Below are positions 1 through 64,000 of a DNA stretch of 64,000 nt, in pieces. The stretch covers positions 129,088-193,087 of the forward strand of contig JAWKPF010000004.1 of NCBI GenBank assembly GCA_041390825.1, in the 5' to 3' direction. The DNA is from Thermomicrobiales bacterium (lineage in GTDB: Bacteria; Chloroflexota; Chloroflexia; Thermomicrobiales; UBA6265). The position numbers were made by a program, and so were the translations under genes. The notes under the pieces were generated by a model. The model ran no database searches. It saw only the letters and a program-made list of their open reading frames with translations, and had not been told where the DNA came from. Within the stretch, counting starts at the first letter, position 1, and each line of letters opens with the position of its first letter.

Positions 1-1
1 C

Positions 2-379
2 GCGGCGCGACGAGCGGCCGCGTTTTCCATCGCGGCCGGGGCCGGCGCGGTGTTCGGGGTGCTCAGCGCATTCTTCAACGGGTATGTCGGTCCGGGAACG
101 CTCGACTGGCGGCTCTCGGCCCAGTTCCTGTTGTCGGTGGTGATCGGAGGAGCGGGATCGCTCTGGGGACCGTTCATGGCCGGGGGCGGACTGCATATTC
201 TCAAGACCTACATCACTGGTCAAACGCAGTATTGGCCGATGCTGCTCGGGGCGCTCTACGTTATTGCCGTGGTGGCGTTGCCCGGTGGCATTGCCTCGAT
301 TCCCGCCATCATCCGCAACCGGCGTAACCGCTCGGTCCCACCGGTTCCCGGTCCGAGCAACGCGGTGCCGACCGAATGA
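2..379 (+). CDS. Branched-chain amino acid ABC transporter permease (LivM-type), C-terminal fragment cut by the window edge
   Basis: The frame is open to the window start. Hydrophobic C-terminus (GGAGSLWGPFMAGGGL...ALPGGIASIP). ATGA stop/start overlap with the next ATPase gene. Confidence 0.7.
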   Translation, partial: AARRAAAFSIAAGAGAVFGVLSAFFNGYVGPGTLDWRLSAQFLLSVVIGGAGSLWGPFMAGGGLHILKTYITGQTQYWPMLLGALYVIAVVALPGGIASIPAIIRNRRNRSVPPVPGPSNAVPTE

Positions 380-1128
380 GCGCCGTGCCGCAAACCGCGC
401 TGGCGGTTCAGAAGCTGACGGTCCGTTTCGGCGGCATCGTGGCGCTGTCCGAGGTCGATTTGACCGTGCGCCAGGGGAGCCGGCACGGCATTCTCGGTCC
501 CAACGGATCGGGAAAGACGACGCTCTTCAACAGCATTTCCGGGCTCAACACTCCGAGCGGCGGGACGATCACCTTGCTCGGGAGCGATGTGACCCGGCAA
601 CCGGCACGCAACCGGGCACGGATGGGCTTGGCGCGGACGTTCCAGATCACGTCGCTCTTCCCGTCCCTGACCGTGCGCGAGAACGTGGCGATGGCCACGC
701 GCATGGCCGACAACGTGGCCGGGAGCTGGTGGACGCCGGTCATGGACCAAACGCAGGCGAACACCGATGCCGACGCCATGCTGGAGCGGCTCCACATCGC
801 GCATCTGGGGTGGAGAACGGTGCGCTCGCTCGGGTATGGGGAGCAACGGCAGCTGGAGATCGCCATGGCGCTGGCCACCCGCCCATCAGTGTTGTTGCTC
901 GACGAGCCGACCGCTGGTCTCTCGAACGCCGAGACCGCCGCGTTGACCGATCTGGTGCGCACCTTCCCCGCCGATCTGACGGTGCTCATCATCGAGCACG
1001 ATCTCGGCGTGATCTTCGATCTCACCGACCAGCTCACCGTGTTGCAGAACGGCGTGGTGATCGCCAATGGACTGTCCGAGGTCATCCGCGAGGATCCGAT
1101 CGTGAAGGAGGTCTACCTTGGCCGGTGA
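376..1128 (+). CDS. livG: Branched-chain amino acid ABC transporter ATP-binding protein LivG-like
   Basis: Walker A GPNGSGKTT and Walker B LLLDEPTAGL. H-loop IEHD. LivG-type C-terminal tail (IREDPIVKEVYLG). Confidence 0.9.
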   Translation: MSAVPQTALAVQKLTVRFGGIVALSEVDLTVRQGSRHGILGPNGSGKTTLFNSISGLNTPSGGTITLLGSDVTRQPARNRARMGLARTFQITSLFPSLTVRENVAMATRMADNVAGSWWTPVMDQTQANTDADAMLERLHIAHLGWRTVRSLGYGEQRQLEIAMALATRPSVLLLDEPTAGLSNAETAALTDLVRTFPADLTVLIIEHDLGVIFDLTDQLTVLQNGVVIANGLSEVIREDPIVKEVYLGR

Positions 1129-1135
1129 GACGCCC

Positions 1136-1849
1136 ATGTTGTCGATCGCCGATGTGCAGGTCTACTACGGTATGAGCCATGTCCTGCATGGCGCGACGCT
1201 CGATGTGCCGCGTGGCCAGGTGACCGCGCTGGTGGGGCGCAACGGTGTCGGGAAGACGACGCTGGTCAATGCGATCGCCGGGCTGGTTCCGGTGCAGCGT
1301 GGGGCGATCGAACTTGGCGAGACCGATCTGACCAAGCTTCCTGCCACCGCGCGCCGGGGACTGGGTGTCGGGCTGGTGCCGCAGGGACGCCGCATCTTTC
1401 GCAATCTCACGGTGGAAGAGCATCTGGAACTGGCTCCGAAGTCGGCCAGCAACCCCTTTTCCCGCGCCTGGATCTACGAGACTTTTCCCCGGCTGGAAGA
1501 ACGGCGCACCTCGATGGCGAGCAATCTCTCCGGCGGCGAGCAGTCGATGCTCGCCATCAGCCGGGCGCTCACCATCAATCCCCGGTTGCTCATCATGGAC
1601 GAACCGACCGAGGGGTTGGCGCCGCTTCTGGTCGAAACGGTGCGCCAGGTGATCGAGCGGCTGCGGGAACAGCAGTTGACGGTGTTGCTTGTGGAGCAGA
1701 ACCTGCACTTCGCGCTCGATGTGGCCGACCGGGTGGCGGTGATGGACCGGGGGAGCATCGAGCATCTCTTCACACGGGACGAGATCACCGATGTGGCGCA
1801 GCTCGGCGACCTCATCATCTCGGGCGAGGCCGACTTGCCGGGTGCGTAG
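1136..1849 (+). CDS. livF: Branched-chain amino acid ABC transporter ATP-binding protein LivF-like
   Basis: Walker A GRNGVGKTT, signature LSGGEQ, Walker B LLIMDEPTEGL. I prefer ATG 1136 (MLSIADVQVYYG) over the track's TTG at 1118. Confidence 0.9.
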   Translation: MLSIADVQVYYGMSHVLHGATLDVPRGQVTALVGRNGVGKTTLVNAIAGLVPVQRGAIELGETDLTKLPATARRGLGVGLVPQGRRIFRNLTVEEHLELAPKSASNPFSRAWIYETFPRLEERRTSMASNLSGGEQSMLAISRALTINPRLLIMDEPTEGLAPLLVETVRQVIERLREQQLTVLLVEQNLHFALDVADRVAVMDRGSIEHLFTRDEITDVAQLGDLIISGEADLPGA

Positions 1850-2030
1850 TCGTAAGTTGCCGGTCGTCAGTCGTCAGCAGCCGGTTGGCGATGTCGGCCG
1901 TGCGTACGGCCGGGTCAATCTGCTGTGGGTGCTCTTTTCTGCTGCGCACCTGTCCCAGCTTGGACTGAAGGTTTCGTCATGGGCCAGTGCTTCCCGGTGG
2001 TCACGGGAGCGATTGTTCGCGGCGCTCAAG

Positions 2031-2600
2031 ATGGCCATCGTGGGGGGAGGGGTTCTTGCGCTGGTGACGGCGTTGCTCTGCGTGCCGCCGATCCGCGCGG
2101 CCGACGCAACGCCGGCGGCGTTCGATACCGATCCAGCCAGGTGCGTTGTCGAACCGCGATCGCTGGATGACCTGGAACGCATCGTGGCGAGCGCGACGCC
2201 CGCCGTGCCAGTGGGACGCCCGCCATCCGGAGATTGGATCGACCCTTCGTCAGATTCCGGACGGGCGGCGGTCGCGACGATCGAGACGTTCTTCGCCTGC
2301 CTCAATGCCGGTGACCGGTTGCGCGCCTACGCGCTTGCCACCGATGCCTACCTGGCCACGATTCTCCAACCTGGCGATCTTCCTGCGGTTGCCACGCCGC
2401 AACCGAACGACCCGGATGAGTTGACGCGCATCATCGCCATCGAGCTGCACACCCTCGTCGATGGCGGCATCATCGCCACGGTCACGCTCGATCCCGCCCT
2501 GATCCCGGTGGACAAGATCTTCGAGTTCGTTCTCATCCCGGTCGACGACGGTTGGAAAATCGACGCGGTCATCAACGAGATCGATTTCTCGCTTCCGTAG
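2031..2600 (+). CDS. Hypothetical secreted or membrane-anchored protein
   Basis: An internal ATG at 2031 gives an N-terminal hydrophobic segment (MAIVGGGVLALVTALLCVPPIRAADA). No recognisable domain. The upstream part of the 1791 ORF overlaps livF and looks non-coding. Confidence 0.4.
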   Translation: MAIVGGGVLALVTALLCVPPIRAADATPAAFDTDPARCVVEPRSLDDLERIVASATPAVPVGRPPSGDWIDPSSDSGRAAVATIETFFACLNAGDRLRAYALATDAYLATILQPGDLPAVATPQPNDPDELTRIIAIELHTLVDGGIIATVTLDPALIPVDKIFEFVLIPVDDGWKIDAVINEIDFSLP

Positions 2601-2662
2601 CAGGCAGCACGCGGCAGGCAGCAGTTAGTAGTCAGTAGTTAGTAGTCAGTGGTCAGGGGGCA
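2600..2662. repeat. Heptad-periodic spacer, about 9 units (GCAGGCA GCACGCG GCAGGCA GCAGTTA GTAGTCA GTAGTTA GTAGTCA GTGGTCA GGGGGCA)
   Basis: Read directly. G at every 7th base and CA at unit ends. Begins at the last base of the stop codon at 2598-2600. Confidence 0.85.
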
Positions 2663-2694
2663 GGTGTGGACGTCGGTGTTGGGGGATCATTTTG

Positions 2695-2817
2695 CTGGCA
2701 ACTGGCAACTGGCAACTGGCAACTGGCAACTGGCAACTGGCAACTGGCAACTAGCGACTGACAACTGGCGACTGGCGACTGGCAACTGACTGGCGACTGG
2801 CAACTGGAGACTGACTA
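2695..2817. repeat. Tandem heptanucleotide array: CTGGCAA x8 perfect, then about 9 degenerate units (CTAGCGA, CTGACAA, CTGGCGA ...)
   Basis: Read directly. Perfect units span 2695-2750 and degenerate units run to about 2817. The array lies upstream of the cytochrome c gene. Confidence 0.95.
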
Positions 2818-2948
2818 CTCATTTCGTGCTCGTTGCGTTGACATGATTCGCGCTGCGCGGCTACCCTTCGCCGCATCGACTGGCAACGGCATCGACGCGG
2901 ATGACTGCACGGCACTGTTCCGGAATTCCGGACGCGGATGGATTCTGA

Positions 2949-3434
2949 ATGCGGAAGCGTGGCTCGGTTCTGGCACTCACGTTACTTTCAGTGCTCATTG
3001 TGGTCGTTGCCTGTGGCCGCGCCAGCGAAGAGGACATCAACAAGGCGCTTGGCATCAAGCCGACCGCCACGTTGAGCGACGAGCAGATCGCCCAGGCAAC
3101 AGAATCGGCCGAAGCGGCAGCCTCGGCGATTGCCTCTGGCGCCACTCCTGTCGAATCCGGAATGCCGGTTGGCGATGTCCGCCTCGGACAACAGCAGTTC
3201 CAGTTCCAGTGCATGCAGTGCCATCAGCCGAGCGGCGCGGGTCAGGGCCCGGCGCTCACCACGGCCGATAGCCCGGCGATCGCGCTGACCGATCAGGAAA
3301 TCTTCGACATCGTCCGCACCGGCGAGGGGCATGGCACGCAAGCCGCGGTTTCTGAAGTCCGCGTCAACGACATGCAGCTCGCCAGCATCATCGCCTATAT
3401 CCGCGACCAGATCGCCACTGCCGAGGGAAGCTAG
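2949..3434 (+). CDS. Class I c-type cytochrome, probable lipoprotein
   Basis: Lipobox-like signal MRKRGSVLALTLLSVLIVVVAC. Single heme motif CMQCH. Distal Met candidate (VRVNDMQLASI). Confidence 0.75.
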   Translation: MRKRGSVLALTLLSVLIVVVACGRASEEDINKALGIKPTATLSDEQIAQATESAEAAASAIASGATPVESGMPVGDVRLGQQQFQFQCMQCHQPSGAGQGPALTTADSPAIALTDQEIFDIVRTGEGHGTQAAVSEVRVNDMQLASIIAYIRDQIATAEGS

Positions 3435-3590
3435 TCCGTAGTCGTCAGTCTCCAGTTGTCAGTACGGTGGGTTCGGGCACTGGTGACGGGGAGCTGAGCG
3501 CAGACGGCTTCGTATACTTGCCAGAACGAGCCGGCGACGCCTGAATGCGTTGCCGGATAGGTTGCGCGCGTCGGCAGGCAGGTTCCCGGT

Positions 3591-4625
3591 TTGGTCGTTT
3601 TCCCCATCATTGCGTTCGTCGTCAGTCTCTGCTGCATGGCAGTCATCGGTCGGGACACGCTGCGTCGCCGGCGTCCGGACCGGGTCGTCTGGACGATTGC
3701 GTTCGCGATCTTTGCCATCGCGGCCGGGTCGGAGGTGGTCGGATCGCTTTCGGGATGGACTCCGGCCATCGTGCGGGTCTATTACCTGACCGGCGCGGTG
3801 CTGGTGGTCGGGTTTCTGGCGCTGGGTGAGCTCTATCTGCTGGCCGGAAACAGGATCGCCAAGTTCGCTCCGGGGGCGGCCCTGCTCGTGACTGCGCTGG
3901 CGGCGACATTGGTGATCGATGCGCCGATCGATGAATCCATGCTGGCCGAGCATGGCTGGGAAGCACTGGAGCAAAGCGCCGGGCTGACCGCCATCACCAT
4001 GCTGCTGAACATCGGCGGCAGTGTCGTGCTCATTGGCGGGGCGCTCTGGTCGGCCTGGAAGTTCAGGAAGCTCGGCACGCAGCGCCGCCGCATGATCGGG
4101 TGCATTCTCATCGCGCTTGGCACCTTCGCGGTGGCCATGGGGGGCAGTCTCACCCGGCTTGGGCAGCGCGAGTATCTCTACATCGCCATGTCGATCGGTA
4201 TCGTGATCATCTTTTTCGGTGTGTTGGAAACGCGCCGCTCCGATCAGGATCCGAGCGGTCTGCGCGCTCTGCTGGGGCTCAACCGGTCCGGCGCCGAACG
4301 GGGCAAGATCGTGCCGTTGCAGCCAGCGGGGGTTGCGCGAAACACACGCGGCAATGACGCGCAAGCGCTCGACTATGTGGTGGAGCGATTGCTGCCGCTG
4401 GACGATGCCGCCATCGATCTCGATTGCCGGGGATGGAGCGTAACGCGCCGAAAGCTGGATATGCTCGACCGCGCGCAGGCGCAACAGGTGTGGAACCTGC
4501 GGACCCGGCTCGACCCCGCTTCGCAGCATCGCCTGGACGCGATGACGCCCGCCGCGCGGCTGCAACTGGCGGAACTCTATTTCGACGTCTTCTGCTCGTC
4601 CGCCAGTATGGACACGGCGGTCTGA
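3591..4625 (+). CDS. Hypothetical integral membrane protein with a soluble C-terminal region
   Basis: TTG start. About six hydrophobic segments in the first ~200 aa, then a charged C-terminal domain. No named family recognised. Confidence 0.45.
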   Translation: MVVFPIIAFVVSLCCMAVIGRDTLRRRRPDRVVWTIAFAIFAIAAGSEVVGSLSGWTPAIVRVYYLTGAVLVVGFLALGELYLLAGNRIAKFAPGAALLVTALAATLVIDAPIDESMLAEHGWEALEQSAGLTAITMLLNIGGSVVLIGGALWSAWKFRKLGTQRRRMIGCILIALGTFAVAMGGSLTRLGQREYLYIAMSIGIVIIFFGVLETRRSDQDPSGLRALLGLNRSGAERGKIVPLQPAGVARNTRGNDAQALDYVVERLLPLDDAAIDLDCRGWSVTRRKLDMLDRAQAQQVWNLRTRLDPASQHRLDAMTPAARLQLAELYFDVFCSSASMDTAV

Positions 4626-4668
4626 GCGATGGGGTGCGGGCTGCCAGCGGTGCGAGGACGTCCCTGAG

Positions 4669-5115
4669 ATGGCAGGGGTCTTCCAGCATCCGCTCACGCT
4701 GATCGTCCTTGCCCTCTCGCTGGTCGGCACACCGATTTCCTATCGAGGCGGCGCCTCCGACGCGCATGCGCATATGTTCGTGGAGTTCATGCTGGATGCC
4801 GCCAACGGGTCGTTCGGTCATCACCATGGTTCCGCGCAGGCGGAGTCGGATGCGGATGGGCACGACCATGGCCACGACCACGCCAGCGATGTTGCCGACG
4901 CCGAGGAACGGACGCCAACCGGCCAAGAGGCTGTCGTGGCGGATGCGTTTGGCCCTTCCTTCTCCGCGTTCGTCATTGGCGATGTTGGGCAGCTTGCGTC
5001 CGTTCTCCCATTGCGCGATCCCCCTCCGATCGTGAGGCGCGCGTTCGCCGTTTCCCCGTTCGGCAGCTTTCCGACCGGGCTGACGAGCGCCCCTGCCGCC
5101 CCGCCTCCCCGATAG
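4669..5115 (+). CDS. His/Asp-rich membrane-anchored hypothetical protein (candidate metal binder)
   Basis: N-terminal hydrophobic segment, then HAHMFVEFMLDAANGSFGHHHGSAQAESDADGHDHGHDH. No strong RBS. Confidence 0.35.
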   Translation: MAGVFQHPLTLIVLALSLVGTPISYRGGASDAHAHMFVEFMLDAANGSFGHHHGSAQAESDADGHDHGHDHASDVADAEERTPTGQEAVVADAFGPSFSAFVIGDVGQLASVLPLRDPPPIVRRAFAVSPFGSFPTGLTSAPAAPPPR

Positions 5116-5227
5116 TCGTTCCTGTCCGCAGCGCGGGAACGCTGCCACTGCAATCGACTCACCGACTCGCAGCATCGTTGCCCTGCCCATCCCGGGGAGG
5201 GTTGGTTCACACCAATGGAGACCTCAC

Positions 5228-5719
5228 ATGAATCGACGTTCATTCCTGCGTTCTGGCGCCCTGTTGCTCACCGCCGGCGCTCTCCTGGCTGGCAATGGTC
5301 TCGTCTCGGCGCACGAGCACCGCGAGGTTGGCGGCTATACCTTCGTCGTTGGCTTTCTGAACGAACCCGCCGTGCAAGGCGAAGTCAACGCCGTCAGCGT
5401 GCGCATCACCAAGGCCGCCCCGGCCGACGCCACTCCGGCCGCTGGCGAGGATGAGGTTGCCGAAGTCCCAGTGGAAGGGCTGGAGCTGACCGTGGAGGTG
5501 ATCCTTGGCGATCAGAAGGTGTCTTTGCCAATGGAGCCAAAGTGGGGCGATCCGGGCCACTATGTCGCCTATCTGATTCCCACCCAGCCGGGCGACTATT
5601 CGTTCCATGTGACCGGTGAGATCGAAGGGACGGCGATCGACGAAACCTTCACTGCCGGACCGGAAACCTTCTCGTCGGTCACCCCGCGCGAGGAGCTCGA
5701 ATTCCCGGCCGCGTCCTAG
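5228..5719 (+). CDS. TAT-exported hypothetical protein whose predicted mature N-terminus starts with His (HEH)
   Basis: Twin-arginine leader MNRRSFLRSGALLLTAGALLAGNGLVSA followed by HEHREVGG. GGAG RBS upstream. Sits directly upstream of copC. Confidence 0.55.
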   Translation: MNRRSFLRSGALLLTAGALLAGNGLVSAHEHREVGGYTFVVGFLNEPAVQGEVNAVSVRITKAAPADATPAAGEDEVAEVPVEGLELTVEVILGDQKVSLPMEPKWGDPGHYVAYLIPTQPGDYSFHVTGEIEGTAIDETFTAGPETFSSVTPREELEFPAAS

Positions 5720-5777
5720 CGGCTACCATCAACGGAGACCGGGGGTCGCGTGCCCCGGTCTCCCGCGAGGAGATCGA

Positions 5778-6404
5778 ATGTATCGAAATGCCGCTTGGCT
5801 TCGCTGGTTCGGCACGCTGGTCTGTGTGCTGGCTGTTCTCGGACTGGCGCAACCCGAACAAGCGCTGGCGCACGCTGTGCCGGAACGCGCCAATCCGCCA
5901 ATGAACTCAGCGGTGCCGGTGATGCCCAGCACGGTCGAGATCTGGTTCTCCGAGGACGTGAGCGCGGAGGGCGTCTCACTGACCGTCCTGAAGCTGGACG
6001 GCACGCAGGTCGATCGGGGGAACGCCGCGCTCGATCTGACGGATCCCACGCGCACGCGGGTGACGGTCGGTGTGCATCCCGGGTTGGACAACGGCGAGTA
6101 TCTGGTGCAGTGGACCGTGGTTTCGGCAGTCGATGGCGACAGCACCAGCGGAAGCTACCAGTTCATCGTCGACCCGGCCGCCTCACCTGTGGCGCTTCCC
6201 CAGGTGGCCACCCAGCAAGCGCCTGCTCAGTTGCCAGTGATCGATGCCGAGGGCAATCCGGTCCCGCAGGACGACAACCGGTTGCTCTACGGTATCGCCG
6301 CGGCCGTCACGGGCGCGGCGTTTCTCGGGTTGCTGGCGTTCTGGTTCTTCCGGCGCCCCTCCCGCGGGCGGCGCTGGAGCGACCGGCCGGTCGATCGCCT
6401 ATGA
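5778..6404 (+). CDS. copC: CopC-family periplasmic copper-binding protein with a C-terminal membrane anchor
   Basis: Signal peptide ending ALA followed by HAVPERANP. CopC-like strands (VEIWFSEDV, GEYLVQWTVVSAVDGDSTSGSYQF). C-terminal TM segment. GAGGAG RBS before ATG 5778. Confidence 0.8.
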   Translation: MYRNAAWLRWFGTLVCVLAVLGLAQPEQALAHAVPERANPPMNSAVPVMPSTVEIWFSEDVSAEGVSLTVLKLDGTQVDRGNAALDLTDPTRTRVTVGVHPGLDNGEYLVQWTVVSAVDGDSTSGSYQFIVDPAASPVALPQVATQQAPAQLPVIDAEGNPVPQDDNRLLYGIAAAVTGAAFLGLLAFWFFRRPSRGRRWSDRPVDRL

Positions 6405-8686
6405 GCCGCGCAATCGATTTCTCTGCGGCGACGGCTCGCCATGAGTGGCGCCGCCACGGAGCGGGGCTGTTCCTGCTGCTCGTGCTGCTGGCCGCGTTGC
6501 TGCCGGTGGAAACGTCGGCGCATGCCGCGTTCGATCGGAGCGATCCCCAGCCGAACACCATTCTGGCCGAGTCACCGGCGGAGATCCGCATCTGGTTCAC
6601 CGAACCGCTGGAAGCGGGCTACAACGAGGTGCGGGTCTTCGACCAGACTGGGCACGAGATTCCCAATCTGACGGTCGGGCCGGGTGACGGCGAGAAGTCG
6701 CTGGTTGCCACGTTGCCAGAACCATTGGTGAACGGCACTTATACCGTCGTCTGGCGGAACCTCTCCACGGCCGACGGCCACCCCGCGCAGGGGTATTTCA
6801 CCTTCACCGTGGGCACCCAGGCCGATGTCGCCTCGGTCACCATGCCCGTCATGGACGATTCCGCCGGCGCTCCGCTCTGGTTGCAATCGGCCGCGCGCTG
6901 GCTGGTGCTGCTGGCGCTGGCGGCAGCGATTGCGGTTTGGCCGGTCTGGTTGCTGGTGCTCTGGCCAGCCACCCGGCATGACGGCGCGCTCACCGCGGAA
7001 CTCGCCCAACGCGCCCAGACGTTGGGAACCGGCGCAGTGATCGGCGCGTTGCTGGCCAATCTGCTGGCGCTCGGTGTGCAAGCGACCAATCTGGACGGCG
7101 GATCGTTGCTTTCCCGGATCGGCGAGACCGTTTCCGATACCCGGTACGGCCGACTCTGGCTGGCGCGGGTCGGACTCTTGCTATTGATGGGCGTCGCGCT
7201 CCGATTTCTTCCCTGGCGCGATCCGATTCGACAATGGCCATCGACGGCGATCGGGCTGGTCATTGCGGCCCTCTTGCCGTTGCCGGTCAGCATGAACGCT
7301 CACGCGGCCGCGCTGGATGCAGGGCGCACCACTGCCATCGTCTTCGACTACGCGCACACTCTGAGCGCGTCGGTCTGGTTCGGCGGGTTGATCCTGCTGG
7401 GCGGGGTGCTGATCCGCGCATTGCGCGGCCAGATCGATCGCCGCGCGGTGTTGGCTCAGGCGCTGCCGCGGTTCTCCGCTATGGCGCTGGTCTGCTGGGG
7501 ATTGCTGGCGATCACCGGTCTCTACGCCTGGTGGCTCCAGGTGGGAAGCTGGGCGGCTCTGCGGGAGACGCAGTACGGCCAGTCGCTGCTGTTCAAACTG
7601 ATTCTGGTGGGGATCGTCTTCCTGATCGCTGGTCTGAATCTGTTGGTCATCACCCGCAAACTGGCGCGGGTCGATGCCATGGCGCAACCGCGCTGGTTCG
7701 GGCGCCTCGGGTATGCGGTGCTGGCCGAACTGGTGTTGACCACGCTCCTCCTGCTGGCGGTCGGCCGGATGACCAGTCTGCAACCGGCGCGCGATGTGCT
7801 GGCGGCCGAGCAATCCGGCCAGACGGTGCAATTCGATCTCGAGGGGCGCGATGTCACCCTGCAGATCGCGCCCGCCGCAGCCGGCCCGAATCACTTTCTG
7901 GTCACCATTCCGGGCGATCCGGCGCCGGATGGCACGGAGGCGCTCATCCGCTTCACCTATACCGGTGAGGATTTTGGCGTCAAGGAGGTCGAACTCGACC
8001 GTTCCGGACCAGCCACCTACGAAACCCATGGCAGCGAAATGGGCATTGCTGGCGAATGGGAACTCGAGCTCATCGTGCGGGAAATTGGGGAGTTCTCGTG
8101 GAGTGACACGCAGGTCATTTCCATTGGCGCCACCGGATCGGCTGCGCCGACACCGCCATGGCGTTTCGGCACTGGGGGCGCGATCGGGCTGCTGTTGCTT
8201 GGGATCGCGCTGGTCGGGTTCGTGGTCGCCTGGAGAGCTGGACGATCCCGCTTCCGCATGGAGAGCGCGGGACTGGCCGCTATTGCGACCGTGCTGGGGT
8301 TGATGCTCATGGCGCAGGCGCGCATCCAGCCAACGGTGGGATTCGATCCGGGGCTGACCAATCCCGTTGCCGCGACGAGTGGTTCGGTCACCCTGGGGCA
8401 GGAGCTCTATACGGCCAACTGTCTGGCCTGTCATGGCGCGGCTGGAGAAGGAGACGGTCCGGGAGGGGAAAACATGTTCCCGAAACCGGCCGATTTCACC
8501 GCCGCGCACACCAAGGTGCATCCAGACGGTCAGCTCTATGACTGGATCAAGAATGGCAAGGACGGCACCGAGATGCCGGCCTTCCCCCAGTTGACCGATG
8601 AGCAGATCTGGAACCTGATCAATTACCTCCAGGTCGAGTTCCAGGGGAAACCGATGGTCGAGGGAACACCGACCCCGGTGGAGTAG
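6401..8686 (+). CDS. Fusion protein: CopC domain, CopD-type polytopic membrane domain, YtkA/FixH-like beta domain (tentative), and a C-terminal c-type cytochrome domain
   Basis: ATGA overlap with the copC stop. TSA|HAAFDRSDP plus RIWFTEPL and TYTVVWRNLSTADGHPAQGYFTF (CopC). About 8 TM segments (CopD). CLACH heme motif at nt 8420-8434, followed by TEMPAF. Confidence 0.8.
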   Translation: MSRAIDFSAATARHEWRRHGAGLFLLLVLLAALLPVETSAHAAFDRSDPQPNTILAESPAEIRIWFTEPLEAGYNEVRVFDQTGHEIPNLTVGPGDGEKSLVATLPEPLVNGTYTVVWRNLSTADGHPAQGYFTFTVGTQADVASVTMPVMDDSAGAPLWLQSAARWLVLLALAAAIAVWPVWLLVLWPATRHDGALTAELAQRAQTLGTGAVIGALLANLLALGVQATNLDGGSLLSRIGETVSDTRYGRLWLARVGLLLLMGVALRFLPWRDPIRQWPSTAIGLVIAALLPLPVSMNAHAAALDAGRTTAIVFDYAHTLSASVWFGGLILLGGVLIRALRGQIDRRAVLAQALPRFSAMALVCWGLLAITGLYAWWLQVGSWAALRETQYGQSLLFKLILVGIVFLIAGLNLLVITRKLARVDAMAQPRWFGRLGYAVLAELVLTTLLLLAVGRMTSLQPARDVLAAEQSGQTVQFDLEGRDVTLQIAPAAAGPNHFLVTIPGDPAPDGTEALIRFTYTGEDFGVKEVELDRSGPATYETHGSEMGIAGEWELELIVREIGEFSWSDTQVISIGATGSAAPTPPWRFGTGGAIGLLLLGIALVGFVVAWRAGRSRFRMESAGLAAIATVLGLMLMAQARIQPTVGFDPGLTNPVAATSGSVTLGQELYTANCLACHGAAGEGDGPGGENMFPKPADFTAAHTKVHPDGQLYDWIKNGKDGTEMPAFPQLTDEQIWNLINYLQVEFQGKPMVEGTPTPVE

Positions 8687-8766
8687 TTCCCTGTTCCGGA
8701 GCCTTCATGACGGTCGTTGCCGTTCGATCCATGCGTCGTCGCGGGCCGCAGTGCCTGTCAGGGGTG

Positions 8767-8862
8767 TCCAAGAGCAGGCACAGAGGCCTGCGGCTACGCG
8801 GGGATGGGCGGGTGGTTGGCATGTACCTCCAAGAGCAGGCACAGAGGCCTGCGGCTACGCGG
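8767..8862. repeat. Two identical 35-nt direct repeats (TCCAAGAGCAGGCACAGAGGCCTGCGGCTACGCGG) 61 bp apart, each holding a GCAGGC/GCCTGC hairpin
   Basis: Copies at 8767-8801 and 8828-8862, read directly. The locus sits between convergent genes. Confidence 0.9.
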
Positions 8863-9346
8863 CCACCACGGTTCCCGATTCGTCCAGCACCCAGACGGTG
8901 ATCGATTCCGCAGGGTCGACGGTGCAGGCGATATCGAATTTCCCCGGGTTCGGGAACCGCTGGGTGTAGGTTTGCCCTGGGAGCACGACGAACGGTCCGG
9001 CCCGTAGCGGCACCGAATCCTCATTGGTGACCGAGATCGCGGCTTCGTCGCCCGGTTGGAAGGTGATCTCCGTTGGCAGGGTGATGGCGGACTTCATGGT
9101 GTCGTTGTTCACTGCCGCGCCCGCGCCCTTTGGGATGACGAACGAGAGCCCGACCGGCTCATCGCCGCCGTTCCAGCGGTCGCTGAAGAGCGCCGCCACC
9201 AGGAGCGCCAATCCGCCGCCACCTACGACAACCGTGGTCAGGAGCTGCCGCCGCGACATTTTCTTGTCCGGGTTGGCGACCGGGGTGTTCTCGGTCGCGT
9301 CGTCTGTCGTCGTTGCTGATTCGTCGATCTCGTTGTGCGTATCCAT
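8855..9346 (-). CDS. Membrane-anchored hypothetical protein with a small beta-rich (cupredoxin-like?) ectodomain
   Basis: GGGGAG RBS before ATG. One TM (LLTTVVVGGGGLALLVAALF). Last gene of the minus-strand Sco/PCuAC operon. The fold call is tentative. Confidence 0.5.
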   Translation of the reverse strand: MDTHNEIDESATTTDDATENTPVANPDKKMSRRQLLTTVVVGGGGLALLVAALFSDRWNGGDEPVGLSFVIPKGAGAAVNNDTMKSAITLPTEITFQPGDEAAISVTNEDSVPLRAGPFVVLPGQTYTQRFPNPGKFDIACTVDPAESITVWVLDESGTVVAA

Positions 9347-9420
9347 GTGTCACTACTCCCCGGCCCTGTGCCCGTCGTGTCGCCAGGTGCGGCGGCACGA
9401 CGGGCAACTCGCTGGTTCGA

Positions 9421-10011
9421 CTACATCGTGGGCGAAGCTGCTGGCGAGGCTGCCGGAGTGGCATCCATCGCCATGGCCGGAGCGGGCCGCGACCAGACGC
9501 CCGAGATGGTCAGGTCACCAGCTTCGGTCGAAACGATCGCATCGCCCTCGGGCGCCGCGCTCTGCACAGTCACCGGCACGACGACCTCGCCGGCGCGCTC
9601 GAAGGTGAGCGTCAGGTCGAAGGTGTCGCCCGCGTTCAGATCGTGCTTCAGGCCGATGAGCATGATGTGGAATCCGCCTGGTTCGAGAGCAACGGTTTCA
9701 CCGGCGGGAATCTCGAGCCCATCGGTGAGCGGACGCATTTCCATGACGCCGTTGTTGTCGGCAATTTCATGAATCTCGACCACAGCCGACACGTCGGCTG
9801 CCGCGGCGATCAGGCGGTCGGCTTCGGAGCCGCCATTCTCGACGTGGAAATAGGCTGCCCCCGTGCCGCCCATGGCGTGACCGGACATTCCGCCGGCCAT
9901 GGGGGATGCCTCGGGAGTCGCGTCGTCATGCGCGGCGGCGATGCCGCCGAAACCAATCAATCCAATTGCCAGAGCCGCCAGGGCCAGCATGCGCAGTGCA
10001 ATTCGGTTCAT
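9421..10011 (-). CDS. PCu(A)C-type periplasmic copper chaperone (DUF461 family)
   Basis: Signal peptide. Met/His-rich N-terminus (PMAGGMSGHAMGG). Family motifs MEMRPL and PGGFHIMLIGL. GGAG RBS. Confidence 0.8.
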   Translation of the reverse strand: MNRIALRMLALAALAIGLIGFGGIAAAHDDATPEASPMAGGMSGHAMGGTGAAYFHVENGGSEADRLIAAAADVSAVVEIHEIADNNGVMEMRPLTDGLEIPAGETVALEPGGFHIMLIGLKHDLNAGDTFDLTLTFERAGEVVVPVTVQSAAPEGDAIVSTEAGDLTISGVWSRPAPAMAMDATPAASPAASPTM

Positions 10012-10044
10012 TTCTTTGCTCCTTTTTTCGGTTTCTGTGACGAG

Positions 10045-10668
10045 TTATTCGGAAATCAGGTGTTGCACGTCTTCCGTGATCATCGCGGGGTCGGTGCCGT
10101 AGGGATAGGTCAGCCGGAGCTTGCCCTCCTTGTCGATGACGTAGATCAGGGCGGTGTGATCGATCAGATAGCCGGTCGAGGAGTTGGGATACTCGACCCG
10201 CTTGATCGTGACGCCGTAGTCCTTCAGGAACTGCTCGGTCTGCGCGTCGTCGCCACGCAATCCAATGAAGTCCGGATCGAAGAAGTTCAGGTACTCCTGC
10301 ATGCGGGCTTGCGTGTCGCGCTCGGGATCGAACGTGACCATGATGAATTCGACTTCATCGGCTTCGTCGCCCAGGTCTTCCTTCACGATGGCGAAGTCGT
10401 TCAGCGTGGTTGGGCAGAGATCGGGGCAGGTGGTGTAGCCGAAGTAGATCAGCGCGACCTTTCCCTCTTCTTGCGCCAGCGAGTACGGCTCGCCATGCTG
10501 GTCGGTTAGCGCCAGGTCCGGGGCAGTGGCCGCGGGACTGATCTCGCCACCGTTGAACTCGTACGCCTCGGTGCGGTTCGTGGCCCAATAGATGACGCCC
10601 CCGGCAATGAGCACCAATAGGGCAAGCACTCCGAGGAGTTGGTAGCGGCGGTTGGACGATGTCGTCAT
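10045..10668 (-). CDS. SCO1/SenC-family copper chaperone / thiol-disulfide oxidoreductase
   Basis: N-terminal TM. CxxxC motif YFGYTTCPDLCP and a downstream conserved His (DHTALIYVIDKEG). AGGAG RBS. Confidence 0.9.
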   Translation of the reverse strand: MTTSSNRRYQLLGVLALLVLIAGGVIYWATNRTEAYEFNGGEISPAATAPDLALTDQHGEPYSLAQEEGKVALIYFGYTTCPDLCPTTLNDFAIVKEDLGDEADEVEFIMVTFDPERDTQARMQEYLNFFDPDFIGLRGDDAQTEQFLKDYGVTIKRVEYPNSSTGYLIDHTALIYVIDKEGKLRLTYPYGTDPAMITEDVQHLISE

Positions 10669-10689
10669 GGTGGTTCTCCTCCGGGCGCC

Positions 10690-11961
10690 CTAGAACGGCG
10701 ACCAGGTTGCGTATTCGTTCAGGCGGCTCAGCGAATCGGTGAGCAAGAGCGCGGCGATGAGCAGGATCAGGACTCCGCTGACCTGTTGCATGCGGGGGAG
10801 CCATGCCCGGAACCGGGACGATTCCGCCATGAACTTGTCCACGAGCACAGTTGCCAGCAGGAATGGAACGGCCAGACCCAGCGAGTAGATCGCCAGCAGG
10901 CCGGTGCCCTCGCGCACGGTCGCGTCCGCGGCTGCGATGGTGAGAATGCTGGCCAGCGCCGGGCCGATGCAGGGGGTCCAGCCCGCTCCGAACGCCACCC
11001 CGATCAGGAAGGTTCCGGCGCGTCCGTATGAGCGGCCGCCCAGATCCATCTTGACGGTGCGGTCGGCGAACGGGAGGCGCAACAATCCGAGCAGGTGCAG
11101 CCCCAGGATTGCCAGAAAGACGCCCCCGACGCGCGCGATCCAGATGCGGTACTCCTGCAACCAACCCCCGAGCGCCGTGGCGGAGGCTCCAAAGAGCATA
11201 AAGACCGTGGTGAAGCCAAGCACGAAGAGGAGCCCGTTGATGGCCGTGGCGCGGCGCGCGCGGCGCTTGACCTCCCGATCGGTGGAGCGGAGCTCGGCGA
11301 AGCTCATGCCGCTGATCACCGCCGCGTAGGTGGGAATCAGCGGAAAGACGCAGGGCGAAAGAAAGCTGAGCAATCCTGCCGCGAACGCTACCGGAATGCC
11401 CACCCGCGCCACGGTCGAGGTCACCTGGCTGGCATCGGTGACCGTGCCTGCCAGAGCATCCTCGATCAGCGTCAGGTCGTCCGCGTTCTCTTCGACCAGC
11501 GCGCCTTTCCACCGATAGAGGATTTCACCGTCCCGCCCGATCAGCAGGGTTTCCGGCACGCCAGTTGTTTCGAAGGCGCGCGCGAAACGATTGGAGGAGT
11601 CGCGCCAGACGGGGAAGGTGACGCCGTGGTCCTCAGCGAATGCCTGGACCGCGTCGTCCTGTCCGTTGCGGTCGATGCTCACCCCGACGACCTGCAACCC
11701 CTGATCGGCGTACCGATCACTGAGGGCCTGCAACCAGGGCATCTCCTCTTTGCAGGGAGTGCACCAGGTGGCCCAGGTGTTCAGCAGCACAACATCACCC
11801 TGCAGGTCTTGCAGCGAGACGGTGTCGCCGGTGGCGAGGTCGGTGGCCTCGAATTCGGGTGCGGTGGTGGCCGAGACGTTGCCAGTCAGCAGGAGCAGGG
11901 TAAGCAGTCCCAGCCCGAGCAAGACCAACGCGCGCGGTCCGCGAAGCGTAAAGCGATGCAT
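10690..11961 (-). CDS. Fusion of a TlpA/ResA-like thioredoxin domain with a CcdA/DsbD-type transmembrane electron-transfer domain
   Basis: Thioredoxin motif WATWCTPC in the N-terminal half. CcdA motif SFLSPCVFPLIP and a second Cys in GWTPCIGP within about 6 TM segments. Confidence 0.85.
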   Translation of the reverse strand: MHRFTLRGPRALVLLGLGLLTLLLLTGNVSATTAPEFEATDLATGDTVSLQDLQGDVVLLNTWATWCTPCKEEMPWLQALSDRYADQGLQVVGVSIDRNGQDDAVQAFAEDHGVTFPVWRDSSNRFARAFETTGVPETLLIGRDGEILYRWKGALVEENADDLTLIEDALAGTVTDASQVTSTVARVGIPVAFAAGLLSFLSPCVFPLIPTYAAVISGMSFAELRSTDREVKRRARRATAINGLLFVLGFTTVFMLFGASATALGGWLQEYRIWIARVGGVFLAILGLHLLGLLRLPFADRTVKMDLGGRSYGRAGTFLIGVAFGAGWTPCIGPALASILTIAAADATVREGTGLLAIYSLGLAVPFLLATVLVDKFMAESSRFRAWLPRMQQVSGVLILLIAALLLTDSLSRLNEYATWSPF

Positions 11962-12097
11962 GTTCTTCGATCCTGTTGTTCGATCAGACGGTCACCGCGC
12001 GTAGATGCGGAGATGCCCGGCTACGCTCCGGCCCGATGGGCAGAACGGACGGTGACCGAGGAACCGGCACACAGTGTGCGGCTCCAGGCAGCGAGGA

Positions 12098-12589
12098 TCA
12101 GGCTGCTTTGGGGGGTGGCGAATCGGGAGGAATGGCGATACCAGTCAGCATCGCAGCCGGAGGGTTGACCTGCAGCAATGGATCTCCGTCCATTTGCAGC
12201 AGCGCTTCGATGTCCGGAGGCACTGGCGTGGCTGGCAAATCGAGCGCCGCGCCGACTGGTTGTTGCGATTGCGCATCGGCGCCGTCGGCCAGCATGAACT
12301 GGCAGAGCAGGTGCGATGCATCGGCCGAATCGGCATCGGAGGCGGAAGTTGGCGCACCATGATGGTGATGCCCAGTCATCGAGCCGGATTCGCTGGAGGC
12401 AGCGGCCGCATGCTGATGCCCGCTCATGCGCTCCATGTTCATGCCGGTGGGATCGACAAAGATCGAGTGCGGCGCGGTGGAGGCGTCACAGCGTACAGGA
12501 ATGAAGGCAAAGGAGACGATCAGCAGAATCGTCACCAGACGGATGCCCCATACGCGGTATTCGGTTGGCTTGCTGTTGCGCATTGCCAT
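12098..12589 (-). CDS. His-rich membrane-anchored hypothetical protein (candidate metal binder)
   Basis: ATG 12589 or 12583 preceded by GAAGG. One TM (IRLVTILLIVSFAFIPV), then MSGHQHAAAASSESGSMTGHHHHG ... CQFMLADG. Confidence 0.4.
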   Translation of the reverse strand: MAMRNSKPTEYRVWGIRLVTILLIVSFAFIPVRCDASTAPHSIFVDPTGMNMERMSGHQHAAAASSESGSMTGHHHHGAPTSASDADSADASHLLCQFMLADGADAQSQQPVGAALDLPATPVPPDIEALLQMDGDPLLQVNPPAAMLTGIAIPPDSPPPKAA

Positions 12590-12881
12590 TGCCTTCGGGT
12601 ACTCGGGTCGATCCCGATGTCCCTGCTGACAAGTATCCCAAACTCTGAGCGCGCAACCAATCGAAAATGGGGTCTCCGCGGCACATTGGCACGATTCTGT
12701 AACGTCTTCCGGCGCGCGCATGGTCGTGCGTATCATGCCCGGATGGCCGAGCAACATGCTCGCGAACGCTCTGGGAGCGATCAGGCAACTGTCAGGATCT
12801 CATCCACTGCTACCATTTGGGATGGGCAGACGGTGCAGCAGGCAGCGCGAACCAGCGCGTTGCCAGGCAGGAGACCCTTCG

Positions 12882-14012
12882 ATGGATCCAGACCGGTTCG
12901 ATTCGCTTGCCAAGCGGCTTGGGGGGCGGATTTCGCGGCGCGCGTTCGTTGGCGCAGCAGCCGCAACGATGTTGGCGGTTCCGGCCGTTCCCTATCGCAG
13001 CACGGTGCTTGCACAAAGCGAACGGACCACGGCGATCGACCGCTATATCGCCGTCCGCACCTTCGCCTATGACAGCACGCGCGAGAAGGCCGAAGCCGAA
13101 CTGCCCGATCTGGTTGCGCACATGGAGGAGCAGCCGGGATTCGTTGGTATCGAGTGTGTCTGGGGCGAGACCGAGATCTATCTGATCGTTACGTTCCTCG
13201 ATGAGGCAACCTCGGTTCCGGGAATGGAAACGATCGACTGGTGGATCGAAACCCACATTCAGTCGACGCTCTATGGCGACTTCGAACAGTCCGAGGGGAA
13301 GGTCGTACTCCGCTCGTTTCTCTTTGCGGGATGCCCGTGCGATCTGGAGGATGACGACGACCCGTGCGGTTCCGATCTGCTGGTGTGCTGCCCGGTTTCC
13401 GAGAGCGAGGGAGAGCCTGGTGTTTGCCTGACCGCGGAAACCACCTGCCCGGCCGGCGGCGGAGCGGATGACGATCCCAGCGATGAAGAACTGACGCTCT
13501 CGGCAGGCGATCTCACCCCCATTGCCGGCGCGGCGGTCTCCTGCACGAGTGAAGGATGCGACTGCCCAGACGGTATCTGTGACGCCGGGCTGGCTTGCTG
13601 CACATCCACCGGTACCTGCCAATACACCTGCCCATGCGGATATGAAGGCTGTTACTGCGTCGGCAGTGTCGTGAATACCTGCGACGACGGTCTGATCTGC
13701 TGCGCTCCAGGTGAGATCGGCGGCGAAGGGACGTGCCAGTATTCGTGCTCCTGCAGCTATGAGGGATGCTCGTGCACGACCGGGGTCGATGGCGCTTGCG
13801 ACGCTGGACTTTCGTGCTGCGGCATCTTCAGCTCCGACCCCGGCAATATCGGCGCCTGTCTCAGTAGCTGCTCCAATGGCTCGACCAACCCATGCCCCGG
13901 CGCAGACGGCTGCGAGTGCATTCCCGGCACTTCGTGGATCTGCAACGCCGGTCTCGTTTGCTGCGGCGCCGAGGCTGGCGAATCCGGCATCTGCGCAAGT
14001 TCGTGCGCCTGA
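12882..14012 (+). CDS. TAT-leader protein with an ABM/Dabb-like alpha+beta domain (tentative) and C-terminal hyper-cysteine repeat modules (paralog 1)
   Basis: ATG 12882 after GGAG. Leader MDPDRFDSLAKRLGGRISRRAFVGAAAATMLAV. Four modules of type GCxCx(5-7)C[DN]xGLxCC...GxC plus one N-terminal variant. Confidence 0.7.
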   Translation: MDPDRFDSLAKRLGGRISRRAFVGAAAATMLAVPAVPYRSTVLAQSERTTAIDRYIAVRTFAYDSTREKAEAELPDLVAHMEEQPGFVGIECVWGETEIYLIVTFLDEATSVPGMETIDWWIETHIQSTLYGDFEQSEGKVVLRSFLFAGCPCDLEDDDDPCGSDLLVCCPVSESEGEPGVCLTAETTCPAGGGADDDPSDEELTLSAGDLTPIAGAAVSCTSEGCDCPDGICDAGLACCTSTGTCQYTCPCGYEGCYCVGSVVNTCDDGLICCAPGEIGGEGTCQYSCSCSYEGCSCTTGVDGACDAGLSCCGIFSSDPGNIGACLSSCSNGSTNPCPGADGCECIPGTSWICNAGLVCCGAEAGESGICASSCA

Positions 14013-14233
14013 ACGCAATCGACGAGAACCGATCGTGCCGGTAGCAGGAACCATTTCGGTCTGGACTGCGTTGTAGGATTGGTGTTCACTGGTACGTACC
14101 AGTTATGCGCGATCCGTGGCAACATGCACGGGTATTGTGCGCGGCTGGTAGCATGGGTGATGGTCCAGGCAGGGTGCAGGGACCATATTGGCACCACTAT
14201 CAATTCCCCCGTGAGGGCAGAGGAGGAACGCGC

Positions 14234-15490
14234 GTGGATCCGAACCGATTCGACTCGTTCGCCAAGAAGCTGGGTAGCCGGCTTTCTCGCCGCGACATGA
14301 TGCGTGTCAGCGCCGCCACGGCCGTGGGCGCCATCGCTGTCAGCAAGTTCACCAGCGTGGCTGCTCAGGATGCGGGCACCACGGCCAAGGATCGCTTCAT
14401 CTCGGTGCGCACGTATGCGTACAGCGGCACCGAGGCGGATGCGGCTTCCGGACTGAGCGGCATCATCGCCGTTATGGAGCAGCAGCCAGGCTTTATCGAA
14501 TACAACCTCGTCTTCGGCGATGGGCAGATCCTGGCAATCTCGACGTTCCTCGATGAGACCACGGCGGTGGCCGCGGCGCAGCAGGAAGATGCCTGGATCA
14601 GCGCCAATGCCGCCAATATCCTGAGCGGCTCGCCGACGATTCAGAGTGGCGATGTCTTCCTCCGCTCCGAGCTGCACGCTGGTTGCGGTTGCATCACCGG
14701 AACGGAGGATCCCTGCCACTCCTCACGCCTCACCTGCTGTGCTACGACCGACCGCATGGGCGGCCCGGGTATCTGCCTTACCAACGAAACGACTTGCCCG
14801 GGCGCGATGCCGGCTGAACCGACCGCGACTGCGGCGCCAGATGAGCCGACCGCAGTTCCGGCATGCACGGGCGAAGGCTGCGCCTGCAACGGCGGCGTCC
14901 AGAACGCCTGCGACGATGGACTGGTCTGCTGCGGTGTGACCGAGCCCGGTGGCCCCGGCACCTGCGAGACGGAATCCGAATGCAATCCGACTTGCTCCAG
15001 CGAGGGCTGCACCTGTATCGGTGGCACCGAAGGCGCCTGCGATGATGGTCTTGTTTGCTGCGGCTCGAACCAGCCGGGCGGCTCCGGCCACTGCATGACC
15101 GAGGATGAGTGCAACCCGCCGTGCACCAGCGACGGATGCACTTGCACCGCCGGCACCCAGGGCGCCTGCGACGACGGTCTCGAATGCTGCGGCGCGGACA
15201 CGCCGGGCGGTCAGGGCACCTGCATGGCTTCGTGCCCCTGCACCGGCGACGGATGCGCGTGCACCACTGGCACCGATGGCAATTGCGATGACGGACTCGT
15301 CTGCTGCGCAGCCGACATGACCACTCCGGGTTCCCCGGGCACCTGCATGGCGGTCTGCGATTCCAGCGATTGCAACGGTCAGGAGAACTGCCCCTGCACT
15401 GCCGGCACCGAGGGCGCCTGCAACGATGGTCTCGAGTGCTGCGGCGCCGATACCCCGGGTGGACAGGGCACCTGCCAGAGCAGCTGCTAG
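14234..15490 (+). CDS. TAT-leader protein with an ABM/Dabb-like domain (tentative) and five hyper-cysteine repeat modules (paralog 2)
   Basis: GTG 14234 after GAGGAGG. Leader VDPNRFDSFAKKLGSRLSRRDMMRVSAATAVGAIAV. Five ACDDGL[VE]CC-type modules. I count 47 Cys in the C-terminal region. Confidence 0.7.
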   Translation: MDPNRFDSFAKKLGSRLSRRDMMRVSAATAVGAIAVSKFTSVAAQDAGTTAKDRFISVRTYAYSGTEADAASGLSGIIAVMEQQPGFIEYNLVFGDGQILAISTFLDETTAVAAAQQEDAWISANAANILSGSPTIQSGDVFLRSELHAGCGCITGTEDPCHSSRLTCCATTDRMGGPGICLTNETTCPGAMPAEPTATAAPDEPTAVPACTGEGCACNGGVQNACDDGLVCCGVTEPGGPGTCETESECNPTCSSEGCTCIGGTEGACDDGLVCCGSNQPGGSGHCMTEDECNPPCTSDGCTCTAGTQGACDDGLECCGADTPGGQGTCMASCPCTGDGCACTTGTDGNCDDGLVCCAADMTTPGSPGTCMAVCDSSDCNGQENCPCTAGTEGACNDGLECCGADTPGGQGTCQSSC

Positions 15491-15511
15491 TCGCTCAGTC
15501 CTGATGCGCAA

Positions 15512-15546
15512 CCGAGGCGGCCGATCGGCCGCCTCGGTTTCTTGTT
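15512..15546 (+). terminator. Intrinsic terminator after the Cys-repeat gene pair
   Basis: Near-perfect palindrome CCGAGGCGGCCGATCGGCCGCCTCGG followed by TTTCTTGTT. Confidence 0.7.
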
Positions 15547-15553
15547 GGTTAGA

Positions 15554-15616
15554 GTCCAGAGTCCAGAGTCCAGGGTTCAGGGGCCAGAGGGGAGGGTCCA
15601 GAGGGGAGGGTTTTGT
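15554..15616. repeat. Heptad-periodic spacer, 9 units (GTCCAGA GTCCAGA GTCCAGG GTTCAGG GGCCAGA GGGGAGG GTCCAGA GGGGAGG GTTTTGT)
   Basis: Read directly. Sits between convergent genes. Confidence 0.9.
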
Positions 15617-15625
15617 GGTTCTCCG

Positions 15626-16903
15626 CTATCCAAGCAAGGGGCGGATGGCCTCGGTTGCCGTGGATAGGGCCTGGGATGCGGTTTGCTCGCCGCGCAGCGC
15701 CTTCTGGATTTCGCGCCCGATCTCCAGCGTGATCTCCATATAGTTCCGGGTCACGAAGCTATCGAAGGGCGACTCCGCCTGCTGCCGCAGCACCGCCGCG
15801 ACCGGTGTGGTTGCCTGAATCTCCGGATCATCCAGCGACGAGAGCCGCGCCGGCAACCATCCCAGATCGGTCCATTGCCGTTTTTGCACCTCGGGACTGA
15901 GGTAGAACTCGAGGAGCTGCATGGCCAGGTCGGGATTTTGGGATGTCGAGGCGAGTGTCCAGCCATCGACAGCGTTGACGGTCGCGTTGTTTTCCGGTCC
16001 CTTTGGCATCACGGCCGGGATGACTTTTTCGGTGCCGGGCGCGGCGCCGCCGTTCATCACTTCCCAGGATGATGGAAAGGTCATGAACATGGCCATGCCG
16101 TCATATTGCATGCGGAATGCCACGGCGGTGGTGTCGATATTGCTGAGCGTGTCACCGGTCATGGAGGGCATGAGGTCGATCATGAGTTGCAACGCGTCGA
16201 CCCCGGGCGCATCGTCGAATGCAGGCTGCCCGGCCTCGTCCCACATGACGCCACCGGCCTGTTGCAAGAACGCCATCCAGTACGACGTGACGCCGCCGAT
16301 TCCTGCCGGGGCGCCCCAGGGCGCCATCATGCCGATGGGAAAGGGCGGTCCCTGAAACTCGGCGGCGAACCCTTTCAGTTCGTCCCAGGTCGTCGGTGGC
16401 CCGGTCAGCCCTTTTTCGTCGAAGAGGTTCTTGTTGTAGAACAGGAGCATGAGGGAGAGGGTCGGCATTACACCGTACTGCTGCCCCTCCCAGGACATGG
16501 ATGTTCCCTGCGCTGGCGCCAGATCGTTCACCAGCTCGTCCGGCAAGCGTGAGCCGATTTCCTGCAGGTACGGACTGAACTCGGGAATCATTGCCGAGTT
16601 GTAGAGTAGGTCATAGACAGGGGCGTCGGTGTCGAAGGCGGCCTGGCTGACCTGATCGATCGAGAAAAGCGGTCGGATGTCGTAGGTGATGGCAGTGTCG
16701 CGGTCGAACTTCCAGATATCCAGCATGTCGTTGCCGTAATCGTAGGTTCCCGGCGGCCGTGGCTCTGGCCGTCCCGCGGTGAGGACGGTCAACTGGTTGG
16801 CTTGTGCTCCGACCGGCGCAACGCCATGGCCCAGGGCGAGCCCTGTCCCGGCCGCCGCGCCCATTTTCATCAATCTACGCCGGTCGAGCCGTCGCATCTC
16901 CAT
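15626..16903 (-). CDS. ABC transporter extracellular solute-binding protein (family 1, sugar type), orphan
   Basis: TAT-like leader MEMRRLDRRRLMKMGAAAGTGLALG. Typical SBP_bac_1 length and W/Y-rich composition. AAGGTG RBS. No permease genes adjacent. Confidence 0.8.
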   Translation of the reverse strand: MEMRRLDRRRLMKMGAAAGTGLALGHGVAPVGAQANQLTVLTAGRPEPRPPGTYDYGNDMLDIWKFDRDTAITYDIRPLFSIDQVSQAAFDTDAPVYDLLYNSAMIPEFSPYLQEIGSRLPDELVNDLAPAQGTSMSWEGQQYGVMPTLSLMLLFYNKNLFDEKGLTGPPTTWDELKGFAAEFQGPPFPIGMMAPWGAPAGIGGVTSYWMAFLQQAGGVMWDEAGQPAFDDAPGVDALQLMIDLMPSMTGDTLSNIDTTAVAFRMQYDGMAMFMTFPSSWEVMNGGAAPGTEKVIPAVMPKGPENNATVNAVDGWTLASTSQNPDLAMQLLEFYLSPEVQKRQWTDLGWLPARLSSLDDPEIQATTPVAAVLRQQAESPFDSFVTRNYMEITLEIGREIQKALRGEQTASQALSTATEAIRPLLG

Positions 16904-17103
16904 CACCTTGTCACGTATCTGTTTCAGCCGGAGTGATGCTATCCGGGTCCGGTGTCCAGTGTCCAGTGTCGGGAAGCCGACGTTCCACGCATTTCGCAGC
17001 TTCCCTCCTGCACCCAGTCGAAGCAGGATGGCCGAGAACGGGGCGATGTGCGTAAACAGAGACGCGCCCTGGATCATACGGCGCACGCGCGGAGAGCAAT
17101 GCG

Positions 17104-17430
17104 ATGCATCAGATCATTACCGACAATTTGCACGCCATCCAGGCAATTTGCGAAGAGTTTGGGGTTGCTCGTCTCGAACTCTTCGGCTCGGCTGCTCGCG
17201 ACGACTTCGACCCTGAGAAGAGCGATATCGACTTCATCGTCGAATTCATCGATCATGGCGCCGGCATCTCCGATCGGTACTTCGGGTTGACGCACGCCTT
17301 GGAGGATTTGCTTGGACGTCTCGTAGATATAGGGTTTGCGCGCACCTTAAAGAATCCATATTTCATAGCTGAAATAGAAGCAGATCGGACTGTCCTCTAT
17401 GAATCGGAAAATCGCATCGCGGCTGCTTGA
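17104..17430 (+). CDS. MNT-type nucleotidyltransferase (antitoxin-like partner of HEPN/DUF86 toxins)
   Basis: Pol-beta-type NTase motif LFGSAARDDFDPEKSDIDFIV. About 108 aa, typical for MntA-like proteins. Confidence 0.8.
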   Translation: MHQIITDNLHAIQAICEEFGVARLELFGSAARDDFDPEKSDIDFIVEFIDHGAGISDRYFGLTHALEDLLGRLVDIGFARTLKNPYFIAEIEADRTVLYESENRIAAA

Positions 17431-17446
17431 CGCCGATCTCCGGTAG
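17399..17446 (+). pseudogene. Possible 15-codon stub of the cognate HEPN/DUF86 toxin gene (MNRKIASRLLDADLR*)
   Basis: The ATG overlaps the 3' end of the MNT gene in the usual coupled arrangement, but the frame stops after 15 codons. What follows is REP-like hairpins, not a HEPN body. Confidence 0.25.
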
Positions 17447-17600
17447 GGGCAATCCTCTGTGATTGCCCTTGTCACGCGGAATCCCAAGTCCGCGCTCAGT
17501 GCAATTTACCCCTACGCGATTGCTGAGAACATCTGCCGCTTCCACGAGATTCGTGTAGCGCAAGAATGGGGCACCCACAGGAGGCTGCCCTTACCAGCGC
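17447..17600. repeat. Two REP-like hairpins (GGGCAATC-CTCTGT-GATTGCCC then TTGTCACGCGG; GGGCA-loop-TGCCC then TTACCAGCGCG)
   Basis: Read directly at 17447-17479 and about 17568-17600. Same architecture as the repeats at 8767, 23361 and 50687. Confidence 0.6.
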
Positions 17601-17613
17601 GATGGCGACTTCC

Positions 17614-18822
17614 CTATCCGAACGTCGCGTCCAGGGCTGCTGATAGGTCGGCGATCAGGTCGGATGGGTCTTCGAGACCGACCGAGAACCGCAGGTGGCC
17701 GTAGCGGCGGAACGGTTCTGGATAGCGTTCCCAGCCGCCGCGGCCTTCTGGGCCGACATGGACGATGAGTGATTCGTCGTGGCCAAGGGAGACGGCGGAG
17801 GTGATTACCTTCAAGTTGCTCACGAAGCGGTTTTGCGTGTCCGCGTCGCCTTCGACCGCGAAGGCCAGCATGCCGCCGAAGCCATAGTCCCCGAACTGCC
17901 GCCTGGCTGATTCGTGTTGCGGGTGGGATGCCAGCCCCGGGTAGTAGACATAGGCGACGAAGGGGTCCTTCGCCAGGAATTCGGCGACCCGCTGGGCGCT
18001 TTCCACATGCTGCCGAAGCCGCAGGGGCAATGTCACCGAACCGCGGGTGATCATCCAGGCGTTGAACGGCGAAATCGCGCCGCCAACATCGACCAGCGCA
18101 TCGGCCTTGATCTTCGAGATCAGCGCGTTCGACCCGATCACCGCGCCACCCATGGCGTCGCCATGTCCATTGATGTACTTGGTCAGCGAGTGCGCCACCA
18201 AATCGGCGCCATGTTCCAGCGGACGGAACATCGGCGGAGGCGAAAACGTGGAATCGACCGTGAGCAGCGCTCCGCTTTCATGCGCGATTTCGGCCAGTGC
18301 CGCGATATCGGCTACTTCGGTGGTGGGGTTGGCGATCACCTCGGTGTGGATCAGCTTCGTTTCCGGGCGCATGGCGGCGCGCACTTCGTCCGGGTTGGTG
18401 ATGTCGACAAAGGTTGCGGAAATCCCGTATTTGTCCGGTAGCAGCTCATCGAATAACCGCCAGATGGCTTCGTAGGTGACATCGCTGAGGACGACGTGAT
18501 CGCCGCTCTCGAGCAGCGTGAAGAAGACTCCGTGCAGGGCAGCGACACCGGTGGCGAAGACGGCCGCCGCTTCGCCCCGTTCCAGCGCAGCCAGCTTTTC
18601 TTCCAGCCGGAGCTGGTTCAGCCCGGTGTTGCGGGTGTAGAAGAGGCTATTGGTGTCCGACCAGTCGATTCCGGTGGGGTCTTCCGGCAACGCATACGAG
18701 TTCGCCATTACGAGCGGTGTGCGAATTGCCCCGCTGCCGGCATCGATTTCATTGCCGATATGCACTGCTTGGGTAGCGAATGCCAGCGATTGCGGGTCGT
18801 GTTTGTCGGGTCGGAGGGTCAT
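17614..18822 (-). CDS. PLP-dependent Cys/Met-metabolism enzyme (methionine gamma-lyase / cystathionine gamma-synthase / O-acylhomoserine sulfhydrylase family)
   Basis: PLP-lysine motif HSLTKYINGHGDAMGG. Family-typical length and N-terminal FATQAVH. Confidence 0.85.
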   Translation of the reverse strand: MTLRPDKHDPQSLAFATQAVHIGNEIDAGSGAIRTPLVMANSYALPEDPTGIDWSDTNSLFYTRNTGLNQLRLEEKLAALERGEAAAVFATGVAALHGVFFTLLESGDHVVLSDVTYEAIWRLFDELLPDKYGISATFVDITNPDEVRAAMRPETKLIHTEVIANPTTEVADIAALAEIAHESGALLTVDSTFSPPPMFRPLEHGADLVAHSLTKYINGHGDAMGGAVIGSNALISKIKADALVDVGGAISPFNAWMITRGSVTLPLRLRQHVESAQRVAEFLAKDPFVAYVYYPGLASHPQHESARRQFGDYGFGGMLAFAVEGDADTQNRFVSNLKVITSAVSLGHDESLIVHVGPEGRGGWERYPEPFRRYGHLRFSVGLEDPSDLIADLSAALDATFG

Positions 18823-18828
18823 GGGTGA

Positions 18829-18891
18829 GTCCAGTGTCGAGAGTCCAGTGTCCAGGGGCTCGAGTCCGGAGTTCTGAGGCCGGAGTCCGGA
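18829..18891. repeat. Heptad-periodic spacer, 9 units (GTCCAGT GTCGAGA GTCCAGT GTCCAGG GGCTCGA GTCCGGA GTTCTGA GGCCGGA GTCCGGA)
   Basis: Read directly. Fills the gap between the paiB-like stop and the PLP-enzyme start. Confidence 0.9.
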
Positions 18892-18963
18892 GAAAACGGG
18901 TCGTGGGGAAGGGGCGCGGTGCTCTGTTGGGTCGAGTGTCCAGTGATCATGTTGGCTGCGGCG

Positions 18964-19608
18964 CTAATGTGTTGGGCGCGATCGTTCGATGAGGGCCGCC
19001 ATGGCGAGATCGGCATCGGAACCGCGGGCGCGGAGCCCTGCGACTGCGCCGGCAGCGTCTTCGGGGAGTCGGTTCTGGCTGGCCTTGGTTTTGCCGATCA
19101 GGGAGCGAATGGGAATCTCGATACCGACGATGTTCGCCAGCATGTCTTCGGTGTACTTCCGCGGGGCGTCGGCCATCTTCCAGGGAACCGGTTCGGATGC
19201 TTCCATCATTTTGGTCAGCTTGCCAGCCTGACCGCGAACCCATCTCTCGTCGTCGTGCACGATCAATTCGCCGCGCACCTGCGCCATGGCGTAGTTCCAG
19301 GTGGGCACGACTTCATGCGTCGTTTGCTTGCTGGGATACCAGTTGGGGGTGATGTAGCGGTCGACCGACTGAAAGACGACCAGCGCCTCCAAGCCGGGAT
19401 CGACATCGCGCCAGACCGGATTGTTCCGCGCTACGTGCAGCAGCAAGCGCCCCTGCTCGCCCCAGTCGCGGTCGAGCACGCATGGAATGGGATTGGCCGT
19501 GATTCCTTGACTGCCCATGGTGATCAACATGCCAAGGGGATTCGCCTCGATCAGCCCATAGATTGCGCTGGAATCGGATTCAATGAAATGTGGCGGCAGG
19601 TAGACCAT
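18964..19608 (-). CDS. PaiB-family FMN-binding putative transcriptional regulator
   Basis: MVYLPPHF N-terminus, LLLHVARNNP, and NYAMAQVRGEL are typical of the PaiB family. Start chosen at the internal ATG 19608. Confidence 0.75.
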   Translation of the reverse strand: MVYLPPHFIESDSSAIYGLIEANPLGMLITMGSQGITANPIPCVLDRDWGEQGRLLLHVARNNPVWRDVDPGLEALVVFQSVDRYITPNWYPSKQTTHEVVPTWNYAMAQVRGELIVHDDERWVRGQAGKLTKMMEASEPVPWKMADAPRKYTEDMLANIVGIEIPIRSLIGKTKASQNRLPEDAAGAVAGLRARGSDADLAMAALIERSRPTH

Positions 19609-19702
19609 GTGAATGAAGTCCAGTGTCCGTAAATCAGATTTGGCTTCGACCATCCTACAATCGTAGACCGAACAGCACACCTGCCCCTATGAAAGGATTG
19701 GC

Positions 19703-21538
19703 ATGTCCACCAAACCCGTGACAACGCTCCCCACCATGGACGAGTTCGCCGCCGTTGTGACGTACGGCGGCGCGGCGTCGTTCTCGCCCGACGGTTCCCA
19801 ACTGGCGGTCATCAACAATCGCTCCGGGCAGTACAACATCTGGCTGCAGCCGATCGCCGGCGGCGAGCAAACCCAGCTCACCTTCTATACCGACAACGCC
19901 GTGCGCGATCTCGCCTGGTCGCCGGACGGGAAGCGGATTCTCTACACTGCCGACTTCCAGGGCAACGAAAAGCACCAGCTCTTCCTGATGCCGGCCGAGG
20001 GCGGTGCGGCCGAAGCGCTGACCGATGAGCCGGAGGTGCAGTATTTCCTTGGCGACGGCGCCTGGTCGCCCGACGGCAACTACATCGCCTATGCCGGCAA
20101 CGACCGCGATCCCTACGCGCAAGACATCATCATCCGGGAGGCCCCAACCGGCGAGCTCGACCGCGCGGTGAAAGATGGACGGATCAACTTTGCTGGAGGC
20201 TGGTCACCCGATGGCAAGCACCTGCTGATCGCCGATGCCCGGTCCAACCTGGAGATCGTTCCAAAGCTGCTGAATGTCCAAACTGGCGAGGCCGAAGACC
20301 TGGTGGATACGGACGTGCTCGCCAACGAGCGGCCGGCCGCGTGGTCGCCAGACGGATCCGGATTCTGGCTCATTACCGATCGAGGAAGCGAGCACGACTG
20401 GCTGGGGTTCTACGAGCTGGAGACACGGAGGATCACACCGGTCGCGCAACCCGATTGGAGCGTGGAGACCGTAGCGGTTTCCAAGGACGGCACATGGCTG
20501 GTCTGGTCGGTGAACGAGAACGGCTATTCGCGCATCCAGGTGCTGAACCGCGAAACGGGCGCGCAACACGAGCTGACGGAACTGCCGGGCGGCACGTTGC
20601 CCCCATTCGGGGGTGGAATCCATCTCTCCCCGGACAACACGCATGCCGTCATCAAGATGGTCACACCCACCAAGCCGAACGAGCTCTACCTGGTCGAACT
20701 GGAAAGCGGCGCGACCCAGCTTCTCACGGACAGCCGCAAGGTGGCCATCGACGAGTCACTGCTGGTCGAACCGGAGCAAGTCGAGATCGAGGCATTCGAC
20801 GGTCTGACGATTCCCGCGCTGCTCTTCAAGCCGCATGGCGAGGGGCCATTCCCCGCGGTGCTTTCCATCCATGGCGGACCGGAAGCGCAAGAGCGGCCCG
20901 GCTATGCCTATCGCGGTTTCTACCAGTTCCTGCTCAGCCGGGGAATTGCCGTCCTGGCCCCGAACATTCGCGGTTCGACCGGGTACGGCACGAGCTACCA
21001 GAAGCTGATCCATGGCGATCTGGGCGGCAACGATGTCAACGACTTCGAAGCCTGCGCGCGGTATCTTCGGTCGCTGCCGTGGGTGAAATCGGACAAGATC
21101 GGCGTCTTTGGCGGCTCGTATGGCGGGTTTGCGGTGCTCACCTGTGTGAGCCGGTTGCCGGAGTATTGGGCGGCAGCGGTGGATATCGTCGGGCCGTCCA
21201 ATCTGGTCTCGCTGGTGCGGACCATTCCTCCCACCTGGCGCGACGTCGCCAAGAGTCTGTTTGGCGATCCCGAAACGCAGGAAGCGGACATGCTGCGACG
21301 CTCGCCGATCACCTATGTGGATCAGATCGTCACTCCGCTGTACGTCATCCAGGGCGCGAACGACCCGCGGGTGGTGCAAGCGGAAAGCGATGCCATTGTG
21401 GAAAAGCTGCGCGCTCGCGGGGTGGATGTGAAGTACGACATCTACCCGGACGAGGGGCATGGCTTCACGAAAGTCGAGAACGATATCAAAGCCATGCGCG
21501 ACTCCGGCCAGTTCTTCGTGGATCACTTGCTGGGGTAG
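19703..21538 (+). CDS. S9-family serine peptidase (prolyl oligopeptidase / acylaminoacyl-peptidase type) with an N-terminal beta-propeller
   Basis: Repeated WSPDG propeller motifs. Nucleophile elbow GGSYGG. C-terminal DEGHGF catalytic His region. Confidence 0.85.
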   Translation: MSTKPVTTLPTMDEFAAVVTYGGAASFSPDGSQLAVINNRSGQYNIWLQPIAGGEQTQLTFYTDNAVRDLAWSPDGKRILYTADFQGNEKHQLFLMPAEGGAAEALTDEPEVQYFLGDGAWSPDGNYIAYAGNDRDPYAQDIIIREAPTGELDRAVKDGRINFAGGWSPDGKHLLIADARSNLEIVPKLLNVQTGEAEDLVDTDVLANERPAAWSPDGSGFWLITDRGSEHDWLGFYELETRRITPVAQPDWSVETVAVSKDGTWLVWSVNENGYSRIQVLNRETGAQHELTELPGGTLPPFGGGIHLSPDNTHAVIKMVTPTKPNELYLVELESGATQLLTDSRKVAIDESLLVEPEQVEIEAFDGLTIPALLFKPHGEGPFPAVLSIHGGPEAQERPGYAYRGFYQFLLSRGIAVLAPNIRGSTGYGTSYQKLIHGDLGGNDVNDFEACARYLRSLPWVKSDKIGVFGGSYGGFAVLTCVSRLPEYWAAAVDIVGPSNLVSLVRTIPPTWRDVAKSLFGDPETQEADMLRRSPITYVDQIVTPLYVIQGANDPRVVQAESDAIVEKLRARGVDVKYDIYPDEGHGFTKVENDIKAMRDSGQFFVDHLLG

Positions 21539-21555
21539 CGCGGCCGATTCCAGCG

Positions 21556-22962
21556 CTATGAAGGAGCGGCGGCCATCCAGGAGGAGATCGGGCGGCGAAG
21601 TCCCTTGGGGTAGTGGTTCTTGATGACGTCGCCGGTGCGTTTGCCCCAGCCGAGCGGGAATCCGTCGAAAACGATCAGCACCCAACCGGGCTTGCCGGGT
21701 TTGGTGAGCGTTTCGCCAGAGAGATAGCGGGCGGTTTCCTCGAAATCGAGCGATTCCACCAACGTGCAGTCAGCTGGATTCAGGAAGAGCGCGAGCGCAT
21801 GCGAGGGCGTGAAGCGCCCGGGCGCGGCCGTTCCGAGCCAAAGCCCCGGACGCACCGTCGGGAGCTCACCGATCAGCGGACTGTACTCCGGCACGAGAAA
21901 CAACCGGTCGCCTTGCATTATGGGAATACCGTAATACTCGAGTTCTGGCACAGACTCGTCGAGGAATGCGTCGAGAATGGCAGTTGCCTTTTCTGTGCTG
22001 CGGGAATCGAACCGAGCACTGTCCCCCTCCCCTTCGACGTTCCGGCCGGAACTACCGTGATGCAGCCGAGCGATCGTATGGCCGTCGCCCTCGATCCGGT
22101 GCGGCCATAACCGCGCCATGCCGGAAAGATCGTGCGTGGTGTCTGCCCAATCGGTGCGGCCCGGGGTGGCGCCGGGGAGCTGCAATCGCTCCAGCGTCCA
22201 TGCGGGGTGGTCATCGAGAAACGCCGCTATGACCTGTTCGTTCTCTTCCGGGGCAAACGTGCACGTGCTGTAGACCAAATAGCCGTCCACTGCTACCAAC
22301 CGCGCGGCTGCATCGAGCAGCGCACGCTGGCGCCGGGCCGATCCTTCCACGTGCGCGACTGACCATTCTGTCCGGGCTTCGGGGGAACGACGGAAGAGCC
22401 CTTCGCCCGAACAGGGCGCATCGACCAGCACTTCCCCGAAGTTGCTTCCCTGCAGGGTCGCAATCCGGCCGATTTCCAGATTCGTGATGAGGGCCTTTTC
22501 GGTTCCCCAGCGTTCCAGGTTCTCCCCGAGCGCTTTGACGCGGCTGCCGACCAACTCGTTGGCCACGAGAATCCCTGTCTCCCGGAGGTGGTCGTGGATT
22601 TGGGTTGCTTTGCCGCCTGGCGCGGCGCACGCATCGACAACCCACTCCACTGTCGAGAAGTCCATCTGCTCCACCGGCGCCATGGCCGAGGGTTCCTGCA
22701 GGTAATAGACGCCGGCTGCGTGCCAGGGGTGCTTGCCGGCAGGGGCGTCTTCGGGGAGATAGAAACCGGTCGGGCACCAGGGGACTGGCTCCAGCGGCCA
22801 GGGGGAGCGCTGGCGGAACTCCTCGGGGGTGATCTTGTATGGATTGACGCGCAGTCCCGGGCGCGCCGGACGGTCGTAGGAGGCGAAGAAATCCGCAGCC
22901 TCGTCGCCGAGGAGCGTCGTCATCCGCTCGACATAGGCGGCCGGCAGCGGAGGGGATGCCAT
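21556..22962 (-). CDS. RsmB/RsmF (NOL1/NOP2/Sun) family RNA cytosine-C5 methyltransferase
   Basis: SAM motif DACAAPGGK. Catalytic motifs DAPCSGEG and YSTCT. Confidence 0.85.
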   Translation of the reverse strand: MASPPLPAAYVERMTTLLGDEAADFFASYDRPARPGLRVNPYKITPEEFRQRSPWPLEPVPWCPTGFYLPEDAPAGKHPWHAAGVYYLQEPSAMAPVEQMDFSTVEWVVDACAAPGGKATQIHDHLRETGILVANELVGSRVKALGENLERWGTEKALITNLEIGRIATLQGSNFGEVLVDAPCSGEGLFRRSPEARTEWSVAHVEGSARRQRALLDAAARLVAVDGYLVYSTCTFAPEENEQVIAAFLDDHPAWTLERLQLPGATPGRTDWADTTHDLSGMARLWPHRIEGDGHTIARLHHGSSGRNVEGEGDSARFDSRSTEKATAILDAFLDESVPELEYYGIPIMQGDRLFLVPEYSPLIGELPTVRPGLWLGTAAPGRFTPSHALALFLNPADCTLVESLDFEETARYLSGETLTKPGKPGWVLIVFDGFPLGWGKRTGDVIKNHYPKGLRRPISSWMAAAPS

Positions 22963-22973
22963 CTGGGGCGTTC

Positions 22974-23240
22974 CTACCCTTCGAGGATCTCGATGAGCTG
23001 ATCTTCGATTTCGCGCTCGTTCGGGAAGCGGTCGACCTTCTTGCGCGAGAAGAGGAGCTTGTCGTCCAACCAGACGTCGTAGACCTCACGGTCACCGGGA
23101 ATGATGGTGACTCCGCCCGGCAGAAAATCGCCGAACTCTTCCATCACATCGCCGGCGAGTTTGTTGGCGCGGCGGGTGAACCCGCATTCGAAGCAGAACT
23201 CGATCCGCACCGCCGGGGACTTGTCGGCAATAGGCATCAC
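22974..23240 (-). CDS. Rdx (SelW/SelT-like) family thioredoxin-fold protein, Cys form
   Basis: VRIEFCFECGF CxxC motif near the N-terminus. About 88 aa. Confidence 0.7.
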   Translation of the reverse strand: MMPIADKSPAVRIEFCFECGFTRRANKLAGDVMEEFGDFLPGGVTIIPGDREVYDVWLDDKLLFSRKKVDRFPNEREIEDQLIEILEG

Positions 23241-23360
23241 GTGCGCTCCTTCCGGCTACCAAGCGAAAGCACCATGCCTGCAATTGTGCCATCGAAAGGC
23301 AGTGAGCCGTGGGTTGTCAATTGGCAATCGGCCGCAGACGGCGAGGGCCGTCCTGACGGA

Positions 23361-23442
23361 GGCGGGCACGGGTCCCGCCACTACGAAGGTGGGTGCGGGC
23401 GTTGCCGGGAGGTTGGCGGGCACGGGTCCCGCCACTACGAGG
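23361..23442. repeat. Two near-identical direct repeats (GGCGGGCACGGGTCCCGCCACTACGA[A]GG) 54 bp apart, each with a GCGGG/CCCGC hairpin
   Basis: Copies at 23361-23389 and 23415-23442, read directly. Confidence 0.9.
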
Positions 23443-23470
23443 TAGGTGCGCGTGTTGGCGATGATGACGG

Positions 23471-24376
23471 CTATCGACTGCCTTTCGGGTCGAAGGCGTC
23501 GCGGAGGCCGTCGCCGACGAAGTTGAAGGCGAGGACGCAGAGGGTGAGGGCAATGCCGGGGAGGATGGCGAGCAGGGGGTCGGAAAGGTAGTCGGTGCGG
23601 CTTTCGCTGAGCATGTTGCCCCAGGTGGGGATGCCGGGGGGAACGCCAAAGCCAAGGAAGGACAATCCGGCTTCATAGAGCATGAAGAGGGCGACGTCGA
23701 GTGTGAAGGTGACCACGATGGCGCCGATCACGTTTGGCAGCAGATGCCGCCGGATGATCTGACTATTAGGGGTGCCGATGGAACGCGCGGCCTCCACGAA
23801 CTCGCGTTGCTTCAGGGAGAGGAACTCGCCCCGGACGATGCGGGTGAGCCACATCCAGCTAAACAGGCCCATGAAGAGGATGACGCCCCAGACGGAGATG
23901 CCTTCGAACATGGCGGCGATGATCAGCAGGAGGAAGATGCTGGGGAACGCCAGCATCAAATCGACGAAGCGCATGATGGCGCCATCCACCCAGCCGCCGT
24001 AGTAGCCCGAGACCGCGCCGAAGAGCATGCCCACCACCACGCAGATGACTGCAGCGGCCACCCCGATGGCGAGGGACATGCGGCCGCCGTAGAGCAGGCG
24101 GGAGAGAACATCCCGGCCGAGAGCGTCGGTGCCGAGCAAGTGCTCACGGCTGGGGGGCGCCTTGATGTTGAAGAGGTCGATCTCGTTTTGCCCGTGCGGG
24201 GCGATCCAGGGGGCCAGGGCGGTAAGCACCACGATGACGGTCAGCATACCCACGCCGAGCATGGCCAGCGGGGATCTGCGGAAGCGGCGCCAGGCAAGCT
24301 GCGCGGGCGTGCGGGCCTGTACGAAACCTGGATCGTTGCCCAGGACCTCATCGAGCGTGACGACACCGGCGCTCAC
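23471..24376 (-). CDS. Peptide/nickel ABC transporter permease (DppC/OppC type)
   Basis: GTG start in a GTGA overlap with the upstream permease stop. Motif LLGTDALGRDVLSRLLYG. Confidence 0.85.
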   Translation of the reverse strand: MSAGVVTLDEVLGNDPGFVQARTPAQLAWRRFRRSPLAMLGVGMLTVIVVLTALAPWIAPHGQNEIDLFNIKAPPSREHLLGTDALGRDVLSRLLYGGRMSLAIGVAAAVICVVVGMLFGAVSGYYGGWVDGAIMRFVDLMLAFPSIFLLLIIAAMFEGISVWGVILFMGLFSWMWLTRIVRGEFLSLKQREFVEAARSIGTPNSQIIRRHLLPNVIGAIVVTFTLDVALFMLYEAGLSFLGFGVPPGIPTWGNMLSESRTDYLSDPLLAILPGIALTLCVLAFNFVGDGLRDAFDPKGSR

Positions 24377-25323
24377 GAGTAGCTGATCCTCGGGTCGAGC
24401 TTGGCATAGACCAAATCGGCGATGAGGTTGCCGAGGATGATCAAGACAGCGCTGAACATCAAGATCCCCATGAGCACCGGGTAGTCCCGCCGGGTGAGCG
24501 AGTCGTAGAAGAGCCGTCCCATACCCGGAAGGGAGAAGACGGTTTCGATGAAGACCACGCCGGAGAGGTAGAGGGGAATGTCGATAGCCGCTACGGTCAC
24601 GAAGGACGTGAGCGAATTGCGCAGCACATGACGTGAGAGGACCGTTCGGTCGGCCAGCCCTTTGGCGCGGGCTGTGCGCACATAGTCGTGCTGAAGGGTT
24701 TCGATGGTGGAGGAACGGATATACCGGCTCCAGACAGCCACGCTGCCGATCGCCAGGGTGATTGCCGGCAAGATGAGATGCTCGATGGTGTCGAGTGTTC
24801 CCGGATCTTGCGGATCGTGCAGCCCACTGGAAGGAAGCCAGCCAAGCTTGACCGAAAAGATGAGTTGCAACATGAGCCCGAACCAGAAGACGGGCATGGC
24901 CAAACCGAAGTAGGCGATGATGGCCGTGACGTTGTCGAACCAGCCGTAGGGGTTGACGGCCGCGAAGACGCCGAAGAGCAATGCGACCACAAGCGCCAAC
25001 ATGAGGCCAATGGTGACGAGCAGTACGGTGTTCGGGAAGGCATCCCAGATGGCTTCGGTGACCGGGCGGTTCTGGACGTAGGAAAGACCGAGATCGCCGC
25101 GCAGCAGGTTCTGGATCCACTTGGCGAACTGCACGGGGATGGGTTGGTCGATGCCGAGGCGCGCGCGGATGGCGGCCAGGCGCTCGTCCGTCATGCGCGG
25201 GCTGCGGGCGTAGGTGGCGTCGGGACCGCCCGGCGCCACCTGCATCAGGATGAAGGAGATCACCGCTACCCCGAAGAGCAGCGGGATCGCCCCAAGCAAC
25301 CGCCGAATGAGAAAGCTACCCAT
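24373..25323 (-). CDS. Peptide/nickel ABC transporter permease (DppB/OppB type)
   Basis: N-terminus MGSFLIRRLLGAIPLLFGV. EAA-loop region YVRTARAKGL. Confidence 0.9.
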   Translation of the reverse strand: MGSFLIRRLLGAIPLLFGVAVISFILMQVAPGGPDATYARSPRMTDERLAAIRARLGIDQPIPVQFAKWIQNLLRGDLGLSYVQNRPVTEAIWDAFPNTVLLVTIGLMLALVVALLFGVFAAVNPYGWFDNVTAIIAYFGLAMPVFWFGLMLQLIFSVKLGWLPSSGLHDPQDPGTLDTIEHLILPAITLAIGSVAVWSRYIRSSTIETLQHDYVRTARAKGLADRTVLSRHVLRNSLTSFVTVAAIDIPLYLSGVVFIETVFSLPGMGRLFYDSLTRRDYPVLMGILMFSAVLIILGNLIADLVYAKLDPRISYS

Positions 25324-25343
25324 GAGCTAGCACGCTGCATGCG

Positions 25344-25474
25344 GCAGGCAGCACGCAGATTTCAGGGTAATCTGCGCCGCGTACTACCCGAACGATGGGC
25401 CGCATATGAGCCTCTCCCTCATAAACTCAGACGGATCACAATCCCGCTGCGTGCTGCGTGCTGCGTGCTGCGTG
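25344..25474. repeat. Intercistronic inverted repeat built from GCAGCAC-type heptads (GCAGCACGCAG at 25348-25358; CTGCGTGCTGC at 25447-25457, within a GCTGCGT x4 array)
   Basis: Read directly. The arms are exact reverse complements over 11 nt and flank about 88 nt between the SBP stop and the permease start. Confidence 0.8.
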
Positions 25475-27337
25475 CTACTCCGTCAGGTACCACTTGTTGG
25501 CGTTCCAGAAGATGGAGTTGAAGGTGGTGGGCAGGAAGCCGCCGACGTTGTTTGCCACGGCGGAGAACTGCTTGTCCCAGTAGATGAAGATAGTCGGGAC
25601 CTGCTCGTTGAGGAGCTTCTGGGAGGCGAAATAGGCTTCCTTGCGCTTGTCCTGGTCGAGCTCGGCGACGGCGGGGTCGATGATGGCGTCGATCTCTTCC
25701 TGGAAGTTGAAGTGGAAGAAGTACGCCTGCACGTTGCCGCCGGAACCGGTTGGCGTGTCCGGAATGTATTGCGAGCTCCAGTACCAGGTGTTGTCTGGGT
25801 CGGCGGTGTTGTACCAGGCATACATGCCGGCGGTCATCGCTTCGGTGAACTGGTAGCCCTCTGGGCCGAAGATGGTGGAAACATCCTCGAACTTCTGCTC
25901 GGTCTTGACGCCGATGTCGCCCCAGGCCTGGGCCACGACCTGCAGGATGAGCTCGTTTTCCTGGCTACCCGAAGGAGCCCAGAGCTCGATCGCGAGCGGC
26001 TTGACCGGGCCGGTCTTGTCGGTCATCTCGTCGATGCCGTCTTCCGGGGTCGGTGTCGGGCCGGTCCAGACACCGTCTTCCATTGTCAGCCCAGCTTCTT
26101 CCAGCAGCGCTTTCGCCTTGTCCGGATCGTATGGGGTCGGCTGCAGATCGGGGTCCCACGCCCAGGTTTGCGGCGTGGTGTCCGCGGCGCTGGGGAGGAC
26201 GTTGTTCTTCATCAGTTGCTCGATGATCTGCTGTTTCGGGGTGGCGTAGTCGAGCGCCTGGCGCACACGGGGATCGCGCAAGTGGTCGATGATCTTGAGG
26301 TCGAAATGCTTCCAGGCCGGTGAGGGGGTTTCCAGGATGGAGATGTTCTCGATGCCGAGCGCCTCTTCCAGCCGAAGCGCGCTGATGGCCGAATCGCTGC
26401 TGGCTACCTGGATTTCGCCGGTACGCAACTGAACGAGCTGGGTATTGTCGTCCGGCACGATGGCGTAGATCAGTTTGTCGAGGATGGCTTTGTCGCCCCA
26501 GTAGTCGTCGAAGCGCACGAATGAGATCTGCTGTTGCGGCACCCACTCTTCGAGCTTGAAGGGACCAGTGCCGATGAGGGCGCGGCCGAAGTCTGCGCCG
26601 AAGGCAACGGGGTCGGCGACCGCGCTGGACGGGACGATGGGCGCGATACCGGTGGAGGAGATGAAGGGCGCGTACGGCTCGGCGGTGGTGATGGTGACCT
26701 GTTTGCCATCCTCAGAGGCGGTGACTTCGGTAACGAGGTCCCAGCTGAAGGTGTTGTACGTGCCGAAATCCGGGTTGTTGACGATCTTCCAGGTGTTGAT
26801 GACATCATCGGCCACGAAATCCTCGCCGTTGTGCCATTTCACGCCTTCGCGCAGGGTGAAGGTGTAGGAGAGGCCATCCTCGGAGATCGAGTACTCGGTC
26901 GCCAGGCGGGGTTGTGGGGCCAGGTTCTCATCGAGCGCCACGAGTCCTTCCATGGGGGCGCTGAACATGTCGAAGCCGATCTGGAGCTGGGTGAGGTAGG
27001 GGTGGAGCGTGTCCGGTTCGCCATGGCCGCCGAGCAACAGGGCGCCTCCTGCAACCTGGGCGCCTTCTGGAGCGGTTGGTCCTTCCACCGGGACGGTGGA
27101 GCCGTCCTGGTTGCGCAGCAACGTGGCAGCGCCGCGCCCGCCAGCGGCGGCCTGGGTGTCGTTGGCGGCGCGCAGCAGGACGCCGAGAACGGCCGCGCCG
27201 ATGCCGAGCTGCCCGGCCCGTTCGATCAGTTGGCGGCGGGTAATGCGCCGGTCGATGCGGGCCTGCACGATTTCATCAACGGTGGAAAGCGACGCCGGGT
27301 CGATCGGCGCGCCTGGCCGAGCGGTCATTCGGATCAT
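25475..27337 (-). CDS. Peptide/nickel ABC transporter substrate-binding protein (family 5)
   Basis: AGAGGAGG RBS before ATG 27337. RR-containing leader (RRITRRQLIERAGQLGIGAAVLG). Family-5 length and motifs. First gene of the operon. Confidence 0.85.
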   Translation of the reverse strand: MIRMTARPGAPIDPASLSTVDEIVQARIDRRITRRQLIERAGQLGIGAAVLGVLLRAANDTQAAAGGRGAATLLRNQDGSTVPVEGPTAPEGAQVAGGALLLGGHGEPDTLHPYLTQLQIGFDMFSAPMEGLVALDENLAPQPRLATEYSISEDGLSYTFTLREGVKWHNGEDFVADDVINTWKIVNNPDFGTYNTFSWDLVTEVTASEDGKQVTITTAEPYAPFISSTGIAPIVPSSAVADPVAFGADFGRALIGTGPFKLEEWVPQQQISFVRFDDYWGDKAILDKLIYAIVPDDNTQLVQLRTGEIQVASSDSAISALRLEEALGIENISILETPSPAWKHFDLKIIDHLRDPRVRQALDYATPKQQIIEQLMKNNVLPSAADTTPQTWAWDPDLQPTPYDPDKAKALLEEAGLTMEDGVWTGPTPTPEDGIDEMTDKTGPVKPLAIELWAPSGSQENELILQVVAQAWGDIGVKTEQKFEDVSTIFGPEGYQFTEAMTAGMYAWYNTADPDNTWYWSSQYIPDTPTGSGGNVQAYFFHFNFQEEIDAIIDPAVAELDQDKRKEAYFASQKLLNEQVPTIFIYWDKQFSAVANNVGGFLPTTFNSIFWNANKWYLTE

Positions 27338-27426
27338 TAGGGCCTCCTCTTTGGGCTCGGAATGAAGTAGATTCCGGGTAGGGTAGCACTTCGTTCGTTT
27401 CACAGGATTGCCTAAGGTTACGTCTT

Positions 27427-28218
27427 TTGGCTGAGAAATCAATGAACGGGCGACCATTTGCCGATGGCAGCGCCGGCGATGTGAATTACGCGGCGATTGG
27501 ACGCGACTATGCGGTCTATCGCAGACCCGATCCGCAGATTGCCGCCCGGATTCTGAACGCATTGGGCGATGCGGAAACGGTGCTCAATGTGGGCGCCGGA
27601 CCGGGCGGCTATGAGCCGCGTGACCGGCAGGTGACCGCGGTGGAGCCCTCGGCCACGATGCGCGCGCAACGCCCACCCGATCTTCCCCCGGCGATCGATG
27701 CCGTGGCGGAGGCATTGCCGTTTCCCGACGATTCGTTCGATGCGGTGATGGCGAGTTCGACCGTGCACCAGTGGTCCGATCTGGCGCAAGGGATCGCCGA
27801 GATGAAGCGGGTGTCCCGCGGGCCGGTGGTCGTCACGGTCTCGGACCCGGACCGGATGCACGATTTTTGGCTGGCGGAGTATTTCCCGGAACCGCTCGAT
27901 GTGGAGCGAGGGCGTTTTCCCAGGATCGAACGGTTGGTGGAGCTGTTGGGCCCGGGAACGATCGTGGAATCGATTCCCATTCCGCTCGATTGCACGGACG
28001 GATTCACCGAGGCGTACTACGGGCGGCCGGAACGCCTGCTGGAGCCGGGGGTGCAGGGTGCGATGTCGTCGTGGACGCTGGCCGATGCGGGCGCGTTGCG
28101 CCAGTTCGAGGAGCGGCTCAGCGCCGATCTGGCTTCCGGCGCCTGGGATGCGCGTTGGGGGTACTTGCGCACCCAACCCTTCTATGACGGATCATTTCGT
28201 CTCGTCGTCCGCCCGTAA
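27427..28218 (+). CDS. Class I SAM-dependent methyltransferase
   Basis: Motif I VLNVGAGPGGY. Post-I acidic residue and FDAVMAS motif. The start could be 27442. Confidence 0.75.
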   Translation: MAEKSMNGRPFADGSAGDVNYAAIGRDYAVYRRPDPQIAARILNALGDAETVLNVGAGPGGYEPRDRQVTAVEPSATMRAQRPPDLPPAIDAVAEALPFPDDSFDAVMASSTVHQWSDLAQGIAEMKRVSRGPVVVTVSDPDRMHDFWLAEYFPEPLDVERGRFPRIERLVELLGPGTIVESIPIPLDCTDGFTEAYYGRPERLLEPGVQGAMSSWTLADAGALRQFEERLSADLASGAWDARWGYLRTQPFYDGSFRLVVRP

Positions 28219-28237
28219 TCCCGGGAGCGTTCCATCG

Positions 28238-28849
28238 ATGAAATACACCGCGCACTTCATGCTCGAGGATCCGGAAGCGGTCAAGCGCCTCATCCGTGAG
28301 AATCCCTGGGCCACGTTTGTTTCGTCGACTGCGAACGGCCTGGTGGCATCGCACTATCCCATCCTGCTGGACGAAGATGCAGAGGAGATCGTGCTCCTGA
28401 GCCATTTCGGCAAGCCCGACGATCGGCTCCATGAGCTCGGCGAGCACGAGATGCTGGTCATCGTGCAGGGGCCGCATGGATATATCTCGCCGTCCTGGTA
28501 TGCGCCACAGGATTTCATTCCGACCTGGAATCACGTTACCGCGCATCTCTACGGGACGCCGGAGATCCTCTCGTTCGACGAGAACTTTGCCGTGCTGCAT
28601 CGCCTGGTGGATCACTTCGAAGCGGGAGTCGCGCACCCTCGCAGCTTGCATCAGGACGAGGAGTACGCGCGCAAGGTGGCGACCGGCACCGCTGGCGTTC
28701 GCCTGGTGGTGAAGCGATTCGACGCCCGGCTCAAGCTCAGCCAGAACAAAGCTCCTGAGGTGGTGGAAACCATCACGCGGGAGCTGGAGTCGGGGGATGC
28801 ATACGCGCAGCCAGCGTTGGCGCGGGAAATGCGATTGGCGCGCGAATAG
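28238..28849 (+). CDS. PaiB-family FMN-binding putative transcriptional regulator (second copy)
   Basis: MKYTAHF start. LLSHFGKPD, GPHGYISPSWY and WNHVTAHLYG are typical PaiB blocks. Confidence 0.75.
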   Translation: MKYTAHFMLEDPEAVKRLIRENPWATFVSSTANGLVASHYPILLDEDAEEIVLLSHFGKPDDRLHELGEHEMLVIVQGPHGYISPSWYAPQDFIPTWNHVTAHLYGTPEILSFDENFAVLHRLVDHFEAGVAHPRSLHQDEEYARKVATGTAGVRLVVKRFDARLKLSQNKAPEVVETITRELESGDAYAQPALAREMRLARE

Positions 28850-28876
28850 TCCGCCGCACAAACCGCGCGGCGGACT
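28848..28876. terminator. Hairpin between convergent genes (AGTCCGCCGC-9 nt-GCGGCGGACT)
   Basis: 10-bp perfect stem overlapping the stop codon. No U-tract. Confidence 0.45.
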
Positions 28877-28901
28877 CCACGGGTATATCGGGTTCCGCGC
28901 G

Positions 28902-30266
28902 TTACGAGGCGAGCGCGACGAGTACGGCCTCCTCGGCGGTGCTACCGTCGGCGAGAACGATGCCGGCGGCTTGCCCGGAGATGAAGAGCGATTCGAACTC
29001 GGGGTAGCTGTTCTGCCAGAGCATGCTGCCGGTGGCGAGATCGACCGAGGTCACCGTGGGCGCCGAGCCCTCCTGAAATGCGGGGGTAAAGGTGAGCTCG
29101 CTGACGAAGACTTGCGCCGTTCCGGTAAACGAACCGTCGACGAGCGCCTCGGGTTGCGCCCAGAGCATTTCGCCGGTTTCGCCATCGACCATGACCAGCG
29201 CGTTCAGGTAGCTCACGGATGGGCCTGCGCCGACGATATGGGTGGCGTCGGCCAGAAGGGCATCGGCGCCGATGTTCTGGTTTTTCCAGCGAACTGCGCC
29301 GGTGGCGGCGTCGTATCCGGTCGCCGATTTCACCTCGAGCGAGCCGCCCGTGGCATACACAACCGCCGGAGCCGCGCCGTTGGTGAGGTACATGCGGCCG
29401 TAGCTGCCGTCATTGGCCAGTGGGGCAGACCAGGCAATGGCGCCGGTGGCGCCGTCGAGGGTGACGAGCGCCGCGGTTGCGTCGGTCAGGACCTCAGCGG
29501 CGATCGTGCCGGAACCGTTGCCCGCGAGCTCGAGTGTTCCTCCGGTGGAGGTAGCGGTTTGGCCAACCGGCGTCTGCCAAAGGATCATGCCGGTCGTTTT
29601 GTCGAGCCCGAAGGCCTGGACGTCCTGGCCCTCGGTTTCGGGACGTCCCAGCGCGACGAGGGGACCGCCCGCGATGTTTTCCCAGTCGGACACCGAGCCA
29701 ACCGGCAGCATCTGTTGCCAGGCGATCGCGCCGTCGCTCGCGCTCACGCCAGTCAGGCTGTTGTCGACGGAGAGGACGATGATGTCGTTCTCAGTGGTGA
29801 TGATTTCTGGCCACCCCTCGTAGCCATGCACAGCGCTCCAACGCTGGTCGCCAGTGGTTTCGTCGAAGGCGTAGACCATCTGGGAGGTCGACACGATGGC
29901 GAGACCGCTGCCGGTGGTCGCGGCGGAGGTGATTTCGCCCTGGAGCTGGTCGTAGGTGACCCGCCACATCTCGGTTCCGTCGAGGATGTTCAGGCCGACG
30001 ACCGCGATATGGGAGATGGCGCAGCCGGGGGAATTGACCAGGAGGGTCGCTTCGGTTGGGGTCCAGCCGACGACCTGGTAGTTCCCTGCTCCGTCATAGG
30101 TGTAGCGCCAGCGTTCCTGCGCCTGTGGGGCTTGCGCGGCCAGCTGGGGAGGGTCGCCGCAACCGACTGCACTCGCGGTTCGCGTTGGGAGCAGGATGAC
30201 TCCCATGAGGACGAGCGGCAGCACCGCGGCGAGGACCATCCGAGACCACTGGGTTGCACGCTCCAT
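28902..30266 (-). CDS. Secreted PQQ-like (BamB-like) beta-propeller repeat protein
   Basis: GAGGAG RBS before ATG 30266. Signal peptide. Repeated G-x-x-x-W motifs (GDQRWS, GMILWQ, GAIAWS, GAVRWK, GEMLWA, GSMLWQ). Confidence 0.7.
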   Translation of the reverse strand: MERATQWSRMVLAAVLPLVLMGVILLPTRTASAVGCGDPPQLAAQAPQAQERWRYTYDGAGNYQVVGWTPTEATLLVNSPGCAISHIAVVGLNILDGTEMWRVTYDQLQGEITSAATTGSGLAIVSTSQMVYAFDETTGDQRWSAVHGYEGWPEIITTENDIIVLSVDNSLTGVSASDGAIAWQQMLPVGSVSDWENIAGGPLVALGRPETEGQDVQAFGLDKTTGMILWQTPVGQTATSTGGTLELAGNGSGTIAAEVLTDATAALVTLDGATGAIAWSAPLANDGSYGRMYLTNGAAPAVVYATGGSLEVKSATGYDAATGAVRWKNQNIGADALLADATHIVGAGPSVSYLNALVMVDGETGEMLWAQPEALVDGSFTGTAQVFVSELTFTPAFQEGSAPTVTSVDLATGSMLWQNSYPEFESLFISGQAAGIVLADGSTAEEAVLVALAS

Positions 30267-30468
30267 TTCCGAACTCCTCATCATGTAAAGCGAAGCTGAG
30301 ACTCTGTCTACGCTGTTCCCTGAAACGACGATCTGGCCCGAACGGTTCCACACCTGCAGCAGGGGTTCTTGCGGACCTCGGGCGGCCAGGGTTGTGTTCG
30401 CGTTTCGTTCGGCGTAGCATCCAAGAAAATCCCAGTCTTGTCCCGGTCCGAAATCGCGAACAAGGAGA

Positions 30469-30996
30469 GTGATCATGCGTAGATTCGCACTCATGGTTCT
30501 CGGTCTTCTCGTGCTTGGTTTGGCGGCTCCCGTTGCTGCCCAGGACGCGACGCCAGAGGCATCGCCAGTGCACATGATGGGCTCGCTGGATATCACACCG
30601 GTGGATGGGGTCGTCTCGTTCACCCTCCTGGAGATTCCCGCCTCGGACGCGGTGGTCGACCAGGCTCCGGAAGGGGATAGCGCGGGCGATATTCTGGTCT
30701 TCGCCAATGTCTTGATGGACGAATCGGGCGAGATGCAGGTCGGAGCCGACCAGGGGTGGTGCGTGCGCACCAGTGTTGCTGGCGGCGCCTGGGAATGCAC
30801 CTGGACCATCTTCCTGGAGCAGGGGCAGATCGTGAGCCAGGGTCCGTTCTTCGACGCTGGACCGTCGACCATGGCGATCACGGGTGGCACGGGCGATTTT
30901 GCCGGGGCGCGCGGTCAACTGGAATTGAGCGCGAACGAAGACGGGTTGTTCGTCTTTGCCTACACGGTCATGCTGGATGAGGAAATGCCGGGATAG
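30469..30996 (+). CDS. Secreted dirigent / allene-oxide-cyclase-like beta-barrel protein
   Basis: Signal peptide ending VAAQD. C-terminal motif AITGGTGDFAGARG is typical of dirigent/AOC-like domains. Confidence 0.55.
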   Translation: MIMRRFALMVLGLLVLGLAAPVAAQDATPEASPVHMMGSLDITPVDGVVSFTLLEIPASDAVVDQAPEGDSAGDILVFANVLMDESGEMQVGADQGWCVRTSVAGGAWECTWTIFLEQGQIVSQGPFFDAGPSTMAITGGTGDFAGARGQLELSANEDGLFVFAYTVMLDEEMPG

Positions 30997-31011
30997 GGCA
31001 TCCCGGCATTT
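30983..31011. terminator. Hairpin between convergent genes (AAATGCCGGGA-7 nt-TCCCGGCATTT)
   Basis: 11-bp perfect stem that includes the stop codon of the 30469 gene. Confidence 0.5.
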
Positions 31012-31047
31012 TCAGCGATAGAAGCGTCTTCGAGGGGACCGATCGGC

Positions 31048-34000
31048 CTATTCGTCAGCGGTCTCCTCGGGGATGATGTACGCGTTGCATGACAGCGTCT
31101 CGCCACCGATGAGCACGACCCCGATCTGCCCATCCGGACTCAGATAGGTGAGCGGATCGAAGAGCGGCTCCTGATCGAGATCGCGCTGATTGCTGGCGCA
31201 CGATGCGATAAACGCGGCTGCGGTCTCCTCGGGGAGCGATTCGGTCAGCAGCCATGGACCAGGTTTCAGCCCGGAGAAGGTCGCGACGCCGTCGTCGTCC
31301 GTGGTGTCGATTTCGACCGGTGCGACCTGAGCAGTCTCGCCGGCAAGGGCGAGCAGCGAGACCTCGATGCCGGGCGCCGGTTCGTCACAATCCTCTTGCA
31401 GATCGGACTCGGGGCCGTAAACGTCGTAGCCTTCCGGGCAGACGTACGTCGTGAGGATGAGGGTTGCCGGAGCGGTCGGATTCGGCGTGGCGATTGGAGC
31501 CGGGGTAGGCGGCTTACCCGTGCCCGGCGTGGGAGTCGGCGACGGATGATCTGGCGGGGCCAGGTTGAACCAGTAGCACTCCAATGCGTCACCGGGCGCG
31601 ACGTGCCGCTCGATGGCGAACTGCGTCACCGGCGCCGATTCGAATGCGGCCTGCTGGCTGCCCGACGTTTGAACCGCGCAGAAGACGACGGCGCTTGTGT
31701 AGCCAGCCGGTGGTGTCTCGCTGATGAACAGCGGGCCGGGCGCGACCTCTTCCCAGGCGACGCTGCCGGTCGCGTCCGTGGTCTTTGTGAGCTCGGTGGC
31801 GGGACCGCCGAGCGTGAACGAGACGCCTTCCAGCGGGGTCGAGCATTTGGTCAGCAGGGCCTGATCCGAGTCGCTGTGCGGAGGCAGATATCCCGCGGGA
31901 CAGGCGTACTTGTGGATGGTGACGGTTGCGGGCGTCGTCTCGATATTGAACCAGAAGCAACCGATGACGGTGTCTGGCGTGGCCGGGTACTCGATCGTCC
32001 CATTCGAGATTTCCAGATCGAGGTACTCAGTCGGGTCGGCGGTGGAACCGGCCGGAGCGTGCCCGCAGAAGACGCGGACCGGCTGATAGTCGGACGCCAG
32101 CTCCGTGATCAGGATTGGTCCGGGCGGCACGTCGGTGAACAAGGCATACCCGGTTGTGCCGATTGGCAGGGTGGAATCGTAAGCGGCCGCTTCATTGCGC
32201 ACCTGGAACTCCACTCCATCGATGGGGGTGCAGGCGCCGTTCAGATCGAGCTGGCTGGCATGCTGGTAGTCATAGTCAGCCGGGCAGACGCTCTTGTACA
32301 CGTAGATGTCGACCGGAGGCGCCTCGACCGCAGCCCAATAGCAGGTGATAACCGAGTGTGGCTCGGCTGGATAGGCCACCCCTTCGTCGGTAATCGTGAG
32401 CGAGGTGTAGCTGCTGGGCGATTCCCCCACCATGGCCTGTCCGCAGTTGACCGCGACGGTTTGGTACTTCGGTGACAGTTCCGAGATGCGGAGCGGCGAC
32501 GGAGGCAGCTCCTCGAAGGAGACCGTGCCTTCCTTGCCGGTTGGCAAGGTGACATCCAGCGCATCCGGGGAGGGCTCGGTGCCCGACGTGTTTCCTGCCT
32601 GCACGCGGAACGGGACGCCGGCGGGCGTTTCCGAGCATTCGGCACGTATCCGGTCGTTGGTGAGATCGGCGAGACTGATGGTCGGCGGGCAGACGCGCAT
32701 CGTGATGGCGACCTGGGCAGGCTCGACGTAGGGAACATCGAACCAATAGCATTCCAGGGTGTATCCCCCGGACAGATAGGCATAGAGCGGCTCGGCGTTG
32801 TACCGCGCGAGGCTGTCGGGTTCTCCGGCCGTGCCTGGGTAGTAGTCACACCAGGCGGCCAACGGGCGGAAGCCGTTACCAGCGACCTGTTGGATCTCGT
32901 TGAAACCAGGACTCAGGTTGGTGAACGACACGTTTCCGATAGCATCGGTCACGGCCTCGGCTGGTGTCGTGAGCGGAGCTCCAGCAGTGAAGGCAACGCC
33001 TTCGGCCCGGGGAGCGCAATCGTCCACGAGGGCTTCGGCCGACTTGTACGCGTCGGTCCCTTCCGGGCAGGTGTAGGTGTGCAGCGTGACCGTGGCGGGA
33101 TCGGTCGAGGTTGCGCCAGCGGGCATATTCGCCCAGACGCATTCCAGGAAATAGCCGTCTTTCAACTCGGATGGCACGCTCCAGTTCTCGACGGTTACGG
33201 GGTCCAGGCTGCCAGTCGCTCCGGCTCCCACGAGCGTAAAGCGGCAGAACACCTTGGGCGGATCGTAGCCCTCACGCGGGAGTTCCGAGATGCGGAAGAT
33301 GCCTGGCGGGATGTCGGCGAACCGCGCAATGCCGTCTGCGCCGGTAATCGCGCTGATGGTCGTCTCTCCGTATGCGATCTTGAACTCGACACCGGGTTCG
33401 GAGGAGCAGTACATCGCGATTTCGATGTAGTTCGAACTGATTGCCGAAAAGCCCGGTGGGCAGATTCGCTTGTCCACATAGACCGATCCGGCCTTTGGCG
33501 GGCTGTCCGCCTTTCCAGTTGGGACGTTGAAGAAGTGGCACTCGATCACCTTGCCGTCTTCGATGGTCGCCGCGATGCCGCCATCGGCTACGGTCTGCTC
33601 GGCATAGACGTCTGTCAGGGCGAGGGCAGGCAGCCCGACATCGGTGGTCCTGCAGAGGGCGCGTTGCAACTCCTCGCCAGCAGTGCCCGGTTCGCCGATG
33701 CCCACGTTGCCGGGCGGTAATCCTTCGAATCTGGCAATTGCGGGGCCCTTTTCGAGGCGGGTCAAAGCGGTGAACGGCGCGCCGGTGGGGTAGTAGACCG
33801 CGATAACGACGCCTTCTTGCGGTGTCGGGCAGGCCACGCGAAGTTCTTCGTATGACTTGCCGGATGGATCGAAATCATCTGGGCAGCGCCACTTGAGAAT
33901 CGTGACGTGGCCGCCATCGTCCGCTGCCTTCCCCGTCGTTGCCATAGGAACTGTGAACCACTCGCAGGAATAGACGAGGGACGGATCGACATCCGAAAGC

Positions 34001-36213
34001 GGCATGGAAGGTTCGCCGGCGTTCAGGCGACCGGCATTGACATATGCGGGCTCCGCGCCCGCGGGCGCGGCTCCGCACCAGGCGTAGCCGTTGGCGAGCG
34101 AGTGGGGCGGGGTCGGCTGGATGTAAATATCGCCGGGCAAGACGCGGAAGGAGACAATGCCGTCAGCGCCGGTGGTCTCGGATGCGGTCAGTCCTCCGGC
34201 GTGCGTCAGATCGAACGTCACGCCCGGTTCTGGGTTGGTGCAGGCCGCGCGCCAGTCGTCGATCACGACGGTGTCGGGGTATTCGGGTCCGCACAGGTAT
34301 TTCTTGACGGTGACCGCAACATAGGCGTCATCCGGCAGCTCCTGGAACTCGAACCAGTAGCAACTCGTCTCGTACCCGCCTTCGATGTCGACTGTGACAG
34401 GAACCTCGGCATAGGCGGAGACTGGCGGAGCAGCTTCGCCGCGCGGATACGTTGTGCAGAAGAGCCGGTTCTGGCCGGAGTCTCCGAGGAGATTGAGCTC
34501 AGCTTCGCCGGGTGGGACATCCGGAAAAGAGATCGGCGCGCCGCCGGAGATGGCTGCGGTGAGGTCGGCGCCGCTTTCTGCCGAGAAGAGGCGAACCTGC
34601 GCGCCGTCGTTCGGCGTCTGGCAGAGGTCGAGATAGTTCTGCAGGGACCTGGTGGGGTCGTAGAGCTCATCAGCGCAGACGTATCCCTGCACCGTGACGC
34701 TCCCCGTGCCGTTGCCAGCCGCCACCACCGTGGGCGCAACTCCTTCGACGTAGAAAGAAACACAATTCAGTGTGTACCGTTCCGGAATGTCGTAGGTGAC
34801 GAGGTCGCCATCGTACGTCGGAAGATGAAAGGATGTGCCATCCAGTTCTCCTTGCGGTGGCGCAGGATCGCAGTAGGCCGGTCCAGCCAGGTAGCCTGGG
34901 GGTGCTTGCTGCGCGATGGTCACCATGCCCGCGGGGATGTTCTTCCATTCGAGGAAACCGTTCGTTCCGGTGTTTCCGGTGAACTGTTCGCCGTCGGCCG
35001 TGGTGAGGGTGAATTCGATGTTCAGGCCGGGAATCGAGCAACCCACCGTGAGCGCATGCAGCGTCATGTCAGCGGTGTCGTAGTCGGGTGGGCAGAAGAA
35101 GGGGATCATGGCGACGGTGGACTGGGGGACAGGAATGTTGAAGAGCTCGCAGTGCAGCGCTTGTCCAGGCGCAACCTGTCCGGTGATCTTCTTCCCATCG
35201 GACTGCACAAGGGACAGGTCGGGAGATCCGGCGGGGGTACCGACCGGGGCGACGCTGCAATAGGGCTGCGCGTATCGGTAGCCATCGGGGAGCGATTCGA
35301 GGATCGTCACGTTGCCGGATGGCACATCGGTCCAGGCAAGGAGGCCCTGGGCATCGGTCGTGGTGGTGCGGGGTTCGCCGGTGCTGGCCTGGAGCGTGAA
35401 GGAAAAGCCGTCTCCCACGGTGGTGCAGGCAGCTTTCAGCGCGCCGAGGGTCATGTCCGCTGTGTTGTAGTTGACCGGGCAGCGGTAATTTGTGAGGTGA
35501 ACTTCACCGGCCGCGGCGATGGCGTCCGGGGTGAGCGCCAGCGCGGGGTCGCCAGACTGGACGTTGAACCAGCGACAGTAGGTCTGGGCGTAGCTGGCCA
35601 GATTTGGGTCGCTCAGCCCGATATCGATCGTTCCCCCGCTGACGGGGAAGTAAAGGTATTGATCGGCGCCCGGTCCACCGGTGACCTCACAATAGACCCA
35701 GGGATCGGGCGCGCCCTGGGGGACGGTCTCGGAGATGGTGTATCCGGTTCCGAGCGGGATATCGGGCCAGGCGGCGATTCCGTCCCCACCGGTGGAGCGG
35801 GTATCGCCCGGATAAGCCGGGTTTTGGGTGTTCAGCGAGAAGGCGATGCCGGCCAACGGCTGGACACAGTTGGCGAGCGCTCCCGACGCATCGACGGTCG
35901 AAAGGTCGAACCCGGGCGGGCAGCTTCGTGCCTCGGCAATCGCAGCGGCAACACCACCGGCCTGGGGGTCCGGTTCAGCTTCGGCGGTGCTGGTGGGTTC
36001 CGGCGCGGGTTCTTCGGTGACCTCGGGTTCTGGAGCCTCACCTTCGCCGTCGCTTTGGACTTCTGCGATGGGCGTTTGCTCCTCGCCGTCCTGGGCGCCC
36101 ACGCCGGACGGCGCAAGGGCGGGCAGCATCGAGAAGAGGACAGTTGCCAGGACGAGTACGGTAAAGAACCGGGCAGTAGCGGAACGACCTGAAGGACGAT
36201 ACGACAGCTTCAC
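31048..36213 (-). CDS. Giant secreted protein (about 1721 aa) made of 12 tandem Cys-framed Cna-B/SpaA-like (prealbumin-fold) repeats
   Basis: GTG 36213 after GAGGAG. Signal peptide and acidic Pro/Glu linker. 12 repeats, each starting x-Y-x-C-P-x-x-[YF]-D ... C ... G-V-x-F and carrying T-D-x-x-G ... P-G ... I-x-E ... P-x-G-Y ... C ... C-x-W-F. No LPXTG. Confidence 0.75.
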   Translation of the reverse strand: MKLSYRPSGRSATARFFTVLVLATVLFSMLPALAPSGVGAQDGEEQTPIAEVQSDGEGEAPEPEVTEEPAPEPTSTAEAEPDPQAGGVAAAIAEARSCPPGFDLSTVDASGALANCVQPLAGIAFSLNTQNPAYPGDTRSTGGDGIAAWPDIPLGTGYTISETVPQGAPDPWVYCEVTGGPGADQYLYFPVSGGTIDIGLSDPNLASYAQTYCRWFNVQSGDPALALTPDAIAAAGEVHLTNYRCPVNYNTADMTLGALKAACTTVGDGFSFTLQASTGEPRTTTTDAQGLLAWTDVPSGNVTILESLPDGYRYAQPYCSVAPVGTPAGSPDLSLVQSDGKKITGQVAPGQALHCELFNIPVPQSTVAMIPFFCPPDYDTADMTLHALTVGCSIPGLNIEFTLTTADGEQFTGNTGTNGFLEWKNIPAGMVTIAQQAPPGYLAGPAYCDPAPPQGELDGTSFHLPTYDGDLVTYDIPERYTLNCVSFYVEGVAPTVVAAGNGTGSVTVQGYVCADELYDPTRSLQNYLDLCQTPNDGAQVRLFSAESGADLTAAISGGAPISFPDVPPGEAELNLLGDSGQNRLFCTTYPRGEAAPPVSAYAEVPVTVDIEGGYETSCYWFEFQELPDDAYVAVTVKKYLCGPEYPDTVVIDDWRAACTNPEPGVTFDLTHAGGLTASETTGADGIVSFRVLPGDIYIQPTPPHSLANGYAWCGAAPAGAEPAYVNAGRLNAGEPSMPLSDVDPSLVYSCEWFTVPMATTGKAADDGGHVTILKWRCPDDFDPSGKSYEELRVACPTPQEGVVIAVYYPTGAPFTALTRLEKGPAIARFEGLPPGNVGIGEPGTAGEELQRALCRTTDVGLPALALTDVYAEQTVADGGIAATIEDGKVIECHFFNVPTGKADSPPKAGSVYVDKRICPPGFSAISSNYIEIAMYCSSEPGVEFKIAYGETTISAITGADGIARFADIPPGIFRISELPREGYDPPKVFCRFTLVGAGATGSLDPVTVENWSVPSELKDGYFLECVWANMPAGATSTDPATVTLHTYTCPEGTDAYKSAEALVDDCAPRAEGVAFTAGAPLTTPAEAVTDAIGNVSFTNLSPGFNEIQQVAGNGFRPLAAWCDYYPGTAGEPDSLARYNAEPLYAYLSGGYTLECYWFDVPYVEPAQVAITMRVCPPTISLADLTNDRIRAECSETPAGVPFRVQAGNTSGTEPSPDALDVTLPTGKEGTVSFEELPPSPLRISELSPKYQTVAVNCGQAMVGESPSSYTSLTITDEGVAYPAEPHSVITCYWAAVEAPPVDIYVYKSVCPADYDYQHASQLDLNGACTPIDGVEFQVRNEAAAYDSTLPIGTTGYALFTDVPPGPILITELASDYQPVRVFCGHAPAGSTADPTEYLDLEISNGTIEYPATPDTVIGCFWFNIETTPATVTIHKYACPAGYLPPHSDSDQALLTKCSTPLEGVSFTLGGPATELTKTTDATGSVAWEEVAPGPLFISETPPAGYTSAVVFCAVQTSGSQQAAFESAPVTQFAIERHVAPGDALECYWFNLAPPDHPSPTPTPGTGKPPTPAPIATPNPTAPATLILTTYVCPEGYDVYGPESDLQEDCDEPAPGIEVSLLALAGETAQVAPVEIDTTDDDGVATFSGLKPGPWLLTESLPEETAAAFIASCASNQRDLDQEPLFDPLTYLSPDGQIGVVLIGGETLSCNAYIIPEETADE

Positions 36214-36610
36214 AATTCGACTCCTCACATGTAGCAGCAAACAAATACGAACACCGAACCATTGCCAATTACCGGGGTATCGAGCGGCGGCGAGGTGACG
36301 ATGCCCAGTTCGGTCACCTCGGGCCGGGAACCCCGTTGCGTGCTTTCGATCCACCGACCGGCCGCACCCTACAAAGCTATGGGTTTGGAGGGGCTCCTGG
36401 CATCATGGAAAACATGTAAATCTGAGCGGCAGTAGTCCGAAGCGCCCGACCTCACCCGACATACTCGAAAATCTTGGTAAATCTACATTCCTTAGTTTGG
36501 ATATCAGGGCGTCCTGATGGGTTTTTGGGCTGGGCAGCGGTGGTTGCTCTCCTACAATGGCCCGGCGTGCGATGCGAATACGTGCCGTCGAGAAACCTGA
36601 AGGAGTAGCA

Positions 36611-37705
36611 GTGACCATTGCAGGAGCGTGCAGCCGGACTTCGCCGAGATTCGACCAAGCCGCCCGGCAGTACGACGCCTTGCTTCTCCTTTCGTTTGGC
36701 GGACCTGAGGGCCCCGAGGACGTCGTTCCCTTTCTCGAAAATGTCACCCGCGGACGGAATGTGCCACGCGAGCGGCTGGACGAAGTGGCGGAGCACTATC
36801 TCCATTTCGGCGGGGTGAGCCCGATCAATGCGCAGAACCGCGCGTTGATTGCCGCGCTGCGTGACGAGTTGCGCCGTCATGAGATTCTGCTGCCGGTCTA
36901 TTTCGGCAATCGCAACTGGGATCCCTATGTCACCGATACCATAGGGGAGATGCGCTCTGACGGAGTGCAACGCGCGCTCGTCTTCGTGACCTCGGCGTTC
37001 AGTTCCTACTCCGGTTGCCGCCAGTATCGGGAAGATGTCGCCCGGGCAGTCGATGCGCTCGGGGAGCCAGCGATCGCATTCGACAAGATTCGCGGGTTCT
37101 ACAACCATCCAGGCTTCATCGACACCATGATCGCGCTGACTGCCGAGCGGCTCGATCGAATTCCGGTCGATCGGCGAGCGACTACCGAGGTGATTTTCTC
37201 CGCGCATAGCATTCCCGAATCGATGGCCAAAGGGTGCGCGTATGAGAAGCAACTGGCAGAGGCGTCGCGCCTGGTGGCACGGATGCTGGAACTGCCATCC
37301 TGGCGGCTGGCCTATCAGAGCCGCAGCGGATCGCCGCTGACACCCTGGTTGGAACCAGATATTCTCGATGTGCTCGAGACGCTGCCAGACGCCGGATTCA
37401 CCGACGCGGTGATCGTGCCGATCGGTTTCATTTCAGACCATATGGAAGTGCTGTTCGACCTCGACCATGAGGCGGCCGAGCGGGCTGCCGAACTGGGTCT
37501 GGGGTTCCAGCGCGTGCCGACTGCAGGGACGCATCCGCGATTCGTCGCCATGATCCGTGAGTTGATCGAAGAGCGGATGACGTGCGATCCAACACGCCAA
37601 GTGGTTGGCAACTTTCCACCAACGCACGATGTTTGCCCGCTCAATTGCTGCCTGATCGGCACAGGGCGCCCAACGGCTCCCGCGATTGCGGCTACACGCT
37701 CGTAA
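36611..37705 (+). CDS. hemH: Ferrochelatase (coproporphyrin ferrochelatase type)
   Basis: GTG 36611 after GAAGGAG. Motifs LLLSFGGPEGPEDV, YFGNRNWDPY and SAHSIPE. C-terminal Cys cluster CPLNCC plus internal SGCRQY suggests a [2Fe-2S] type. Confidence 0.85.
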   Translation: MTIAGACSRTSPRFDQAARQYDALLLLSFGGPEGPEDVVPFLENVTRGRNVPRERLDEVAEHYLHFGGVSPINAQNRALIAALRDELRRHEILLPVYFGNRNWDPYVTDTIGEMRSDGVQRALVFVTSAFSSYSGCRQYREDVARAVDALGEPAIAFDKIRGFYNHPGFIDTMIALTAERLDRIPVDRRATTEVIFSAHSIPESMAKGCAYEKQLAEASRLVARMLELPSWRLAYQSRSGSPLTPWLEPDILDVLETLPDAGFTDAVIVPIGFISDHMEVLFDLDHEAAERAAELGLGFQRVPTAGTHPRFVAMIRELIEERMTCDPTRQVVGNFPPTHDVCPLNCCLIGTGRPTAPAIAATRS

Positions 37706-37814
37706 GCCGGGCAAAACGTAAGCTTTCCGCATTTCATCGGCTAGAATGACTTTGAAACAGATGGATACACTGGCGCACGCGCCACTATCCTGCCTGGATC
37801 AGGATTCGCATTCA

Positions 37815-38756
37815 ATGGCACTCGGGAACCACATTCGGATAGGAGCGCGCGGCTCGCGACTGTCGCTCCGGCAGGCTGAATTGGTTCGTGCTCGATTGGC
37901 ATTGGCGCATCCCGATCGGGAAATCTCGATTACGGAGATCACCACCACCGGCGACCTCACGATCGATACCCCGCTCCCCGAAATTGGCGGCAAGGGCGTC
38001 TTTACGCTCGAAATCGAAGAGGCGCTGCGGGTGGGACAGATCGACCTGGCGGTCCACAGCTTGAAAGATTTGCCGACCGAGCCGACGCCGGGCATTGTGA
38101 TTGGGGCAGTTCCGGAGCGGGTCGACGTATCAGACGCGGTAGTCAGCCGCTCCGGGGTCCCCGTGCTCGAGTTGCCAGCACATGCCGTGATTGGCACCAG
38201 CAGTCACCGGCGCGCCGCGCAGTTGCTGCGGATGCGGCCGGACTTTCGGCCGGTGTCGATCCGAGGCAATATCGAGACCCGCATTCGCAAGACGATGGAT
38301 CCCAACGGGATGTATGACGCAGCAGTTTTGGCGAGCGCCGGTCTGAAGCGAATTGGGCTCCTCGATGCCGCGATCGAGCAATTGCCGTTGGATCTGATGC
38401 TGCCCGCGCCGGGGCAGGGGGCGCTCGGCGTGCAATGCCGGGACGACGCCGAATCGATTGCACTGCTGGCAGCTATCGACAATGTCGCTGCTCGTCTGGC
38501 GACCAGCGCGGAACGATCGTTTCTCTCCGGGGTGGGCGGCGGATGCTCAGCGCCGATCGCCTGTTACGGTGAGTTGACCGGCAATACGTTGCAGTTGCGA
38601 GGACGGATTGTGGCGCTCGACGGGTCGAGCCAGGTCGATGTCATGCTGGAGCGGGAGATCTTCGATGAAGCGGGAGCGATGGCCGCGGGCGCCGCGCTGG
38701 CGCTGGAAGCATTGCAATCTGGCGCGGCCGAGTTGTTGGCGGCGACAGCGGTATGA
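37815..38756 (+). CDS. hemC: Hydroxymethylbilane synthase (porphobilinogen deaminase)
   Basis: IRIGARGSRLSLRQA N-terminus. HSLKDLP. Cofactor Cys in GGGCSAPIA. Confidence 0.9.
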   Translation: MALGNHIRIGARGSRLSLRQAELVRARLALAHPDREISITEITTTGDLTIDTPLPEIGGKGVFTLEIEEALRVGQIDLAVHSLKDLPTEPTPGIVIGAVPERVDVSDAVVSRSGVPVLELPAHAVIGTSSHRRAAQLLRMRPDFRPVSIRGNIETRIRKTMDPNGMYDAAVLASAGLKRIGLLDAAIEQLPLDLMLPAPGQGALGVQCRDDAESIALLAAIDNVAARLATSAERSFLSGVGGGCSAPIACYGELTGNTLQLRGRIVALDGSSQVDVMLEREIFDEAGAMAAGAALALEALQSGAAELLAATAV

Positions 38757-39550
38757 ACGCACTTGAAGGCTTGCGGGTGGTCAATACACGTTCGACGCAC
38801 CAAGCGGGTGAGTTGAACGATCTGCTGCGCGCACAGGGCGCAGTTCCTTTGTCGTACCCGTGTATCGCTATCGAACCCGTCTCCAAGATCGAGGAGTTCG
38901 ATGCGGTGCTGTCGCAGCAATCGTTCGATTGGATTTGCCTCACCTCGCATAACGCGGTGGAGATGCTGGCGCATCGGATCGCTGCCGTTGGTATCGATCG
39001 GGCGCGTGTGACAGCGCCACATTTCGCCGCGGTTGGGACCGCCACGGCCGTCTCACTCAAGAAGCGTCTCGACATCGACGCCGATTTCACTCCGGCATCG
39101 TTCGACGCGGATTCCATGGTGCGCGAATGTCCGATTCATGAGGGCGAACGCGTGCTGATGCCAGTGTCAGACCGAGCGTCCGAGGAACCGGCCTCCTTTC
39201 TAACCGAGAAGGGCGCGTTGGTAACGCGCATGGTCGTCTATCACACGGTGGTCGGCAAAGGCGGAGTGGATGCCGGCACATTGTTGAAGGATGGACAAGT
39301 GGGGGCGATTACCTTCACGAGTCCGTCGGCGGTCTCCGGCTTTGTCAAACGGCTCATGAAAGAGGAAGGCAACATCGACGACACACGGCAAGTGCCGATT
39401 GCCTGTATTGGTCCACGAACGAGGGACCGGGCAATTTCGGAAAACATGTTGCGGGCGTTTAGTCCCAAGGAGCATACGTTGCACGGACTCCTGGATGCGT
39501 TGAGTGACGTGGTGGCGTCTCGCCGGCAAGGAGGGCGACTGTGGGGATAG
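38753..39550 (+). CDS. hemD: Uroporphyrinogen-III synthase
   Basis: ATGA overlap with hemC. HemD-like size and the pattern [10 protein letters not shown] ... ITFTSPSAV. Confidence 0.8.
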
Positions 39551-40590
39551 CAATAGCGTCTCGGCCATCGGCTGAGACGGCGGGGTTTCCGATCGACCGG
39601 CCACGCCGCCTGCGGAGGACCACCGCGATACGCGAACTGGTGCGTGAGCATCGGATCTCGCCGTCAGATCTGATTCTGCCTCTGTTCGTCTGCGAGGGGA
39701 CCGATATCCAGCGGCCGATCGGCTCGATGCCCGGACAGTTCAATTGGTCGATCGACCGGTTGGGGCCCGAGGTAGCGAGTCTGGGCAAGCTGGGAATTCA
39801 CGCGGTGATGCTCTTTGGCATCCCAAAGTCCAAGGACGATTGCGGTTCCGATAACTTCAATCCAGATGGCATCGTGCCACGCGCGATTCGGGCAATCAAG
39901 GATGCCAATCCGGAGATGATCGTGATCTCGGACATGTGCTTCTGTGAGTACACCGATCACGGGCATTGCGGATTGATCAATGTTCCTGAGAGCGCCCACT
40001 TCGATGCCAGCTTGCCGCACGGCTATCTGCTCAACGATCCATCCCTGGAACTGCTGGCGCGCGCTTCGGTGGTGCATGCGGAAGCCGGGGCGGACATGAT
40101 CGCTCCTTCGGCGATGCTGGACGGCCAGGTGGGCGCGATTCGCGCTGCGCTGGATCAGACGGGATTCGAGCATATTCCGGTGATGGCCTATGCAGCCAAG
40201 TTTGCCAGCGGGTTCTACGGACCGTTCCGCGAGGCAGCCCAAAGCGCGCCAAGCTTTGGGGACCGCAAGCAGTACCAGATGGACCCCGCCAACCGGCGCG
40301 AGGCAATGCGCGAGGCAGAACTGGATGTGGCCGAAGGCGCGGACATCATTATGGTCAAGCCTGCGCTGCCGTATCTGGACATCGTGAGCGATCTGCGAGC
40401 CACGTTCGATCTGCCCATTGCGGCCTATCAGGTGAGTGGGGAATACGCTATGCTCCATGCCGCTGCGGCGAATGGCTGGATCGACCTGCGGCGATGCGCC
40501 ATGGAATCGCTGATTGGTATCAAGCGAGCTGGCGCTGACATGATCCTCACCTACTTCGCGAAAGATGTTGCGGGCTGGAGCAACGGGTGA
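39541..40590 (+). CDS. hemB: Porphobilinogen synthase (5-aminolevulinate dehydratase)
   Basis: RPRRLR motif. Zn-site Cys cluster [14 protein letters not shown]. Schiff-base Lys regions (IMVKPAL, YQVSGEY). Confidence 0.9.
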
Positions 40591-41636
40591 GTGTGAGCGC
40601 GCCGCCGGTGGCAAAGAGCCGGTTCCTCAGACGAATTTGCGGCGAGCCAACCGATGTCACCCCGGTGTGGTTGATGCGCCAGGCCGGGCGATACATGCCT
40701 GAGTACCGTGCGCTGCGCGCGAAGCATTCGCTGCTCGAGATCATCAATAACCCTGAGCTGTCGGTCGAGGTCACGCTGCAGCCGGTAAACGCGTTCGATC
40801 TCGACGCGGCCATCATCTTTTCCGACATCTTGCCGCCGCTGGTTGGAATGGGCCTTCAACTTTCCTTTTCGAAGGGGGAAGGACCGGTCATCCACAATCC
40901 AGTGCGCACCGCGGCTGATATCTTCGCTCTGAATACTCCCGATCCTCGCGAAACAATGCGTGGCACGCTCGAGGCGATCCGGCTGTTGCGTCCCGAGTTG
41001 GATAGCCGCGGATTGCCACTCATCGGTTTCGCCGGCGCGCCATTTACCCTGGCCTGCTATGCAGTAGAGGGGGGCAAGAGCCGCTATCACGAGAACACCC
41101 GGATTCTGATGCTCTCCGAGCCAAAGCTCTGGGATGAGCTCATGACCAAACTGGCGACGACCGCGGGTCATTTCTTGCTCGCCCAGGCCAAGGCCGGCGC
41201 TGACGTGCTCAATGTCTTCGACACCTGGGTGGGTGAGTTGGCGCCTCATCATTACCGGGCATACGTGCTGCCGTATGTGCAGCAGATGATCTCCATTGCC
41301 GCGCAAGCCGGGAAGCCGATCATCCTCTTCGGAGTCGGGAACGGACCTTTGCTCGAGTTGATGGCCACCTCGGGCGCAACGGTGATCGGAGTCGACTGGC
41401 GGATCGATTTGTCGCTAGCTCGTAAACGCTTGGGACCTGGGATCACGCTGCAGGGCAATTTGGACCCAGTGTCGTTGCTGGCTCCGTGGGAGGTGCTGCA
41501 ACGCGAGATCGACGAGGTCTTTCGGCAGGTCAGTGGCGACCAGCGTTTCATCTTCAATCTGGGGCATGGGGTGCTTCCACAGACGCCGGTGGACAACGTG
41601 CGCCGATTGGTCGACTACGTCCATCAGGTCCGATGA
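40587..41636 (+). CDS. hemE: Uroporphyrinogen decarboxylase
   Basis: GTGA overlap. Motifs [15 protein letters not shown] and FDTWVG. Confidence 0.9.
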
Positions 41637-43045
41637 CCGAACAGCGGGATGTGATCGTGGTTGGCGGCGGTGTGGCCGGGTTGACGGTCGCCTGGCGGCT
41701 GGCGCAGCGGCGTCCAGAGGCGTCGATCGTTGTGCTGGAAGGAACGGACCGGACGGGAGGACGTATCCGTACCGAACGCTTGGCGCACGCAGAGGGAGAG
41801 TTCGTCATCGAGCTGGGGGCCGATTCACTGCTCGCCTCCAAGCCATGGGCAAAGCAGCTCTGTCTCGACCTGGGAATGGAGGCCGAGCTCTGTTCGGTGC
41901 AGCCAGCTGAGAACCCGACTGCGCTGTGGCGCAATGGGCGCCCGGTTGATTTGCCAAGAGGATTGACGGTGCTGGCGCCGACAGACGAAGAGGCATTGCT
42001 GGCATCGCCGTTGCTTTCCCGTCAGGGTGCGCTGCGCGCCCTGCAGGAACCGAACATACCGGCGCGCCAGAGCGATGAAGACGAAACGTTGGGCAGCTTC
42101 GCGCGCAGGCGATTTGGGCAAGAGTATCTGGATGTCGTTGCAGAGCCGCTACTAGCAGGGATTTACAACGCCGACCCGGATGAACTCAGCCTGCGCGCGG
42201 CGTTTCCGCATCTCCTGGCATTGGAGCGGGCGCATGGCAGCGTCATCGAAGGCGCAAGAAGCACGCCGGCGCCAGCGGATCGGACGCCGTTCTTTGCCCC
42301 TCTTGGCGGGGTGCAGTGTCTGACCGATCGACTCAGGGACGCGCTCGGTTCGGTCGTGCGCACCCGGAGCCGGGTGGAACTGCTGGAACGGTTGCCGCAA
42401 GGGGGCTATCGCGTCACGCTCACTACAGGCGAGCAGTTGCGTGCGTCCGCGGTAGTGATGGCCGCTCCGCTTTCGACCGCTCGGGCGCTGTTGCCGCAAG
42501 TCGCGCCCGAAACGCGCCAATGGCTTCAACGGCTCAAGGTGGCGGCATCGGGAGCGATCGTGCTGGCGTGGCCAGATCGCCAGATCGACCGGCCGCTCTC
42601 AGGCTACGGCCTGGTTATGCCGAAACGCGAAGGACAACCGTTCAACGCGGTCACGGTGATGTCGCGCAAGTACCCTAGCCGCGCGCCAGAAGGATGGAGC
42701 CTGATGCGCTTTTTCTTTGGAGGCTATCGGTCGCCGCAGACATTGCAGTTGGACGACCACGCGCTCTTGCAGACGGCGAAGCGCTTTGCGGAGCGGGCGG
42801 TTGGCGCGACCGGGGATCCAGAGATCGTGCGGATCGCGCGCTGGACCGAAGGGAGCCCGATCTACCGGCTCGGACATCTGGATACAGTCGCAGCGCTGGA
42901 AGGGTGCCTGCCGCCAGGGTTGTTCGTTACGGGAGCGCCGTTTCGCGGGCCGGGGATTCCGGACGTGACGCGCAGCGCCACTGAACTCGCGCATCGAATT
43001 GCGGCCTCGCCCATACTGGCGGCCGCGCTGGAGAGAGACTCATGA
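41633..43045 (+). CDS. hemY: Coproporphyrinogen/protoporphyrinogen oxidase (HemY/CgoX type, FAD)
   Basis: ATGA overlap. Dinucleotide fold VIVVGGGVAGL. HemY-like length. Confidence 0.85.
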   Translation: MTEQRDVIVVGGGVAGLTVAWRLAQRRPEASIVVLEGTDRTGGRIRTERLAHAEGEFVIELGADSLLASKPWAKQLCLDLGMEAELCSVQPAENPTALWRNGRPVDLPRGLTVLAPTDEEALLASPLLSRQGALRALQEPNIPARQSDEDETLGSFARRRFGQEYLDVVAEPLLAGIYNADPDELSLRAAFPHLLALERAHGSVIEGARSTPAPADRTPFFAPLGGVQCLTDRLRDALGSVVRTRSRVELLERLPQGGYRVTLTTGEQLRASAVVMAAPLSTARALLPQVAPETRQWLQRLKVAASGAIVLAWPDRQIDRPLSGYGLVMPKREGQPFNAVTVMSRKYPSRAPEGWSLMRFFFGGYRSPQTLQLDDHALLQTAKRFAERAVGATGDPEIVRIARWTEGSPIYRLGHLDTVAALEGCLPPGLFVTGAPFRGPGIPDVTRSATELAHRIAASPILAAALERDS

Positions 43046-43725
43046 CCGATCAGACGACCGTCTCGACCTTTGCCGCTTTTTGGCTCTATCGCGCCACGGA
43101 GGCGCGGTTCGAGCTGGAGCCGGACGATGCCGCCGCGATCCCGATCGAGACGGCGACGATTCTCGACGACCATGCGGAAGATGTGACCCTGCGCGCAGCC
43201 TATTCCACGCTTGGGTTCAGCGCCGGCGCGGACTTGATTTTCTGGGTGGTGGCGGACGACATGCGCAAGTTACATGCGTTGGCCGCAGATCTGCACAGTT
43301 CGGCGTTCTCCGCGTTTTTCGACCAGGTGCATGTCTATGCCGGCACGGCGTCGGCATCGCAGTACGATCCAAGTCACGGTCCCGCGTTTCTGCGCGGGAT
43401 TCCTCCAAAGGACTATTTGAGCGTCTATCCATTCACCAAGACACCGGAGTGGTACTTGCTCGATTTCGAGGAGCGCCGCCGGTTGATGGTGGAACATGGC
43501 AAGATGGGGCACGAATACCCATCCATCTCGACCAACACGATCAATTCCTTCGGGATCGCCGATCAGGAGTTCGTCGTGGCGTTGGAGGACGACGACCCGG
43601 CGACGCTGGTCAAGATGGTGCAGCGGCTGCGCGCGGCCGAGGTGCGCAAATACACGGCGCTGGATACCCCGATCTTCCTGGGGTTGAAGATGGCAGTGGA
43701 GGACGCCATTTCAGCGGCATTGTAG
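43042..43725 (+). CDS. hemQ: Coproheme decarboxylase (HemQ/ChdC, chlorite-dismutase family)
   Basis: ATGA overlap. Chlorite-dismutase-family length and blocks (YLSVYPFTKTPEWYLL, MVEHGKMG). Confidence 0.8.
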   Translation: MTDQTTVSTFAAFWLYRATEARFELEPDDAAAIPIETATILDDHAEDVTLRAAYSTLGFSAGADLIFWVVADDMRKLHALAADLHSSAFSAFFDQVHVYAGTASASQYDPSHGPAFLRGIPPKDYLSVYPFTKTPEWYLLDFEERRRLMVEHGKMGHEYPSISTNTINSFGIADQEFVVALEDDDPATLVKMVQRLRAAEVRKYTALDTPIFLGLKMAVEDAISAAL

Positions 43726-43931
43726 GGAGCGTGTTGGTGTGGCTGGAGGGGCGGAAACGATTTCGGCACGTCCGACTGATCCTGACGAAATCCGATGTGA
43801 TGCTCAGGGATGAGCGAACGGCCCTCCGTGGGATTCCACCGTTGGAACGCTGGTCTAGCCTCCCTCGACAATTGCCCGGATTCCGTACGACTTCTCGTCT
43901 CACCAATCGCAAGAGCACTACAAACGAAGAA

Positions 43932-43953
43932 GCGCGGTTCGAGCGAACCGCGC
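43932..43953. terminator. Hairpin between convergent genes (GCGCGGTTCG-AG-CGAACCGCGC)
   Basis: 10-bp perfect stem between the hemQ stop and the SH3b gene stop. Confidence 0.45.
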
Positions 43954-43983
43954 CCCCTCAATATCGAGCATCGATGGTCTGGT

Positions 43984-45156
43984 TTATGCGCTCGGGGCGC
44001 TGAGGTACTGGCCGGCGACGAAGCCGGTGAGATCGCCAGAGGAGATTTCGAACCAGACGAGACCTTCGGCTTCGGTGGGACCGCTGACGACGGTGACCGT
44101 CGCGCCGGTTTCCAGTTGGCCGAGCGGATCGCCCTCGGTGGAGGCCGTGGACCGGACGTTGAGCGGACCGTCTGACACCTGAGCTGCCGCGCCAACTGTG
44201 ATGCCACCGGTGAGGAAGTCGCCCGCGACATAGCCGGTTACGGCCGCGTCACCAGCGCCGAAGGTGACGGGATACCAAGAATAGTCACCACCCAGAACGG
44301 GCGCGTCGTTCACCGTGCCGACCGCGCCGTCGGCCAGTTGGCTGACGACATCGGAGTCGACGGAGGCATCGGCGCGCAGGTTGACCGATTCGCCATCGCC
44401 CGCGATGAAGACATAGGAGCCCGTTGGGAACGTGGACGATGCGGTGGCGGCGCTGGCTTCTGGTGTGGCCGTGGCTTCAGGTGTCTCGGACGATTGCGCG
44501 CCCGCCGCGGCTTCAGTTGTCGTTGCGCTGCTGGCTGCGCCGGGAACCGGGCCGAGATAGACGCCGGCAAGCCAGCCCTGCTCACCGTAGGCAGTATCGA
44601 CCTGATACCAGTCGAGGTCGTCGACCACGTCCGGTCCGCTGACAATGGTGACGAGGTCACCTTCGACCAAGCCGCTGATGACTTCGGATGAGGCGCCGGC
44701 TTCGGCGCGGAGGTTGAGGGAATCGGCCACGATCTCGCGCTCGGTGCCAGGGGCGAGCTGGGCGCCACCCTTGGCGATGCCGAACTGATCGGCGGCGATC
44801 CAACCGGTGATGCCGCCTTCGGTCTCGACCTGATACCAGTCGACTCCGCCGATCGGCTCAGGGCCGGCCAGGACGGTGACCGTGGCGCCTTCGTCGATCT
44901 CGGTCAGGGTGGCGGCTTCTGAGCCGGCCGCGTTCTTGACGCTGGCCTGACCGTTGAGCAGCATGAGCTCGGTGCCATAGGGGTACTTGCCGGTGGAGAG
45001 CGCCGCAGCGGCCGCATCGGCCTCGGTTTGCGGTGTTTCCGTCGCGGCTGGAGTGTCCTGTGCTGCAATGGATCGCGCCGGAATGCCGGTCAGCGATGCT
45101 CCGAGCAAAGCGGCCAGTGCCAGCGAGCCGATTGCTCCGCGTAATCGATGGTTCAT
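43984..45156 (-). CDS. Secreted protein with four bacterial SH3 (SH3b) repeats
   Basis: AGAGGGGA RBS. Signal peptide ending IAAQD. Four repeats of type LN[LV]R...G...V...L..G..VT...GP....G..WY.V....G.GW. Confidence 0.7.
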   Translation of the reverse strand: MNHRLRGAIGSLALAALLGASLTGIPARSIAAQDTPAATETPQTEADAAAAALSTGKYPYGTELMLLNGQASVKNAAGSEAATLTEIDEGATVTVLAGPEPIGGVDWYQVETEGGITGWIAADQFGIAKGGAQLAPGTEREIVADSLNLRAEAGASSEVISGLVEGDLVTIVSGPDVVDDLDWYQVDTAYGEQGWLAGVYLGPVPGAASSATTTEAAAGAQSSETPEATATPEASAATASSTFPTGSYVFIAGDGESVNLRADASVDSDVVSQLADGAVGTVNDAPVLGGDYSWYPVTFGAGDAAVTGYVAGDFLTGGITVGAAAQVSDGPLNVRSTASTEGDPLGQLETGATVTVVSGPTEAEGLVWFEISSGDLTGFVAGQYLSAPSA

Positions 45157-45414
45157 CGTTCCCCTCTTCGTTCTTCGCGGCCGCAGGGTTCGACCGCGGA
45201 TTGGTGCACGGCGTTCGCGGCAGCCACCGCGCGCAACGTGCGGATATCCGAAATGCCTGGCCACACGCGTGCGCGCGTTGCCGGACAGACTGCGCGGGGT
45301 ATCGAACGGTTACGGGGGTAGCCTCATCATAGCAGGATGTGACCGTACACTTCTAGCCGTTCTGGACGTACGCAGGAAACCTGGGCGGTCTATGGGAAGC
45401 GTTGGGGGCGGTCT

Positions 45415-46656
45415 GTGCGGATAACCAGGAGCGACGATGCGCAAACGATCTCGGATCGGCGTGTCGAACTCATCGTTTGGATGCTGGCGCTGACCACCTT
45501 CGCCTATGTCAGCCTGTCGGTTTCGCTCAGCCCGTTGCTGACGTCGATCGCCACGACCTTCGGTGTGTCGGAGAGCGCCGCCGGGCAACTGGCGACGATC
45601 CAGGGTGTGGTGGGAACGATTTCGGCGTTGGTGTCGGCGCCGTGGATGAACCGATATCCGCGGAGAACGTGGCTGCGGGCTGAACTGGCGTTGCTCTGCG
45701 TCGGTGTGGCGCTCGCCGCACTGGCGCCGAGCTTTGCGGTGATTGTGGTTGCCCGGGTGATCACCGGCATTGCCGCGGGGGCTTTGGTGGCGAATTGCTT
45801 CACCGCTGCCGGGGAGGTGGTGCGCGACCCACAACGGCAAGGGCGCGCGGTGGGGATCGTAGCATCGGGCACGACGATTGCCACCATGATCGGATTGCCG
45901 ATGGTCGCTTGGCTGAACGGTCTGTTCGGCTGGCGCTGGGCGATGGCCTGTTTGCTCATCCCGATGGGTCTCGCCCTGGCTGGCACGAGTCTGCTGCCGA
46001 GGGGCGTGCGGGAACATGGCGAAGACGAGAGCCATGGGGAAGCGATCGACAGCGGTGCGTTGCGTCAGGTCATGCGAGGAGACCGGGCCGCGCTGGTGCT
46101 GATCGTGGTTGGCGGGATCATCTTCGTGGCGTATATCGGATGGGTGACGTATTACAGCGCATATGTCGAGCGCGATTTCGACGGCGACGCGCGGCTTATT
46201 GGTTTGCTCTTTCTGGTTGGGGGCGTATTCGAGCTGGCAGGCAACTTTCTCGCGCCGGCGCTTTCGCATCGGGCGCCGGTGCGGTGGATCACGATTGCGG
46301 GCGCGGCCGGGATCGCGCTGGCATTGCTCGGTAGCGGTGTCGTCTTTCGCACGACCACCGGGTTGATTGCCGGGATCGCATTGCTCCATCTTGCGACATC
46401 GTTTGCCTATGTGGGGCTGAACACCTTGCTCTTGCGGCGTCCGGCAGCGATTCGCGGTACCGTGATGGCGTTGTCGTCCGCGGCAGTCGGGTTTGGCGGC
46501 GCGATGGGCGCATTGATCGGCGGAGTTGTGCTTTCGCGGACGGACGACTACGAGTCGATTTTTCATGTATTGGGCGCTGTGATGGCGGCAGGCGCCGCTG
46601 CCCTTGTGGTGGCGCTGCGTTCGAGCGACGAGACTCGCATGGAGCTGGAGGAGTGA
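45415..46656 (+). CDS. MFS transporter
   Basis: About 12 hydrophobic segments. MFS loop motif between TM2 and TM3 (APWMNRYPRR). Start uncertain (GTG). Confidence 0.75.
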   Translation: MRITRSDDAQTISDRRVELIVWMLALTTFAYVSLSVSLSPLLTSIATTFGVSESAAGQLATIQGVVGTISALVSAPWMNRYPRRTWLRAELALLCVGVALAALAPSFAVIVVARVITGIAAGALVANCFTAAGEVVRDPQRQGRAVGIVASGTTIATMIGLPMVAWLNGLFGWRWAMACLLIPMGLALAGTSLLPRGVREHGEDESHGEAIDSGALRQVMRGDRAALVLIVVGGIIFVAYIGWVTYYSAYVERDFDGDARLIGLLFLVGGVFELAGNFLAPALSHRAPVRWITIAGAAGIALALLGSGVVFRTTTGLIAGIALLHLATSFAYVGLNTLLLRRPAAIRGTVMALSSAAVGFGGAMGALIGGVVLSRTDDYESIFHVLGAVMAAGAAALVVALRSSDETRMELEE

Positions 46657-46658
46657 CG

Positions 46659-47141
46659 ATGAGCGGGTTGATCGATCCTGGACCGATCGAGTTCGATGCG
46701 GAGGTGCTTGGCGAAGGCGGGGGCACGTGGGTGGATGTGCCGCTGAATCTCAAGCAAACCTACGGCAAGGGGAACCTTGTGCCGATCAATGCGACTTTCA
46801 ATGGGACGGCGCCATATCAGGGCATCCTGGCGATGATGGGCGGTGATTGCCCCATGTTGCTGATCCGGAGCGATGTGCGCGCACAGCTCGGGGTAACCGT
46901 GGGCGATCGCGTGCATGTCCGCATCGAGCTCGATACGAAGCCGCGCGTGGTCGAGTTGCCAGAGGATGCGTCGACCGCGGTGGGCGCGAATCCTGAGGCG
47001 CAAGCGGTCTGGGATCGACTCGCGCCGAGTCACCGGCGCGAATATGTCCGCTGGATCGAGGACGCCAAGCGGCCGGAGACGCGCCAACGGCGCATCGAGG
47101 AAACCGTGCGTAAACTGAGCGCAGGTGAGAAACTGCGGTAG
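46659..47141 (+). CDS. DUF1905 plus YdeI/OmpD-associated domain protein
   Basis: GGAGGAG RBS before ATG 46659. C-terminal block SHRREYVRWIEDAKRPETRQRRIEETV is typical of the YdeI family. Confidence 0.6.
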   Translation: MSGLIDPGPIEFDAEVLGEGGGTWVDVPLNLKQTYGKGNLVPINATFNGTAPYQGILAMMGGDCPMLLIRSDVRAQLGVTVGDRVHVRIELDTKPRVVELPEDASTAVGANPEAQAVWDRLAPSHRREYVRWIEDAKRPETRQRRIEETVRKLSAGEKLR

Positions 47142-47177
47142 CGGTCAGCCGTATTCAATCGCAGTGGAGGAGACGAG

Positions 47178-47405
47178 ATGAGCAACGGCCCACTGTTTCC
47201 GAAGAAGTCCGAGACCAACGAGGAGCCGACGACCGGGTCTCAGGTGGAGATCGAACGCTCGGACGATCCGAATTTTGGCAAGACGACGAGCCGTGGACGG
47301 GGTAGTTTGCCGACGATGCAGGGAAAGCAAATCGGCTGCGGCACGTCGGTGTTCGTGCTGATGCTGTTGGTTGCGATCGTGGTGGCTGGGCAAGCGCTGC
47401 TCTAG
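47178..47405 (+). CDS. Small tail-anchored membrane protein, hypothetical
   Basis: Strong GGAGGAG RBS 6 nt upstream. C-terminal TM (CGTSVFVLMLLVAIVVAGQALL). Confidence 0.45.
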   Translation: MSNGPLFPKKSETNEEPTTGSQVEIERSDDPNFGKTTSRGRGSLPTMQGKQIGCGTSVFVLMLLVAIVVAGQALL

Positions 47406-47459
47406 CAGCGACCGTGCAGCGCCGCGACGGGTATTCGTGGATCGTCCCGTCGTTCTTCG

Positions 47460-48320
47460 ATGCGGCACATGCTGGTTTCGATCCTGACACCTTCACTCAA
47501 CCAGCGGGAGTGGTTGGCGGACAATCTCCAGTCCGTGGCCAGACAGAGCTATGCCCAGATCGAGCATGTGGTGATGGATGGTGGCTCCGTCGATGGAAGC
47601 GTCGAGGTGTTGGCCGCGCATTCGCGGCCGGGATTGATCTGGGTCAGTGAACCGGATGCGGGACAGTCTCACGCGCTGAACAAAGCGCTCGCCGCGAGTG
47701 CAGGGGAGATTGTGGGGTGGATCAACGCTGACGATGGCTATGTCGATCGCCGCGCGGTGGAGTTGGCGGCCAACTGTTTCAAGCGTCGCCCCGACGTCGA
47801 TGTGGTGTATGGACATTCTCTTCTCGTTGGGCCCACGAATACCGTCTTGCAGGTCTTGTGGGCGCCTCCCTATTCACGCGCCCTCTCGGGGTACGTCACA
47901 CCGTTTTTTCAGCCAGCGGTTTTCTTCCGCCGCACGGTCCTGGCGGCCGGGTTCGTCGACGAATCGTTGGACTATGTGATGGATTTCGATCTGTGGCGAC
48001 GATTGCGAGAGACCGCCACCTTCCAGCGGATTCCGATCTATGTTGGGCTCGAACGTCATCAGCCAGGCCGCAAGGTCTATTCGGCCGCCTATCGGACCGA
48101 GCGGGCAGCCTATTTTCAGACGAATCTTCCGGAACGTGACCAGTGGCGATTCCGTGGGATGCGCATGACGTATGCGGCGTTCGAGCGGGGAAGCGGCATC
48201 GCGGCGTCGATCCTGGCAGAACGCGACATCGAGCCTGCAGTCGATCTCCGTTGGCCACCGTTGTTCCGCCTTTGGAGGACGCAGCTCGCGTTGCATCGAA
48301 ACGAGCTTCCCGTTACGTGA
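47460..48320 (+). CDS. Family 2 glycosyltransferase
   Basis: N-terminus VSILTPSLNQ, then VVMDGGSVDGS and the DxD-like NADDGY. Confidence 0.8.
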   Translation: MRHMLVSILTPSLNQREWLADNLQSVARQSYAQIEHVVMDGGSVDGSVEVLAAHSRPGLIWVSEPDAGQSHALNKALAASAGEIVGWINADDGYVDRRAVELAANCFKRRPDVDVVYGHSLLVGPTNTVLQVLWAPPYSRALSGYVTPFFQPAVFFRRTVLAAGFVDESLDYVMDFDLWRRLRETATFQRIPIYVGLERHQPGRKVYSAAYRTERAAYFQTNLPERDQWRFRGMRMTYAAFERGSGIAASILAERDIEPAVDLRWPPLFRLWRTQLALHRNELPVT

Positions 48321-48417
48321 GCAACGCACGAGATGGGGCGAAGCGTCGCCACTCTTCCGGGCCGGCATATCGGGATTGGCGGGGTTCGGATCGAACAGAG
48401 ACGCGCAAGACGCGCAA

Positions 48418-48439
48418 ACGCCCGGGAGGTCCCGGGCGT
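48418..48439. terminator. Hairpin between convergent genes (ACGCCCGGGA-GG-TCCCGGGCGT)
   Basis: 10-bp perfect stem. Confidence 0.45.
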
Positions 48440-48473
48440 CTGCACCATTCCGTTGTGTCCGGTTCGAAGCCCT

Positions 48474-50594
48474 CTAGGCGGTGACCGGACCGAGATACCG
48501 ACCCGCCACCCAGCCAGTGACCGAATCGGTTGTGGTGACCTGGAACCAGTAGACTCCATCGATCACGTGCGGATTGACATTGAGGACGCTCACTTGGGCG
48601 CCCTGCGCGAGGCTTTGCAGGATGGTTGCACTGGCGCCGGCGGCGGAGCGCAGATTGACGGGCCCGTCGGCAACGACTGCGACCTCGCCGAGGGCGAACC
48701 CGCCCGTAACGTAGTCGGTCGCGACGAAGCCGGTGATTCCGGCATTCTCGACCTGGTTCCAGTCGTACCCGTCGGCGGTTGTGGTTTCGCCCAGGACGAG
48801 CATTCCGTCGCCGTCGGTCAGGCTGGCCAGAATCTGGCCGCTGGTGCTCGGGGTGGCGCGCAGATTGAGCGGTGGATCGGAGACGAAGATCCAGTCGCCG
48901 GCTCCGAAGGCTCCGGACGGCGGGGTGACCGGGGGCGCATCGGAAAGAGCCAGATATTCGGCCGCCACCCAACCGGAAACGACACCGCTGACATCGATCT
49001 TGTACCAGTCACGGCCATCGACATTGGTGGGACCGCCGGTGATCACCGCGATGGTGCCTTCGAAGATGGTGTCGAGCACGGTGCTATTGACACCAGCTTC
49101 GCTGCGCACGTTGAGCGAATCGGTGGTGACATAGACCACGTCGCCGGTGGACCAACCGACCTTGTCGAGTAGCTCACCTGCAACCCAGCCGGAGCTGCCG
49201 GATTCGGCGGTGACGCGGTACCAGGTATAGCCATCGGCAGCGGATGGGCCGCCTGTGACGGTCAGGAGATCTCCGGTCTTGAGCACGGCGACCACGGAGT
49301 TGCTGATGCCGGCCGCGCTGCGCAGATTGGCAGGTCCGTCCACGACCACCGCGCGATCGCCTGCGGCGAAGTCCCCATTGGGAGACGGGTTCGTGCCGGG
49401 AGTCGCCGTTGGAGACGGATTTGGCTGATTCACCTTCTGGAGGAAATCGGCCGCGACCCAGCCAGTGGCGCTCTCGGCGGTTTGCACCTGGTACCAGGTG
49501 TAGCCGTTGCCGGCCGAGGGGGCGCTCAGGATGGTGAGCACGGCTTCCTGGGGAATGGACTGGATCACCGGGGCACTGGTGCCGGCGGCGGATCGGAGAT
49601 TGATCGGTCCGTCGAACACGAAGACCTGATCGCCGATCGCGAAGGTGGCATTGGCGTCGGGCACGATCTGGAGGGCATCGACGATGACCCAGCCGGTCTG
49701 CCCGGATGACGAGGTGACCTGATACCAGTTGTAGCCATTGGCGGCGACCGGTCCGGAAACGATGGTGAGTTGCGTGCCGATTGCGAGCGAACCGAGCGAG
49801 CTGGAAGAGGTGCCGGCGGCCGAGCGCAGGTTGAGCGGACCTTCGGCGACGACCACTTGATCGCCGGGAACGAAGACATCTCCGGTATCGGCAGGCGCAA
49901 CGGATTCGTCCGCGGCGGAATCGACCGGTTCATCCACAGCGCTGTCGTCAACCGACGGAGCCTCAGCGGGAGGTGGAGCGGTGGTGGCGGTTGGCGAAGG
50001 GCGCAGCCCGGCAGTCGGTTGCGGAGTGACCTCGGAAAGCTCCTCGGTCGCAGCCGGTTCCGCTGGAGGATCGGCGGTGGTGTTCTCGGTGGCGGGAGGC
50101 TCGATCACGGGTGCGTCGGCAGACATCAGGAGGTACATGTCGAGCGAGGCGGAAGGGCTGGCCGCGCTGGTGGTGAAGCGATAGTCGAAGGATGCGGATT
50201 GCCCGGAGGCGACGCCTTCGCCCTGGACCAGGAAGGCGGACGTGCCGTCGGGCAGAGTGCTGTGCTTGAAGCCCCATTCATCGGTCGCGGAGCCGGAGGA
50301 CGTGGTGGTCCAGCGGAAGGTGTTGCCGTCCAGCACGGCGTCGCTGATGGTGAGCGGAGCGATGGCGCCGTTGATGGCCGTCAGGATGACATCGACCCCA
50401 CTGGTGATGGGGATGCAGTCGTCGGGGACCATGGCCTGGAGGGTGACGCCCGGAGGGCAACGATAGACATCGAGCGCGATCGTGCGCGTGGTGTTGTCCT
50501 GGGCAGCGGCCGGCATCGATCCGGCGAGCGGCGTGACAAGCAGTCCAGCCAAGAGTGCCACAATGGCAACGATGTGTCGTAGTCGCATTTGCAT
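48474..50594 (-). CDS. Secreted protein: N-terminal Cys-framed domain, Pro/Ala/Thr linker, six SH3b repeats
   Basis: Signal peptide ending AAAQD. N-terminal DVYRCPPGVTLQAMVPDDCIPITSGVDVIL resembles the giant-protein repeat start. Six LNLRSAAG-type SH3b units. Confidence 0.75.
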   Translation of the reverse strand: MQMRLRHIVAIVALLAGLLVTPLAGSMPAAAQDNTTRTIALDVYRCPPGVTLQAMVPDDCIPITSGVDVILTAINGAIAPLTISDAVLDGNTFRWTTTSSGSATDEWGFKHSTLPDGTSAFLVQGEGVASGQSASFDYRFTTSAASPSASLDMYLLMSADAPVIEPPATENTTADPPAEPAATEELSEVTPQPTAGLRPSPTATTAPPPAEAPSVDDSAVDEPVDSAADESVAPADTGDVFVPGDQVVVAEGPLNLRSAAGTSSSSLGSLAIGTQLTIVSGPVAANGYNWYQVTSSSGQTGWVIVDALQIVPDANATFAIGDQVFVFDGPINLRSAAGTSAPVIQSIPQEAVLTILSAPSAGNGYTWYQVQTAESATGWVAADFLQKVNQPNPSPTATPGTNPSPNGDFAAGDRAVVVDGPANLRSAAGISNSVVAVLKTGDLLTVTGGPSAADGYTWYRVTAESGSSGWVAGELLDKVGWSTGDVVYVTTDSLNVRSEAGVNSTVLDTIFEGTIAVITGGPTNVDGRDWYKIDVSGVVSGWVAAEYLALSDAPPVTPPSGAFGAGDWIFVSDPPLNLRATPSTSGQILASLTDGDGMLVLGETTTADGYDWNQVENAGITGFVATDYVTGGFALGEVAVVADGPVNLRSAAGASATILQSLAQGAQVSVLNVNPHVIDGVYWFQVTTTDSVTGWVAGRYLGPVTA

Positions 50595-50647
50595 GCGGAA
50601 GCCCCCATTCCGTCGTCTGGCAGCGCCCTTCATCGCTGTCAGGGGCC

Positions 50648-50676
50648 ATTATACGCACGTACACCTGTTTTGGGAA
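50648..50676 (-). promoter_or_regulatory. Candidate sigma-70-type promoter for the 48474-50594 gene
   Basis: On the minus strand: TTCCCA, 17 nt, TATAAT, about 50 nt upstream of the start codon. Confidence 0.35.
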
Positions 50677-50882
50677 CCCTGCAAAGCGGGAAATCCCCGC
50701 GTTCGTACGCGGGTAATTGTGCCTTTGCGGTCAAGATGGCCGATCAGAGTGACAGGCAGGCATCGGCTGGTCTGGCGGAACGATCGGGCGAATGACGTGT
50801 TGTGACCGTGAGGCGCGATTCCCCTCGCCATGCTCTGCTGGAGGGCATCAATTGGGGCTATGCGGGCGAACTCACGCCGAAT

Positions 50883-50915
50883 GCAGCCCGTCTCTCCAAC
50901 GGAGAGACGGGCTGC
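50883..50915 (-). terminator. Strong hairpin downstream of the 50936-51688 gene (GCAGCCCGTCTCTCC-AAC-GGAGAGACGGGCTGC)
   Basis: 15-bp perfect stem about 20 nt after the stop. No clear U-tract. Confidence 0.5.
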
Positions 50916-50935
50916 TGGCAGCTGCGGAAGGAATG

Positions 50936-51688
50936 TCAGGCGAGATAGGAATCGTAGGCCCAGCCGGCGGCGGAGCCATCGACCAGTTCGACGTAGCGGA
51001 ATCCATTGCTCAGCTGGTCAGAAGGCCACACCATGGTTCCAGCGGGCATGACCCTGAGGACAGGCGCCGAGAGCGATGCGGACGACCGCAGGTTGAGCGC
51101 CGAGGTGACGCGCAGTTGCCCGATCGGGCCGCCATTGCCTTCGCCATCGCCCCCTCCACCCGAGAGATAGTCGAGCGAGACCCATCCGAGCTGCTGGGCG
51201 TAGCCAACGAGCTGGAAGTTGCCCTGGAAGCTGTCGAAGACTTCGACGCTCGTCCCTTGCGGGAGCGTGCGAATGACGGAATATCCGGTGCTGGGACCGC
51301 TGCGCATGTTCACATAGGCAGACGTGGTCTTGTAGCCGAGGCTTTGCGGAATGTCGGAGCTTCCTCCATTGCCGGTGGCAACGTAGTCGGCATGCACCCA
51401 GCCGATCGTGCCCTGATTCGAGACTTTCATGAATCCGTAGCTTTCCGGACCGACAGCCTGGAGCGGCGATTGGGGTGGAAGGACCCGGATGACGCCGTAG
51501 TCGGCGCCAGGACCAGTGCGGAAGTTGACGTAGTCGGTGGTGCGATAGAAGCCGGATGCGGCCGCGGCGACTTCCTCGTCCTGGGCGGATGCGTTCGAGC
51601 CGAGGAGGGGCAGAGCGGCGACAGCAGTCGCGGCGGCGGACGAGCGCAGGAAGGCACGCCGGGAGAGATTGGATGAAATGGTTTCCAT
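50936..51688 (-). CDS. TAT-leader secreted protein with three SH3b repeats
   Basis: AGAGGA RBS. Leader METISSNLSRRAFLRSSAAATAVAALPLLGSNASAQD. Three SH3b units (VNFRTGPG, VNMRSGPS, LNLRSSAS). Confidence 0.7.
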   Translation of the reverse strand: METISSNLSRRAFLRSSAAATAVAALPLLGSNASAQDEEVAAAASGFYRTTDYVNFRTGPGADYGVIRVLPPQSPLQAVGPESYGFMKVSNQGTIGWVHADYVATGNGGSSDIPQSLGYKTTSAYVNMRSGPSTGYSVIRTLPQGTSVEVFDSFQGNFQLVGYAQQLGWVSLDYLSGGGGDGEGNGGPIGQLRVTSALNLRSSASLSAPVLRVMPAGTMVWPSDQLSNGFRYVELVDGSAAGWAYDSYLA

Positions 51689-52051
51689 GATGGTTTTCCT
51701 CTTATCGAATGAAACGATTAGCAACACGATGACGAACTTTTGGGTAGCAACGGGATCACCCACGCGACGATGGGGGCGGGGCGTTCCGGAATCGGGCGGT
51801 CGTGGCATAGGCCCCGGCGAGACGGCAGGGACGCTCCTTGCAACGACCGGTGGTTGGCGATGGCGGATCCTTTCATGTCCGGGCGATTCGGGTATCGCCT
51901 CACTGAAGCTGAGTGTGGCAGCGGGGACCGGGATTGTCTCTCGGTAGGATGCAGTAATTCTTCATAAGAAGGTGCGGATTGGTAGATCGACGTAGAAGGC
52001 ACGCAGCACGCGGTAGGCAGCAGGCAGAACGATCGGGGTCTTGCTCGGCGT

Positions 52052-52780
52052 TCAGGGGCGATAGGCGGCGATGAGGGTGTGTCCGGCGCGCGCCCAGGGG
52101 ATATCGATGCGGGTGTAGCCGGTCTGACGGAGCCAGTCGATCTGGTCGACGAGGGGGGAGGGGAAGTCCATTTCGAGGTCGGGCCAGGTGTAGATATTCC
52201 AGTGATCGTCGCGAAAGAACTCCCAGGAGGCCGGACTGCCGGAGAGCTCGCGCGATTGACGTTCGACATCCTCGTCCCAGGCGCGGGCGGCATGGCGCAG
52301 GGCGGCGGGGCTGGCTGGTTCGACCAGATCGGCTATGAGGAGCGCGCCGCCGGGGGAAAGGTGGCTGTGCAGATCGGCGAAGAGGCCGCGCTTGGCAGTT
52401 CCCTTCAGATGATGGATCGCAAGGGAGGAAACGATGGCGCGCAGGTCGTTCGGGAGATTTGCGCGCCAGTTGGTGTCGAGTAGTTCGAACGCGCGGGTTT
52501 CCCAGCGGCCAGGATAGGGAGCCAGCGATCGGGCGGTTTCGGCACGCATCTCGACGGAACCGTCGAGCGCGAGGATGGACGCGTTGGGGTATCGCTCCAG
52601 GATGGCGGCTGAGAGCCAACCGGCGCCGGACGCGAGTTCGACGACCTGGAAGGCCTCGTCGCGTTCGGCCGGGATCAGATCGAGGAACGCGTCCCGCAGT
52701 TCATCGCGGCGAGGGGTGAAGACCTTGCCCTGGTCGATGAAGATCTTCGATTCGTCCTCGTTCCAGTTTCGTTCGGTCAT
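52052..52780 (-). CDS. Class I SAM-dependent methyltransferase
   Basis: Motif I VVELASGAGW. ALDGS post-I. IVSSLAIHHL. Confidence 0.7.
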   Translation of the reverse strand: MTERNWNEDESKIFIDQGKVFTPRRDELRDAFLDLIPAERDEAFQVVELASGAGWLSAAILERYPNASILALDGSVEMRAETARSLAPYPGRWETRAFELLDTNWRANLPNDLRAIVSSLAIHHLKGTAKRGLFADLHSHLSPGGALLIADLVEPASPAALRHAARAWDEDVERQSRELSGSPASWEFFRDDHWNIYTWPDLEMDFPSPLVDQIDWLRQTGYTRIDIPWARAGHTLIAAYRP

Positions 52781-52940
52781 GGTTTGCGATCGCCCCTGTC
52801 AGCGTCGAACGACACGGCTGGAGAAGCGGCTTCCCCTTCTTGCTTTCGACTCTTTGCCGTCTTCCAATGGTACGCGCAAGGAGGGACTTGTGATGTGTCA
52901 ACGGGCCGGGATCGACTCGGGGCTTAGGGGCGGAGATGGG

Positions 52941-52980
52941 CCACCCGGCCAGGGCGTGAGCGTGCGTTCTGGCCGGGTGG
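52941..52980 (-). terminator. Hairpin downstream of the molybdoenzyme gene (CCACCCGGCCAG-16 nt-CTGGCCGGGTGG)
   Basis: 12-bp perfect stem about 20 nt after the stop at 53001. Confidence 0.4.
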
Positions 52981-53000
52981 GTAAGCGCGAGGGGCTGTCG

Positions 53001-54260
53001 TCAGGCGGTGACGTCGATCATCACGCGCTGGACGGCGTTGTATTGGTAGCCGAGCTGGTTCCATTGAGCGACGCCCGGTTGTGAGGTGGCGCGGTCGTCG
53101 GTGGCGCGGGTGAGCAGCCCGGTTGGTCCCGGGGTGGCGTCCCATAGGTATTCGAAATGCGCCCATGAGTGCTCGCCGCTCGAATCGGTGATGGTGGCGT
53201 CGTTCCAGGTCACGCCGTTGTCGGTCGAGACCTCGACTTTGGCGATGGCGCCAAGTCCGGACCAGGCGTAGCCGGTGATCGGCACCTGGCCGGCTTTCAC
53301 CTGGGAGTCGTAGGCGGGCGTCCAGATGGCAGACGACACCGGCATCTCACGGACCGGCCGGAGCACCTCATTCTGAGCAGTGATGACGATGTAGTTGCCG
53401 ACGTTGAAATCGCCCTGGAAGGTGGTATCGAGCACAGTGAGGCCGATGATCCATTTGGTGGAGGCGATGCCACCCCAGCCGGGGACGAAGAGGCGCACCG
53501 GCCCACCATGAGGCGCGGGGAGCTCTTCGCCGTTCATTTGCAGAACCAGCATGGTGTCGGCGCCCATGGCGACGTCGATCGGCAGCCCACGTTGCATCTC
53601 GGGGAAATCACCCCCCTGGGAGACGACATCGATGGCGCCGTCCTTGACCCCGGCCTGATCGAGGACGACGTGGAGCGGCACACCGGTCCATTCGGCGTTG
53701 CCGATGGCGTCATTGCGCCATTGACCGCCCTTGGCGGTGGGATTGAAGAAGCCGCGACCGTTGCCAGAGCATTCGAGGAATGACTGGTAGGTCTGCATCG
53801 GCATCCCTCGCAGGTCGTCCAGGGTGAGCTGAAGCGGGGTATCGACATGACCGCCCACCGTGAGCGTGTACTTCGACGGATCGTCGAGTTGGGCCGATGG
53901 TCCGTGCGATCGGATGAAGAAGGCGTCGTTGGCAACGTCGAAGTCGGTCACCAGTTCCGGCGGGGTGCCAAAGTTGAATCCTCCGTGCGCGATCAGCGGT
54001 TGATCGACACCAATCGACGCGAGGGATTTGGCCGGGTCGTCGTTGGGGGGAATGATCGTGAACGGGCTGGTGAGCTCGGGCAGCGCTGCCGCGGAGCCAG
54101 CTGTGGGTGTGCCGGCGACCGGGGTGGCGGCATCCTGCGCCCAGGCGCCGTCGGCCACGATCGAGGCGATGACCGGAGCGGCGAATCCTGCGGCGGCAAG
54201 GCGTTTCATCAGGGTGCGGCGATCGTAACGCGGGGCGGACGATTCGGTAGCGAGCATCAT
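53001..54260 (-). CDS. Sulfite-oxidase-family molybdopterin oxidoreductase (SorA-like), TAT-exported
   Basis: Leader RRTLMKRLAAAGFAAPVIA. Mo-ligand Cys block FLECSGNGRGFF. C-terminal dimerisation/Ig-like region. Confidence 0.8.
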   Translation of the reverse strand: MMLATESSAPRYDRRTLMKRLAAAGFAAPVIASIVADGAWAQDAATPVAGTPTAGSAAALPELTSPFTIIPPNDDPAKSLASIGVDQPLIAHGGFNFGTPPELVTDFDVANDAFFIRSHGPSAQLDDPSKYTLTVGGHVDTPLQLTLDDLRGMPMQTYQSFLECSGNGRGFFNPTAKGGQWRNDAIGNAEWTGVPLHVVLDQAGVKDGAIDVVSQGGDFPEMQRGLPIDVAMGADTMLVLQMNGEELPAPHGGPVRLFVPGWGGIASTKWIIGLTVLDTTFQGDFNVGNYIVITAQNEVLRPVREMPVSSAIWTPAYDSQVKAGQVPITGYAWSGLGAIAKVEVSTDNGVTWNDATITDSSGEHSWAHFEYLWDATPGPTGLLTRATDDRATSQPGVAQWNQLGYQYNAVQRVMIDVTA

Positions 54261-54559
54261 CTTGGTTGTCCTTTCCGAAGCACGGCTATGAACGATGCGT
54301 ATCGCTTCTCCAAGCGTTGCACAGCCACGCGCGTTCGGCAGATTCGCGCAGGTGGTTCGGAGCGGAGCGCCGGCAATCGTTCGGAAAGGGTTACGGTCGT
54401 CGATGGACGAGCGGCAAGGAACGGTTGGCATCCCTCTCCCGGAGTTGGGAGAGCGTGCTTCTCAGGCAAAGCCGGGATGCGAGAGCACAAGGGACATGAG
54501 ACAGGAGGACACAGTGGTCCTTCGCTCCGATTGGGCGGGGCAGCCTTGGGAGGTGGTGG

Positions 54560-55663
54560 CTACGCGGTTCCTCCAGCGAGGGTTTGCTGGGTGGCGCCGT
54601 CGAAGAGGTGCATGTGGGGGAGGTCGAGGGTGGCCCAGACGATGTCGTCGGCCTTGATGTGGGTCGAGGGGGGAACGCTGGCGACGATGAGGGCGTCGCC
54701 GAGGTAGCCGTGGACGTAGGTGAGGTCGCCAGTCGGTTCGACGGTGTAGACGCGCACGGGGATGGCGCCGTCGCGCTCCTGGGTGTGGAGGTCGATGGCG
54801 TTGTGGCGTAGTCCGGCGACGACGGTTCCGGAGCTGGCGGCGCGGGCCATGGCGGCGCGTTTGTCGTCGAGCTGGTACGACCATTTGTCCGCGTTGCGCA
54901 GCCAGGTGGTGGTTCCGTCGACTTCGACCGAGGCCGGAAGAAGGTTCATGGCGGGGCTGCCGACGAAACCGGCGACGAAGGTGTTGACCGGGTGGTTGTA
55001 GACGGTATCGGGCGCGTCGTATTGCTGGAGGAGCCCGCCGGACATGACGGCCATCTTGTCGGCCATGGTGACGGCTTCCAACTGGTCGTGGGTGACGTAG
55101 ACGATGGTGGCGTTGAGGTCTTGATGGAAACGTTTGAGCTCGGCGCGCATCTGGACGCGGAGCTTGGCGTCGAGGTTGGAGAGCGGTTCGTCCATCAGGA
55201 AGACCTGCGGATTGCGCACGAGGGCGCGGCCGAGGGCGACGCGCTGCTGCTGGCCGCCGGAGAGCTCTTTCGGCCGTCGGTCGAGCAGGGGCTCGATGCT
55301 GAGCAGGCGGGCGGTTTCGCGTACGCGTTGGTCGATCTGGGCCTTCGGAGTCTTGCGCATCTGCAGTGGGAAGGCGAGGTTGTTGTAGACGGTCTTGTTG
55401 GGATAGAGGGCGTAATTCTGGAAGACCATGGCAATGTCGCGGTCTTTGGGGTCGAGGTCGTTGACCAGCCGCTCGCCGATGTAGATGTTGCCATCGGAGA
55501 GCTCGAGCAGGCCGGCGATGAGATTCAGGGTGGTGGTCTTGCCGCAGCCGGATGGACCGACGAGGGCCACGAACTCGCCTTCCTCGACGGTGAGGGAGAC
55601 ATTGTCGACGGCGATGACGTCGCCGTAACGCTTGACGACGTTCTCGAGAATTACGCGGCCCAT
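54560..55663 (-). CDS. Sugar ABC transporter ATP-binding protein (MalK/UgpC/MsmX type)
   Basis: Walker A GPSGCGKTT, LSGGQQQRVALGRAL, Walker B FLMDEPLSNLD, and a C-terminal TOBE-like domain. Confidence 0.9.
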   Translation of the reverse strand: MGRVILENVVKRYGDVIAVDNVSLTVEEGEFVALVGPSGCGKTTTLNLIAGLLELSDGNIYIGERLVNDLDPKDRDIAMVFQNYALYPNKTVYNNLAFPLQMRKTPKAQIDQRVRETARLLSIEPLLDRRPKELSGGQQQRVALGRALVRNPQVFLMDEPLSNLDAKLRVQMRAELKRFHQDLNATIVYVTHDQLEAVTMADKMAVMSGGLLQQYDAPDTVYNHPVNTFVAGFVGSPAMNLLPASVEVDGTTTWLRNADKWSYQLDDKRAAMARAASSGTVVAGLRHNAIDLHTQERDGAIPVRVYTVEPTGDLTYVHGYLGDALIVASVPPSTHIKADDIVWATLDLPHMHLFDGATQQTLAGGTA

Positions 55664-55684
55664 GGGCGGTTCCCTTTGATACGA

Positions 55685-55847
55685 GCAGGCGGCATGCAGC
55701 AGACAGCATGCAGATCGATTGTCCAGAGTCCGGAGTCTTGTGTCCAAGTAGTGAACGCGTCGTCGAGCAGCACTCGCTGCGGCGAGGAGATCCTTCGCTG
55801 GCGCTCAGGATGACAAGACTGTCTGCTGCGTGCGGTGTGCTGCCTGC
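55685..55847. repeat. Intercistronic inverted repeat of GCAGCA-type heptads (GCAGGC..GCAGCAGACAG at 55685-55706; CTGTCTGCTGC..GCCTGC at 55819-55847), with GTCCAGA-type heptads in between
   Basis: Read directly. The 11-nt arms are exact complements and the outer GCAGGC/GCCTGC also pair. Lies between the permease stop and the ATPase start. Confidence 0.8.
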
Positions 55848-56726
55848 TCATTGCTTGACGGCGCCTTCGGTGAGGGCGCGGACGAAGTATTTCTGCAGGA
55901 CCATGAACATGATGACGACTGGGACGCTCATGAGGAAGGCGGCGGCCATGAGGCCGGGCCAGTTGGCGACGTATTCCGAGAAGAAGCGCTGCAGACCAAC
56001 CGGGACGGTGAGTTTCTGGTCGTCGGTGATGAAGGTGAGCGCGTAGACGTATTCGTTCCAGGCGAGGATGAAGCTGTAGATCGCGGTGGCGACGATGCCA
56101 GGCGCCGACAGCGGCATGACGACTTTGATGAATGCCTGGAAGCGAGTGGCGCCATCGATGCGGGCGGCTTGTTCCAGTTGGACGGGTATGTTGTCGTAGA
56201 AGCCTTTCAGCAGCCAGATCGAGAGCGGAAGACCGAACGTGAGATAGGTGATGATGAGGGAGAGGTAGCTGTTCACCAGATGCAGGTTGCGCATGAGGAT
56301 GAAGAGCGGAATCAGGAAGATGACCGCCGGGAACATGTTGCGCAGCAGCACCCCATAGAAGAGGGCGTTCTTCCCAGGGAAGCGGAAGCGGGAGAAGGCA
56401 TAGGCCGCTGGGACCGCCACGCAGACGCCAACAATGGTGGTGGCAGTCGAAACCCAGAGGCTGTTGAGCATGTAGCGCAGGAAGCGGCGGCCGATGTCGT
56501 CGTTCGGATCGAGGAGCATTTTGAAGTTGTCCAGCGTTGGATTGGCGGGAATCCAGCGCGGGGGGAACTGGAGCGCGCCGAGCTGGGTCTTGAGCGCGGT
56601 AGAGAGCATCCAGGCCAGCGGGACGAGCGTGAAGACCATCAGAAAAAAGAGGAAGATCCAGCCTGCAATGCCCCAGGCATCGAAGCGCTTGCGCGAGCCA
56701 GCGGTTCGTTCGTAGTTCGCGCCCAT
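55848..56726 (-). CDS. Sugar ABC transporter permease (MalG/UgpE type)
   Basis: Six TM segments. EAA motif EQAARIDGATRFQAF. Confidence 0.9.
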   Translation of the reverse strand: MGANYERTAGSRKRFDAWGIAGWIFLFFLMVFTLVPLAWMLSTALKTQLGALQFPPRWIPANPTLDNFKMLLDPNDDIGRRFLRYMLNSLWVSTATTIVGVCVAVPAAYAFSRFRFPGKNALFYGVLLRNMFPAVIFLIPLFILMRNLHLVNSYLSLIITYLTFGLPLSIWLLKGFYDNIPVQLEQAARIDGATRFQAFIKVVMPLSAPGIVATAIYSFILAWNEYVYALTFITDDQKLTVPVGLQRFFSEYVANWPGLMAAAFLMSVPVVIMFMVLQKYFVRALTEGAVKQ

Positions 56727-57709
56727 TAGCCCTCCCGTCGCTCATCGCCCCGCGTGAGGGCTTTCACATAGAAGTATCCGAGCGACATCATCACCAGGAA
56801 GAGGATCACCGAATAGGCCGAGGCGATGCCGAAGCGGGTGCGCCCAAAGGCCAATTGGTAGATCTGGGTGATCCAGATGTCGGTGGAGCCGGCGGGACCG
56901 CCGCCGGTCATGATCCAGACGAGGGTGAACGAGTTCAGGTTCGTCAGCAACAAGAGCAGGACAGTGACGACGGAGACGCTCTTGAGTTGCGGCATGGTGA
57001 TATGCCAGAAGCGAGCCCAGGCGCCGGCGCCATCGACGCGCGCTGCGCGGTGGAGCTGATCGGGTACGCCCTGGAGCCCGGCCAGCAACATGATCATGGC
57101 GAAGGGGAATTCTTTCCAGATGTTGGCGATGATCAATGCGGGGAGGGCGCGGTGGATGTTGTCCAGGATATTGATGTTGTCATCGACGATGTTGAGGCGA
57201 ACGAGGGTGTCGTTGATGAGCCCGTAGTCGGAGTGATAGAGCCATTTCCAGATGTAGGCGGCGGAGACGTAGCTGATTACCCACGGAATGAGGAGCAGGC
57301 CGCGCACCACGCTGCGGCCGCGGAACTCGCGTTGCACCACCAGCGCCGCGCCGAGCCCGATGAGATAGGCGAACGCGGTGGAGAGGATGGTCCACTCCAG
57401 CGTGTTCATGGTCACGTTGCGGAAGGAATCGCTTTGCAGGATGCGTTTGTAGTTGTCGAGCCCGACCCAGATCTTGTCTTCCATGGCCAGGTTCGCCGGA
57501 GTGGAATAGAAGGAAAGGCGAACCGTGTAGAAGATGGGATAGGCGATGACCACCAGCATGATGCCGAGAGCCGGGATGATGTAGAGGTAGTCGTTCCAAT
57601 GGCGCGCGATATCGCCGGGCAGCGCGGCAAGCCGGCCGAAGAACCCGGGGCCGGATTTCTTCGGCGGTGGAGGGTCAGCCGTGGGTTGGCCGCCGGTGAT
57701 CGCGGACAT
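56726..57709 (-). CDS. Sugar ABC transporter permease (MalF/UgpA type)
   Basis: EAA motif HRAARVDGAGAWARFWHITMP. 1-nt stop/start overlap with the next permease. Confidence 0.9.
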   Translation of the reverse strand: MSAITGGQPTADPPPPKKSGPGFFGRLAALPGDIARHWNDYLYIIPALGIMLVVIAYPIFYTVRLSFYSTPANLAMEDKIWVGLDNYKRILQSDSFRNVTMNTLEWTILSTAFAYLIGLGAALVVQREFRGRSVVRGLLLIPWVISYVSAAYIWKWLYHSDYGLINDTLVRLNIVDDNINILDNIHRALPALIIANIWKEFPFAMIMLLAGLQGVPDQLHRAARVDGAGAWARFWHITMPQLKSVSVVTVLLLLLTNLNSFTLVWIMTGGGPAGSTDIWITQIYQLAFGRTRFGIASAYSVILFLVMMSLGYFYVKALTRGDERREG

Positions 57710-57807
57710 GCGCGGATGGTCCTTTCCGAACGAGGGAGAAGGCGAACCCGGCCGGCGCCGTTGAGATTGCCGTCGCCGGCCGGGTTCTGGTTACGCGATG
57801 TTGGCGA

Positions 57808-59319
57808 CTAGAGCCCGTCGCCGCGCAGTTCTTCGATCTTGGCAGCCGCATCGTTGGCGGCGTCCTCGACCGACATCGATTCGGTGAGCGCGTTCTGCAG
57901 CATCTCCGGCACGATGATGTTCATGATTTCGGTCGATTCCGGGACCACCGGGAAGGGGATGCCGTAGGGGAGCATGGAGGTGGTCACATCGAGGTTGGGG
58001 ATCGAATCGAGCCGTTCCTTCATCCAGATGGTCTGGAAGCCGCGGATGTTGGAGGGGTTGGAGCCGACCCAGGCGAGCTTGGTGGACCATTCCGGACCGG
58101 TCATGAAGGCGATGAGCGCCCTGGCGGCGTCCAGATCGACATTGCCGCCATCGACCACGGAAGGATCGAAGACGTGGACATTCGATCCGCCGAAGACGAC
58201 CGCGCGGCGATCGGGGCCTTCCGGCAGGAAGCCATAGCGCATGTTCTCGACGACCTGATCGGCGATCTCTTTGTCCGCGCCGGTGGCAGTGGCGGCGAGA
58301 TCGTTCATCTTCGCGTACTCGGAGGGATGGGCGATCATCATGCCGAGGGTGCCGGCGATGAATGGCGCCTGATTCTCGGTCTGGGTGTTGGTCAGCGCAG
58401 AGGTCGGCACCGACTTGTCGGTGACGTACATCTGATAGTAGGCCTGGAGCGCGGCTTTGGAGCCGTCATTGTTGACCCAGATCTCCTCATAGGTGGGGTT
58501 CTCCGCAGCTTCGTCGAGCGCGCCGCCACCATATGCCCACATGGCCGGCATGAAGCGGAACGGGGTGTTGCCGGCATTGACGCGGGCGACGAGACCGTAG
58601 CCGTCCTTGCCGGTGTTGTCCTTGATCTGCTTCGAGTACGCGACGAGATCGTCCCACGTGGCCGGCGGCGCATCGGGATCGAGACCGGCCTCCTCGAAGA
58701 TGGCCGCATTCCAGATGAGGGCCATGGTTTCGTTGTTGGTGGGGACGCCATAGGTCTTGCCGTCATAGGTGACCGACTTCATGGCACCTGGCCAGTATTC
58801 CTCGACCGGGTAGCCGGCATCGGCTGGGCCGAATTCCTGAAGCTGGCCCTTGGCGGCGAACTCGACGCCCCAGAGGATCGGCATCTTGGCGACCATCGGC
58901 GCGGCATTGCCCAGCGCGGCGGTGCGGATCTGGTCCAGCATGTCGTTATAGGTCAGGCTGGTGATGTTGACCTTGATGTTGGGATAGGTAGCCGCGAATG
59001 CTTCCCAAAATTCCTTGTCGATGTCTTTGGTGATTTGCGGTTCGGCATCGGCCGGACCAACGTACCAGTAGGAGACTTCGCCGGCATAGTCGAGCGGCAC
59101 CACCTTGGCGACCTCGGCGGCGGTATCGACCTCGAGGGTACCGGCTTGCGCCACGATGGTTTCCGGAGTCCATTCGGTTGTGTCGATGGTGCCGTCCTGG
59201 GCCAGGGTCAAGGCCGAGGGGAGGAAGGCGGCTCCGGCGCCCGCTGCTGCGCCATATGCGAGGAACTTGCGGCGGTTCAATTCCTTATTGAAGAGTTCGC
59301 GATATCGCTGCGTTGACAT
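57808..59319 (-). CDS. Sugar ABC transporter substrate-binding protein (family 1), TAT-like leader
   Basis: AAGGAG RBS before ATG 59319. Leader NRRKFLAYGAAAGAGAAFLPSALTLAQD. Confidence 0.85.
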   Translation of the reverse strand: MSTQRYRELFNKELNRRKFLAYGAAAGAGAAFLPSALTLAQDGTIDTTEWTPETIVAQAGTLEVDTAAEVAKVVPLDYAGEVSYWYVGPADAEPQITKDIDKEFWEAFAATYPNIKVNITSLTYNDMLDQIRTAALGNAAPMVAKMPILWGVEFAAKGQLQEFGPADAGYPVEEYWPGAMKSVTYDGKTYGVPTNNETMALIWNAAIFEEAGLDPDAPPATWDDLVAYSKQIKDNTGKDGYGLVARVNAGNTPFRFMPAMWAYGGGALDEAAENPTYEEIWVNNDGSKAALQAYYQMYVTDKSVPTSALTNTQTENQAPFIAGTLGMMIAHPSEYAKMNDLAATATGADKEIADQVVENMRYGFLPEGPDRRAVVFGGSNVHVFDPSVVDGGNVDLDAARALIAFMTGPEWSTKLAWVGSNPSNIRGFQTIWMKERLDSIPNLDVTTSMLPYGIPFPVVPESTEIMNIIVPEMLQNALTESMSVEDAANDAAAKIEELRGDGL

Positions 59320-59518
59320 CTTTGCTCCTTGTTGGCTCAGCAACGAGCCGGGTGCGGTTCGAACAGATCGATCGGAAAACCTGCCGGTAAGCATACCGGG
59401 AGTGGACTTCGAGGTGCTCCTTTCGCGCAAGCAGAAACGGCCGATCCGGGCTGATTCGAGAGAGAACGGCGAGATCGAGCACCGGCATCTTCCGGTGCGT
59501 AGCGAGACTGGAGGTGCC

Positions 59519-59548
59519 GTTATACCCATTGCGCTCGCGGGCTGTCAA
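59519..59548 (-). promoter_or_regulatory. Candidate near-consensus sigma-70 promoter for the sugar ABC operon
   Basis: On the minus strand: TTGACA, 18 nt, TATAAC. This implies a leader of about 190 nt before the SBP start. Confidence 0.4.
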
Positions 59549-59833
59549 GCATCGGCAGCAACCTGTGCAACGTGCCTGTTTTTCCGCGAGCGAGGCAATG
59601 GCAAATCCCCATCGACCTTGGTTCTCCTGCACGAATAGTGCGCAATGAAGCTGAAGATTTGGCAAGGGAATCACGGCGCCTTGTGGGCATGACGCCAGGG
59701 GTTCCGCGCGCTTAGGGGGAACAGGGCCGCTGGGATCAGCATGACACGATTGACGGAGATCGTTTGGGCCGGCACACCTGACAATTACCGGCAGACACGC
59801 GCTCGAGCACGAAATGGGGGGACGGAGGCACCG

Positions 59834-61147
59834 ATGGCAAAGAAGCAGACGAAGGCGGAGAAGCCGGACGAGATTCAGCAGATCATCCCGGATGCGTGGC
59901 CGAAATATGCGCCGGCGGGAAAGGAGCCGGTGCGGATTCGGGATCTGAACGTGATCCTGACTGCGCCAGACGGCATCCGGCTGGTCATCGTGAAGGTGGA
60001 GACGAGCGAGCCGGGGCTCTATGGGCTGGGTTGCGCGACGTTCACCCAGCGGCCTATGGCGGTGGTGGAGGCGATCGAGCACTACATCAAGCCGATGGCG
60101 ATCGGGCGCGATGTGCATGACATCGAGGACCTTTTTCAGACCGGGTATCTCTCGTCGTACTGGCGCAGCGGGCCGGTGCTGAACAATGCATTGTCGGGGC
60201 TCGACATGGCGTTGTGGGACATCAAGGGGAAGCTGGCGGGGATGCCGGTCTACCAGCTTTTCGGTGGCAAGTCACGCCGAGCGGCGAATGTCTACGTGCA
60301 TGCCTCGGGGAACGATTTTGCTGAGGTGGAGGAATCGGCCAGGGAGTTCTGGGAGCAGGGATATCGCTATATCCGATGCCAGGTGGCGGTACCGAACTCG
60401 GCGACGTACGGGGTGTCGGGCAAGAGCATGAAGGCGGCCTACCACCTCGACCCGAAGCAGGAGTCGTGGGATCCGGACGCCTACGCGCGTATCGTGCCGA
60501 AGCTGTTCGAGCATATGCGCGCGGCGATGGGCGATGAGGTGGAGTTCCTGCACGATATCCACGAACGGGTGCCGCCGATCACGGCGATTCGCATTGCAAA
60601 GGAAGTCGAGCCGTATCGGTTGTTCTTCCTGGAAGACCCGTTCGCGCCGGAGGATAACGGCTATTTCCCATTGCTGCGGCAGCATTCGGCGGTGCCGATC
60701 GCGATGGGTGAACTGTATGTGAATCAGGCGGAGTACATCGATCTGGTGAAGGATCGGTTGATCGACTTCATGCGGGTGCATATCTCGGATATCGGCGGAT
60801 TGACCAACGCGCGCAAGCTGGCGGCGTATTGCGAGTACTTTGGCGTGCGGACGGCCTGGCACGGACCGGGGGATGCCTCGCCGGTGGCGCATGCGGCGAA
60901 CTTGCAGCTCGACCTGAACACGCCGAACTTCGGTATCCAGGAAGCGTATCTGCCACCAGAGAAGACCCGTGCGGTTTTCCCGGGCACGCCGGAGATACAT
61001 GACGGCATGATGTGGTCGAACGAGCAGCCGGGCCTGGGGATCGATATCGACGAGAAGCTGGCGGCGAAATATCCCTTCCCGGAGCATTCGATCAATGGGG
61101 CGTGGCCGCCGGTTCGGTTGAAAGACGGGACGGTGCAAAGGCCGTAG
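59834..61147 (+). CDS. Enolase-superfamily dehydratase (ManD/RspA-like, mandelate racemase/muconate lactonising family)
   Basis: ATG 59834 after GGAGG. N-terminal capping domain (LVIVKVETSEPGLYGLGCATF). Metal and acid/base region (FLHDIHER, FLEDP, MGE). Confidence 0.8.
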   Translation: MAKKQTKAEKPDEIQQIIPDAWPKYAPAGKEPVRIRDLNVILTAPDGIRLVIVKVETSEPGLYGLGCATFTQRPMAVVEAIEHYIKPMAIGRDVHDIEDLFQTGYLSSYWRSGPVLNNALSGLDMALWDIKGKLAGMPVYQLFGGKSRRAANVYVHASGNDFAEVEESAREFWEQGYRYIRCQVAVPNSATYGVSGKSMKAAYHLDPKQESWDPDAYARIVPKLFEHMRAAMGDEVEFLHDIHERVPPITAIRIAKEVEPYRLFFLEDPFAPEDNGYFPLLRQHSAVPIAMGELYVNQAEYIDLVKDRLIDFMRVHISDIGGLTNARKLAAYCEYFGVRTAWHGPGDASPVAHAANLQLDLNTPNFGIQEAYLPPEKTRAVFPGTPEIHDGMMWSNEQPGLGIDIDEKLAAKYPFPEHSINGAWPPVRLKDGTVQRP

Positions 61148-61288
61148 GTGGGGCGGGGACGGCGGAAGCATCACCCGCTCGGTGCGATTGTGAAGTATGA
61201 TCGGACCGAACCCAGCGGACCTATTCATATGGAATGTGCGTGTGGTGTCGTTCACGTGGAGTGGCACGTCGCGCGGAGAGGGCAAGGC

Positions 61289-62419
61289 ATGGACGATCGC
61301 AGTTTCGATTCGCTTGTGAAGGCAGTTGCTCTCGGGGCGAGCCGCCGCCGCGTGTTGAAGGGGATGCTCGGCCTGGGAGGAGCGGCGCTGGTTGGAAGCG
61401 TCGCGATGGAGGGCGACGCGGATGCCGCGCGGCGTCCGACGCCAACACCCAAGCCGATTCGGTGTCCCGGCCGGCAAACCTGGAACGGATCGGAGTGTGT
61501 CTGTCCTGATGACGCGCCTTCCAAGTGCGGCCCTGATTGTTGCACCGAAGGTGAGATCACGCCCGGAAGCCCAGGGTACTCCGAGTGTTGCGATAACGCG
61601 TGTTGTTTCGGTACGTGTTACGGCGAAGAGCTTTGTTGTCCGACAAATACGCCCGATGGGGGTGGGCTGCCCATAGCGAGTGTTTGCGCCAACGGCGAGT
61701 GCTGCCTGTTGCCAAACGTTTGCATCAACGGCGCGTGTGTGCCGTTCTCTGGTTGTGAATCGAATGACGATTGTGGAGACTGCGAAACCTGCAACCCGAG
61801 GACGGGCCAATGCAGCTCGTTGTGCACTGCCGATCTTCCCCAGTGCTGCGTCAATGGCTTCGGTGAGTACTGCATTCCGAGTGGAGAAACGTGCTGTTCC
61901 AGCGGTTCTGACTGCACGGAACCGTGTTCGTATTGCAACGATGTCGTCAGGTACTGCGTCGACCGATGTGACAATCCCGGCGAGTGTTGTGCCGGCGCGA
62001 ATGGGGATGACTGCTGCCCGGCCGATCGCTGCGTTCCGGGACAAGGGTGTTGCGCGGAAGGCACGAGCGCGTGTGGTACAGGTTGCTGCGACAACGCCAC
62101 CGAAACCTGCGATGGAAACGGCAGTTGTGTTTGCAATGCGGGCTTGATCGAGTGCGATGGCGTGTGCATCGATGCGCAATGTTGCGGGAGCGACGAATCG
62201 CCGTGTATCGAACTTGGGTACGATCCCGATTGCGTCGCGTGCTCAAATGGCGAGTGCGCTACCGCGGGATTCGATTTTCAGAGTTGCGGCACCGCTTTTC
62301 ACAGTTGGTGTTCCAACGGCCAATGCCTTGCGTGCATTCCGTATCTCTCGTACGGGTGTACCTACGACAATCAGTGCTGCAATGGGACTTGTATCGGGGG
62401 CAGATGCGACACGCATTGA
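61289..62419 (+). CDS. TAT-leader hyper-cysteine secreted protein (third member of the MDxxxFDS-leader family, no ABM-like domain)
   Basis: Leader MDDRSFDSLVKAVALGASRRRVLKGMLGLGGAALVG. The mature part is dominated by Cys and CC doublets (SECCDNACCFGTC, GECCAGANGDDCCPADRC, NQCCNGTC). Confidence 0.65.
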   Translation: MDDRSFDSLVKAVALGASRRRVLKGMLGLGGAALVGSVAMEGDADAARRPTPTPKPIRCPGRQTWNGSECVCPDDAPSKCGPDCCTEGEITPGSPGYSECCDNACCFGTCYGEELCCPTNTPDGGGLPIASVCANGECCLLPNVCINGACVPFSGCESNDDCGDCETCNPRTGQCSSLCTADLPQCCVNGFGEYCIPSGETCCSSGSDCTEPCSYCNDVVRYCVDRCDNPGECCAGANGDDCCPADRCVPGQGCCAEGTSACGTGCCDNATETCDGNGSCVCNAGLIECDGVCIDAQCCGSDESPCIELGYDPDCVACSNGECATAGFDFQSCGTAFHSWCSNGQCLACIPYLSYGCTYDNQCCNGTCIGGRCDTH

Positions 62420-62472
62420 TCGGCTGCATCCAGCGATGATTCCGCTGGATCAGTGCGTGCTTCAGGGATGAT

Positions 62473-64000
62473 GTGACGCTCCGAATCTTGGAGACAGGAG
62501 GATACGACGGGCCAAGTCTTTGGCATGACCGGCCCGTCGTGTGGGGGATTGTTGCAAGGGCTTCGGCAGAGACGCCGGACATCGATCGTCTGCTGGTGTT
62601 GCATCTCGAGATCGAAGCCCTGGATCGACGTCTGGATCGAACGCGGCTCACCCCGTATTCGTTGCCACCGATTCCTGACCGTGTAGACGCACCGTGGATG
62701 CTTGCCTGGGCGACGGCCGGATTGCAGCGGCTTGCCGGCGACAATGTCTCGTTCTTTGGCGCCCGTGAGCTGGAAGAAGCTGGGACCAGCGAGATCGTGG
62801 TCGAGTGCGGGCACCAACAGACGGGGCTGTTGGCGCTTCGGATCGCGTTGCAGCAGCTGAATGCAAGTGCAGACGCCAACCGAGTGCGAATGGCGCTGGA
62901 ATTGGAGCAGGCGTTTGCGAAACGTCTTGCGCCGGTTTCGGCGTCTCGGCGGCCAACGGCTGGACTGGCGTGTATTTTGGAGGCTGCGCGCACGCGGGAG
63001 ATCCCTATCACGTCGCTCGACCCGCACGGCCTGGTGCGCGAACTGGGACATGGAGTCTACCGGCGGCGGTTGCGCCATACGAGCACATCGAACACGTCCT
63101 ACCTTGGCACGCTCATCGCGCAAGACAAGCATCTCTCATTGCACTATCTGGCAGAGTGTGGGTTGCCGGTGCCCGACACGTTGCTGGCGCGCGATGCCGG
63201 CCAGGCGGTTGCCAACGCGAGGCAGATTGGGTTCCCGGTCGTTGTCAAACCGAACGACGAAGGAAACTCGGCTGGTCTGCATCTGGATTTGCGGAACGAG
63301 GAAGAGGTGCGAGCCGCCTTCGAGGTCACCGCTGGGATCAGCCGGTCGGGAACCGTGGTCGTGCAGCGGTTTCTGACCGAACGGCACTACCGCGTGCTGG
63401 TGGTTGGTGACCGGATTGTCGGGATTGCCGAGCGAATTGCCGCGCACGTGGTGGGCGACGGAGAGCATTCGATCCGGGAGTTGGCGGAGATCGAGAACCG
63501 AAATCCGCGACGAGGAACGCTGATGTCCGACCGGCTCAAGACGATCGCCATCGACGAGACGTCCGAACGAATACTGGTCAAGCAGGGATTTTCGTTGGAC
63601 GACGTGCCACACCCGGGACTCCGGTTGGAATTGCAACGAATCGACGATCTCGAAGCGGGAGGCGAGGCGATCATCCAGACCGGCAAGACGCATCCAGACA
63701 ACGAGGCCATCATCGTTTCGGCTGTGCGGGCCATGGAGCTCGATATCGCTGGGGTCGATCTGGTGGCCACGGATATCGAGGCGTCGATATGGGAAACATC
63801 CGGCGGCATACTCGAAGTCAATCGCGATACTGGGTTCGCGCTCATCCAGTTCCCAACTTCAGAGGGCGCGATCGATCCTGGTCCGGCAGTAATCGAATCG
63901 CTCTTTCCGCCGGGAGCGCCGGTGCGTGTGCCGCTCGTCGCGGTGACGGGTGGGAGTGGAACCGGTGCGGTGACCCGGGCGATCGGGCGGTTGTTGACCG
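62473..64000 (+). CDS. Cyanophycin-synthetase-like enzyme (N domain plus ATP-grasp domain plus start of a Mur-ligase-like domain), 3'-truncated by the window
   Basis: Not in the ORF track because there is no stop in the window. Frame-1 translation from GTG 62473 gives VTLRILETGGYDGPSLW ... FPVVVKPNDEGNS ... HYRVLVVGDRIVGIAERIAAHVVGDGEHSIRELAEIENRNPRRG ... VPLVAVTGGSGTG, colinear with CphA blocks. Confidence 0.75.
   Translation, partial: MTLRILETGGYDGPSLWHDRPVVWGIVARASAETPDIDRLLVLHLEIEALDRRLDRTRLTPYSLPPIPDRVDAPWMLAWATAGLQRLAGDNVSFFGARELEEAGTSEIVVECGHQQTGLLALRIALQQLNASADANRVRMALELEQAFAKRLAPVSASRRPTAGLACILEAARTREIPITSLDPHGLVRELGHGVYRRRLRHTSTSNTSYLGTLIAQDKHLSLHYLAECGLPVPDTLLARDAGQAVANARQIGFPVVVKPNDEGNSAGLHLDLRNEEEVRAAFEVTAGISRSGTVVVQRFLTERHYRVLVVGDRIVGIAERIAAHVVGDGEHSIRELAEIENRNPRRGTLMSDRLKTIAIDETSERILVKQGFSLDDVPHPGLRLELQRIDDLEAGGEAIIQTGKTHPDNEAIIVSAVRAMELDIAGVDLVATDIEASIWETSGGILEVNRDTGFALIQFPTSEGAIDPGPAVIESLFPPGAPVRVPLVAVTGGSGTGAVTRAIGRLLT

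Follow-up and report, generated by a model that had tools for sequence, protein, structure and literature searches.

How bacteria turn Cu(II), which CopC-type proteins capture outside the cell, into the Cu(I) that chaperones and pumps deal with is a recognised gap. In Bacillus subtilis, YcnJ and YcnI support heme-copper oxidases (PMC13344008, PMC12362106); no reductase is known for YcnJ (PMC13344008, 2026), and the YtkA domain serves CuA assembly, not import (PMC13344008). In E. coli YebZ, residues H135 and H154 are needed for copper uptake (PMC11923076). Approximately 4% of proteobacterial CopD sequences have a cytochrome cbb3 and an Sco1-like domain (PMC11923076); such fusions, exemplified by the CopD of Methylosinus trichosporium OB3b, are described by architecture only, with function unassigned (PMC11923076, 2025). 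The only specific bacterial cupric reductase described is CcoG from Rhodobacter capsulatus (PMC7558416, 2020 review), which has two 4Fe-4S clusters and carries out a cytosolic Cu(II) reduction step (PMC7558416).

Here we report a YcnJ-type copper-uptake protein with an outward cytochrome c fused at its end, which is real, conserved and so far undescribed, and establish its architecture, topology, conservation and gene neighbourhood. The host is a soil bacterium of the order Thermomicrobiales, and the window, the whole stretch of DNA that was analysed, is 64,000 nucleotides long. Translation of the window revealed a single intact frame with zero internal stops, encoding, from the N- to the C-terminus, a signal peptide, CopC, an 8-helix CopD, a β-sandwich, two membrane helices and a monoheme class I cytochrome c:

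6401–8686, forward strand: fusion gene, CopC–CopD–YtkA-like–2TM–cytochrome c, 761 aa and stop codon
6401–6520, forward strand: signal peptide, aa 1–40, predicted cleavage TSA-H41, from the hydrophobic segment 16–44
6521–6811, forward strand: CopC domain, aa 41–137, brace ligands H41 and D125-G-H127 (PF04234)
6875–7780, forward strand: CopD, 8 TM helices, aa 159–460 (PF05425, hydropathy, AlphaFold2)
7301–7303, forward strand: CopD His301, outer end of helix 4
7355–7357, forward strand: CopD His319, outer end of helix 5
7784–8164, forward strand: extracytoplasmic β-sandwich, aa 462–588, divergent YtkA/FixH-like (model, relatives, hhalign)
8165–8329, forward strand: helical hairpin TM9–TM10, aa 589–643, tethering the cytochrome (hydropathy, charge counts, AlphaFold2)
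8378–8635, forward strand: monoheme class I cytochrome c domain, aa 660–745 (PF00034, PF13442)
8420–8434, forward strand: heme motif CLACH, residues 674–678 (C674-x-x-C-H678)
8573–8575, forward strand: axial Met725 in GTEMPAF (residues 722–728)

A first-pass annotation had read this frame as one 761-codon gene in the same domain order, with a CopC of mature N-terminal His, a CopD-like polytopic domain, a tentative YtkA/FixH segment, two further TM helices and a mono-heme cytochrome c with CLACH at 8420–8434 followed by GTEMPAF. The uninterrupted reading frame and the searches below bear this out: CopC, CopD, Cytochrom_C and Cytochrome_CBB3 all pass the curated Pfam cut-offs, the middle domain being the only one assigned by other means. 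The AlphaFold2 model of the 761-aa fusion has a mean pLDDT of 87.7 and a pTM of 0.83.

The CopC domain matches PF04234 over residues 41–137 (74.1 bits against a cut-off of 23.3, E = 1.8e-20), and Foldseek aligns its fold to CopC/PcoC structures and to the CopC domain of YcnJ (9c14) with TM-scores of up to 0.92. Its Cu(II) histidine-brace motif is complete, the predicted ligands being H41, directly after TSA, and D125-G-H127; among 112 diverse relatives H41 is conserved in 87%, D125 in 97% and H127 in 88%. Since A40-H41-A42 is likewise conserved among relatives, the TSA-HAAF cleavage site is supported. CopD matches PF05425 over residues 353–454 (60 bits against 32.1, E = 3.3e-16), while the NCBIfam CopD equivalog NF033808, aligned over 163–463, scores 91.6 bits, below its 195-bit cut-off; judged by these profiles, the protein is a CopD family member and not an equivalog of plasmid-type CopD. 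H301 and H319, spaced 18 residues apart and each kept in 107 of the 112 relatives, correspond to YebZ H135/H154. The copper-site residues (CopC H41/D125/H127, CopD H301/H319) match residues that proved essential in YcnJ (PMC13344008) and YebZ (PMC11923076).

In the AlphaFold2 model, the middle domain is β-rich, with 8 strands between residues 474 and 576. It passes no Pfam threshold (best match FixH, E = 0.01), and the YtkA label comes through relatives and profile–profile comparison. In five more distant full-length relatives (P0358, P0342, P0352, P0383, P0372), the equivalent position passes the YtkA cut-off (PF13115, 30.9–44.6 bits against 25.9), and hhalign aligns the middle domain with bona fide YtkA domains at a probability of 77.7% (E = 1.9e-5). 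This transitive homology supports the tentative assignment of the segment; its His498 and His543 are not conserved across the 112 relatives of the wider family. The sandwich is probably a divergent YtkA-type domain, so the whole appears to be a YcnJ-like architecture (CopC–CopD–YtkA) with two helices and a cytochrome c added, which together occupy the 173 residues after the YtkA-like domain.

Hydropathy and the model both place the two additional helices at 591–613 (TM9) and 617–639 (TM10), joined by a short, positively charged cytoplasmic loop, RAGRSRFR. The domain that follows matches Cytochrom_C (PF00034, residues 664–744, 55.8 bits against 21.3, E = 1.2e-14) and Cytochrome_CBB3 (PF13442, 51.2 bits against 27, E = 1.6e-13). 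None of the 112 diverse relatives, with identity down to 31%, departs from C674, C677, H678 or M725, and the heme site is probably under selection. H703 and H707 are kept in 93% and 98% of these relatives, respectively; as the same pair also occurs in the soluble cytochrome c552 of T. paradoxus, it cannot be taken as a sign that the heme domain has a copper site. The nearest solved relatives of the cytochrome domain are 6h5l_B and T. paradoxus c552.

The protein has 10 helices after the cleaved signal peptide, and its inside loops are positively charged. This even helix count after an exported N-terminus, combined with the charge bias, including that of the TM9–TM10 loop, places CopC, the sandwich and the cytochrome all outside the cell in the predicted topology. 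[quoted passage not shown]

The fusion is flanked by the following genes:

2949–3434, forward strand: stand-alone monoheme cytochrome c with lipoprotein-like signal (VVAC), PF13442 and PF00034 above cut-off
4669–5115, forward strand: small His-rich protein (HAHMF, GHHHGS, DGHDHGHDH), recurring upstream of the module
5228–5719, forward strand: conserved partner gene encoding a secreted Ig-like protein (family unnamed) whose mature chain begins His-Glu-His-Arg
5778–6404, forward strand: upstream membrane-anchored CopC paralogue (PF04234, E = 5.9e-16)
9421–10011, reverse strand: PCuAC copper(I) chaperone (PF04314, E = 2.1e-34)
10045–10668, reverse strand: Sco1/SenC copper chaperone / thiol-disulfide protein (PF02630, E = 1e-40)
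10690–11961, reverse strand: TlpA/ResA-like thioredoxin–CcdA fusion (AhpC-TSA/Redoxin and DsbD_TM)

The stop codon of the upstream CopC (TGA, 6402–6404) overlaps the ATG of the fusion gene (6401–6403) in an ATGA, and the same 4-nt overlap was called independently on a contig of 97.8% identity. The first-pass annotation had proposed a stand-alone CopC translationally coupled to the fusion; the ATGA coupling stands, but the protein is not a canonical copper(II) binder, because it lacks the second brace His (DG[D/A/S]) and has a C-terminal helix as membrane anchor. It was found in the closer relatives L001–L005 only.

In 15 of 20 genome loci, as in L021 and L024–L026, the partner gene immediately precedes the fusion gene. 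All named members among its 365 homologues are labelled 'hypothetical', and residues A28/H29/E30/R32 are invariant. Pfam and NCBIfam searches of the partner and 43 homologues gave zero matches, DUF1775 included, so identity with YcnI/DUF1775 was rejected by sequence; a profile search of PDB sequences gave nothing. Its model (pLDDT 87) yields generic Ig-like structural matches, the copper protein CrdA among them. The His-rich protein, without a match in a Pfam search, has tblastn matches in L001–L003, L007, L008, L011 and L012, and similar His-rich ORFs are present in L024 and L026. The cytochrome c at 2949–3434, conserved in L001, L002 and L005 only, is a candidate redox partner.

Downstream, the CcdA–thioredoxin fusion for cytochrome maturation encoded at 10690–11961 would supply reductant for the maturation of cytochrome c and CuA. 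Together with PCuAC, Sco and the further cytochrome c, it suggests an oxidase-metallation neighbourhood. No oxidase genes were present among the window ORFs scanned, and Pfam searches of the cluster revealed no multicopper oxidase or efflux gene.

A survey of the family found the same uninterrupted architecture in 118 of 145 representatives clustered at 50% identity; with clustering at 90% identity, over 100 clusters have it; all named relatives of the fusion belong to the Thermomicrobiales or Chloroflexota. Source annotations of relatives read 'copper resistance protein', which is a name and not a test. In complete relatives without the cytochrome, the copper ligands of CopC and CopD are all retained, which makes the heme domain an accessory module, dispensable for the core machine. 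In some relatives, a bona fide YtkA copper-chaperone domain directly follows the cytochrome or replaces it, which ties this C-terminal part of the protein to extracellular copper handling.

We consider an electron relay from the heme to Cu(II), yielding Cu(I) in a YcnJ-type copper acquisition protein, the most likely role of the cytochrome, though one that falls somewhat short of probable. In the proposed pathway, the outward CopC would capture Cu(II) by its histidine brace and hand it to the conserved histidine pair where the 8-helix CopD channel opens to the outside. To this machine the lineage would have added a two-helix hairpin that brings the chain back outside, carrying the monoheme class I cytochrome c. 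The heme would receive an electron from the respiratory chain, for instance from a membrane-anchored cytochrome c such as that at 2949–3434, and donate it to Cu(II) at the outer copper sites. The resulting Cu(I) would pass either through CopD or to the neighbouring Cu(I) chaperones PCuAC and Sco, which would then build the copper centres of heme-copper oxidases. We infer here the attachment of heme, the electron flow, its direction and the destination of the copper.

In favour of the relay are real domains in one frame, with CopC, sandwich and cytochrome on the same membrane side, conserved heme and copper sites, adjoining oxidase-metallation genes, YtkA chaperone domains after or in place of the cytochrome in relatives, the gap left by the missing YcnJ reductase, and the precedents of the proteobacterial CopD–cytochrome–Sco1-like fusions and of tethered cytochromes that feed copper centres. 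The outward topology also suits an import-coupled reduction of Cu(II) to Cu(I), as the first-pass annotation had suggested, and such coupling is plausible. On the other side, CopC holds Cu(II) very tightly, so its reduction by an ordinary c-type heme may be energetically unfavourable without coupling to a strong Cu(I) acceptor. The cytochrome-less relatives that keep all copper ligands, the lack of oxidase genes among the scanned ORFs and the non-conserved His498/His543 of the middle domain also count against the relay. We tentatively suggest that in this family a bacterial copper importer may, for the first time, come with its own outward heme reductase and work together with an N-terminal-His partner from a new copper-binding family, a view that we think less likely than not. 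If true, the Cu(II)-to-Cu(I) conversion missing from CopCD/YcnJ-type uptake, and from Cu(I) chaperone loading in oxidase assembly, would be performed by this family, a bacterial counterpart of the eukaryotic logic of reducing outside and then importing. The relatives without heme, and those with a copper chaperone instead, are natural controls. Should the heme be a docking or unrelated module, the analysis still describes a large unannotated Thermomicrobiales family and its unnamed partner.

An alternative that we judge unlikely, yet deserving of weight, is that the cytochrome recognises the CuA-bearing oxidase subunit II or bc/ACIII, docking as ordinary cytochromes c do and holding the copper-delivery machine beside the oxidase, with electron transfer to copper secondary or absent. 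Because YtkA takes the position of the cytochrome in some relatives and in B. subtilis serves CuA assembly, the heme may serve oxidase metallation outside the cell, not import itself. The PCuAC/Sco/TlpA neighbourhood likewise indicates oxidase assembly, and the domain resembles the oxidase-docking cytochromes of CcoP and caa3 subunit II (2yev_B). However, the axial ligands are strictly invariant, which argues for a working redox centre and not a mere binding surface, and the scanned ORFs hold no oxidase for it to dock to.

Electrons might also run the other way, with the heme oxidising Cu(I) to Cu(II), for capture by CopC or removal of toxic Cu(I), and passing the electron to a terminal oxidase; we regard this as improbable. 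Topology and conservation speak for it exactly as they do for the relay, and the name under which family members are annotated would suit it. Because CopC binds Cu(II) tightly, oxidation is thermodynamically favoured over reduction. Against this direction, the adjoining chaperones PCuAC and Sco need a supply of copper, which PCuAC takes as Cu(I), and the CopC–CopD proteins characterised to date serve copper uptake and have no role in resistance (PMC13344008, PMC11923076). By the Pfam searches, the cluster also lacks a multicopper oxidase or efflux gene.

Quite improbable, too, is that copper handling and heme are independent, the domain being an ordinary respiratory cytochrome c anchored by fusion, as in cytochrome cy. 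Bacteria that lack an outer membrane commonly have cytochromes c tethered to the membrane, and this domain is of the general class I type. The fusion is nevertheless kept across more than 100 clusters at 50% identity, cytochrome and copper-chaperone domains share one position, and Proteobacteria have CopD–cytochrome fusions as well (PMC11923076).

We hold it very improbable that the cytochrome is a sensor or gate, its heme redox state reporting on the respiratory chain and modulating copper transport while passing no electrons to copper. An accessory module missing from otherwise complete relatives would fit such a part, and the tight hairpin packs beside CopD in the model, whose pTM of 0.83 suggests a fixed arrangement. 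A gate does not explain the YtkA chaperone at the same position, though, and we know of no class I cytochrome c that gates a transporter. Finally, an artefact, a sequencing frameshift or an assembly error that fused two genes, one for CopCD and one for a cytochrome c, is next to impossible: the exact 761-aa product is missing from the gene-position collection, but the frame is unbroken, 118 of 145 relatives have the fusion, it recurs in relatives on 390 kb and 1.18 Mb contigs as well as in more than 100 further clusters, and the TM9–TM10 linker hairpin, required for putting the heme outside, is itself conserved.

Among known systems, the eukaryotic reductases Fre, Steap and Dcytb share with the relay the principle that a heme reduces extracellular Cu(II) ahead of import (PMC7558416), but have unrelated folds, b-type hemes and a cytoplasmic electron donor, and are separate from the transporter. 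CcoG is a functional analogy only, as a membrane protein with a link to oxidase assembly and a Cu(II)-to-Cu(I) activity (PMC7558416); the fusion has an outward c-type heme instead of Fe–S clusters, its 761-aa translation giving no Fe–S family match in Pfam/NCBIfam and containing no cysteine-cluster motif. In caa3 oxidase subunit II (2yev_B) and the cytochrome-fused copper nitrite reductases (for example 3ziy), a class I cytochrome c is the built-in donor to a copper site on the same polypeptide. The similarity of the cytochrome domain to these proteins is weak but significant (E = 2.6e-5 and about 7e-3, respectively); their copper is a fixed catalytic or electron-transfer centre, whereas the sites here are transient transporter/chaperone sites.

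Closer in the copper machinery, E. coli YobA–YebZ–YebY (AZY) combines a CopC-type Cu(II) binder with a CopD importer whose outer histidines are H301/H319 here, but on separate polypeptides and without a heme or YtkA domain; YebY is absent from our locus. The proteobacterial fusions, compared by description, also join CopD and a cbb3-type (PF13442) cytochrome c in one protein. Theirs end in an Sco1/thioredoxin-like domain, of which there is none in the 761 residues here, Sco being a separate gene on the other strand (10045–10668); the present fusion, from a different phylum, has an N-terminal CopC and a YtkA-like sandwich.

B. subtilis YcnJ has the same order of CopC (brace), 8-helix CopD (His pair) and outward sandwich (YtkA there, probably YtkA-type here), its CopC structure 9c14 matches the CopC fold here, and a small secreted N-terminal-His partner is encoded adjacent in both cases (YcnI there, 5228–5719 here). 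By sequence, the Thermomicrobiales partner falls outside YcnI/DUF1775, no regulator resembling YcnK turned up, and the middle domain is too divergent for Pfam YtkA alone. YcnJ stops after YtkA, whereas the Thermomicrobiales protein continues with two more helices and cytochrome c. It adds a c-type heme to the YcnJ-like architecture, on the membrane face where the copper sites lie, and presents one polypeptide with both these sites and a candidate electron donor.

The frame at 6401-8686 on the forward strand runs uninterrupted through 761 codons to a stop, consistent with the single gene called by the first-pass annotation, which had proposed a CopC-CopD fusion extended by a c-type cytochrome. 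Pfam matches well over the curated cut-offs placed CopC at residues 41-137 (E = 1.8e-20), CopD at 353-454 (E = 3.3e-16) and Cytochrom_C at 664-744 (E = 1.2e-14; Cytochrome_CBB3, E = 1.6e-13). Alignment to the NCBIfam CopD model covers residues 163-463, with a score under the model's equivalog cut-off, and a sequence search of the CopD region against PDB sequences gave no match. The heme motif CLACH was found at residues 674-678 (nt 8420-8434), where it had been reported, and the accompanying GTEMPAF segment contains the distal heme ligand Met-725. The ATGA overlap described between the fusion gene and the upstream gene for an anchored CopC was likewise recovered, with the TGA stop of the latter at 6402-6404 and the ATG of the former at 6401-6403; on a contig of 97.8% identity from a different assembly, gene calling done independently chose the same overlapping start. 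The exact 761-residue product (6401-8683) has no record in the gene-position collection, the best relative in the database reaches only 76% identity, and a near-identical contig, L028, stops 228 nt into the fusion gene.

Hydropathy and an AlphaFold2 model (mean pLDDT 87.7, pTM 0.83) agreed on the layout, which reproduces the domain order originally read from the sequence. Following a signal peptide with predicted cleavage between the TSA motif and His-41 (A40-H41-A42 is conserved), a CopC sandwich precedes eight CopD helices (159-460), an eight-stranded sandwich (474-576) that corresponds to the predicted beta-rich segment, two extra helices (591-613 and 617-639) linked via the short basic loop RAGRSRFR, and a helical cytochrome domain. 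An exported N-terminus and an even helix count at either junction predict an outward position for CopC, for the sandwich in the middle and for the cytochrome. The highest positive charge falls on loops predicted inside; helix count and loop charge thus predict the CxxCH domain to be outside the cell rather than in the cytoplasm, the location that the first-pass annotation had named as fatal to its proposal.

The cytochrome fusion is a family and not an artefact. A word-indexed search retrieved 253 relatives; among the 120 listed, CxxCH is present in 115, and nearly all carry the set of CopC, CopD and cytochrome c. Relatives with the fusion include proteins from contigs 390 kb and 1.18 Mb long. 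An exhaustive search of 50%-identity representatives yielded at least 150 proteins, 145 of them new, and 118 of these 145 contain exactly one CxxCH; among the representatives listed, most alignments reach as far as query residue ~744, at identities down to 31%. Across an alignment of 112 diverse relatives, C674, C677, H678 and M725 are invariant, with strong conservation of H703 (93%) and H707 (98%), the CopC ligands H41 (87%), D125 (97%) and H127 (88%), and CopD H301 and H319 (96% each). The motif H703-x3-H707-x-D709 was rejected as evidence that the heme domain has a copper site of its own, as soluble T. paradoxus c552 shares the His pair. The organism-named relatives are all Thermomicrobiales, Sphaerobacteraceae, Chloroflexia or Chloroflexota MAGs, and the four names obtained on looking up 20 distant relatives were all Thermomicrobiales or Chloroflexota. 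In the source records the relatives bear generic names ('copper resistance protein CopC', 'CopD family protein', 'c-type cytochrome', 'copper transport protein').

The middle domain had been called YtkA/FixH-like only tentatively. Residues 462-588 alone matched FixH at E = 0.01 at best, and among 30 close relatives eight touched FixH and one YtkA, all sub-threshold. An HMM of bona fide YtkA domains matched the middle domain in many more-distant full-length relatives (E down to 1e-16), Pfam YtkA exceeded its cut-off at this position in the relatives P0358, P0342, P0352, P0383 and P0372, and profile-profile comparison of the close relatives' domain with bona fide YtkA gave a probability of 77.7% (E = 1.9e-5, 85 columns). 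The distant matches and the profile-profile score therefore support the call, through transitive homology. Precomputed YtkA/FixH matches in some long relatives do not concern the middle domain: they fall in an additional domain C-terminal of the cytochrome, from which the bona fide YtkA domains of the HMM were taken. A family-wide copper site at H498/H543 was also rejected, the pair being kept in a close subclade only.

Judged by its distribution among relatives, the cytochrome is an accessory module. CxxCH is missing from ~20 otherwise full-length relatives; the two examined are complete genes within long contigs, and neither adjoins a separate cytochrome gene that would indicate a split form. 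Protein P0260 carries a YtkA domain exactly at the cytochrome position, other heme-less relatives have a C-terminal domain without family assignment, and all retain H41, D125, H127, H301 and H319. A ~940-residue class bears a 170-residue domain without family match C-terminal of the cytochrome, some members adding a YtkA domain. Since the C-termini vary and the ligands are retained, the constant core is CopC-CopD-YtkA-like-hairpin, and the outward C-terminal slot is empty or filled by a copper chaperone, a cytochrome, or a cytochrome plus more. The ~170-residue domain (P0047, P0054, P0072, P0093, P0116) has a conserved Cys pair and the motifs ACSNARD, DNPxxHxH and RWLIDE; it has no Pfam match and is not in the window protein. 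[quoted passage not shown]

The fusion gene is flanked by the following features.
2949-3434, + strand, upstream: monoheme cytochrome c with a lipoprotein-like signal
3591-4625, + strand, upstream: polytopic membrane protein, 344 aa
4669-5115, + strand, upstream: small His-rich protein with motifs HAHMF, GHHHGS and DGHDHGHDH
5228-5719, + strand, upstream: secreted 163-residue partner
5778-6404, + strand, upstream: anchored CopC
8855-9346, - strand, downstream: anchored protein of 163 residues, no family match
9421-10011, - strand, downstream: PCuAC
10045-10668, - strand, downstream: Sco1/SenC
10690-11961, - strand, downstream: TlpA/ResA-CcdA fusion

The partner is the most constant companion, lying directly 5' of the fusion gene in 15 of 20 genome loci (found with two peptide patterns from 24 close sequences) and also directly upstream in distant and heme-less relatives. 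Homologues occur in relatives' loci L021 (3-599), L024 (4442-4936), L025 (4345-4839) and L026 (7283-7948). A 100% identical protein is on record, labelled Thermomicrobiales MAG; 365 homologues were found, all named ones 'hypothetical', and the partner and 43 homologues gave no Pfam or NCBIfam match. It is secreted, with a twin-arginine-like signal and an invariant mature N-terminus His-Glu-x-Arg; a distant member (L023, 7399-7944) is without the N-terminal His. Its model is an Ig-like sandwich (pLDDT 87) whose structural matches include, with weak scores, the copper proteins CrdA and HftA. It is placed relative to the fusion gene as ycnI is to ycnJ, and YcnI exchanges Cu(II) with YcnJ via an N-terminal histidine site (PMC12362106). 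By this analogy the partner is possibly a new copper-binding protein in the YcnI role; by sequence, however, it is not YcnI/DUF1775, and a profile search of PDB sequences gave no match.

The anchored CopC, present in closer relatives only, is atypical. Its second brace His is replaced in all six sequences (window and L001-L005), where the motif reads DG(D/A/S), and its N-terminal His by Gln or Glu in two of them; it has two conserved Met (PPMNxAVPVMP) and a membrane helix at the C-terminus, and the cytoplasmic tail FRRxxRGRRWSDRPVDRL is conserved as well. Its metal might be Cu(I) instead of Cu(II).

The product of 3591-4625, whose gene separates the cytochrome c gene from the copper genes and is conserved in that place in L001-L005, has a weak sub-threshold match to a histidine-kinase 7TM region. 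The small His-rich protein has one hydrophobic segment and no family match, and at many loci it recurs 5' of the partner gene (L024, 3950-4375; L026, 5977-6474). The gene at 8855-9346 adjoins that for PCuAC, and the two are conserved together in L004 and L005. None of the long ORFs (200-460 aa) on the two strands of 12000-15500 matched a Pfam family at E ≤ 0.001, and promoter and terminator scans of 2400-12400 stayed at chance level. Heme synthesis is represented ~30 kb from the copper/cytochrome cluster by ferrochelatase and a protoporphyrinogen-oxidase-like flavoprotein (36557-37705 and 41486-43045, both +). A 1768-residue ORF at 31048-36354 (-) probably encodes a large surface protein; its repeats are SpaA/prealbumin-like and SdrD B-like.

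The Cu(II)-type CopC brace, the CopD His pair and the conserved c-type heme site share the same predicted outer side of one polypeptide. We propose a model in which a respiratory-chain electron would pass via the heme to Cu(II) at the outer sites, and the resulting Cu(I) would move through CopD or to PCuAC/Sco, a relay that we hold to be the leading reading, plausible rather than probable. In caa3 oxidase subunit II and in cytochrome-fused nitrite reductases, a tethered class I cytochrome supplies a copper centre with electrons, and the cytochrome domain of the fusion has weak sequence matches to both. In eukaryotes, heme proteins reduce Cu(II) extracellularly before import (PMC7558416). Alternatively, the cytochrome could be a docking module that brings the copper machine to oxidase subunit II, which we consider unlikely; the PCuAC/Sco/TlpA-CcdA set is the classical kit with which CuA/CuB centres are assembled and cytochrome c is matured (PMC9145763), and the window ORFs scanned include no oxidase structural genes. 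The reverse reaction, Cu(I) oxidation, appears less likely again. Against the electron relay, CopC binds Cu(II) tightly, and reduction of CopC-bound Cu(II) may be uphill unless a Cu(I) acceptor is coupled to it. The heme is also dispensable in the heme-less relatives, which weakens the relay reading; an ordinary cytochrome with fortuitous membrane anchoring seems slightly less probable than Cu(I) oxidation, redox gating of transport has a slimmer chance still, and an assembly or frameshift artefact is negligible for a fusion that recurs as a family. The fusion makes extracytoplasmic copper reduction in bacteria, an open question, directly testable, with the heme-less and chaperone-swapped relatives as natural controls for the role of the heme.

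The searchable literature gave no description of the CopC-CopD-YtkA-hairpin-cytochrome arrangement, of how widely it occurs in Thermomicrobiales, of the cytochrome/YtkA interchange at one position, or of the partner family. All parts of the fusion protein belong to known families and the core is YcnJ-like: YcnJ is CopC-CopD-YtkA (PMC12362106, PMC13344008), and the fusion protein, with its YtkA-like sandwich in the third place, continues with the helical hairpin and cytochrome c. CopD-cytochrome c fusion is already in print for Proteobacteria, as architecture only, where CopD-cytochrome cbb3-Sco1-like fusions make up ~4% of CopD sequences, including that of M. trichosporium OB3b (PMC11923076). 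Lacking a Sco-like domain, the fusion protein falls outside this class.

Follow-up and report, generated by a model that had tools for sequence, protein, structure and literature searches.

Two adjacent genes on the forward strand of the 64-kb window, that is, the whole stretch of DNA analyzed here, encode proteins very rich in cysteine: par1 (12882-14012; ATG start, 376 aa, 40 Cys) and par2 (14234-15490; GTG start, 418 aa, 47 Cys). A sequence-only reading of this DNA had described two same-strand ORFs with one architecture, and this was borne out, as the two products were 43% identical over their full length (BLASTP, E 5e-87); par1 and par2 are tandem paralogs. Both proteins start with a leader, followed by an ABM-fold domain, a 7-Cys variant module (M0), a linker, and an array of 8-Cys modules, four in par1 and five in par2. 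In par1, the leader (aa 1-45, 12882-13016) comprises an RFD helix, S-R-R, an Ala-rich hydrophobic segment, and L-A-Q. The ABM-fold domain of par1 (aa ~50-148, 13029-13325), placed by alignment to the par2 model, holds an extra Cys, C92, which is counted among the 40; M0 (13326-13451) is without the Cys that opens the canonical module, and the array of four modules spans 13539-14009. In par2, the leader (aa 1-45, 14234-14368) shows the RFD helix, S-R-R-D-M-M-R, 13 uncharged residues, K38, and V-A-A-Q, and precedes the ABM-fold domain (14381-14677; strands 55-63, 87-105, and 130-140, helices 67-82 and 108-125). M0 (14678-14800) ends with an invariant T-T-C-P, the Pro/Thr/Ala/Glu linker (14801-14860) has a pLDDT <50, and the five modules run from 14861 to 15487. 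The count of 47 Cys given for par2 proved exact, all of them lying within residues 151-418. A 129-bp DNA tandem repeat inside par2 (14981-15226, 1.9 copies, 77% identical) duplicates one module, which explains why par2 has five modules as compared with four in most orthologs.

A promoter-like motif of the extended -10 type (TGnTAnnAT) was conserved 75 nt upstream of par1 (CTGCTACCAT, 12807-12816, forward strand) and recurred 89 nt upstream of par2 (CTGGTAGCAT, 14145-14154, forward strand). The 64-kb window contains no further match to this motif, and each gene appears to have its own promoter. Upstream of the second motif lies a perfect 16-bp palindrome, ACTGGTACGTACCAGT (14088-14103), and GGTAC..ACC elements resembling it were seen in orthologous loci. 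A terminator-like hairpin with a 13-bp stem followed by a T run (15510-15539, forward strand) starts 20 nt past the par2 stop codon. A possibility was that the upstream motif served as the operator of a copper regulator. We rejected it in favor of an extended -10 promoter, the motif being absent or variant before the middle paralogs and the long-type genes; to our knowledge, it resembles no CsoR or CopY box. A simple sigma-70 scan found no promoter, and Rfam gave no match in 12000-15800.

The leader of both genes follows the consensus M/V-D-P-x-R-F-D-S-[LF]-A-K-[RK]-L-G, then S-R-R and an Ala/Gly-rich segment. In an alignment of 70 homologs, F6, D7, R19, and R20 were invariant, and A44 and Q45 were nearly so. 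The Tat-type motif reads S-R-R-D-M-M-R in par2 and S-R-R-A-F-V-G in par1. By direct reading, the pattern S-R-R-x-hydrophobic-hydrophobic-[RK] is followed by at least 13 uncharged residues and an A-x-A-like site; in par2 the h- and c-regions consist of VSAATAVGAIAVS, next K38, and next V-A-A-Q. Cleavage, of the A-x-A type, is predicted before Q45. Neither par1 nor par2 matched the Tat families PF10518 and TIGR01409 at the curated cut-off. Leaders gave weak matches to the Tat-related models PF10518, PF12318, TIGR01409, and TIGR02811, and sub-threshold matches among the 70 homologs were obtained with PF10518 in five (best E 0.01), TIGR01409 in two (0.024), and formate_TAT in eight (0.11), the PF10518 and TIGR01409 models being short and weak, so that the failure to reach the cut-off does not settle the matter. 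The twin-arginine leader initially proposed thus held, with an invariant RR, a hydrophobic stretch, and an A-x-A-like site, the curated Tat HMMs remaining sub-threshold, and we infer that both proteins are exported by the Tat route. A point against this is that Tat substrates normally fold in the cytoplasm, an environment in which 20 or more disulfides would not form. Either export would have to occur in an unfolded hydrophilic state or the route is not Tat. The leader of a RiPP precursor was also considered, and ruled out by the RR motif, the h-region, and the cleavage site; no maturase genes were present in the neighborhoods examined. Searching a 5.8-billion-protein index with a leader-only profile returned seven short fragments alone, probably because Ala-rich words swamped the index. 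We found no literature on the RFD leader or on the ABM-Cys-module family.

The domain behind the leader had been likened to ABM/Dabb proteins, and the structural model agreed. AlphaFold2 modeled residues 50-140 of par2 with a pLDDT of about 94, and the best Foldseek matches were SnoaB, NE2512, MhuD, LsrG, and ActVA-Orf6 (E 2e-5 to 1e-3, target-normalized TM 0.6-0.79), which points to about 100 residues folded in the ferredoxin-like beta-alpha-beta manner. Neither par1 nor par2 reached the gathering score of Pfam ABM (PF03992), which was matched below threshold by 9 of 70 family members (best E 0.007). No His was invariant in this domain across the 70 aligned homologs; by sequence, the ABM head is therefore not a haem degrader of the IsdG/MhuD type. 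One relative is named HmoA by JGI. Six of the 70 members gained exactly one extra Cys, each time within the ABM domain.

The canonical module obeys the formula C-x4-C-x-C-x7-C-x5-CC-x10-C-x3-5-C, with eight Cys in ~41 residues. The motif first drawn from the sequence had the four or five repeat copies right and missed the Cys at either end of the module. All eight Cys were retained in 504 of 622 distinct modules, most seeming exceptions being alignment shifts, and conservation extended to G, D-G-L, and P-G-G-x-G; no His or Met was conserved in the modules. AlphaFold gave the modules a pLDDT of 80-90 and three strands apiece, a confident prediction of ordered beta-hairpin beads. Their Foldseek neighbors, namely DkTx, Hi1a, mu-agatoxin, tachystatin B, IGFBP-5, SIBD-1, MIT1, and Evasin-3, were all disulfide-rich, with E values of 0.35-9 that are not significant; IGFBP7 was a further weak neighbor. 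Knottin-type matches (mu-agatoxin, delta-palutoxin, tachystatin B, and psalmotoxin) had TM values of 0.45-0.60 and E values of 4 to 9. An inhibitor cystine knot, or knottin, has a small triple-stranded sheet that bears three disulfides in a knot.

As anticipated from the sequence, the module could be placed in no family of the curated libraries: it had no match in Pfam, NCBIfam, or PDB sequences, and sequence-profile searches of the PDB with the module and with its 4-Cys core found none. Window proteins and the 70 homologs did not match the metallothionein and Csp families. The core of the module aligned with eukaryote-type 4-Cys modules (hhalign probability 96%, E 1.6e-9), in a comparison that is partly circular, since the 4-Cys set was drawn from module-profile hits. 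These relatives are called 'IGFBP N-terminal' in UniRef or have a match to Pfam Lustrin_cystein (PF14625); window proteins matched neither PF00219 nor PF14625, and their link to these families is an indirect one. A granulin-like character had also been suggested. Granulin (PF00396) is a stacked-hairpin domain with 12 Cys and four CC doublets, and we discarded this likeness, as the module has eight Cys, one CC doublet, and no match to PF00396.

Cysteine counts were informative. Totals in the family were 23, 31, 39, 47, or 58 to 90, values of the form 8n+7 or 8n+2. A total of 8n+7 would leave a single conserved Cys without a partner beside the ABM head, and M0, with its seven Cys, would hold this free thiol, probably at C188, within T-T-C-P. 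We also gathered RFD-leader ORFs from metagenomes with a hand-made DNA pattern. The Cys count was even in 44 of the 45 Cys-rich ORFs found behind the same leader (p 2.6e-12), and the sole odd one was a member of the ABM family (8n+7); a small control set, however, likewise had mainly even counts (10 of 12). Some of the cargo of other RFD-leader proteins matched Stig1 and the spider-toxin family Toxin_12, and one locus (L012) had three tandem small genes encoding the leader and modules alone. MauE, a DsbB-like disulfide oxidase (preprint), was encountered as MauE-thioredoxin fusion genes adjoining RFD-leader genes in loci L094, L047, and L025. Neighbor clustering around leader genes gave these fusions (three loci) and STAND-type regulators (three loci), numbers too few to call, and no recurrent chaperone. 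No MauE gene was present in the window or in the loci of the ABM family.

The pair is divergent from a set of copper and thiol-redox genes, as had been noticed, and we confirmed these neighbors on the reverse strand: a His-rich membrane-anchored protein (12098-12757) that is kept in orthologous loci, a TlpA-like thioredoxin fused to a CcdA/DsbD transmembrane domain (10690-11961), Sco1/SenC (10045-10668), and the PCuAC copper chaperone (9421-10011). Further upstream, on the forward strand, are CopC and then a CopC-CopD-cytochrome c fusion (5616-8686), the one neighbor common to all copper-linked family loci. The survey of homolog neighborhoods, advised at the outset, revealed copper-gene linkage in ten loci with three gene orders, all from one bacterial order, with CopC/CopCD-cytochrome c adjacent every time and Sco1, PCuAC, and TlpA-CcdA as usual neighbors. 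In a more divergent genome the paralogs precede CopC/CopCD, and in locus L005 genes for a multicopper oxidase and a DUF305 protein are inserted immediately beside them. Unrelated neighbors, a sugar-binding protein and a PLP enzyme, were syntenic too within the same order. No copper genes were found on the short contig of a divergent member (L137) or near the long-type relatives with the same modules. Across loci, the paralogs were 40-75% identical versus 80-90% for TlpA-CcdA and the PLP enzyme.

The module occurred in no more than 54 of 1.84 billion protein clusters, and all named relatives came from Thermomicrobiales/Chloroflexota MAGs. The family, which is confined to Thermomicrobiales and previously undescribed, amounts to 198 database proteins in which Cys are strictly conserved, and this indicated that the architecture is not due to chance.

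The interpretation toward which we lean, with a little more belief than doubt, is that par1 and par2 are disulfide-knotted repeat proteins exported by a Tat-type signal and having a probable copper-related role. The precursor would carry a twin-arginine-type signal peptide, the N-region of which would form a conserved amphipathic helix, M-D-x-x-R-F-D-x-L-A-K-x-L. Export and then cleavage before Q45 would yield a mature protein in four parts: a diverged ABM-fold alpha+beta head, the 7-Cys module directly fused to it, a flexible acidic/Pro linker, and four or five 8-Cys beads. Each bead of ~41 residues would be a small domain of beta-hairpins held together by four disulfides, with a 4-Cys core that certain eukaryotic secreted proteins share. 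The modules being probably in the disulfide state, as judged from models and Cys counts, such beads would make a heat- and protease-stable string and not metal-thiolate clusters. The working end would likely be the ABM head with the single unpaired Cys of the 7-Cys module. Given the constant adjacency of CopC/CopCD-cytochrome c and the usual presence of Sco1, PCuAC, and TlpA-CcdA, copper handling outside the cytoplasm seems the likeliest role. The neighboring TlpA-CcdA could hold the lone thiol reduced or repair mis-oxidized disulfides under copper stress.

Starting from Tat export, the sequence-only reading had favored a metal-thiolate or cluster-bearing cargo. The modules would then be metallothionein-like carriers of Cu(I)/Zn clusters, or would have one Cys4 site each, loaded in the cytoplasm and exported folded by Tat, and would act as an extracellular copper sink or store like Csp1. 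Indeed, Csp1 and Csp2 store Cu(I), are rich in Cys, and are predicted to leave the cytoplasm by Tat (PMC6747150). The copper setting of the ten loci would suit such a function, tandem gene copies and a variable module number would scale binding capacity, and the adjacent TlpA-CcdA could maintain reduced thiols. Besides, the four Cys beyond the 4-Cys core could make a Cys4 site, and the leader helix could be where a proofreading chaperone docks, as happens with Tat substrates that bear cofactors. Metallothioneins and the CopG Cu cluster also contain C-x-C and CC motifs. Yet, the beads are confidently modeled as ordered beta-hairpins with conserved Gly, Asp, and Leu, and conserved non-Cys positions are not known to be typical of metallothioneins, nor are conserved fold residues. 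The structural neighbors, weak as they are, were all disulfide-rich mini-proteins, and in sequence the core aligned with a 4-Cys type of eukaryotic secreted proteins. Metal binding offers no rationale for Cys in strict multiples of 8 or for the even-number rule of the leader class (44 of 45), the same modules exist in proteins with no copper context, and neither conserved His/Met nor a match to the metallothionein or Csp families was found. We hold metal-thiolate cargo to be unlikely.

A different possibility was that par1 and par2 are secreted as arrays of disulfide knots and do something that has no relation to copper, such as adhesion or matrix formation, inhibition of competitor enzymes or channels, or antimicrobial activity, their position merely reflecting inherited gene order. 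The breadth of the leader plus Cys-rich class, with cargo resembling toxin, Stig1, and IGFBP-type binding modules, and the three leader-plus-modules genes of L012 speak for it. So do the synteny of unrelated neighbors, the lack of copper genes near long-type relatives, and the faster evolution of the paralogs as compared with TlpA-CcdA and the PLP enzyme. However, adjacency to CopC/CopCD persisted through three gene orders, including that of the more divergent genome, the insertion of multicopper oxidase and DUF305 genes in L005 occurred right at the paralogs, and the copper-linked subfamily is set apart by its ABM head and odd Cys. A copper-unrelated job accordingly seems improbable to us.

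The leader of par1 and par2 might be part of something wider. We propose, quite tentatively and with more doubt than belief, that the RFD helix (M-D-x-x-R-F-D-x-L-x-R-x-L) placed ahead of the twin-arginine motif directs hyper-disulfide proteins to a dedicated, undescribed route of export and oxidative folding, in Chloroflexota as well as in other soil bacteria. A specific factor would bind the helix and prevent cargo with 10-120 Cys from being oxidized or losing solubility before it is translocated, oxidases of the MauE or another type would then act outside the membrane, and the copper-locus ABM family would be an adaptation in which one Cys is left unpaired as a copper or redox-active site. 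The short N-terminal RFD-leader motif singles out Cys-rich secreted proteins in metagenomes of many uncultured bacteria, some with cargo resembling eukaryotic toxin or growth-factor-binder folds, and one may ask how a Tat-type route handles cargo needing dozens of disulfides. The family itself may be a new partner, outside the cytoplasm, for the CopC/CopCD, Sco1, and PCuAC proteins of Chloroflexota, and one free Cys adjoining the ABM head is predicted for it. Prokaryotic disulfide-knot repeat proteins are almost unstudied, and this family offers a defined module, leader, and genomic context; its modules might find use as heat-stable scaffolds.

Parts of this architecture have counterparts in known systems. 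The head (par residues ~50-148) is similar in fold to the ABM superfamily (antibiotic biosynthesis monooxygenase, dimeric alpha+beta barrel), but differs in falling below the Pfam threshold, in being predicted to be exported, and in its fusion to Cys modules. [quoted passage not shown] With the 4-Cys modules of IGFBP N-terminal and Lustrin proteins, the par modules share the core C-x7-C-x2-G-L-x-C-x(n)-P-G-G-x-G-x-C (hhalign 96%), while carrying four more Cys and matching neither of the two Pfam models, and the likeness may reflect homology or convergence. Csp1 has in common with the par proteins its richness in Cys, its predicted Tat export, and its link to copper (PMC6747150), but it folds as a four-helix bundle whose core is lined by Cys, whereas the par modules are modeled as beta-hairpin beads and have an even number of Cys, probably paired. 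Last, the secreted cysteine-rich repeat proteins (SCREPs), such as DkTx and Hi1a, similarly consist of a signal peptide and then tandem small disulfide-rich domains, and a survey of SCREPs listed many uncharacterized bacterial members (PMC6262176). DkTx and Hi1a were among the structural neighbors of a two-module model, with Foldseek E values that were not significant. As compared with SCREPs, the par family is distinguished by a leader of the Tat type that carries an additional conserved helix, an ABM head, and eight instead of six Cys per module.

The best-supported reading of par1 and par2, the two tandem paralogs of the window, is that each would be a Tat-type-exported ABM-fold head carried on a string of disulfide-knotted beads. 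Both reading frames proposed by the sequence-only reading were borne out as full-length paralogs. par1 (12882-14012, + strand) starts with ATG and encodes 376 aa with 40 Cys, and par2 (14234-15490, + strand), whose GTG start is preceded by GGAGGA, encodes 418 aa with exactly the 47 Cys first counted. The two proteins aligned end to end with 43% identity (E 5e-87). All Cys of par2 lie within residues 151-418, and one of those of par1, C92, sits in the N-terminal domain. This domain is followed by a variant module with seven Cys (M0), a Pro/acidic linker and canonical modules, four in par1 and five in par2. The canonical module had been described with six Cys, but it actually has eight, in the pattern C-x4-C-x-C-x7-C-x5-CC-x10-C-x3-5-C. 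A 129-bp DNA tandem repeat at 14981-15226, with copies 77% identical, indicated that one par2 module was duplicated, and most orthologs have four. A strong terminator-like hairpin (15510-15539) lies downstream of par2; just past it, the 7-bp sequence AGAGTCC is repeated in tandem for 5.6 copies (15551-15589).

Neither protein matched Pfam or NCBIfam and the module profile matched no PDB sequence, in agreement with the initial view that the module could not be placed in a known bacterial family. Querying 5.8 billion proteins with par2 yielded 198 relatives, every one "hypothetical" and the named ones from Thermomicrobiales MAGs, while 185,579 GTDB species genomes held the family at only 7 loci, all in Thermomicrobiales/Chloroflexota MAGs. 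The module profile, built solely from window sequences, matched only 54 clusters out of 1.84 billion representatives. The family is undescribed. Its Cys totals are quantised: the short type, which includes par1 and par2, has 23, 31, 39 or 47 (8n+7), and the long type of 500-685 aa has 58 to 90 (8n+2). With the module HMM, all eight Cys were kept in 504 of 622 distinct copies, and the first Cys was absent from M0 in every case.

The proposed copper and thiol-redox neighbourhood was confirmed. The window locus includes, on the + strand, genes for a cytochrome c, a His-rich protein, a 163-aa protein with a Tat signal, CopC and a CopC-CopD-cytochrome c fusion and, on the - strand, for a 163-aa protein, PCuAC, Sco1, TlpA-CcdA and a His-rich protein, after which come par1 and par2. 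Upstream of CopC, a second His-rich protein (HHHG...DGHDHGHDH; 4669-5115, +) and the 163-aa protein with the Tat-like signal MNRRSFLRSGALLL (5228-5719, +) had no Pfam match; equivalents of both are present in L001 and L002, two loci from other genomes, and the two proteins are likely further components of the copper locus. Short-type relatives adjoin copper genes at ten loci, all from one order, in three arrangements: as in the window (L002, L004, L005, L007, L008, L011), straight after CopCD without an intervening sco operon (L001, L009), or ahead of CopC/CopCD in a more divergent genome (L138). Each locus carries two to four tandem copies, and at L005 multicopper oxidase and DUF305 genes abut them. 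Genes for a sugar-binding protein and a PLP enzyme are also syntenic with the paralogs, one divergent member has no copper genes on its 6.9-kb contig, and the long type is not copper-linked. par1 and par2 would probably act in extracytoplasmic copper handling. Near the paralogs and CopCD of L138, a 222-aa gene (17622-18290, -) with a faint Dickkopf_N match may encode another Cys-rich secreted protein. The window also has an MNT-like nucleotidyltransferase ORF (17104-17430, +), and the orthologous position in L001 and L005 holds an NTP_transf_2 and HepT-like toxin-antitoxin pair.

The motif CTG[CG]TA[CG]CAT occurs only twice in the 64 kb, against 0.1 expected: at 12807-12816, 75 nt upstream of par1, and at 14145-14154, 89 nt upstream of par2. 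Orthologous loci carry it at the corresponding position; ahead of middle paralogs and long-type genes it is absent or variant. It resembles an extended -10 (TGnTAnnAT) and is probably a promoter element kept since the duplication. Between par1 and the par2 motif lies a perfect 16-bp palindrome, ACTGGTACGTACCAGT (14088-14103), a possible regulator site; L001, L002, L007 and L009 contain elements related to it (GGTAC..ACC). To our knowledge, neither the motif nor the palindrome is like any copper-regulator box.

AlphaFold2, run with a 70-sequence alignment, gave a mean pLDDT of 80, and about 94 at residues 50-140. The best Foldseek matches of the head in the PDB (SnoaB, NE2512, RslO4, ActVA-Orf6, MhuD and LsrG; E 2e-5 to 1e-3, target-normalised TM 0.6-0.79) were all ABM or dimeric ferredoxin-like proteins. 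The early ABM guess was therefore right at the level of fold, but membership by sequence stayed below threshold. No His is invariant in the head across aligned homologs.

The Cys modules had been suggested to be metal-thiolate or cluster-bearing cargo, given their Cys density in a Tat-exported protein. The modules themselves point elsewhere. In a two-module model (pLDDT 81), each forms three strands and a short helix, and the top 18 Foldseek matches, which are all but the last-ranked one, were without exception disulfide-rich mini-proteins, with weak statistics (E 0.35-9); among them are MIT1, the double-knot toxin DkTx, Hi1a, psalmotoxin, mu-agatoxin, delta-palutoxins, tachystatin B, Evasin-3, the IGFBP-5 mini-domain, IGFBP7 and SIBD-1. 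The module profile also picked up a simpler four-Cys version, C-x7-C-x2-G-L-x-C-x(n)-P-G-G-x-G-x-C, in two proteins from marine eukaryote transcriptomes and one from the chytrid Rhizoclosmatium, named in UniRef "IGFBP N-terminal domain-containing protein"; two of the four-Cys proteins match Pfam Lustrin_cystein above cut-off. Profile-profile alignment joined the two versions over the stretch bounded by Cys 3 and Cys 7 (probability 96%, E 1.6e-9), a partly circular test since the four-Cys set was drawn from module-profile matches. From these matches and this alignment, the Thermomicrobiales module seems to be a disulfide-stabilised core to which four Cys have been added. Conservation beyond Cys (G, D-(D/A)-G-L, P-G-G-x-G) would be expected of a folded bead more than of a metallothionein. 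Another module, of knottin-like appearance (C-x6-C-x3-C-x5-C-x2-CC-S-x2-C-x5-C), is interleaved in long-type proteins and in three small tandem genes of a Chloroflexota MAG (L012, ~5480-5968, 6062-6577 and 6587-6961); these have the leader and mix the eight-Cys module with the C..CCS..C one, with no ABM domain or copper context.

Parity of the Cys count bears on the same choice. A DNA pattern for the leader, M/V-D-x-x-R-F-D-x11-R-R, occurred in at least 120 stretches of a metagenome collection. Among the matches listed, 50 distinct complete ORFs had a hydrophobic segment after RR, and 28 ORFs matching by chance served for comparison: median Cys content was 11.1% versus 1.3%, and 38/50 versus 1/28 had at least 8% Cys. 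In one leader ORF, 120 of 679 residues are Cys. The Cys number was even in 44 of the 45 listed leader ORFs with at least eight Cys (binomial p 2.6e-12; a small and weak control gave 10/12), the sole exception being L109, an ABM family member with 39. Such an even-number rule is a prediction of disulfide pairing and has no rationale for metal clusters. Together with the bead-like conserved residues and the disulfide-rich neighbours, it points to disulfides, and we consider metal-thiolate carriage unlikely.

The short-type ABM family itself breaks the even rule, with 8n+7 Cys. M0 is fused straight to the ABM domain, ends in an invariant T-T-C-P and is one Cys partner short. Six of 70 members (par1, with C92 at window 13155-13157, and homologs P0081, P0083, P0089, P0062 and P0093) have exactly one added Cys, always in the ABM domain, at position 92, 100 or 105, which brings the count back to even (the 40-Cys members). 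This suggests that the lone M0 Cys lies against the ABM head, and it looks as if the extra Cys has repeatedly supplied its partner. The lone Cys itself may exist as a free thiol, link two molecules in an ABM dimer or serve as a metal ligand.

The finding of wider reach, and the more surprising one, is that across metagenomes the R-F-D leader marks secreted proteins that are extremely rich in Cys and have even Cys counts. The form M-D-x-x-R-F-D-x-L-x-R-x-L...[ST]-R-R fronts many different Cys-rich module types (L017-L136, e.g. L110, L094, L124, L129), and some cargo scored above cut-off for Pfam Stig1, the spider-toxin family Toxin_12 or Dicty_CTDC. We found no description of this leader or class in the published literature; many bacterial secreted Cys-rich repeat proteins are still uncharacterised, according to the SCREP survey (PMC6262176). 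STAND-type regulator genes (HTH-NB-ARC/AAA-TPR) recur a few kb from leader genes (L002:16267-18600; L014:12875-15370; L107:435-2837), which may be coincidence. At three loci (L094:1572-3167, -; L047:5991-7208, -; L025:4-306), a leader gene adjoins a fusion of MauE to thioredoxin/AhpC-TSA with a C-H-C motif; no MauE gene was found in the window or in L001-L016. A 2026 preprint reports that MauE takes the place of DsbB as disulfide oxidase.

As for export, F6, D7, R19 and R20 are invariant in the leaders of 70 homologs, and R5, L13, G14, S18, A44 and Q45 nearly so. The arginines stand in S-R-R-x-hydrophobic-hydrophobic-[RK], followed by 13 or more uncharged residues, rich in Ala and Gly, then by a basic residue and an A-x-A-like site. 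Other Tat-like signals of the window (the sugar-binding protein, 15626-17086, and the 163-aa proteins) lack the R-F-D helix, so it is not general in this organism. By its motif, the leader would be a twin-arginine-type signal, as first proposed, but curated Tat HMMs recognised it only below threshold: PF10518 in 5/70 homologs, TIGR01409 in 2/70, formate_TAT in 8/70 and PF12318, a Tat-subunit family, in 9/70.

Follow-up and report, generated by a model that had tools for sequence, protein, structure and literature searches.

Tandem heptamers in the gaps between genes

The window—the whole 64,000 bp stretch of DNA analysed here—belongs to a metagenome-assembled genome of a Thermomicrobiales bacterium, and carries arrays of tandem 7 nt units in gaps between its genes. 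The array flagged initially (18829–18892; nine units; detected by TRF; lag-7 identity 0.68) fills the gap between a PaiB-like gene and the gene for a Cys/Met-metabolism PLP enzyme (17614–18822). On the sense (−) strand, its units read TCCGGAC TCCGGCC TCAGAAC TCCGGAC TCGAGCC CCTGGAC ACTGGAC TCTCGAC ACTGGAC, followed by TCACCC ATG. Two units at 19617–19630 (sense strand ACGGAC ACTGGAC) lie just upstream of the likely true start of the PaiB-like gene (MVYLPPHF), which we place downstream of them because L005, together with more distant relatives, calls the gene 214 aa. The array at 16947–16974 (GTCCGGT GTCCAGT GTCCAGT GTCGGGA; TRF, 94% matches) reads ACTGGAC units on the sense (−) strand and precedes, by 44–71 nt, the ATG (16903–16905, placed from the translation MEMRRLDRRRL) of the gene for a sugar-binding protein with a TAT signal. 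Between convergent genes lies an array at 15551–15611 (TRF), in which three copies of GTCCAGA and some variants are followed by 2.4 copies of AGGGTCCAGAGGGG; it immediately follows the stop codon of the SBP gene on the − strand, and lies past the intrinsic terminator (15510–15539; 13 bp stem plus T-run) that serves the + strand gene.

As the preliminary description proposed, the arrays adjoin stop and start codons. A degenerate array at 1848–1885 (GTCGTAA GTTGCCG GTCGTCA GTCGTCA GCAGCCG; TRF period 7 at 1848–1877 and period 21 at 1835–1885; lag-7 identity 0.60, p = 0.0005) begins on the TAG stop of an ABC-ATPase gene (1118–1849; Pfam ABC_tran). A composite array at 2599–2662, consisting of three to four GCAGGCA/GCACGCG units and then five GTAGTCA/GTAGTTA/GTGGTCA units (TRF 2599–2624 and 2619–2656; lag-7 identity 0.77), begins on the TAG stop of ORF 2013–2600. 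The largest array of the window, at 2695–2807 and upstream of a cytochrome-c gene, is absent from the coordinates listed initially; it comprises 16.6 copies of CTGGCAA, with variants CTGGCGA, CTGACAA and CTAGCGA (TRF score 163, 86% matches; lag-7 identity 0.87). Sequence reading places the start of a short, degenerate array (GTCCGTA GTCGTCA GTCTCCA GTTGTCA; 3434–3461) at the TAG with which the cytochrome-c gene ends. These four units alone are visibly periodic in the longer tract originally proposed for this gap (3434–3496; lag-7 identity 0.46 over the full 63 nt). Finally, just past the stop codon of a methyltransferase gene (− strand), there is a degenerate array of 4.7 GCACGCA/GCAGGCA-type units (51999–52031; TRF, 73% matches; p = 0.0005).

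The period of these arrays was compared with other periods, and with coding DNA, throughout the window. Identity at lag 7 reaches 0.294 in non-coding DNA, compared with 0.252 in coding DNA. Relative to first-order Markov simulations, non-coding segments have z scores of 6.0, 4.7 and 5.6 at lags 7, 14 and 21, respectively, and of between −0.5 and 1.4 at lags 5, 6, 8 and 9; the lag-7 signal in the coding DNA of the window is flat. Scans of the window at two stringencies returned four and five period-7 tracts, all of them mostly non-coding, and none with a period of 5, 6, 8 or 10. Applied to the window, the type of scan that had been suggested as a check gives a signal in non-coding DNA and none in coding DNA, in line with the proposed confinement of the arrays to the former. 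Against 2000 shuffles of each tract's own sequence, lag-7 identity was elevated (p ≤ 0.0025) in every tract listed initially except 19617–19630, which is marginal (p = 0.03). TRF assigns period 7 to 1848–1877, 2599–2656, 2695–2807, 15551–15611, 16947–16970, 18829–18892, 25446–25476 and 51999–52031—at or next to nearly all of the coordinates listed initially—and period 14, rather than 7, to 55684–55713. Overall, these results confirm that the heptad-periodic tracts are real. They recur, but the "many" gaps they were said to occupy amount to ~10 of the 37 gaps of at least 40 nt in the window, or roughly a quarter.

Units in the window fall, as described, into a few families: GTCCAGT, GCAGGCA, GTAGTCA, CTGGCAA and GTCGTCA. 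A G at every seventh base, also claimed, is seen in seven tracts in a chosen phase, but not in the arrays of opposite orientation (25441 and 55819) or in the CTGGCAA array; the impression arose because the most conserved unit position was read in one phase. Two properties of heptamer simple-sequence repeats (SSRs) are therefore present: (i) a 7 nt unit repeated head to tail in at least three copies, above chance (TRF and shuffles), and (ii) intergenic enrichment (window scans and the flat coding signal). An Rfam 15 search of the whole window gave no matches at the gathering score.

Array turnover among strains and relatives

The arrays were found in four independent assemblies—an NCBI MAG, a JGI metagenome, a Logan assembly and a second NCBI metagenome (loci L003–L006)—from strains that are ~98–99% identical to the window, which answers the call for independent assemblies in the preliminary description. 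In ~21 kb compared between the window and L003, the only clean non-coding indels measure 7 and 21 nt, and both are within arrays: L003 has one more 7 nt unit in the array at 15554, and three more in the array at 25441. Similarly, L007 and L009 carry six and seven units, respectively, the difference being one GCAGGCA. Whole-unit length polymorphism between strains, a third property of heptamer SSRs, is hence observed in both comparisons. A set length of nine units (63 nt), as originally suggested, does not hold because copy number is polymorphic; the regularity is a coincidence of one strain. A Logan contig, L008, terminates within an array.

Comparison of orthologous gaps in relatives, another of the checks suggested, revealed differences in both sequence and length. 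In the four other assemblies, the array at 18829–18892 differs by one or two substitutions and no indels; relatives at 88–93% protein identity have different heptamer arrays in its place. The PaiB-to-PLP-enzyme gap contains no units in L001, L002 and L136, three in L135 (ACAGGAC TCAGGAC TTAGGAC, then CAACC ATG), four plus six copies of GCAAGAG in L133, mixed arrays in L010 and L007, and nine units homogenised to xCTGGAC in the window. Throughout this series, the 3' edge of the array lies 5–6 nt from the ATG. A single-gene tree, too weakly resolved to separate gain from loss, suggests that array-free relatives nest among array-bearing ones; the conserved leader of the array-free relatives gave no matches in Rfam. 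Judging from these sequences, the arrays appear to turn over fast: their position is kept between relatives, while their sequence and length are not.

Inverted pairs, predicted hairpins and orientation

Two pairs of arrays in the window are inverted and form predicted stem-loops, as in Xanthomonas; 56 such pairs were counted across taxa. In the first pair, a short arm identified by sequence reading (GCAGGCA GCACGCA G; 25344–25358) is the inverted partner of a perfect array of 4.4 GCTGCGT units (25441–25476; TRF, 100% matches), which reads as GCACGCA units on the sense strand and begins on the TAG stop of an SBP_bac_5 gene. The intercistronic RNA (25324–25478, − strand) is predicted to fold into a hairpin with an MFE of −73.1 kcal/mol (z = −3.65; one of 200 shuffles equally good), such that the post-stop array pairs with the inverted array ending ~4 nt before the permease ATG. 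In the second pair, an arm upstream of a MalK-like ATPase gene (55684–55748; sequence reading), composed of GCAGGCG GCATGCA GCAGACA GCATGCA and then GTCCAG-type units (TGTCCAG AGTCCGG AGTCTTG TGTCCAA), faces the inverted arm CTGTCTG CTGCGTG CGGTGTG CTGCCTG (55819–55847; lag-7 identity 0.68, p = 0.0005), which reads as GCAGGCA-type units on the sense strand and immediately follows the permease gene's TGA stop. The hairpin predicted here (55664–55850, − strand; MFE −75.1 kcal/mol, z = −2.98; two of 200 shuffles equally good) is closed by the two inverted heptamer arms and lies between the permease and ATPase genes (BPD_transp_1 and ABC_tran/OB_MalK/TOBE) of a sugar ABC operon. A separate REP-like 26-mer, which is also found in relatives' gaps, is located at 55789–55814. 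Elsewhere, a heptad-periodic stem held together by G-U pairs is predicted between the arrays at 2695–2807 and 2619–2662 (z = −1.87).

Could the arrays be under selection as cis-regulatory RNA elements, instead of being by-products of mutation? We consider this possible but doubtful. On such a reading, paired arrays would be intercistronic hairpins governing RNase III processing, translational coupling or the stability of mRNA segments (for coupling, the 5' arm would start at the upstream stop and the 3' arm would end at the downstream ribosome-binding region), and single arrays would be tandem weak Shine-Dalgarno (SD) or standby sites. Several features of the paired arrays are in its favour: both predicted hairpins run from the stop codon to ~4–19 nt before the next ATG; the first is retained in strain L003 despite three extra units (−76.1 kcal/mol, in a shifted register); and the gaps that the arrays occupy, SBP-to-permease and permease-to-ATPase, contain ordinary hairpins in relatives (in the same lineage, other SBP-to-permease gaps have GC hairpins of the ordinary kind immediately past the stop codon). 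There is also a precedent in a heptamer SSR of H. influenzae that is reported to act through 5'-UTR structure and RNase III (PMC12721329). However, the stems are imperfect, with hairpin arms across taxa only ~79% complementary, and the hairpin at 55664–55850 leaves the SD-like AAGGGA free. Moreover, the three single-array gaps that were folded (of ~nine single arrays) are all unstructured: z = +1.1 for 18829–18892, +1.2 for the gap of 51999–52031, and −0.4 for the third. The rapid turnover of sequence and copy number among close relatives, some of them array-free, also argues against selected elements. An overdispersion of G-U versus A-C mismatches (p = 0.017) was discarded as a sign of RNA-level pairing because the mismatches recur unit by unit, and hence are not independent.

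Orientation bears on the same question. There is no overall preference with respect to transcription (19 versus 15 arrays), which again speaks against regulatory RNA, and the orientation of CTGGAC arrays shows no agreement with local GC skew across 119 loci (p = 0.2–0.36). All GTC-type single arrays in the window share one orientation on the + strand. Among arrays no more than 30 nt upstream of a long-ORF ATG, GGAC lies on the sense strand in 17 versus 5 cases for CAGGAC (p = 0.017), and in 11 versus 5 for CTGGAC. This modest sense-strand bias, limited to arrays right before long ATG-started ORFs, favours a regulatory role, as does the last unit, which in five lineages puts AGGA or TGGA roughly between −10 and −7. 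A canonical SD is absent downstream of arrays in the only four genes considered. One −35-like TGGACA (within the array at 16947–16974) and one TTGCCA fall in arrays, and promoter-like sites in two scanned regions were not significantly more numerous than the shuffle mean. An asymmetry in stop-codon proximity (27 versus 6) was dropped as evidence because TGA occurs in all frames of GTCCTGA units and terminates spurious high-GC ORFs.

REP/BIME elements are enterobacterial intercistronic palindromes; REPs are conserved imperfect palindromes mobilised by a RAYT transposase. The paired arrays resemble these elements in their predicted stable hairpins directly after stop codons, within ABC-transporter operons and there between the genes for the binding protein, permease and ATPase. 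They differ in that their stems are built from locus-specific tandem heptamers, with no shared palindrome consensus, and they are not members of the REP family. Even so, a REP-like role in mRNA stabilisation or processing is probable for the paired arrays; it is proposed by analogy, since related operons have ordinary GC-rich hairpins at these places.

Known heptamer repeats and the proposed origin of the arrays

Reports of intergenic heptamer repeats in bacteria go back to 1990, with the STRR of heterocystous cyanobacteria (Calothrix, Nostoc; STRR1–3 units CCCCAGT, TTGGTCA and CAACAGT). The tracts in the window are heptanucleotide SSRs, of the same kind as cyanobacterial STRR and other bacterial "long SSRs". 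The likeness to STRR drawn in the preliminary description is apt: both are tandem 7 nt units, intergenic, with several families per genome. Nevertheless, the window arrays are not STRR, given that the units differ and the host belongs to another phylum. The closest unit likenesses are GTGGTCA with TTGGTCA (6/7) and GTCCAGT with CCCCAGT (5/7). A consensus shared across phyla was rejected: window units match STRR or TAACTGA units at 5–6 of 7 positions, which is within chance by an estimate allowing seven rotations, two strands and ~30 comparisons. The statement that no described class matches the arrays has to be withdrawn, as heptamer SSRs are documented (PMC4692102, PMC4679880, PMC6749651). 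As summarised in PMC4692102, their over-representation in many bacterial genomes has been on record since 2007, within a class of long SSRs with 5–11 nt units (Mrazek 2007).

Four documented systems are close enough for comparison. Firstly, Rehm et al. (2015, PMC4692102) treat heptameric SSRs of Calothrix (STRR, by citation of the earlier report), Xanthomonas (GGGAATC) and Nostoc (GGGGA(C/T)T); the latter two are intergenic and mostly transcribed. Each Xanthomonas genome has 70–75 convergent (inverted) pairs, and the repeats are conserved in position but variable in length and sequence between close species, for which polymerase slippage was hypothesised (PMC4692102). The window arrays share the intergenic location, the inverted pairs and the stable position with variable length and sequence. 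In contrast, Xanthomonas and Nostoc each have one dominant family, of G-tract units able to form G-quadruplexes, whereas several families coexist in the window and most units lack GGG. Indeed, most window units have at most GG, and the arrays are not of the G-quadruplex-forming type (at least four heptad-spaced runs of at least three Gs); the only G4 motif in the arrays lies at 15579–15611 (GGGGAGGG-N6-GGGGAGGG). Secondly, TAACTGA direct repeats occur in marine Beggiatoaceae, cyanobacteria and Bacteroidetes, next to start codons of genes that often lack a canonical SD (MacGregor 2015, PMC4679880). Both they and the window arrays have 2–6 or more units near starts, include other heptamers and are patchy across phyla; TAACTGA is a single, dominant, AT-rich unit, while the window units are GC-rich, some with an SD-like AGGA. 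For the Maribeggiatoa genome, only one indirect (inverted) repeat was reported (PMC4679880), unlike the inverted pairs of the window. Thirdly, the (GATAGRA)n satellites of Chloroflexus aurantiacus (Subirana and Messeguer 2019, PMC6749651) are also dispersed, non-coding, heptamer-derived arrays, and come from a related Chloroflexi lineage; they belong to a different class, form a single purine-rich family, and have no reported strain- or gap-level analysis. Fourthly, hmw1A/hmw2A of H. influenzae form a heptanucleotide SSR contingency locus, in which slippage reportedly changes the copy number of a 7 bp repeat in a 5' region and thereby tunes expression through 5'-UTR structure and RNase III (PMC8262952, PMC12721329). 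This is a single virulence locus of a host-adapted pathogen, with proven phase variation; the organism of the window has dozens of arrays in housekeeping and transport gaps, and is known only from environmental metagenome assemblies.

We think it likely that the arrays are heptamer SSRs that arise by slippage and turn over by whole units in unconstrained spacers. The whole-unit indels suggest that a 7 nt motif already present in a spacer would be duplicated by slipped-strand mispairing; in one gap, the putative starting motif includes an SD-like AGGA heptamer just before the start codon. The array may then gain, lose and homogenise whole units. Since 7 is not a multiple of 3, arrays in genes would cause frameshifts, and would therefore survive only in unconstrained spacer, their spread halting at a stop codon, start region or terminator. 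Paired arrays would produce long, register-tolerant hairpins across intercistronic gaps. Single arrays near starts or promoters could shift or multiply weak SD-like or −35-like motifs, and changes in copy number could therefore tune expression.

Slippage alone does not account for two observations: (i) the expansion of period 7 only, and (ii) the frequent reverse-complement neighbours among arrays. Collection scans recovered the unit types of the window from at least a dozen phyla, and inverted pairs were frequent among them. In genomes, neighbouring arrays were inverted in 31 pairs, direct in 5 and unrelated in 50; the corresponding counts in metagenomes were 25, 15 and 26. Crude ORF calls take up 87% of the sequence across taxa, and 56% of the arrays fall outside them, which again shows intergenic enrichment. 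A dedicated factor would explain the expansion of period 7 only, the reverse-complement neighbours, and the combination of patchiness with recurrence in at least a dozen phyla. Accounting for the arrays as the footprint of a specific activity or reader instead of generic slippage nonetheless strikes us as unlikely. Such an activity could be a replication or repair enzyme that realigns by 7 nt, template switching that copies an array into an inverted partner, or a protein with a 7 nt register.

Still less probable, in our estimation, is that the arrays are platforms for a protein reading nucleic acid in a 7 nt register, or traces of an enzyme moving in 7 nt steps. Candidates would be a cold-shock-domain protein (one per heptamer), a HutP-like antiterminator or a DNA-binding/nucleoid protein. 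HutP reads a UAG-N4 register, and the GTAGTCA/GTAGTTA array reads UAG-N4-UAG-N4; amplification of period 7 alone, and patchiness among close relatives alongside recurrence in distant phyla, are likewise compatible with a reader. The cold-shock protein idea has been raised before (PMC4679880). Against any such reader, several unrelated unit families coexist in 64 kb, the units drift freely, orientation follows no rule relative to transcription or GC skew, and no candidate protein was identified in the window. That the tracts are mobile-element remnants or termini (MITE-like), CRISPR-like arrays, assembly artefacts or chance is extremely improbable: the inverted pairs superficially resemble terminal inverted repeats and one Logan contig ends within an array, but units differ from locus to locus with no shared internal sequence or Rfam match, the 7 nt units are contiguous and lack the spacers of CRISPRs (23–50 nt repeats plus spacers of similar size), arrays occur in four independent assemblies and in complete long-read chromosomes, and the shuffle controls exclude chance.

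None of these findings overturns current knowledge. Their value lies in the lineage being a natural series, with near-identical strains that differ by whole units, a gap with zero, three or nine units, and predicted whole-gap hairpins in transporter operons; rates, origins and effects are thus measurable in existing metagenomes. Heptamer arrays are also usable as strain-level markers, and they break short-read assemblies and mislead gene callers: in one relative, a binding-protein gene was called 60 codons too long, through an array.

Heptamer arrays in the non-coding DNA of the window

The preliminary description had placed heptad-periodic tracts in a series of intergenic gaps, and these tracts are real: TRF finds period-7 arrays at or beside almost all of the coordinates listed, and the described unit families are visible when the tracts are read in 7-nt register. 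The list omitted the largest array (CTGGCAA x 16.6, 2695–2807), although it named the motif. Of the nine units proposed at 3434–3496, the first four are visibly periodic and the remainder is not. The "many" filled gaps amount to roughly 10 of the 37 gaps that are 40 nt or longer, and the G proposed at every seventh base corresponds, in one phase, to a conserved position of the unit but fails for arrays of opposite orientation.

Genes were called with a self-trained codon model (54 genes, 55.5 kb coding), and the flanking genes were checked by Pfam and by precomputed annotation of related contigs. Within the window, lag-7 identity is 0.294 in non-coding versus 0.252 in coding DNA. Compared with Markov simulations, the non-coding segments give z = 6.0, 4.7 and 5.6 at lags 7, 14 and 21, and are flat at lags 5, 6, 8 and 9. 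Each listed tract also stands out from its own shuffles (p <= 0.0025), with the exception of the two-unit tract at 19617 (p = 0.03). Scans of the window at two stringencies returned four and five period-7 tracts, every one mostly non-coding, and zero tracts of period 5, 6, 8 or 10. Equal signal in coding DNA or shuffles, and absence from independent assemblies, had been named as grounds against the tracts; coding DNA and shuffles are both without signal, and the arrays are present in four independent assemblies of strains ~98–99% identical to the window (L003–L006). The arrays are heptad-periodic and restricted to non-coding DNA.

The surroundings are ordinary. Window G+C is 63%, the PLP enzyme encoded beside the nine-unit array at 18829–18892 has a 100% identical counterpart in a Thermomicrobiales MAG, and the gene content comprises ABC transporters, a haem-biosynthesis operon, copper and thiol-redox proteins and SH3-repeat proteins. 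The arrays fall into three positional groups: (i) intercistronic gaps of co-directional genes, for example substrate-binding protein (SBP) to permease (25324–25474), permease to ATPase (55664–55847) and PaiB-like to PLP enzyme (18823–18963); (ii) 5' regions, such as 16947–16974, 44–71 nt upstream of a TAT-signal start placed at 16903–16905; and (iii) one 3' region, 15551–15611, located between the stop of a minus-strand gene and a strong terminator hairpin (15510–15539). Several arrays start directly on a stop codon (TAG at 1849, 2600, 3434 and 25475; TGA at 55848). None of the window's seven divergent-promoter gaps holds an array, numbers too small for significance, and an Rfam search of the whole window gave no match.

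GC skew is positive in all 2-kb bins (1–64000), consistent with a single replichore, and the window's single GTC-type arrays all share one orientation on the plus strand. Of the window's arrays, only that at 15551 has G-quadruplex potential: its distal part (15579–15611, plus strand; AGGGTCCAGAGGGG x 2.4) holds the canonical motif GGGGAGGG-N6-GGGGAGGG. Elsewhere, 12882–14012 and 14234–15490 (plus strand) are adjacent paralogous genes for secreted Cys-rich repeat proteins with TAT-like N-termini, whose modules share a C-D-D/A-G-L-x-C-C core and further flanking Cys residues; 14981–15226 is a 129-nt tandem repeat. Pfam matches neither 14234–15490 nor, in precomputed form, the L003 counterpart of 12882–14012. 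A ~1700-residue protein (31048–36129, minus strand) consists of many ~95-aa modules with paired Cys in each; its homologue in a relative has only faint SpaA/CarboxypepD_reg-type Pfam matches. The gene row at 36611–43725 (plus strand; hemH, hemC, hemD, hemB, hemE, hemY, hemQ-like) reads, from its translations, as a coproporphyrin-dependent haem pathway.

Copy-number change and turnover

Alignment of the window with L003 (97.9–99.4% identity over ~19.6 kb in two blocks) yields only two clean non-coding indels, one of 21 nt at 25450, equal to three GCACGCA units, and one of 7 nt at 15550, equal to a single TCTGGAC unit. Substitutions in non-coding DNA are few (5 in ~2,100 nt). A relative with 93% protein identity likewise varies by one GCAGGCA unit between two JGI samples. 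The arrays are thus polymorphic by whole units. Slippage probably generates them, and frameshift selection is the probable reason for their exclusion from genes.

In L003, the 3' end of the PLP-enzyme gene also carries a ~1.8 kb rearrangement or insertion (11135–12921, versus window ~17618–17880), and the encoded product has 451 aa rather than 402 aa. Several gene-splitting 1-nt indels in L003 coding regions are possibly MAG consensus errors. For one binding-protein gene, the call is 483 aa long in L004 (5018–6469) versus 423 aa in L003 (13772–15043), the longer version running through an ACTGGAC array; start-codon prediction is misled by heptamer arrays in which one frame stays open.

Across relatives, the orthologous gap ahead of the PLP-enzyme gene forms a series. 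L001, L002 and L136 have non-repetitive leaders with a Shine-Dalgarno (SD)-like GAAGGA or GAGAGG. Three units (ACAGGAC TCAGGAC TTAGGAC) followed by CAACC ATG are present in L135, and four such units in L133, where (GCAAGAG) x 6 also lies directly past the upstream stop. In L010 and L007, GCAGGCA/GCACGCA arrays follow the stop and xCTGGAC/xCAGGAC units precede the ATG; the window has nine units, with TGGA in place of AGGA in most copies. The 3' edge lies a constant 5–6 nt from the ATG throughout, which puts the AGGA or TGGA of the last unit at about -10 to -7. Arrays have therefore turned over at a fixed position; on the simplest reading of the series, an SD-core heptamer would have been duplicated, and later expanded and homogenised. 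Array-free L001 and L002 fall among array-bearing relatives in a single-gene NJ tree (too weak to order gains and losses), and so the trait is patchy. These two loci share a conserved, non-repetitive ~200-nt leader 5' of the gene (L001 9799–10003, L002 9798–10003) that lacks an Rfam match and could be an undescribed leader or riboswitch.

Inverted pairs and predicted hairpins

In two gaps of the window, the post-stop array is the reverse complement of the array ahead of the next start. Each gap is predicted to fold as a single long hairpin (25324–25478, -73.1 kcal/mol, z = -3.65; 55664–55850, -75.1 kcal/mol, z = -2.98). In L003, where one arm of the former is three units longer, the gap is still predicted to fold, at -76.1 kcal/mol and with its register shifted; in the model, the repeated stem tolerates slippage. 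The arrays at 2619–2662 and 2695–2807 would form a heptad-periodic stem through G-U pairing at z = -1.9 only, and the three single-array gaps folded are unstructured (z = +1.1, +1.2, -0.4). Other SBP-to-permease gaps of the lineage have ordinary GC-rich hairpins immediately past the stop codon. The paired arrays are therefore located where a hairpin is the norm, from which we infer a REP-like role; the arrays may have REP-like or expression-tuning consequences.

A REP-like 26-mer, GTCATCCTGAGCGCCAGCGAAGGATC, lies within the loop of one heptamer hairpin (55789–55814, minus strand). Variants of it occur in binding-protein-to-permease gaps of L010 (14469), L133 (8993) and L135 (14328); for L010 and L001, the gap is predicted to form a long inverted pair of the 26-mer motif.

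Heptamer repeats in other lineages

The window's arrays are statistically solid intergenic heptanucleotide SSRs, a known kind, inverted-pair form included. In Xanthomonas and Nostoc, heptamers alone are strongly over-represented between genes; Xanthomonas carries 70–75 convergent pairs per genome, whose position and type (single or pair) are conserved among species while length and sequence vary, and polymerase-active-site slippage has been proposed as the explanation (Rehm et al., PMC4692102). TAACTGA arrays, with other heptamers mixed in, lie near SD-less start codons in Beggiatoaceae, cyanobacteria and Bacteroidetes, and cold-shock proteins have been suggested as possible readers (MacGregor 2015, PMC4679880). 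The hmw heptamer SSR of H. influenzae, acting via 5'-UTR structure and RNase III (PMC12721329), provides a functional precedent. Our search of the literature on intergenic heptamer tandem repeats found no Thermomicrobiales report and, for Chloroflexi, only the 22 (GATAGRA)n-derived satellites of Chloroflexus aurantiacus (Subirana and Messeguer 2019, PMC6749651). The novelty lies in the lineage and its unit families, in strain-level proof that arrays change by whole units, and in the SD-heptamer expansion series. Slippage alone accounts for neither the preference for seven nor the inversion of partners; that a dedicated seven-step activity or reader lies behind the arrays seems improbable.

A further novelty is the indication, among the matches listed, that xCTGGAC/xCAGGAC arrays and inverted pairing recur in many phyla. 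Scanning one genome per GTDB species for CTGGAC-N x 3 gave at least 120 stretches, versus an estimated ~17 by chance (18 specified bases, 596 Gb). By record titles, the matches listed span at least a dozen phyla (including Acidobacteriota, Planctomycetota, Verrucomicrobiota, Bacteroidota, Pseudomonadota, Actinomycetota, Chloroflexota, Cyanobacteriota, Gemmatimonadota and Nitrospirota), with multiple contigs matched in several MAGs. A corresponding scan of metagenomes for CAGGAC-N x 3 gave matches too. Among the matches listed in these scans, the loci hold many additional period-7 arrays with other units, and 56% of seed arrays lie outside ORFs (crude calls covering 87% of the sequence). Neighbouring arrays at most 400 nt apart number, among the same matches, 31 inverted, 5 direct and 50 unrelated pairs in genomes, and 25, 15 and 26 in metagenomes; reverse-complement neighbours are far above chance.

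A cross-taxon test among the matches listed gave no link between array orientation and replication strand, orientation showing no correspondence with GC skew. Nor, among these matches, is there an overall sense-strand preference (19 vs 15). Where arrays lie no more than 30 nt ahead of the ATG of a long ORF (150 codons or more), the matches listed carry GGAC on the sense strand in 17 vs 5 CAGGAC arrays (p = 0.017) and 11 vs 5 CTGGAC arrays, a bias compatible with an SD-related origin of, or constraint on, these particular arrays.
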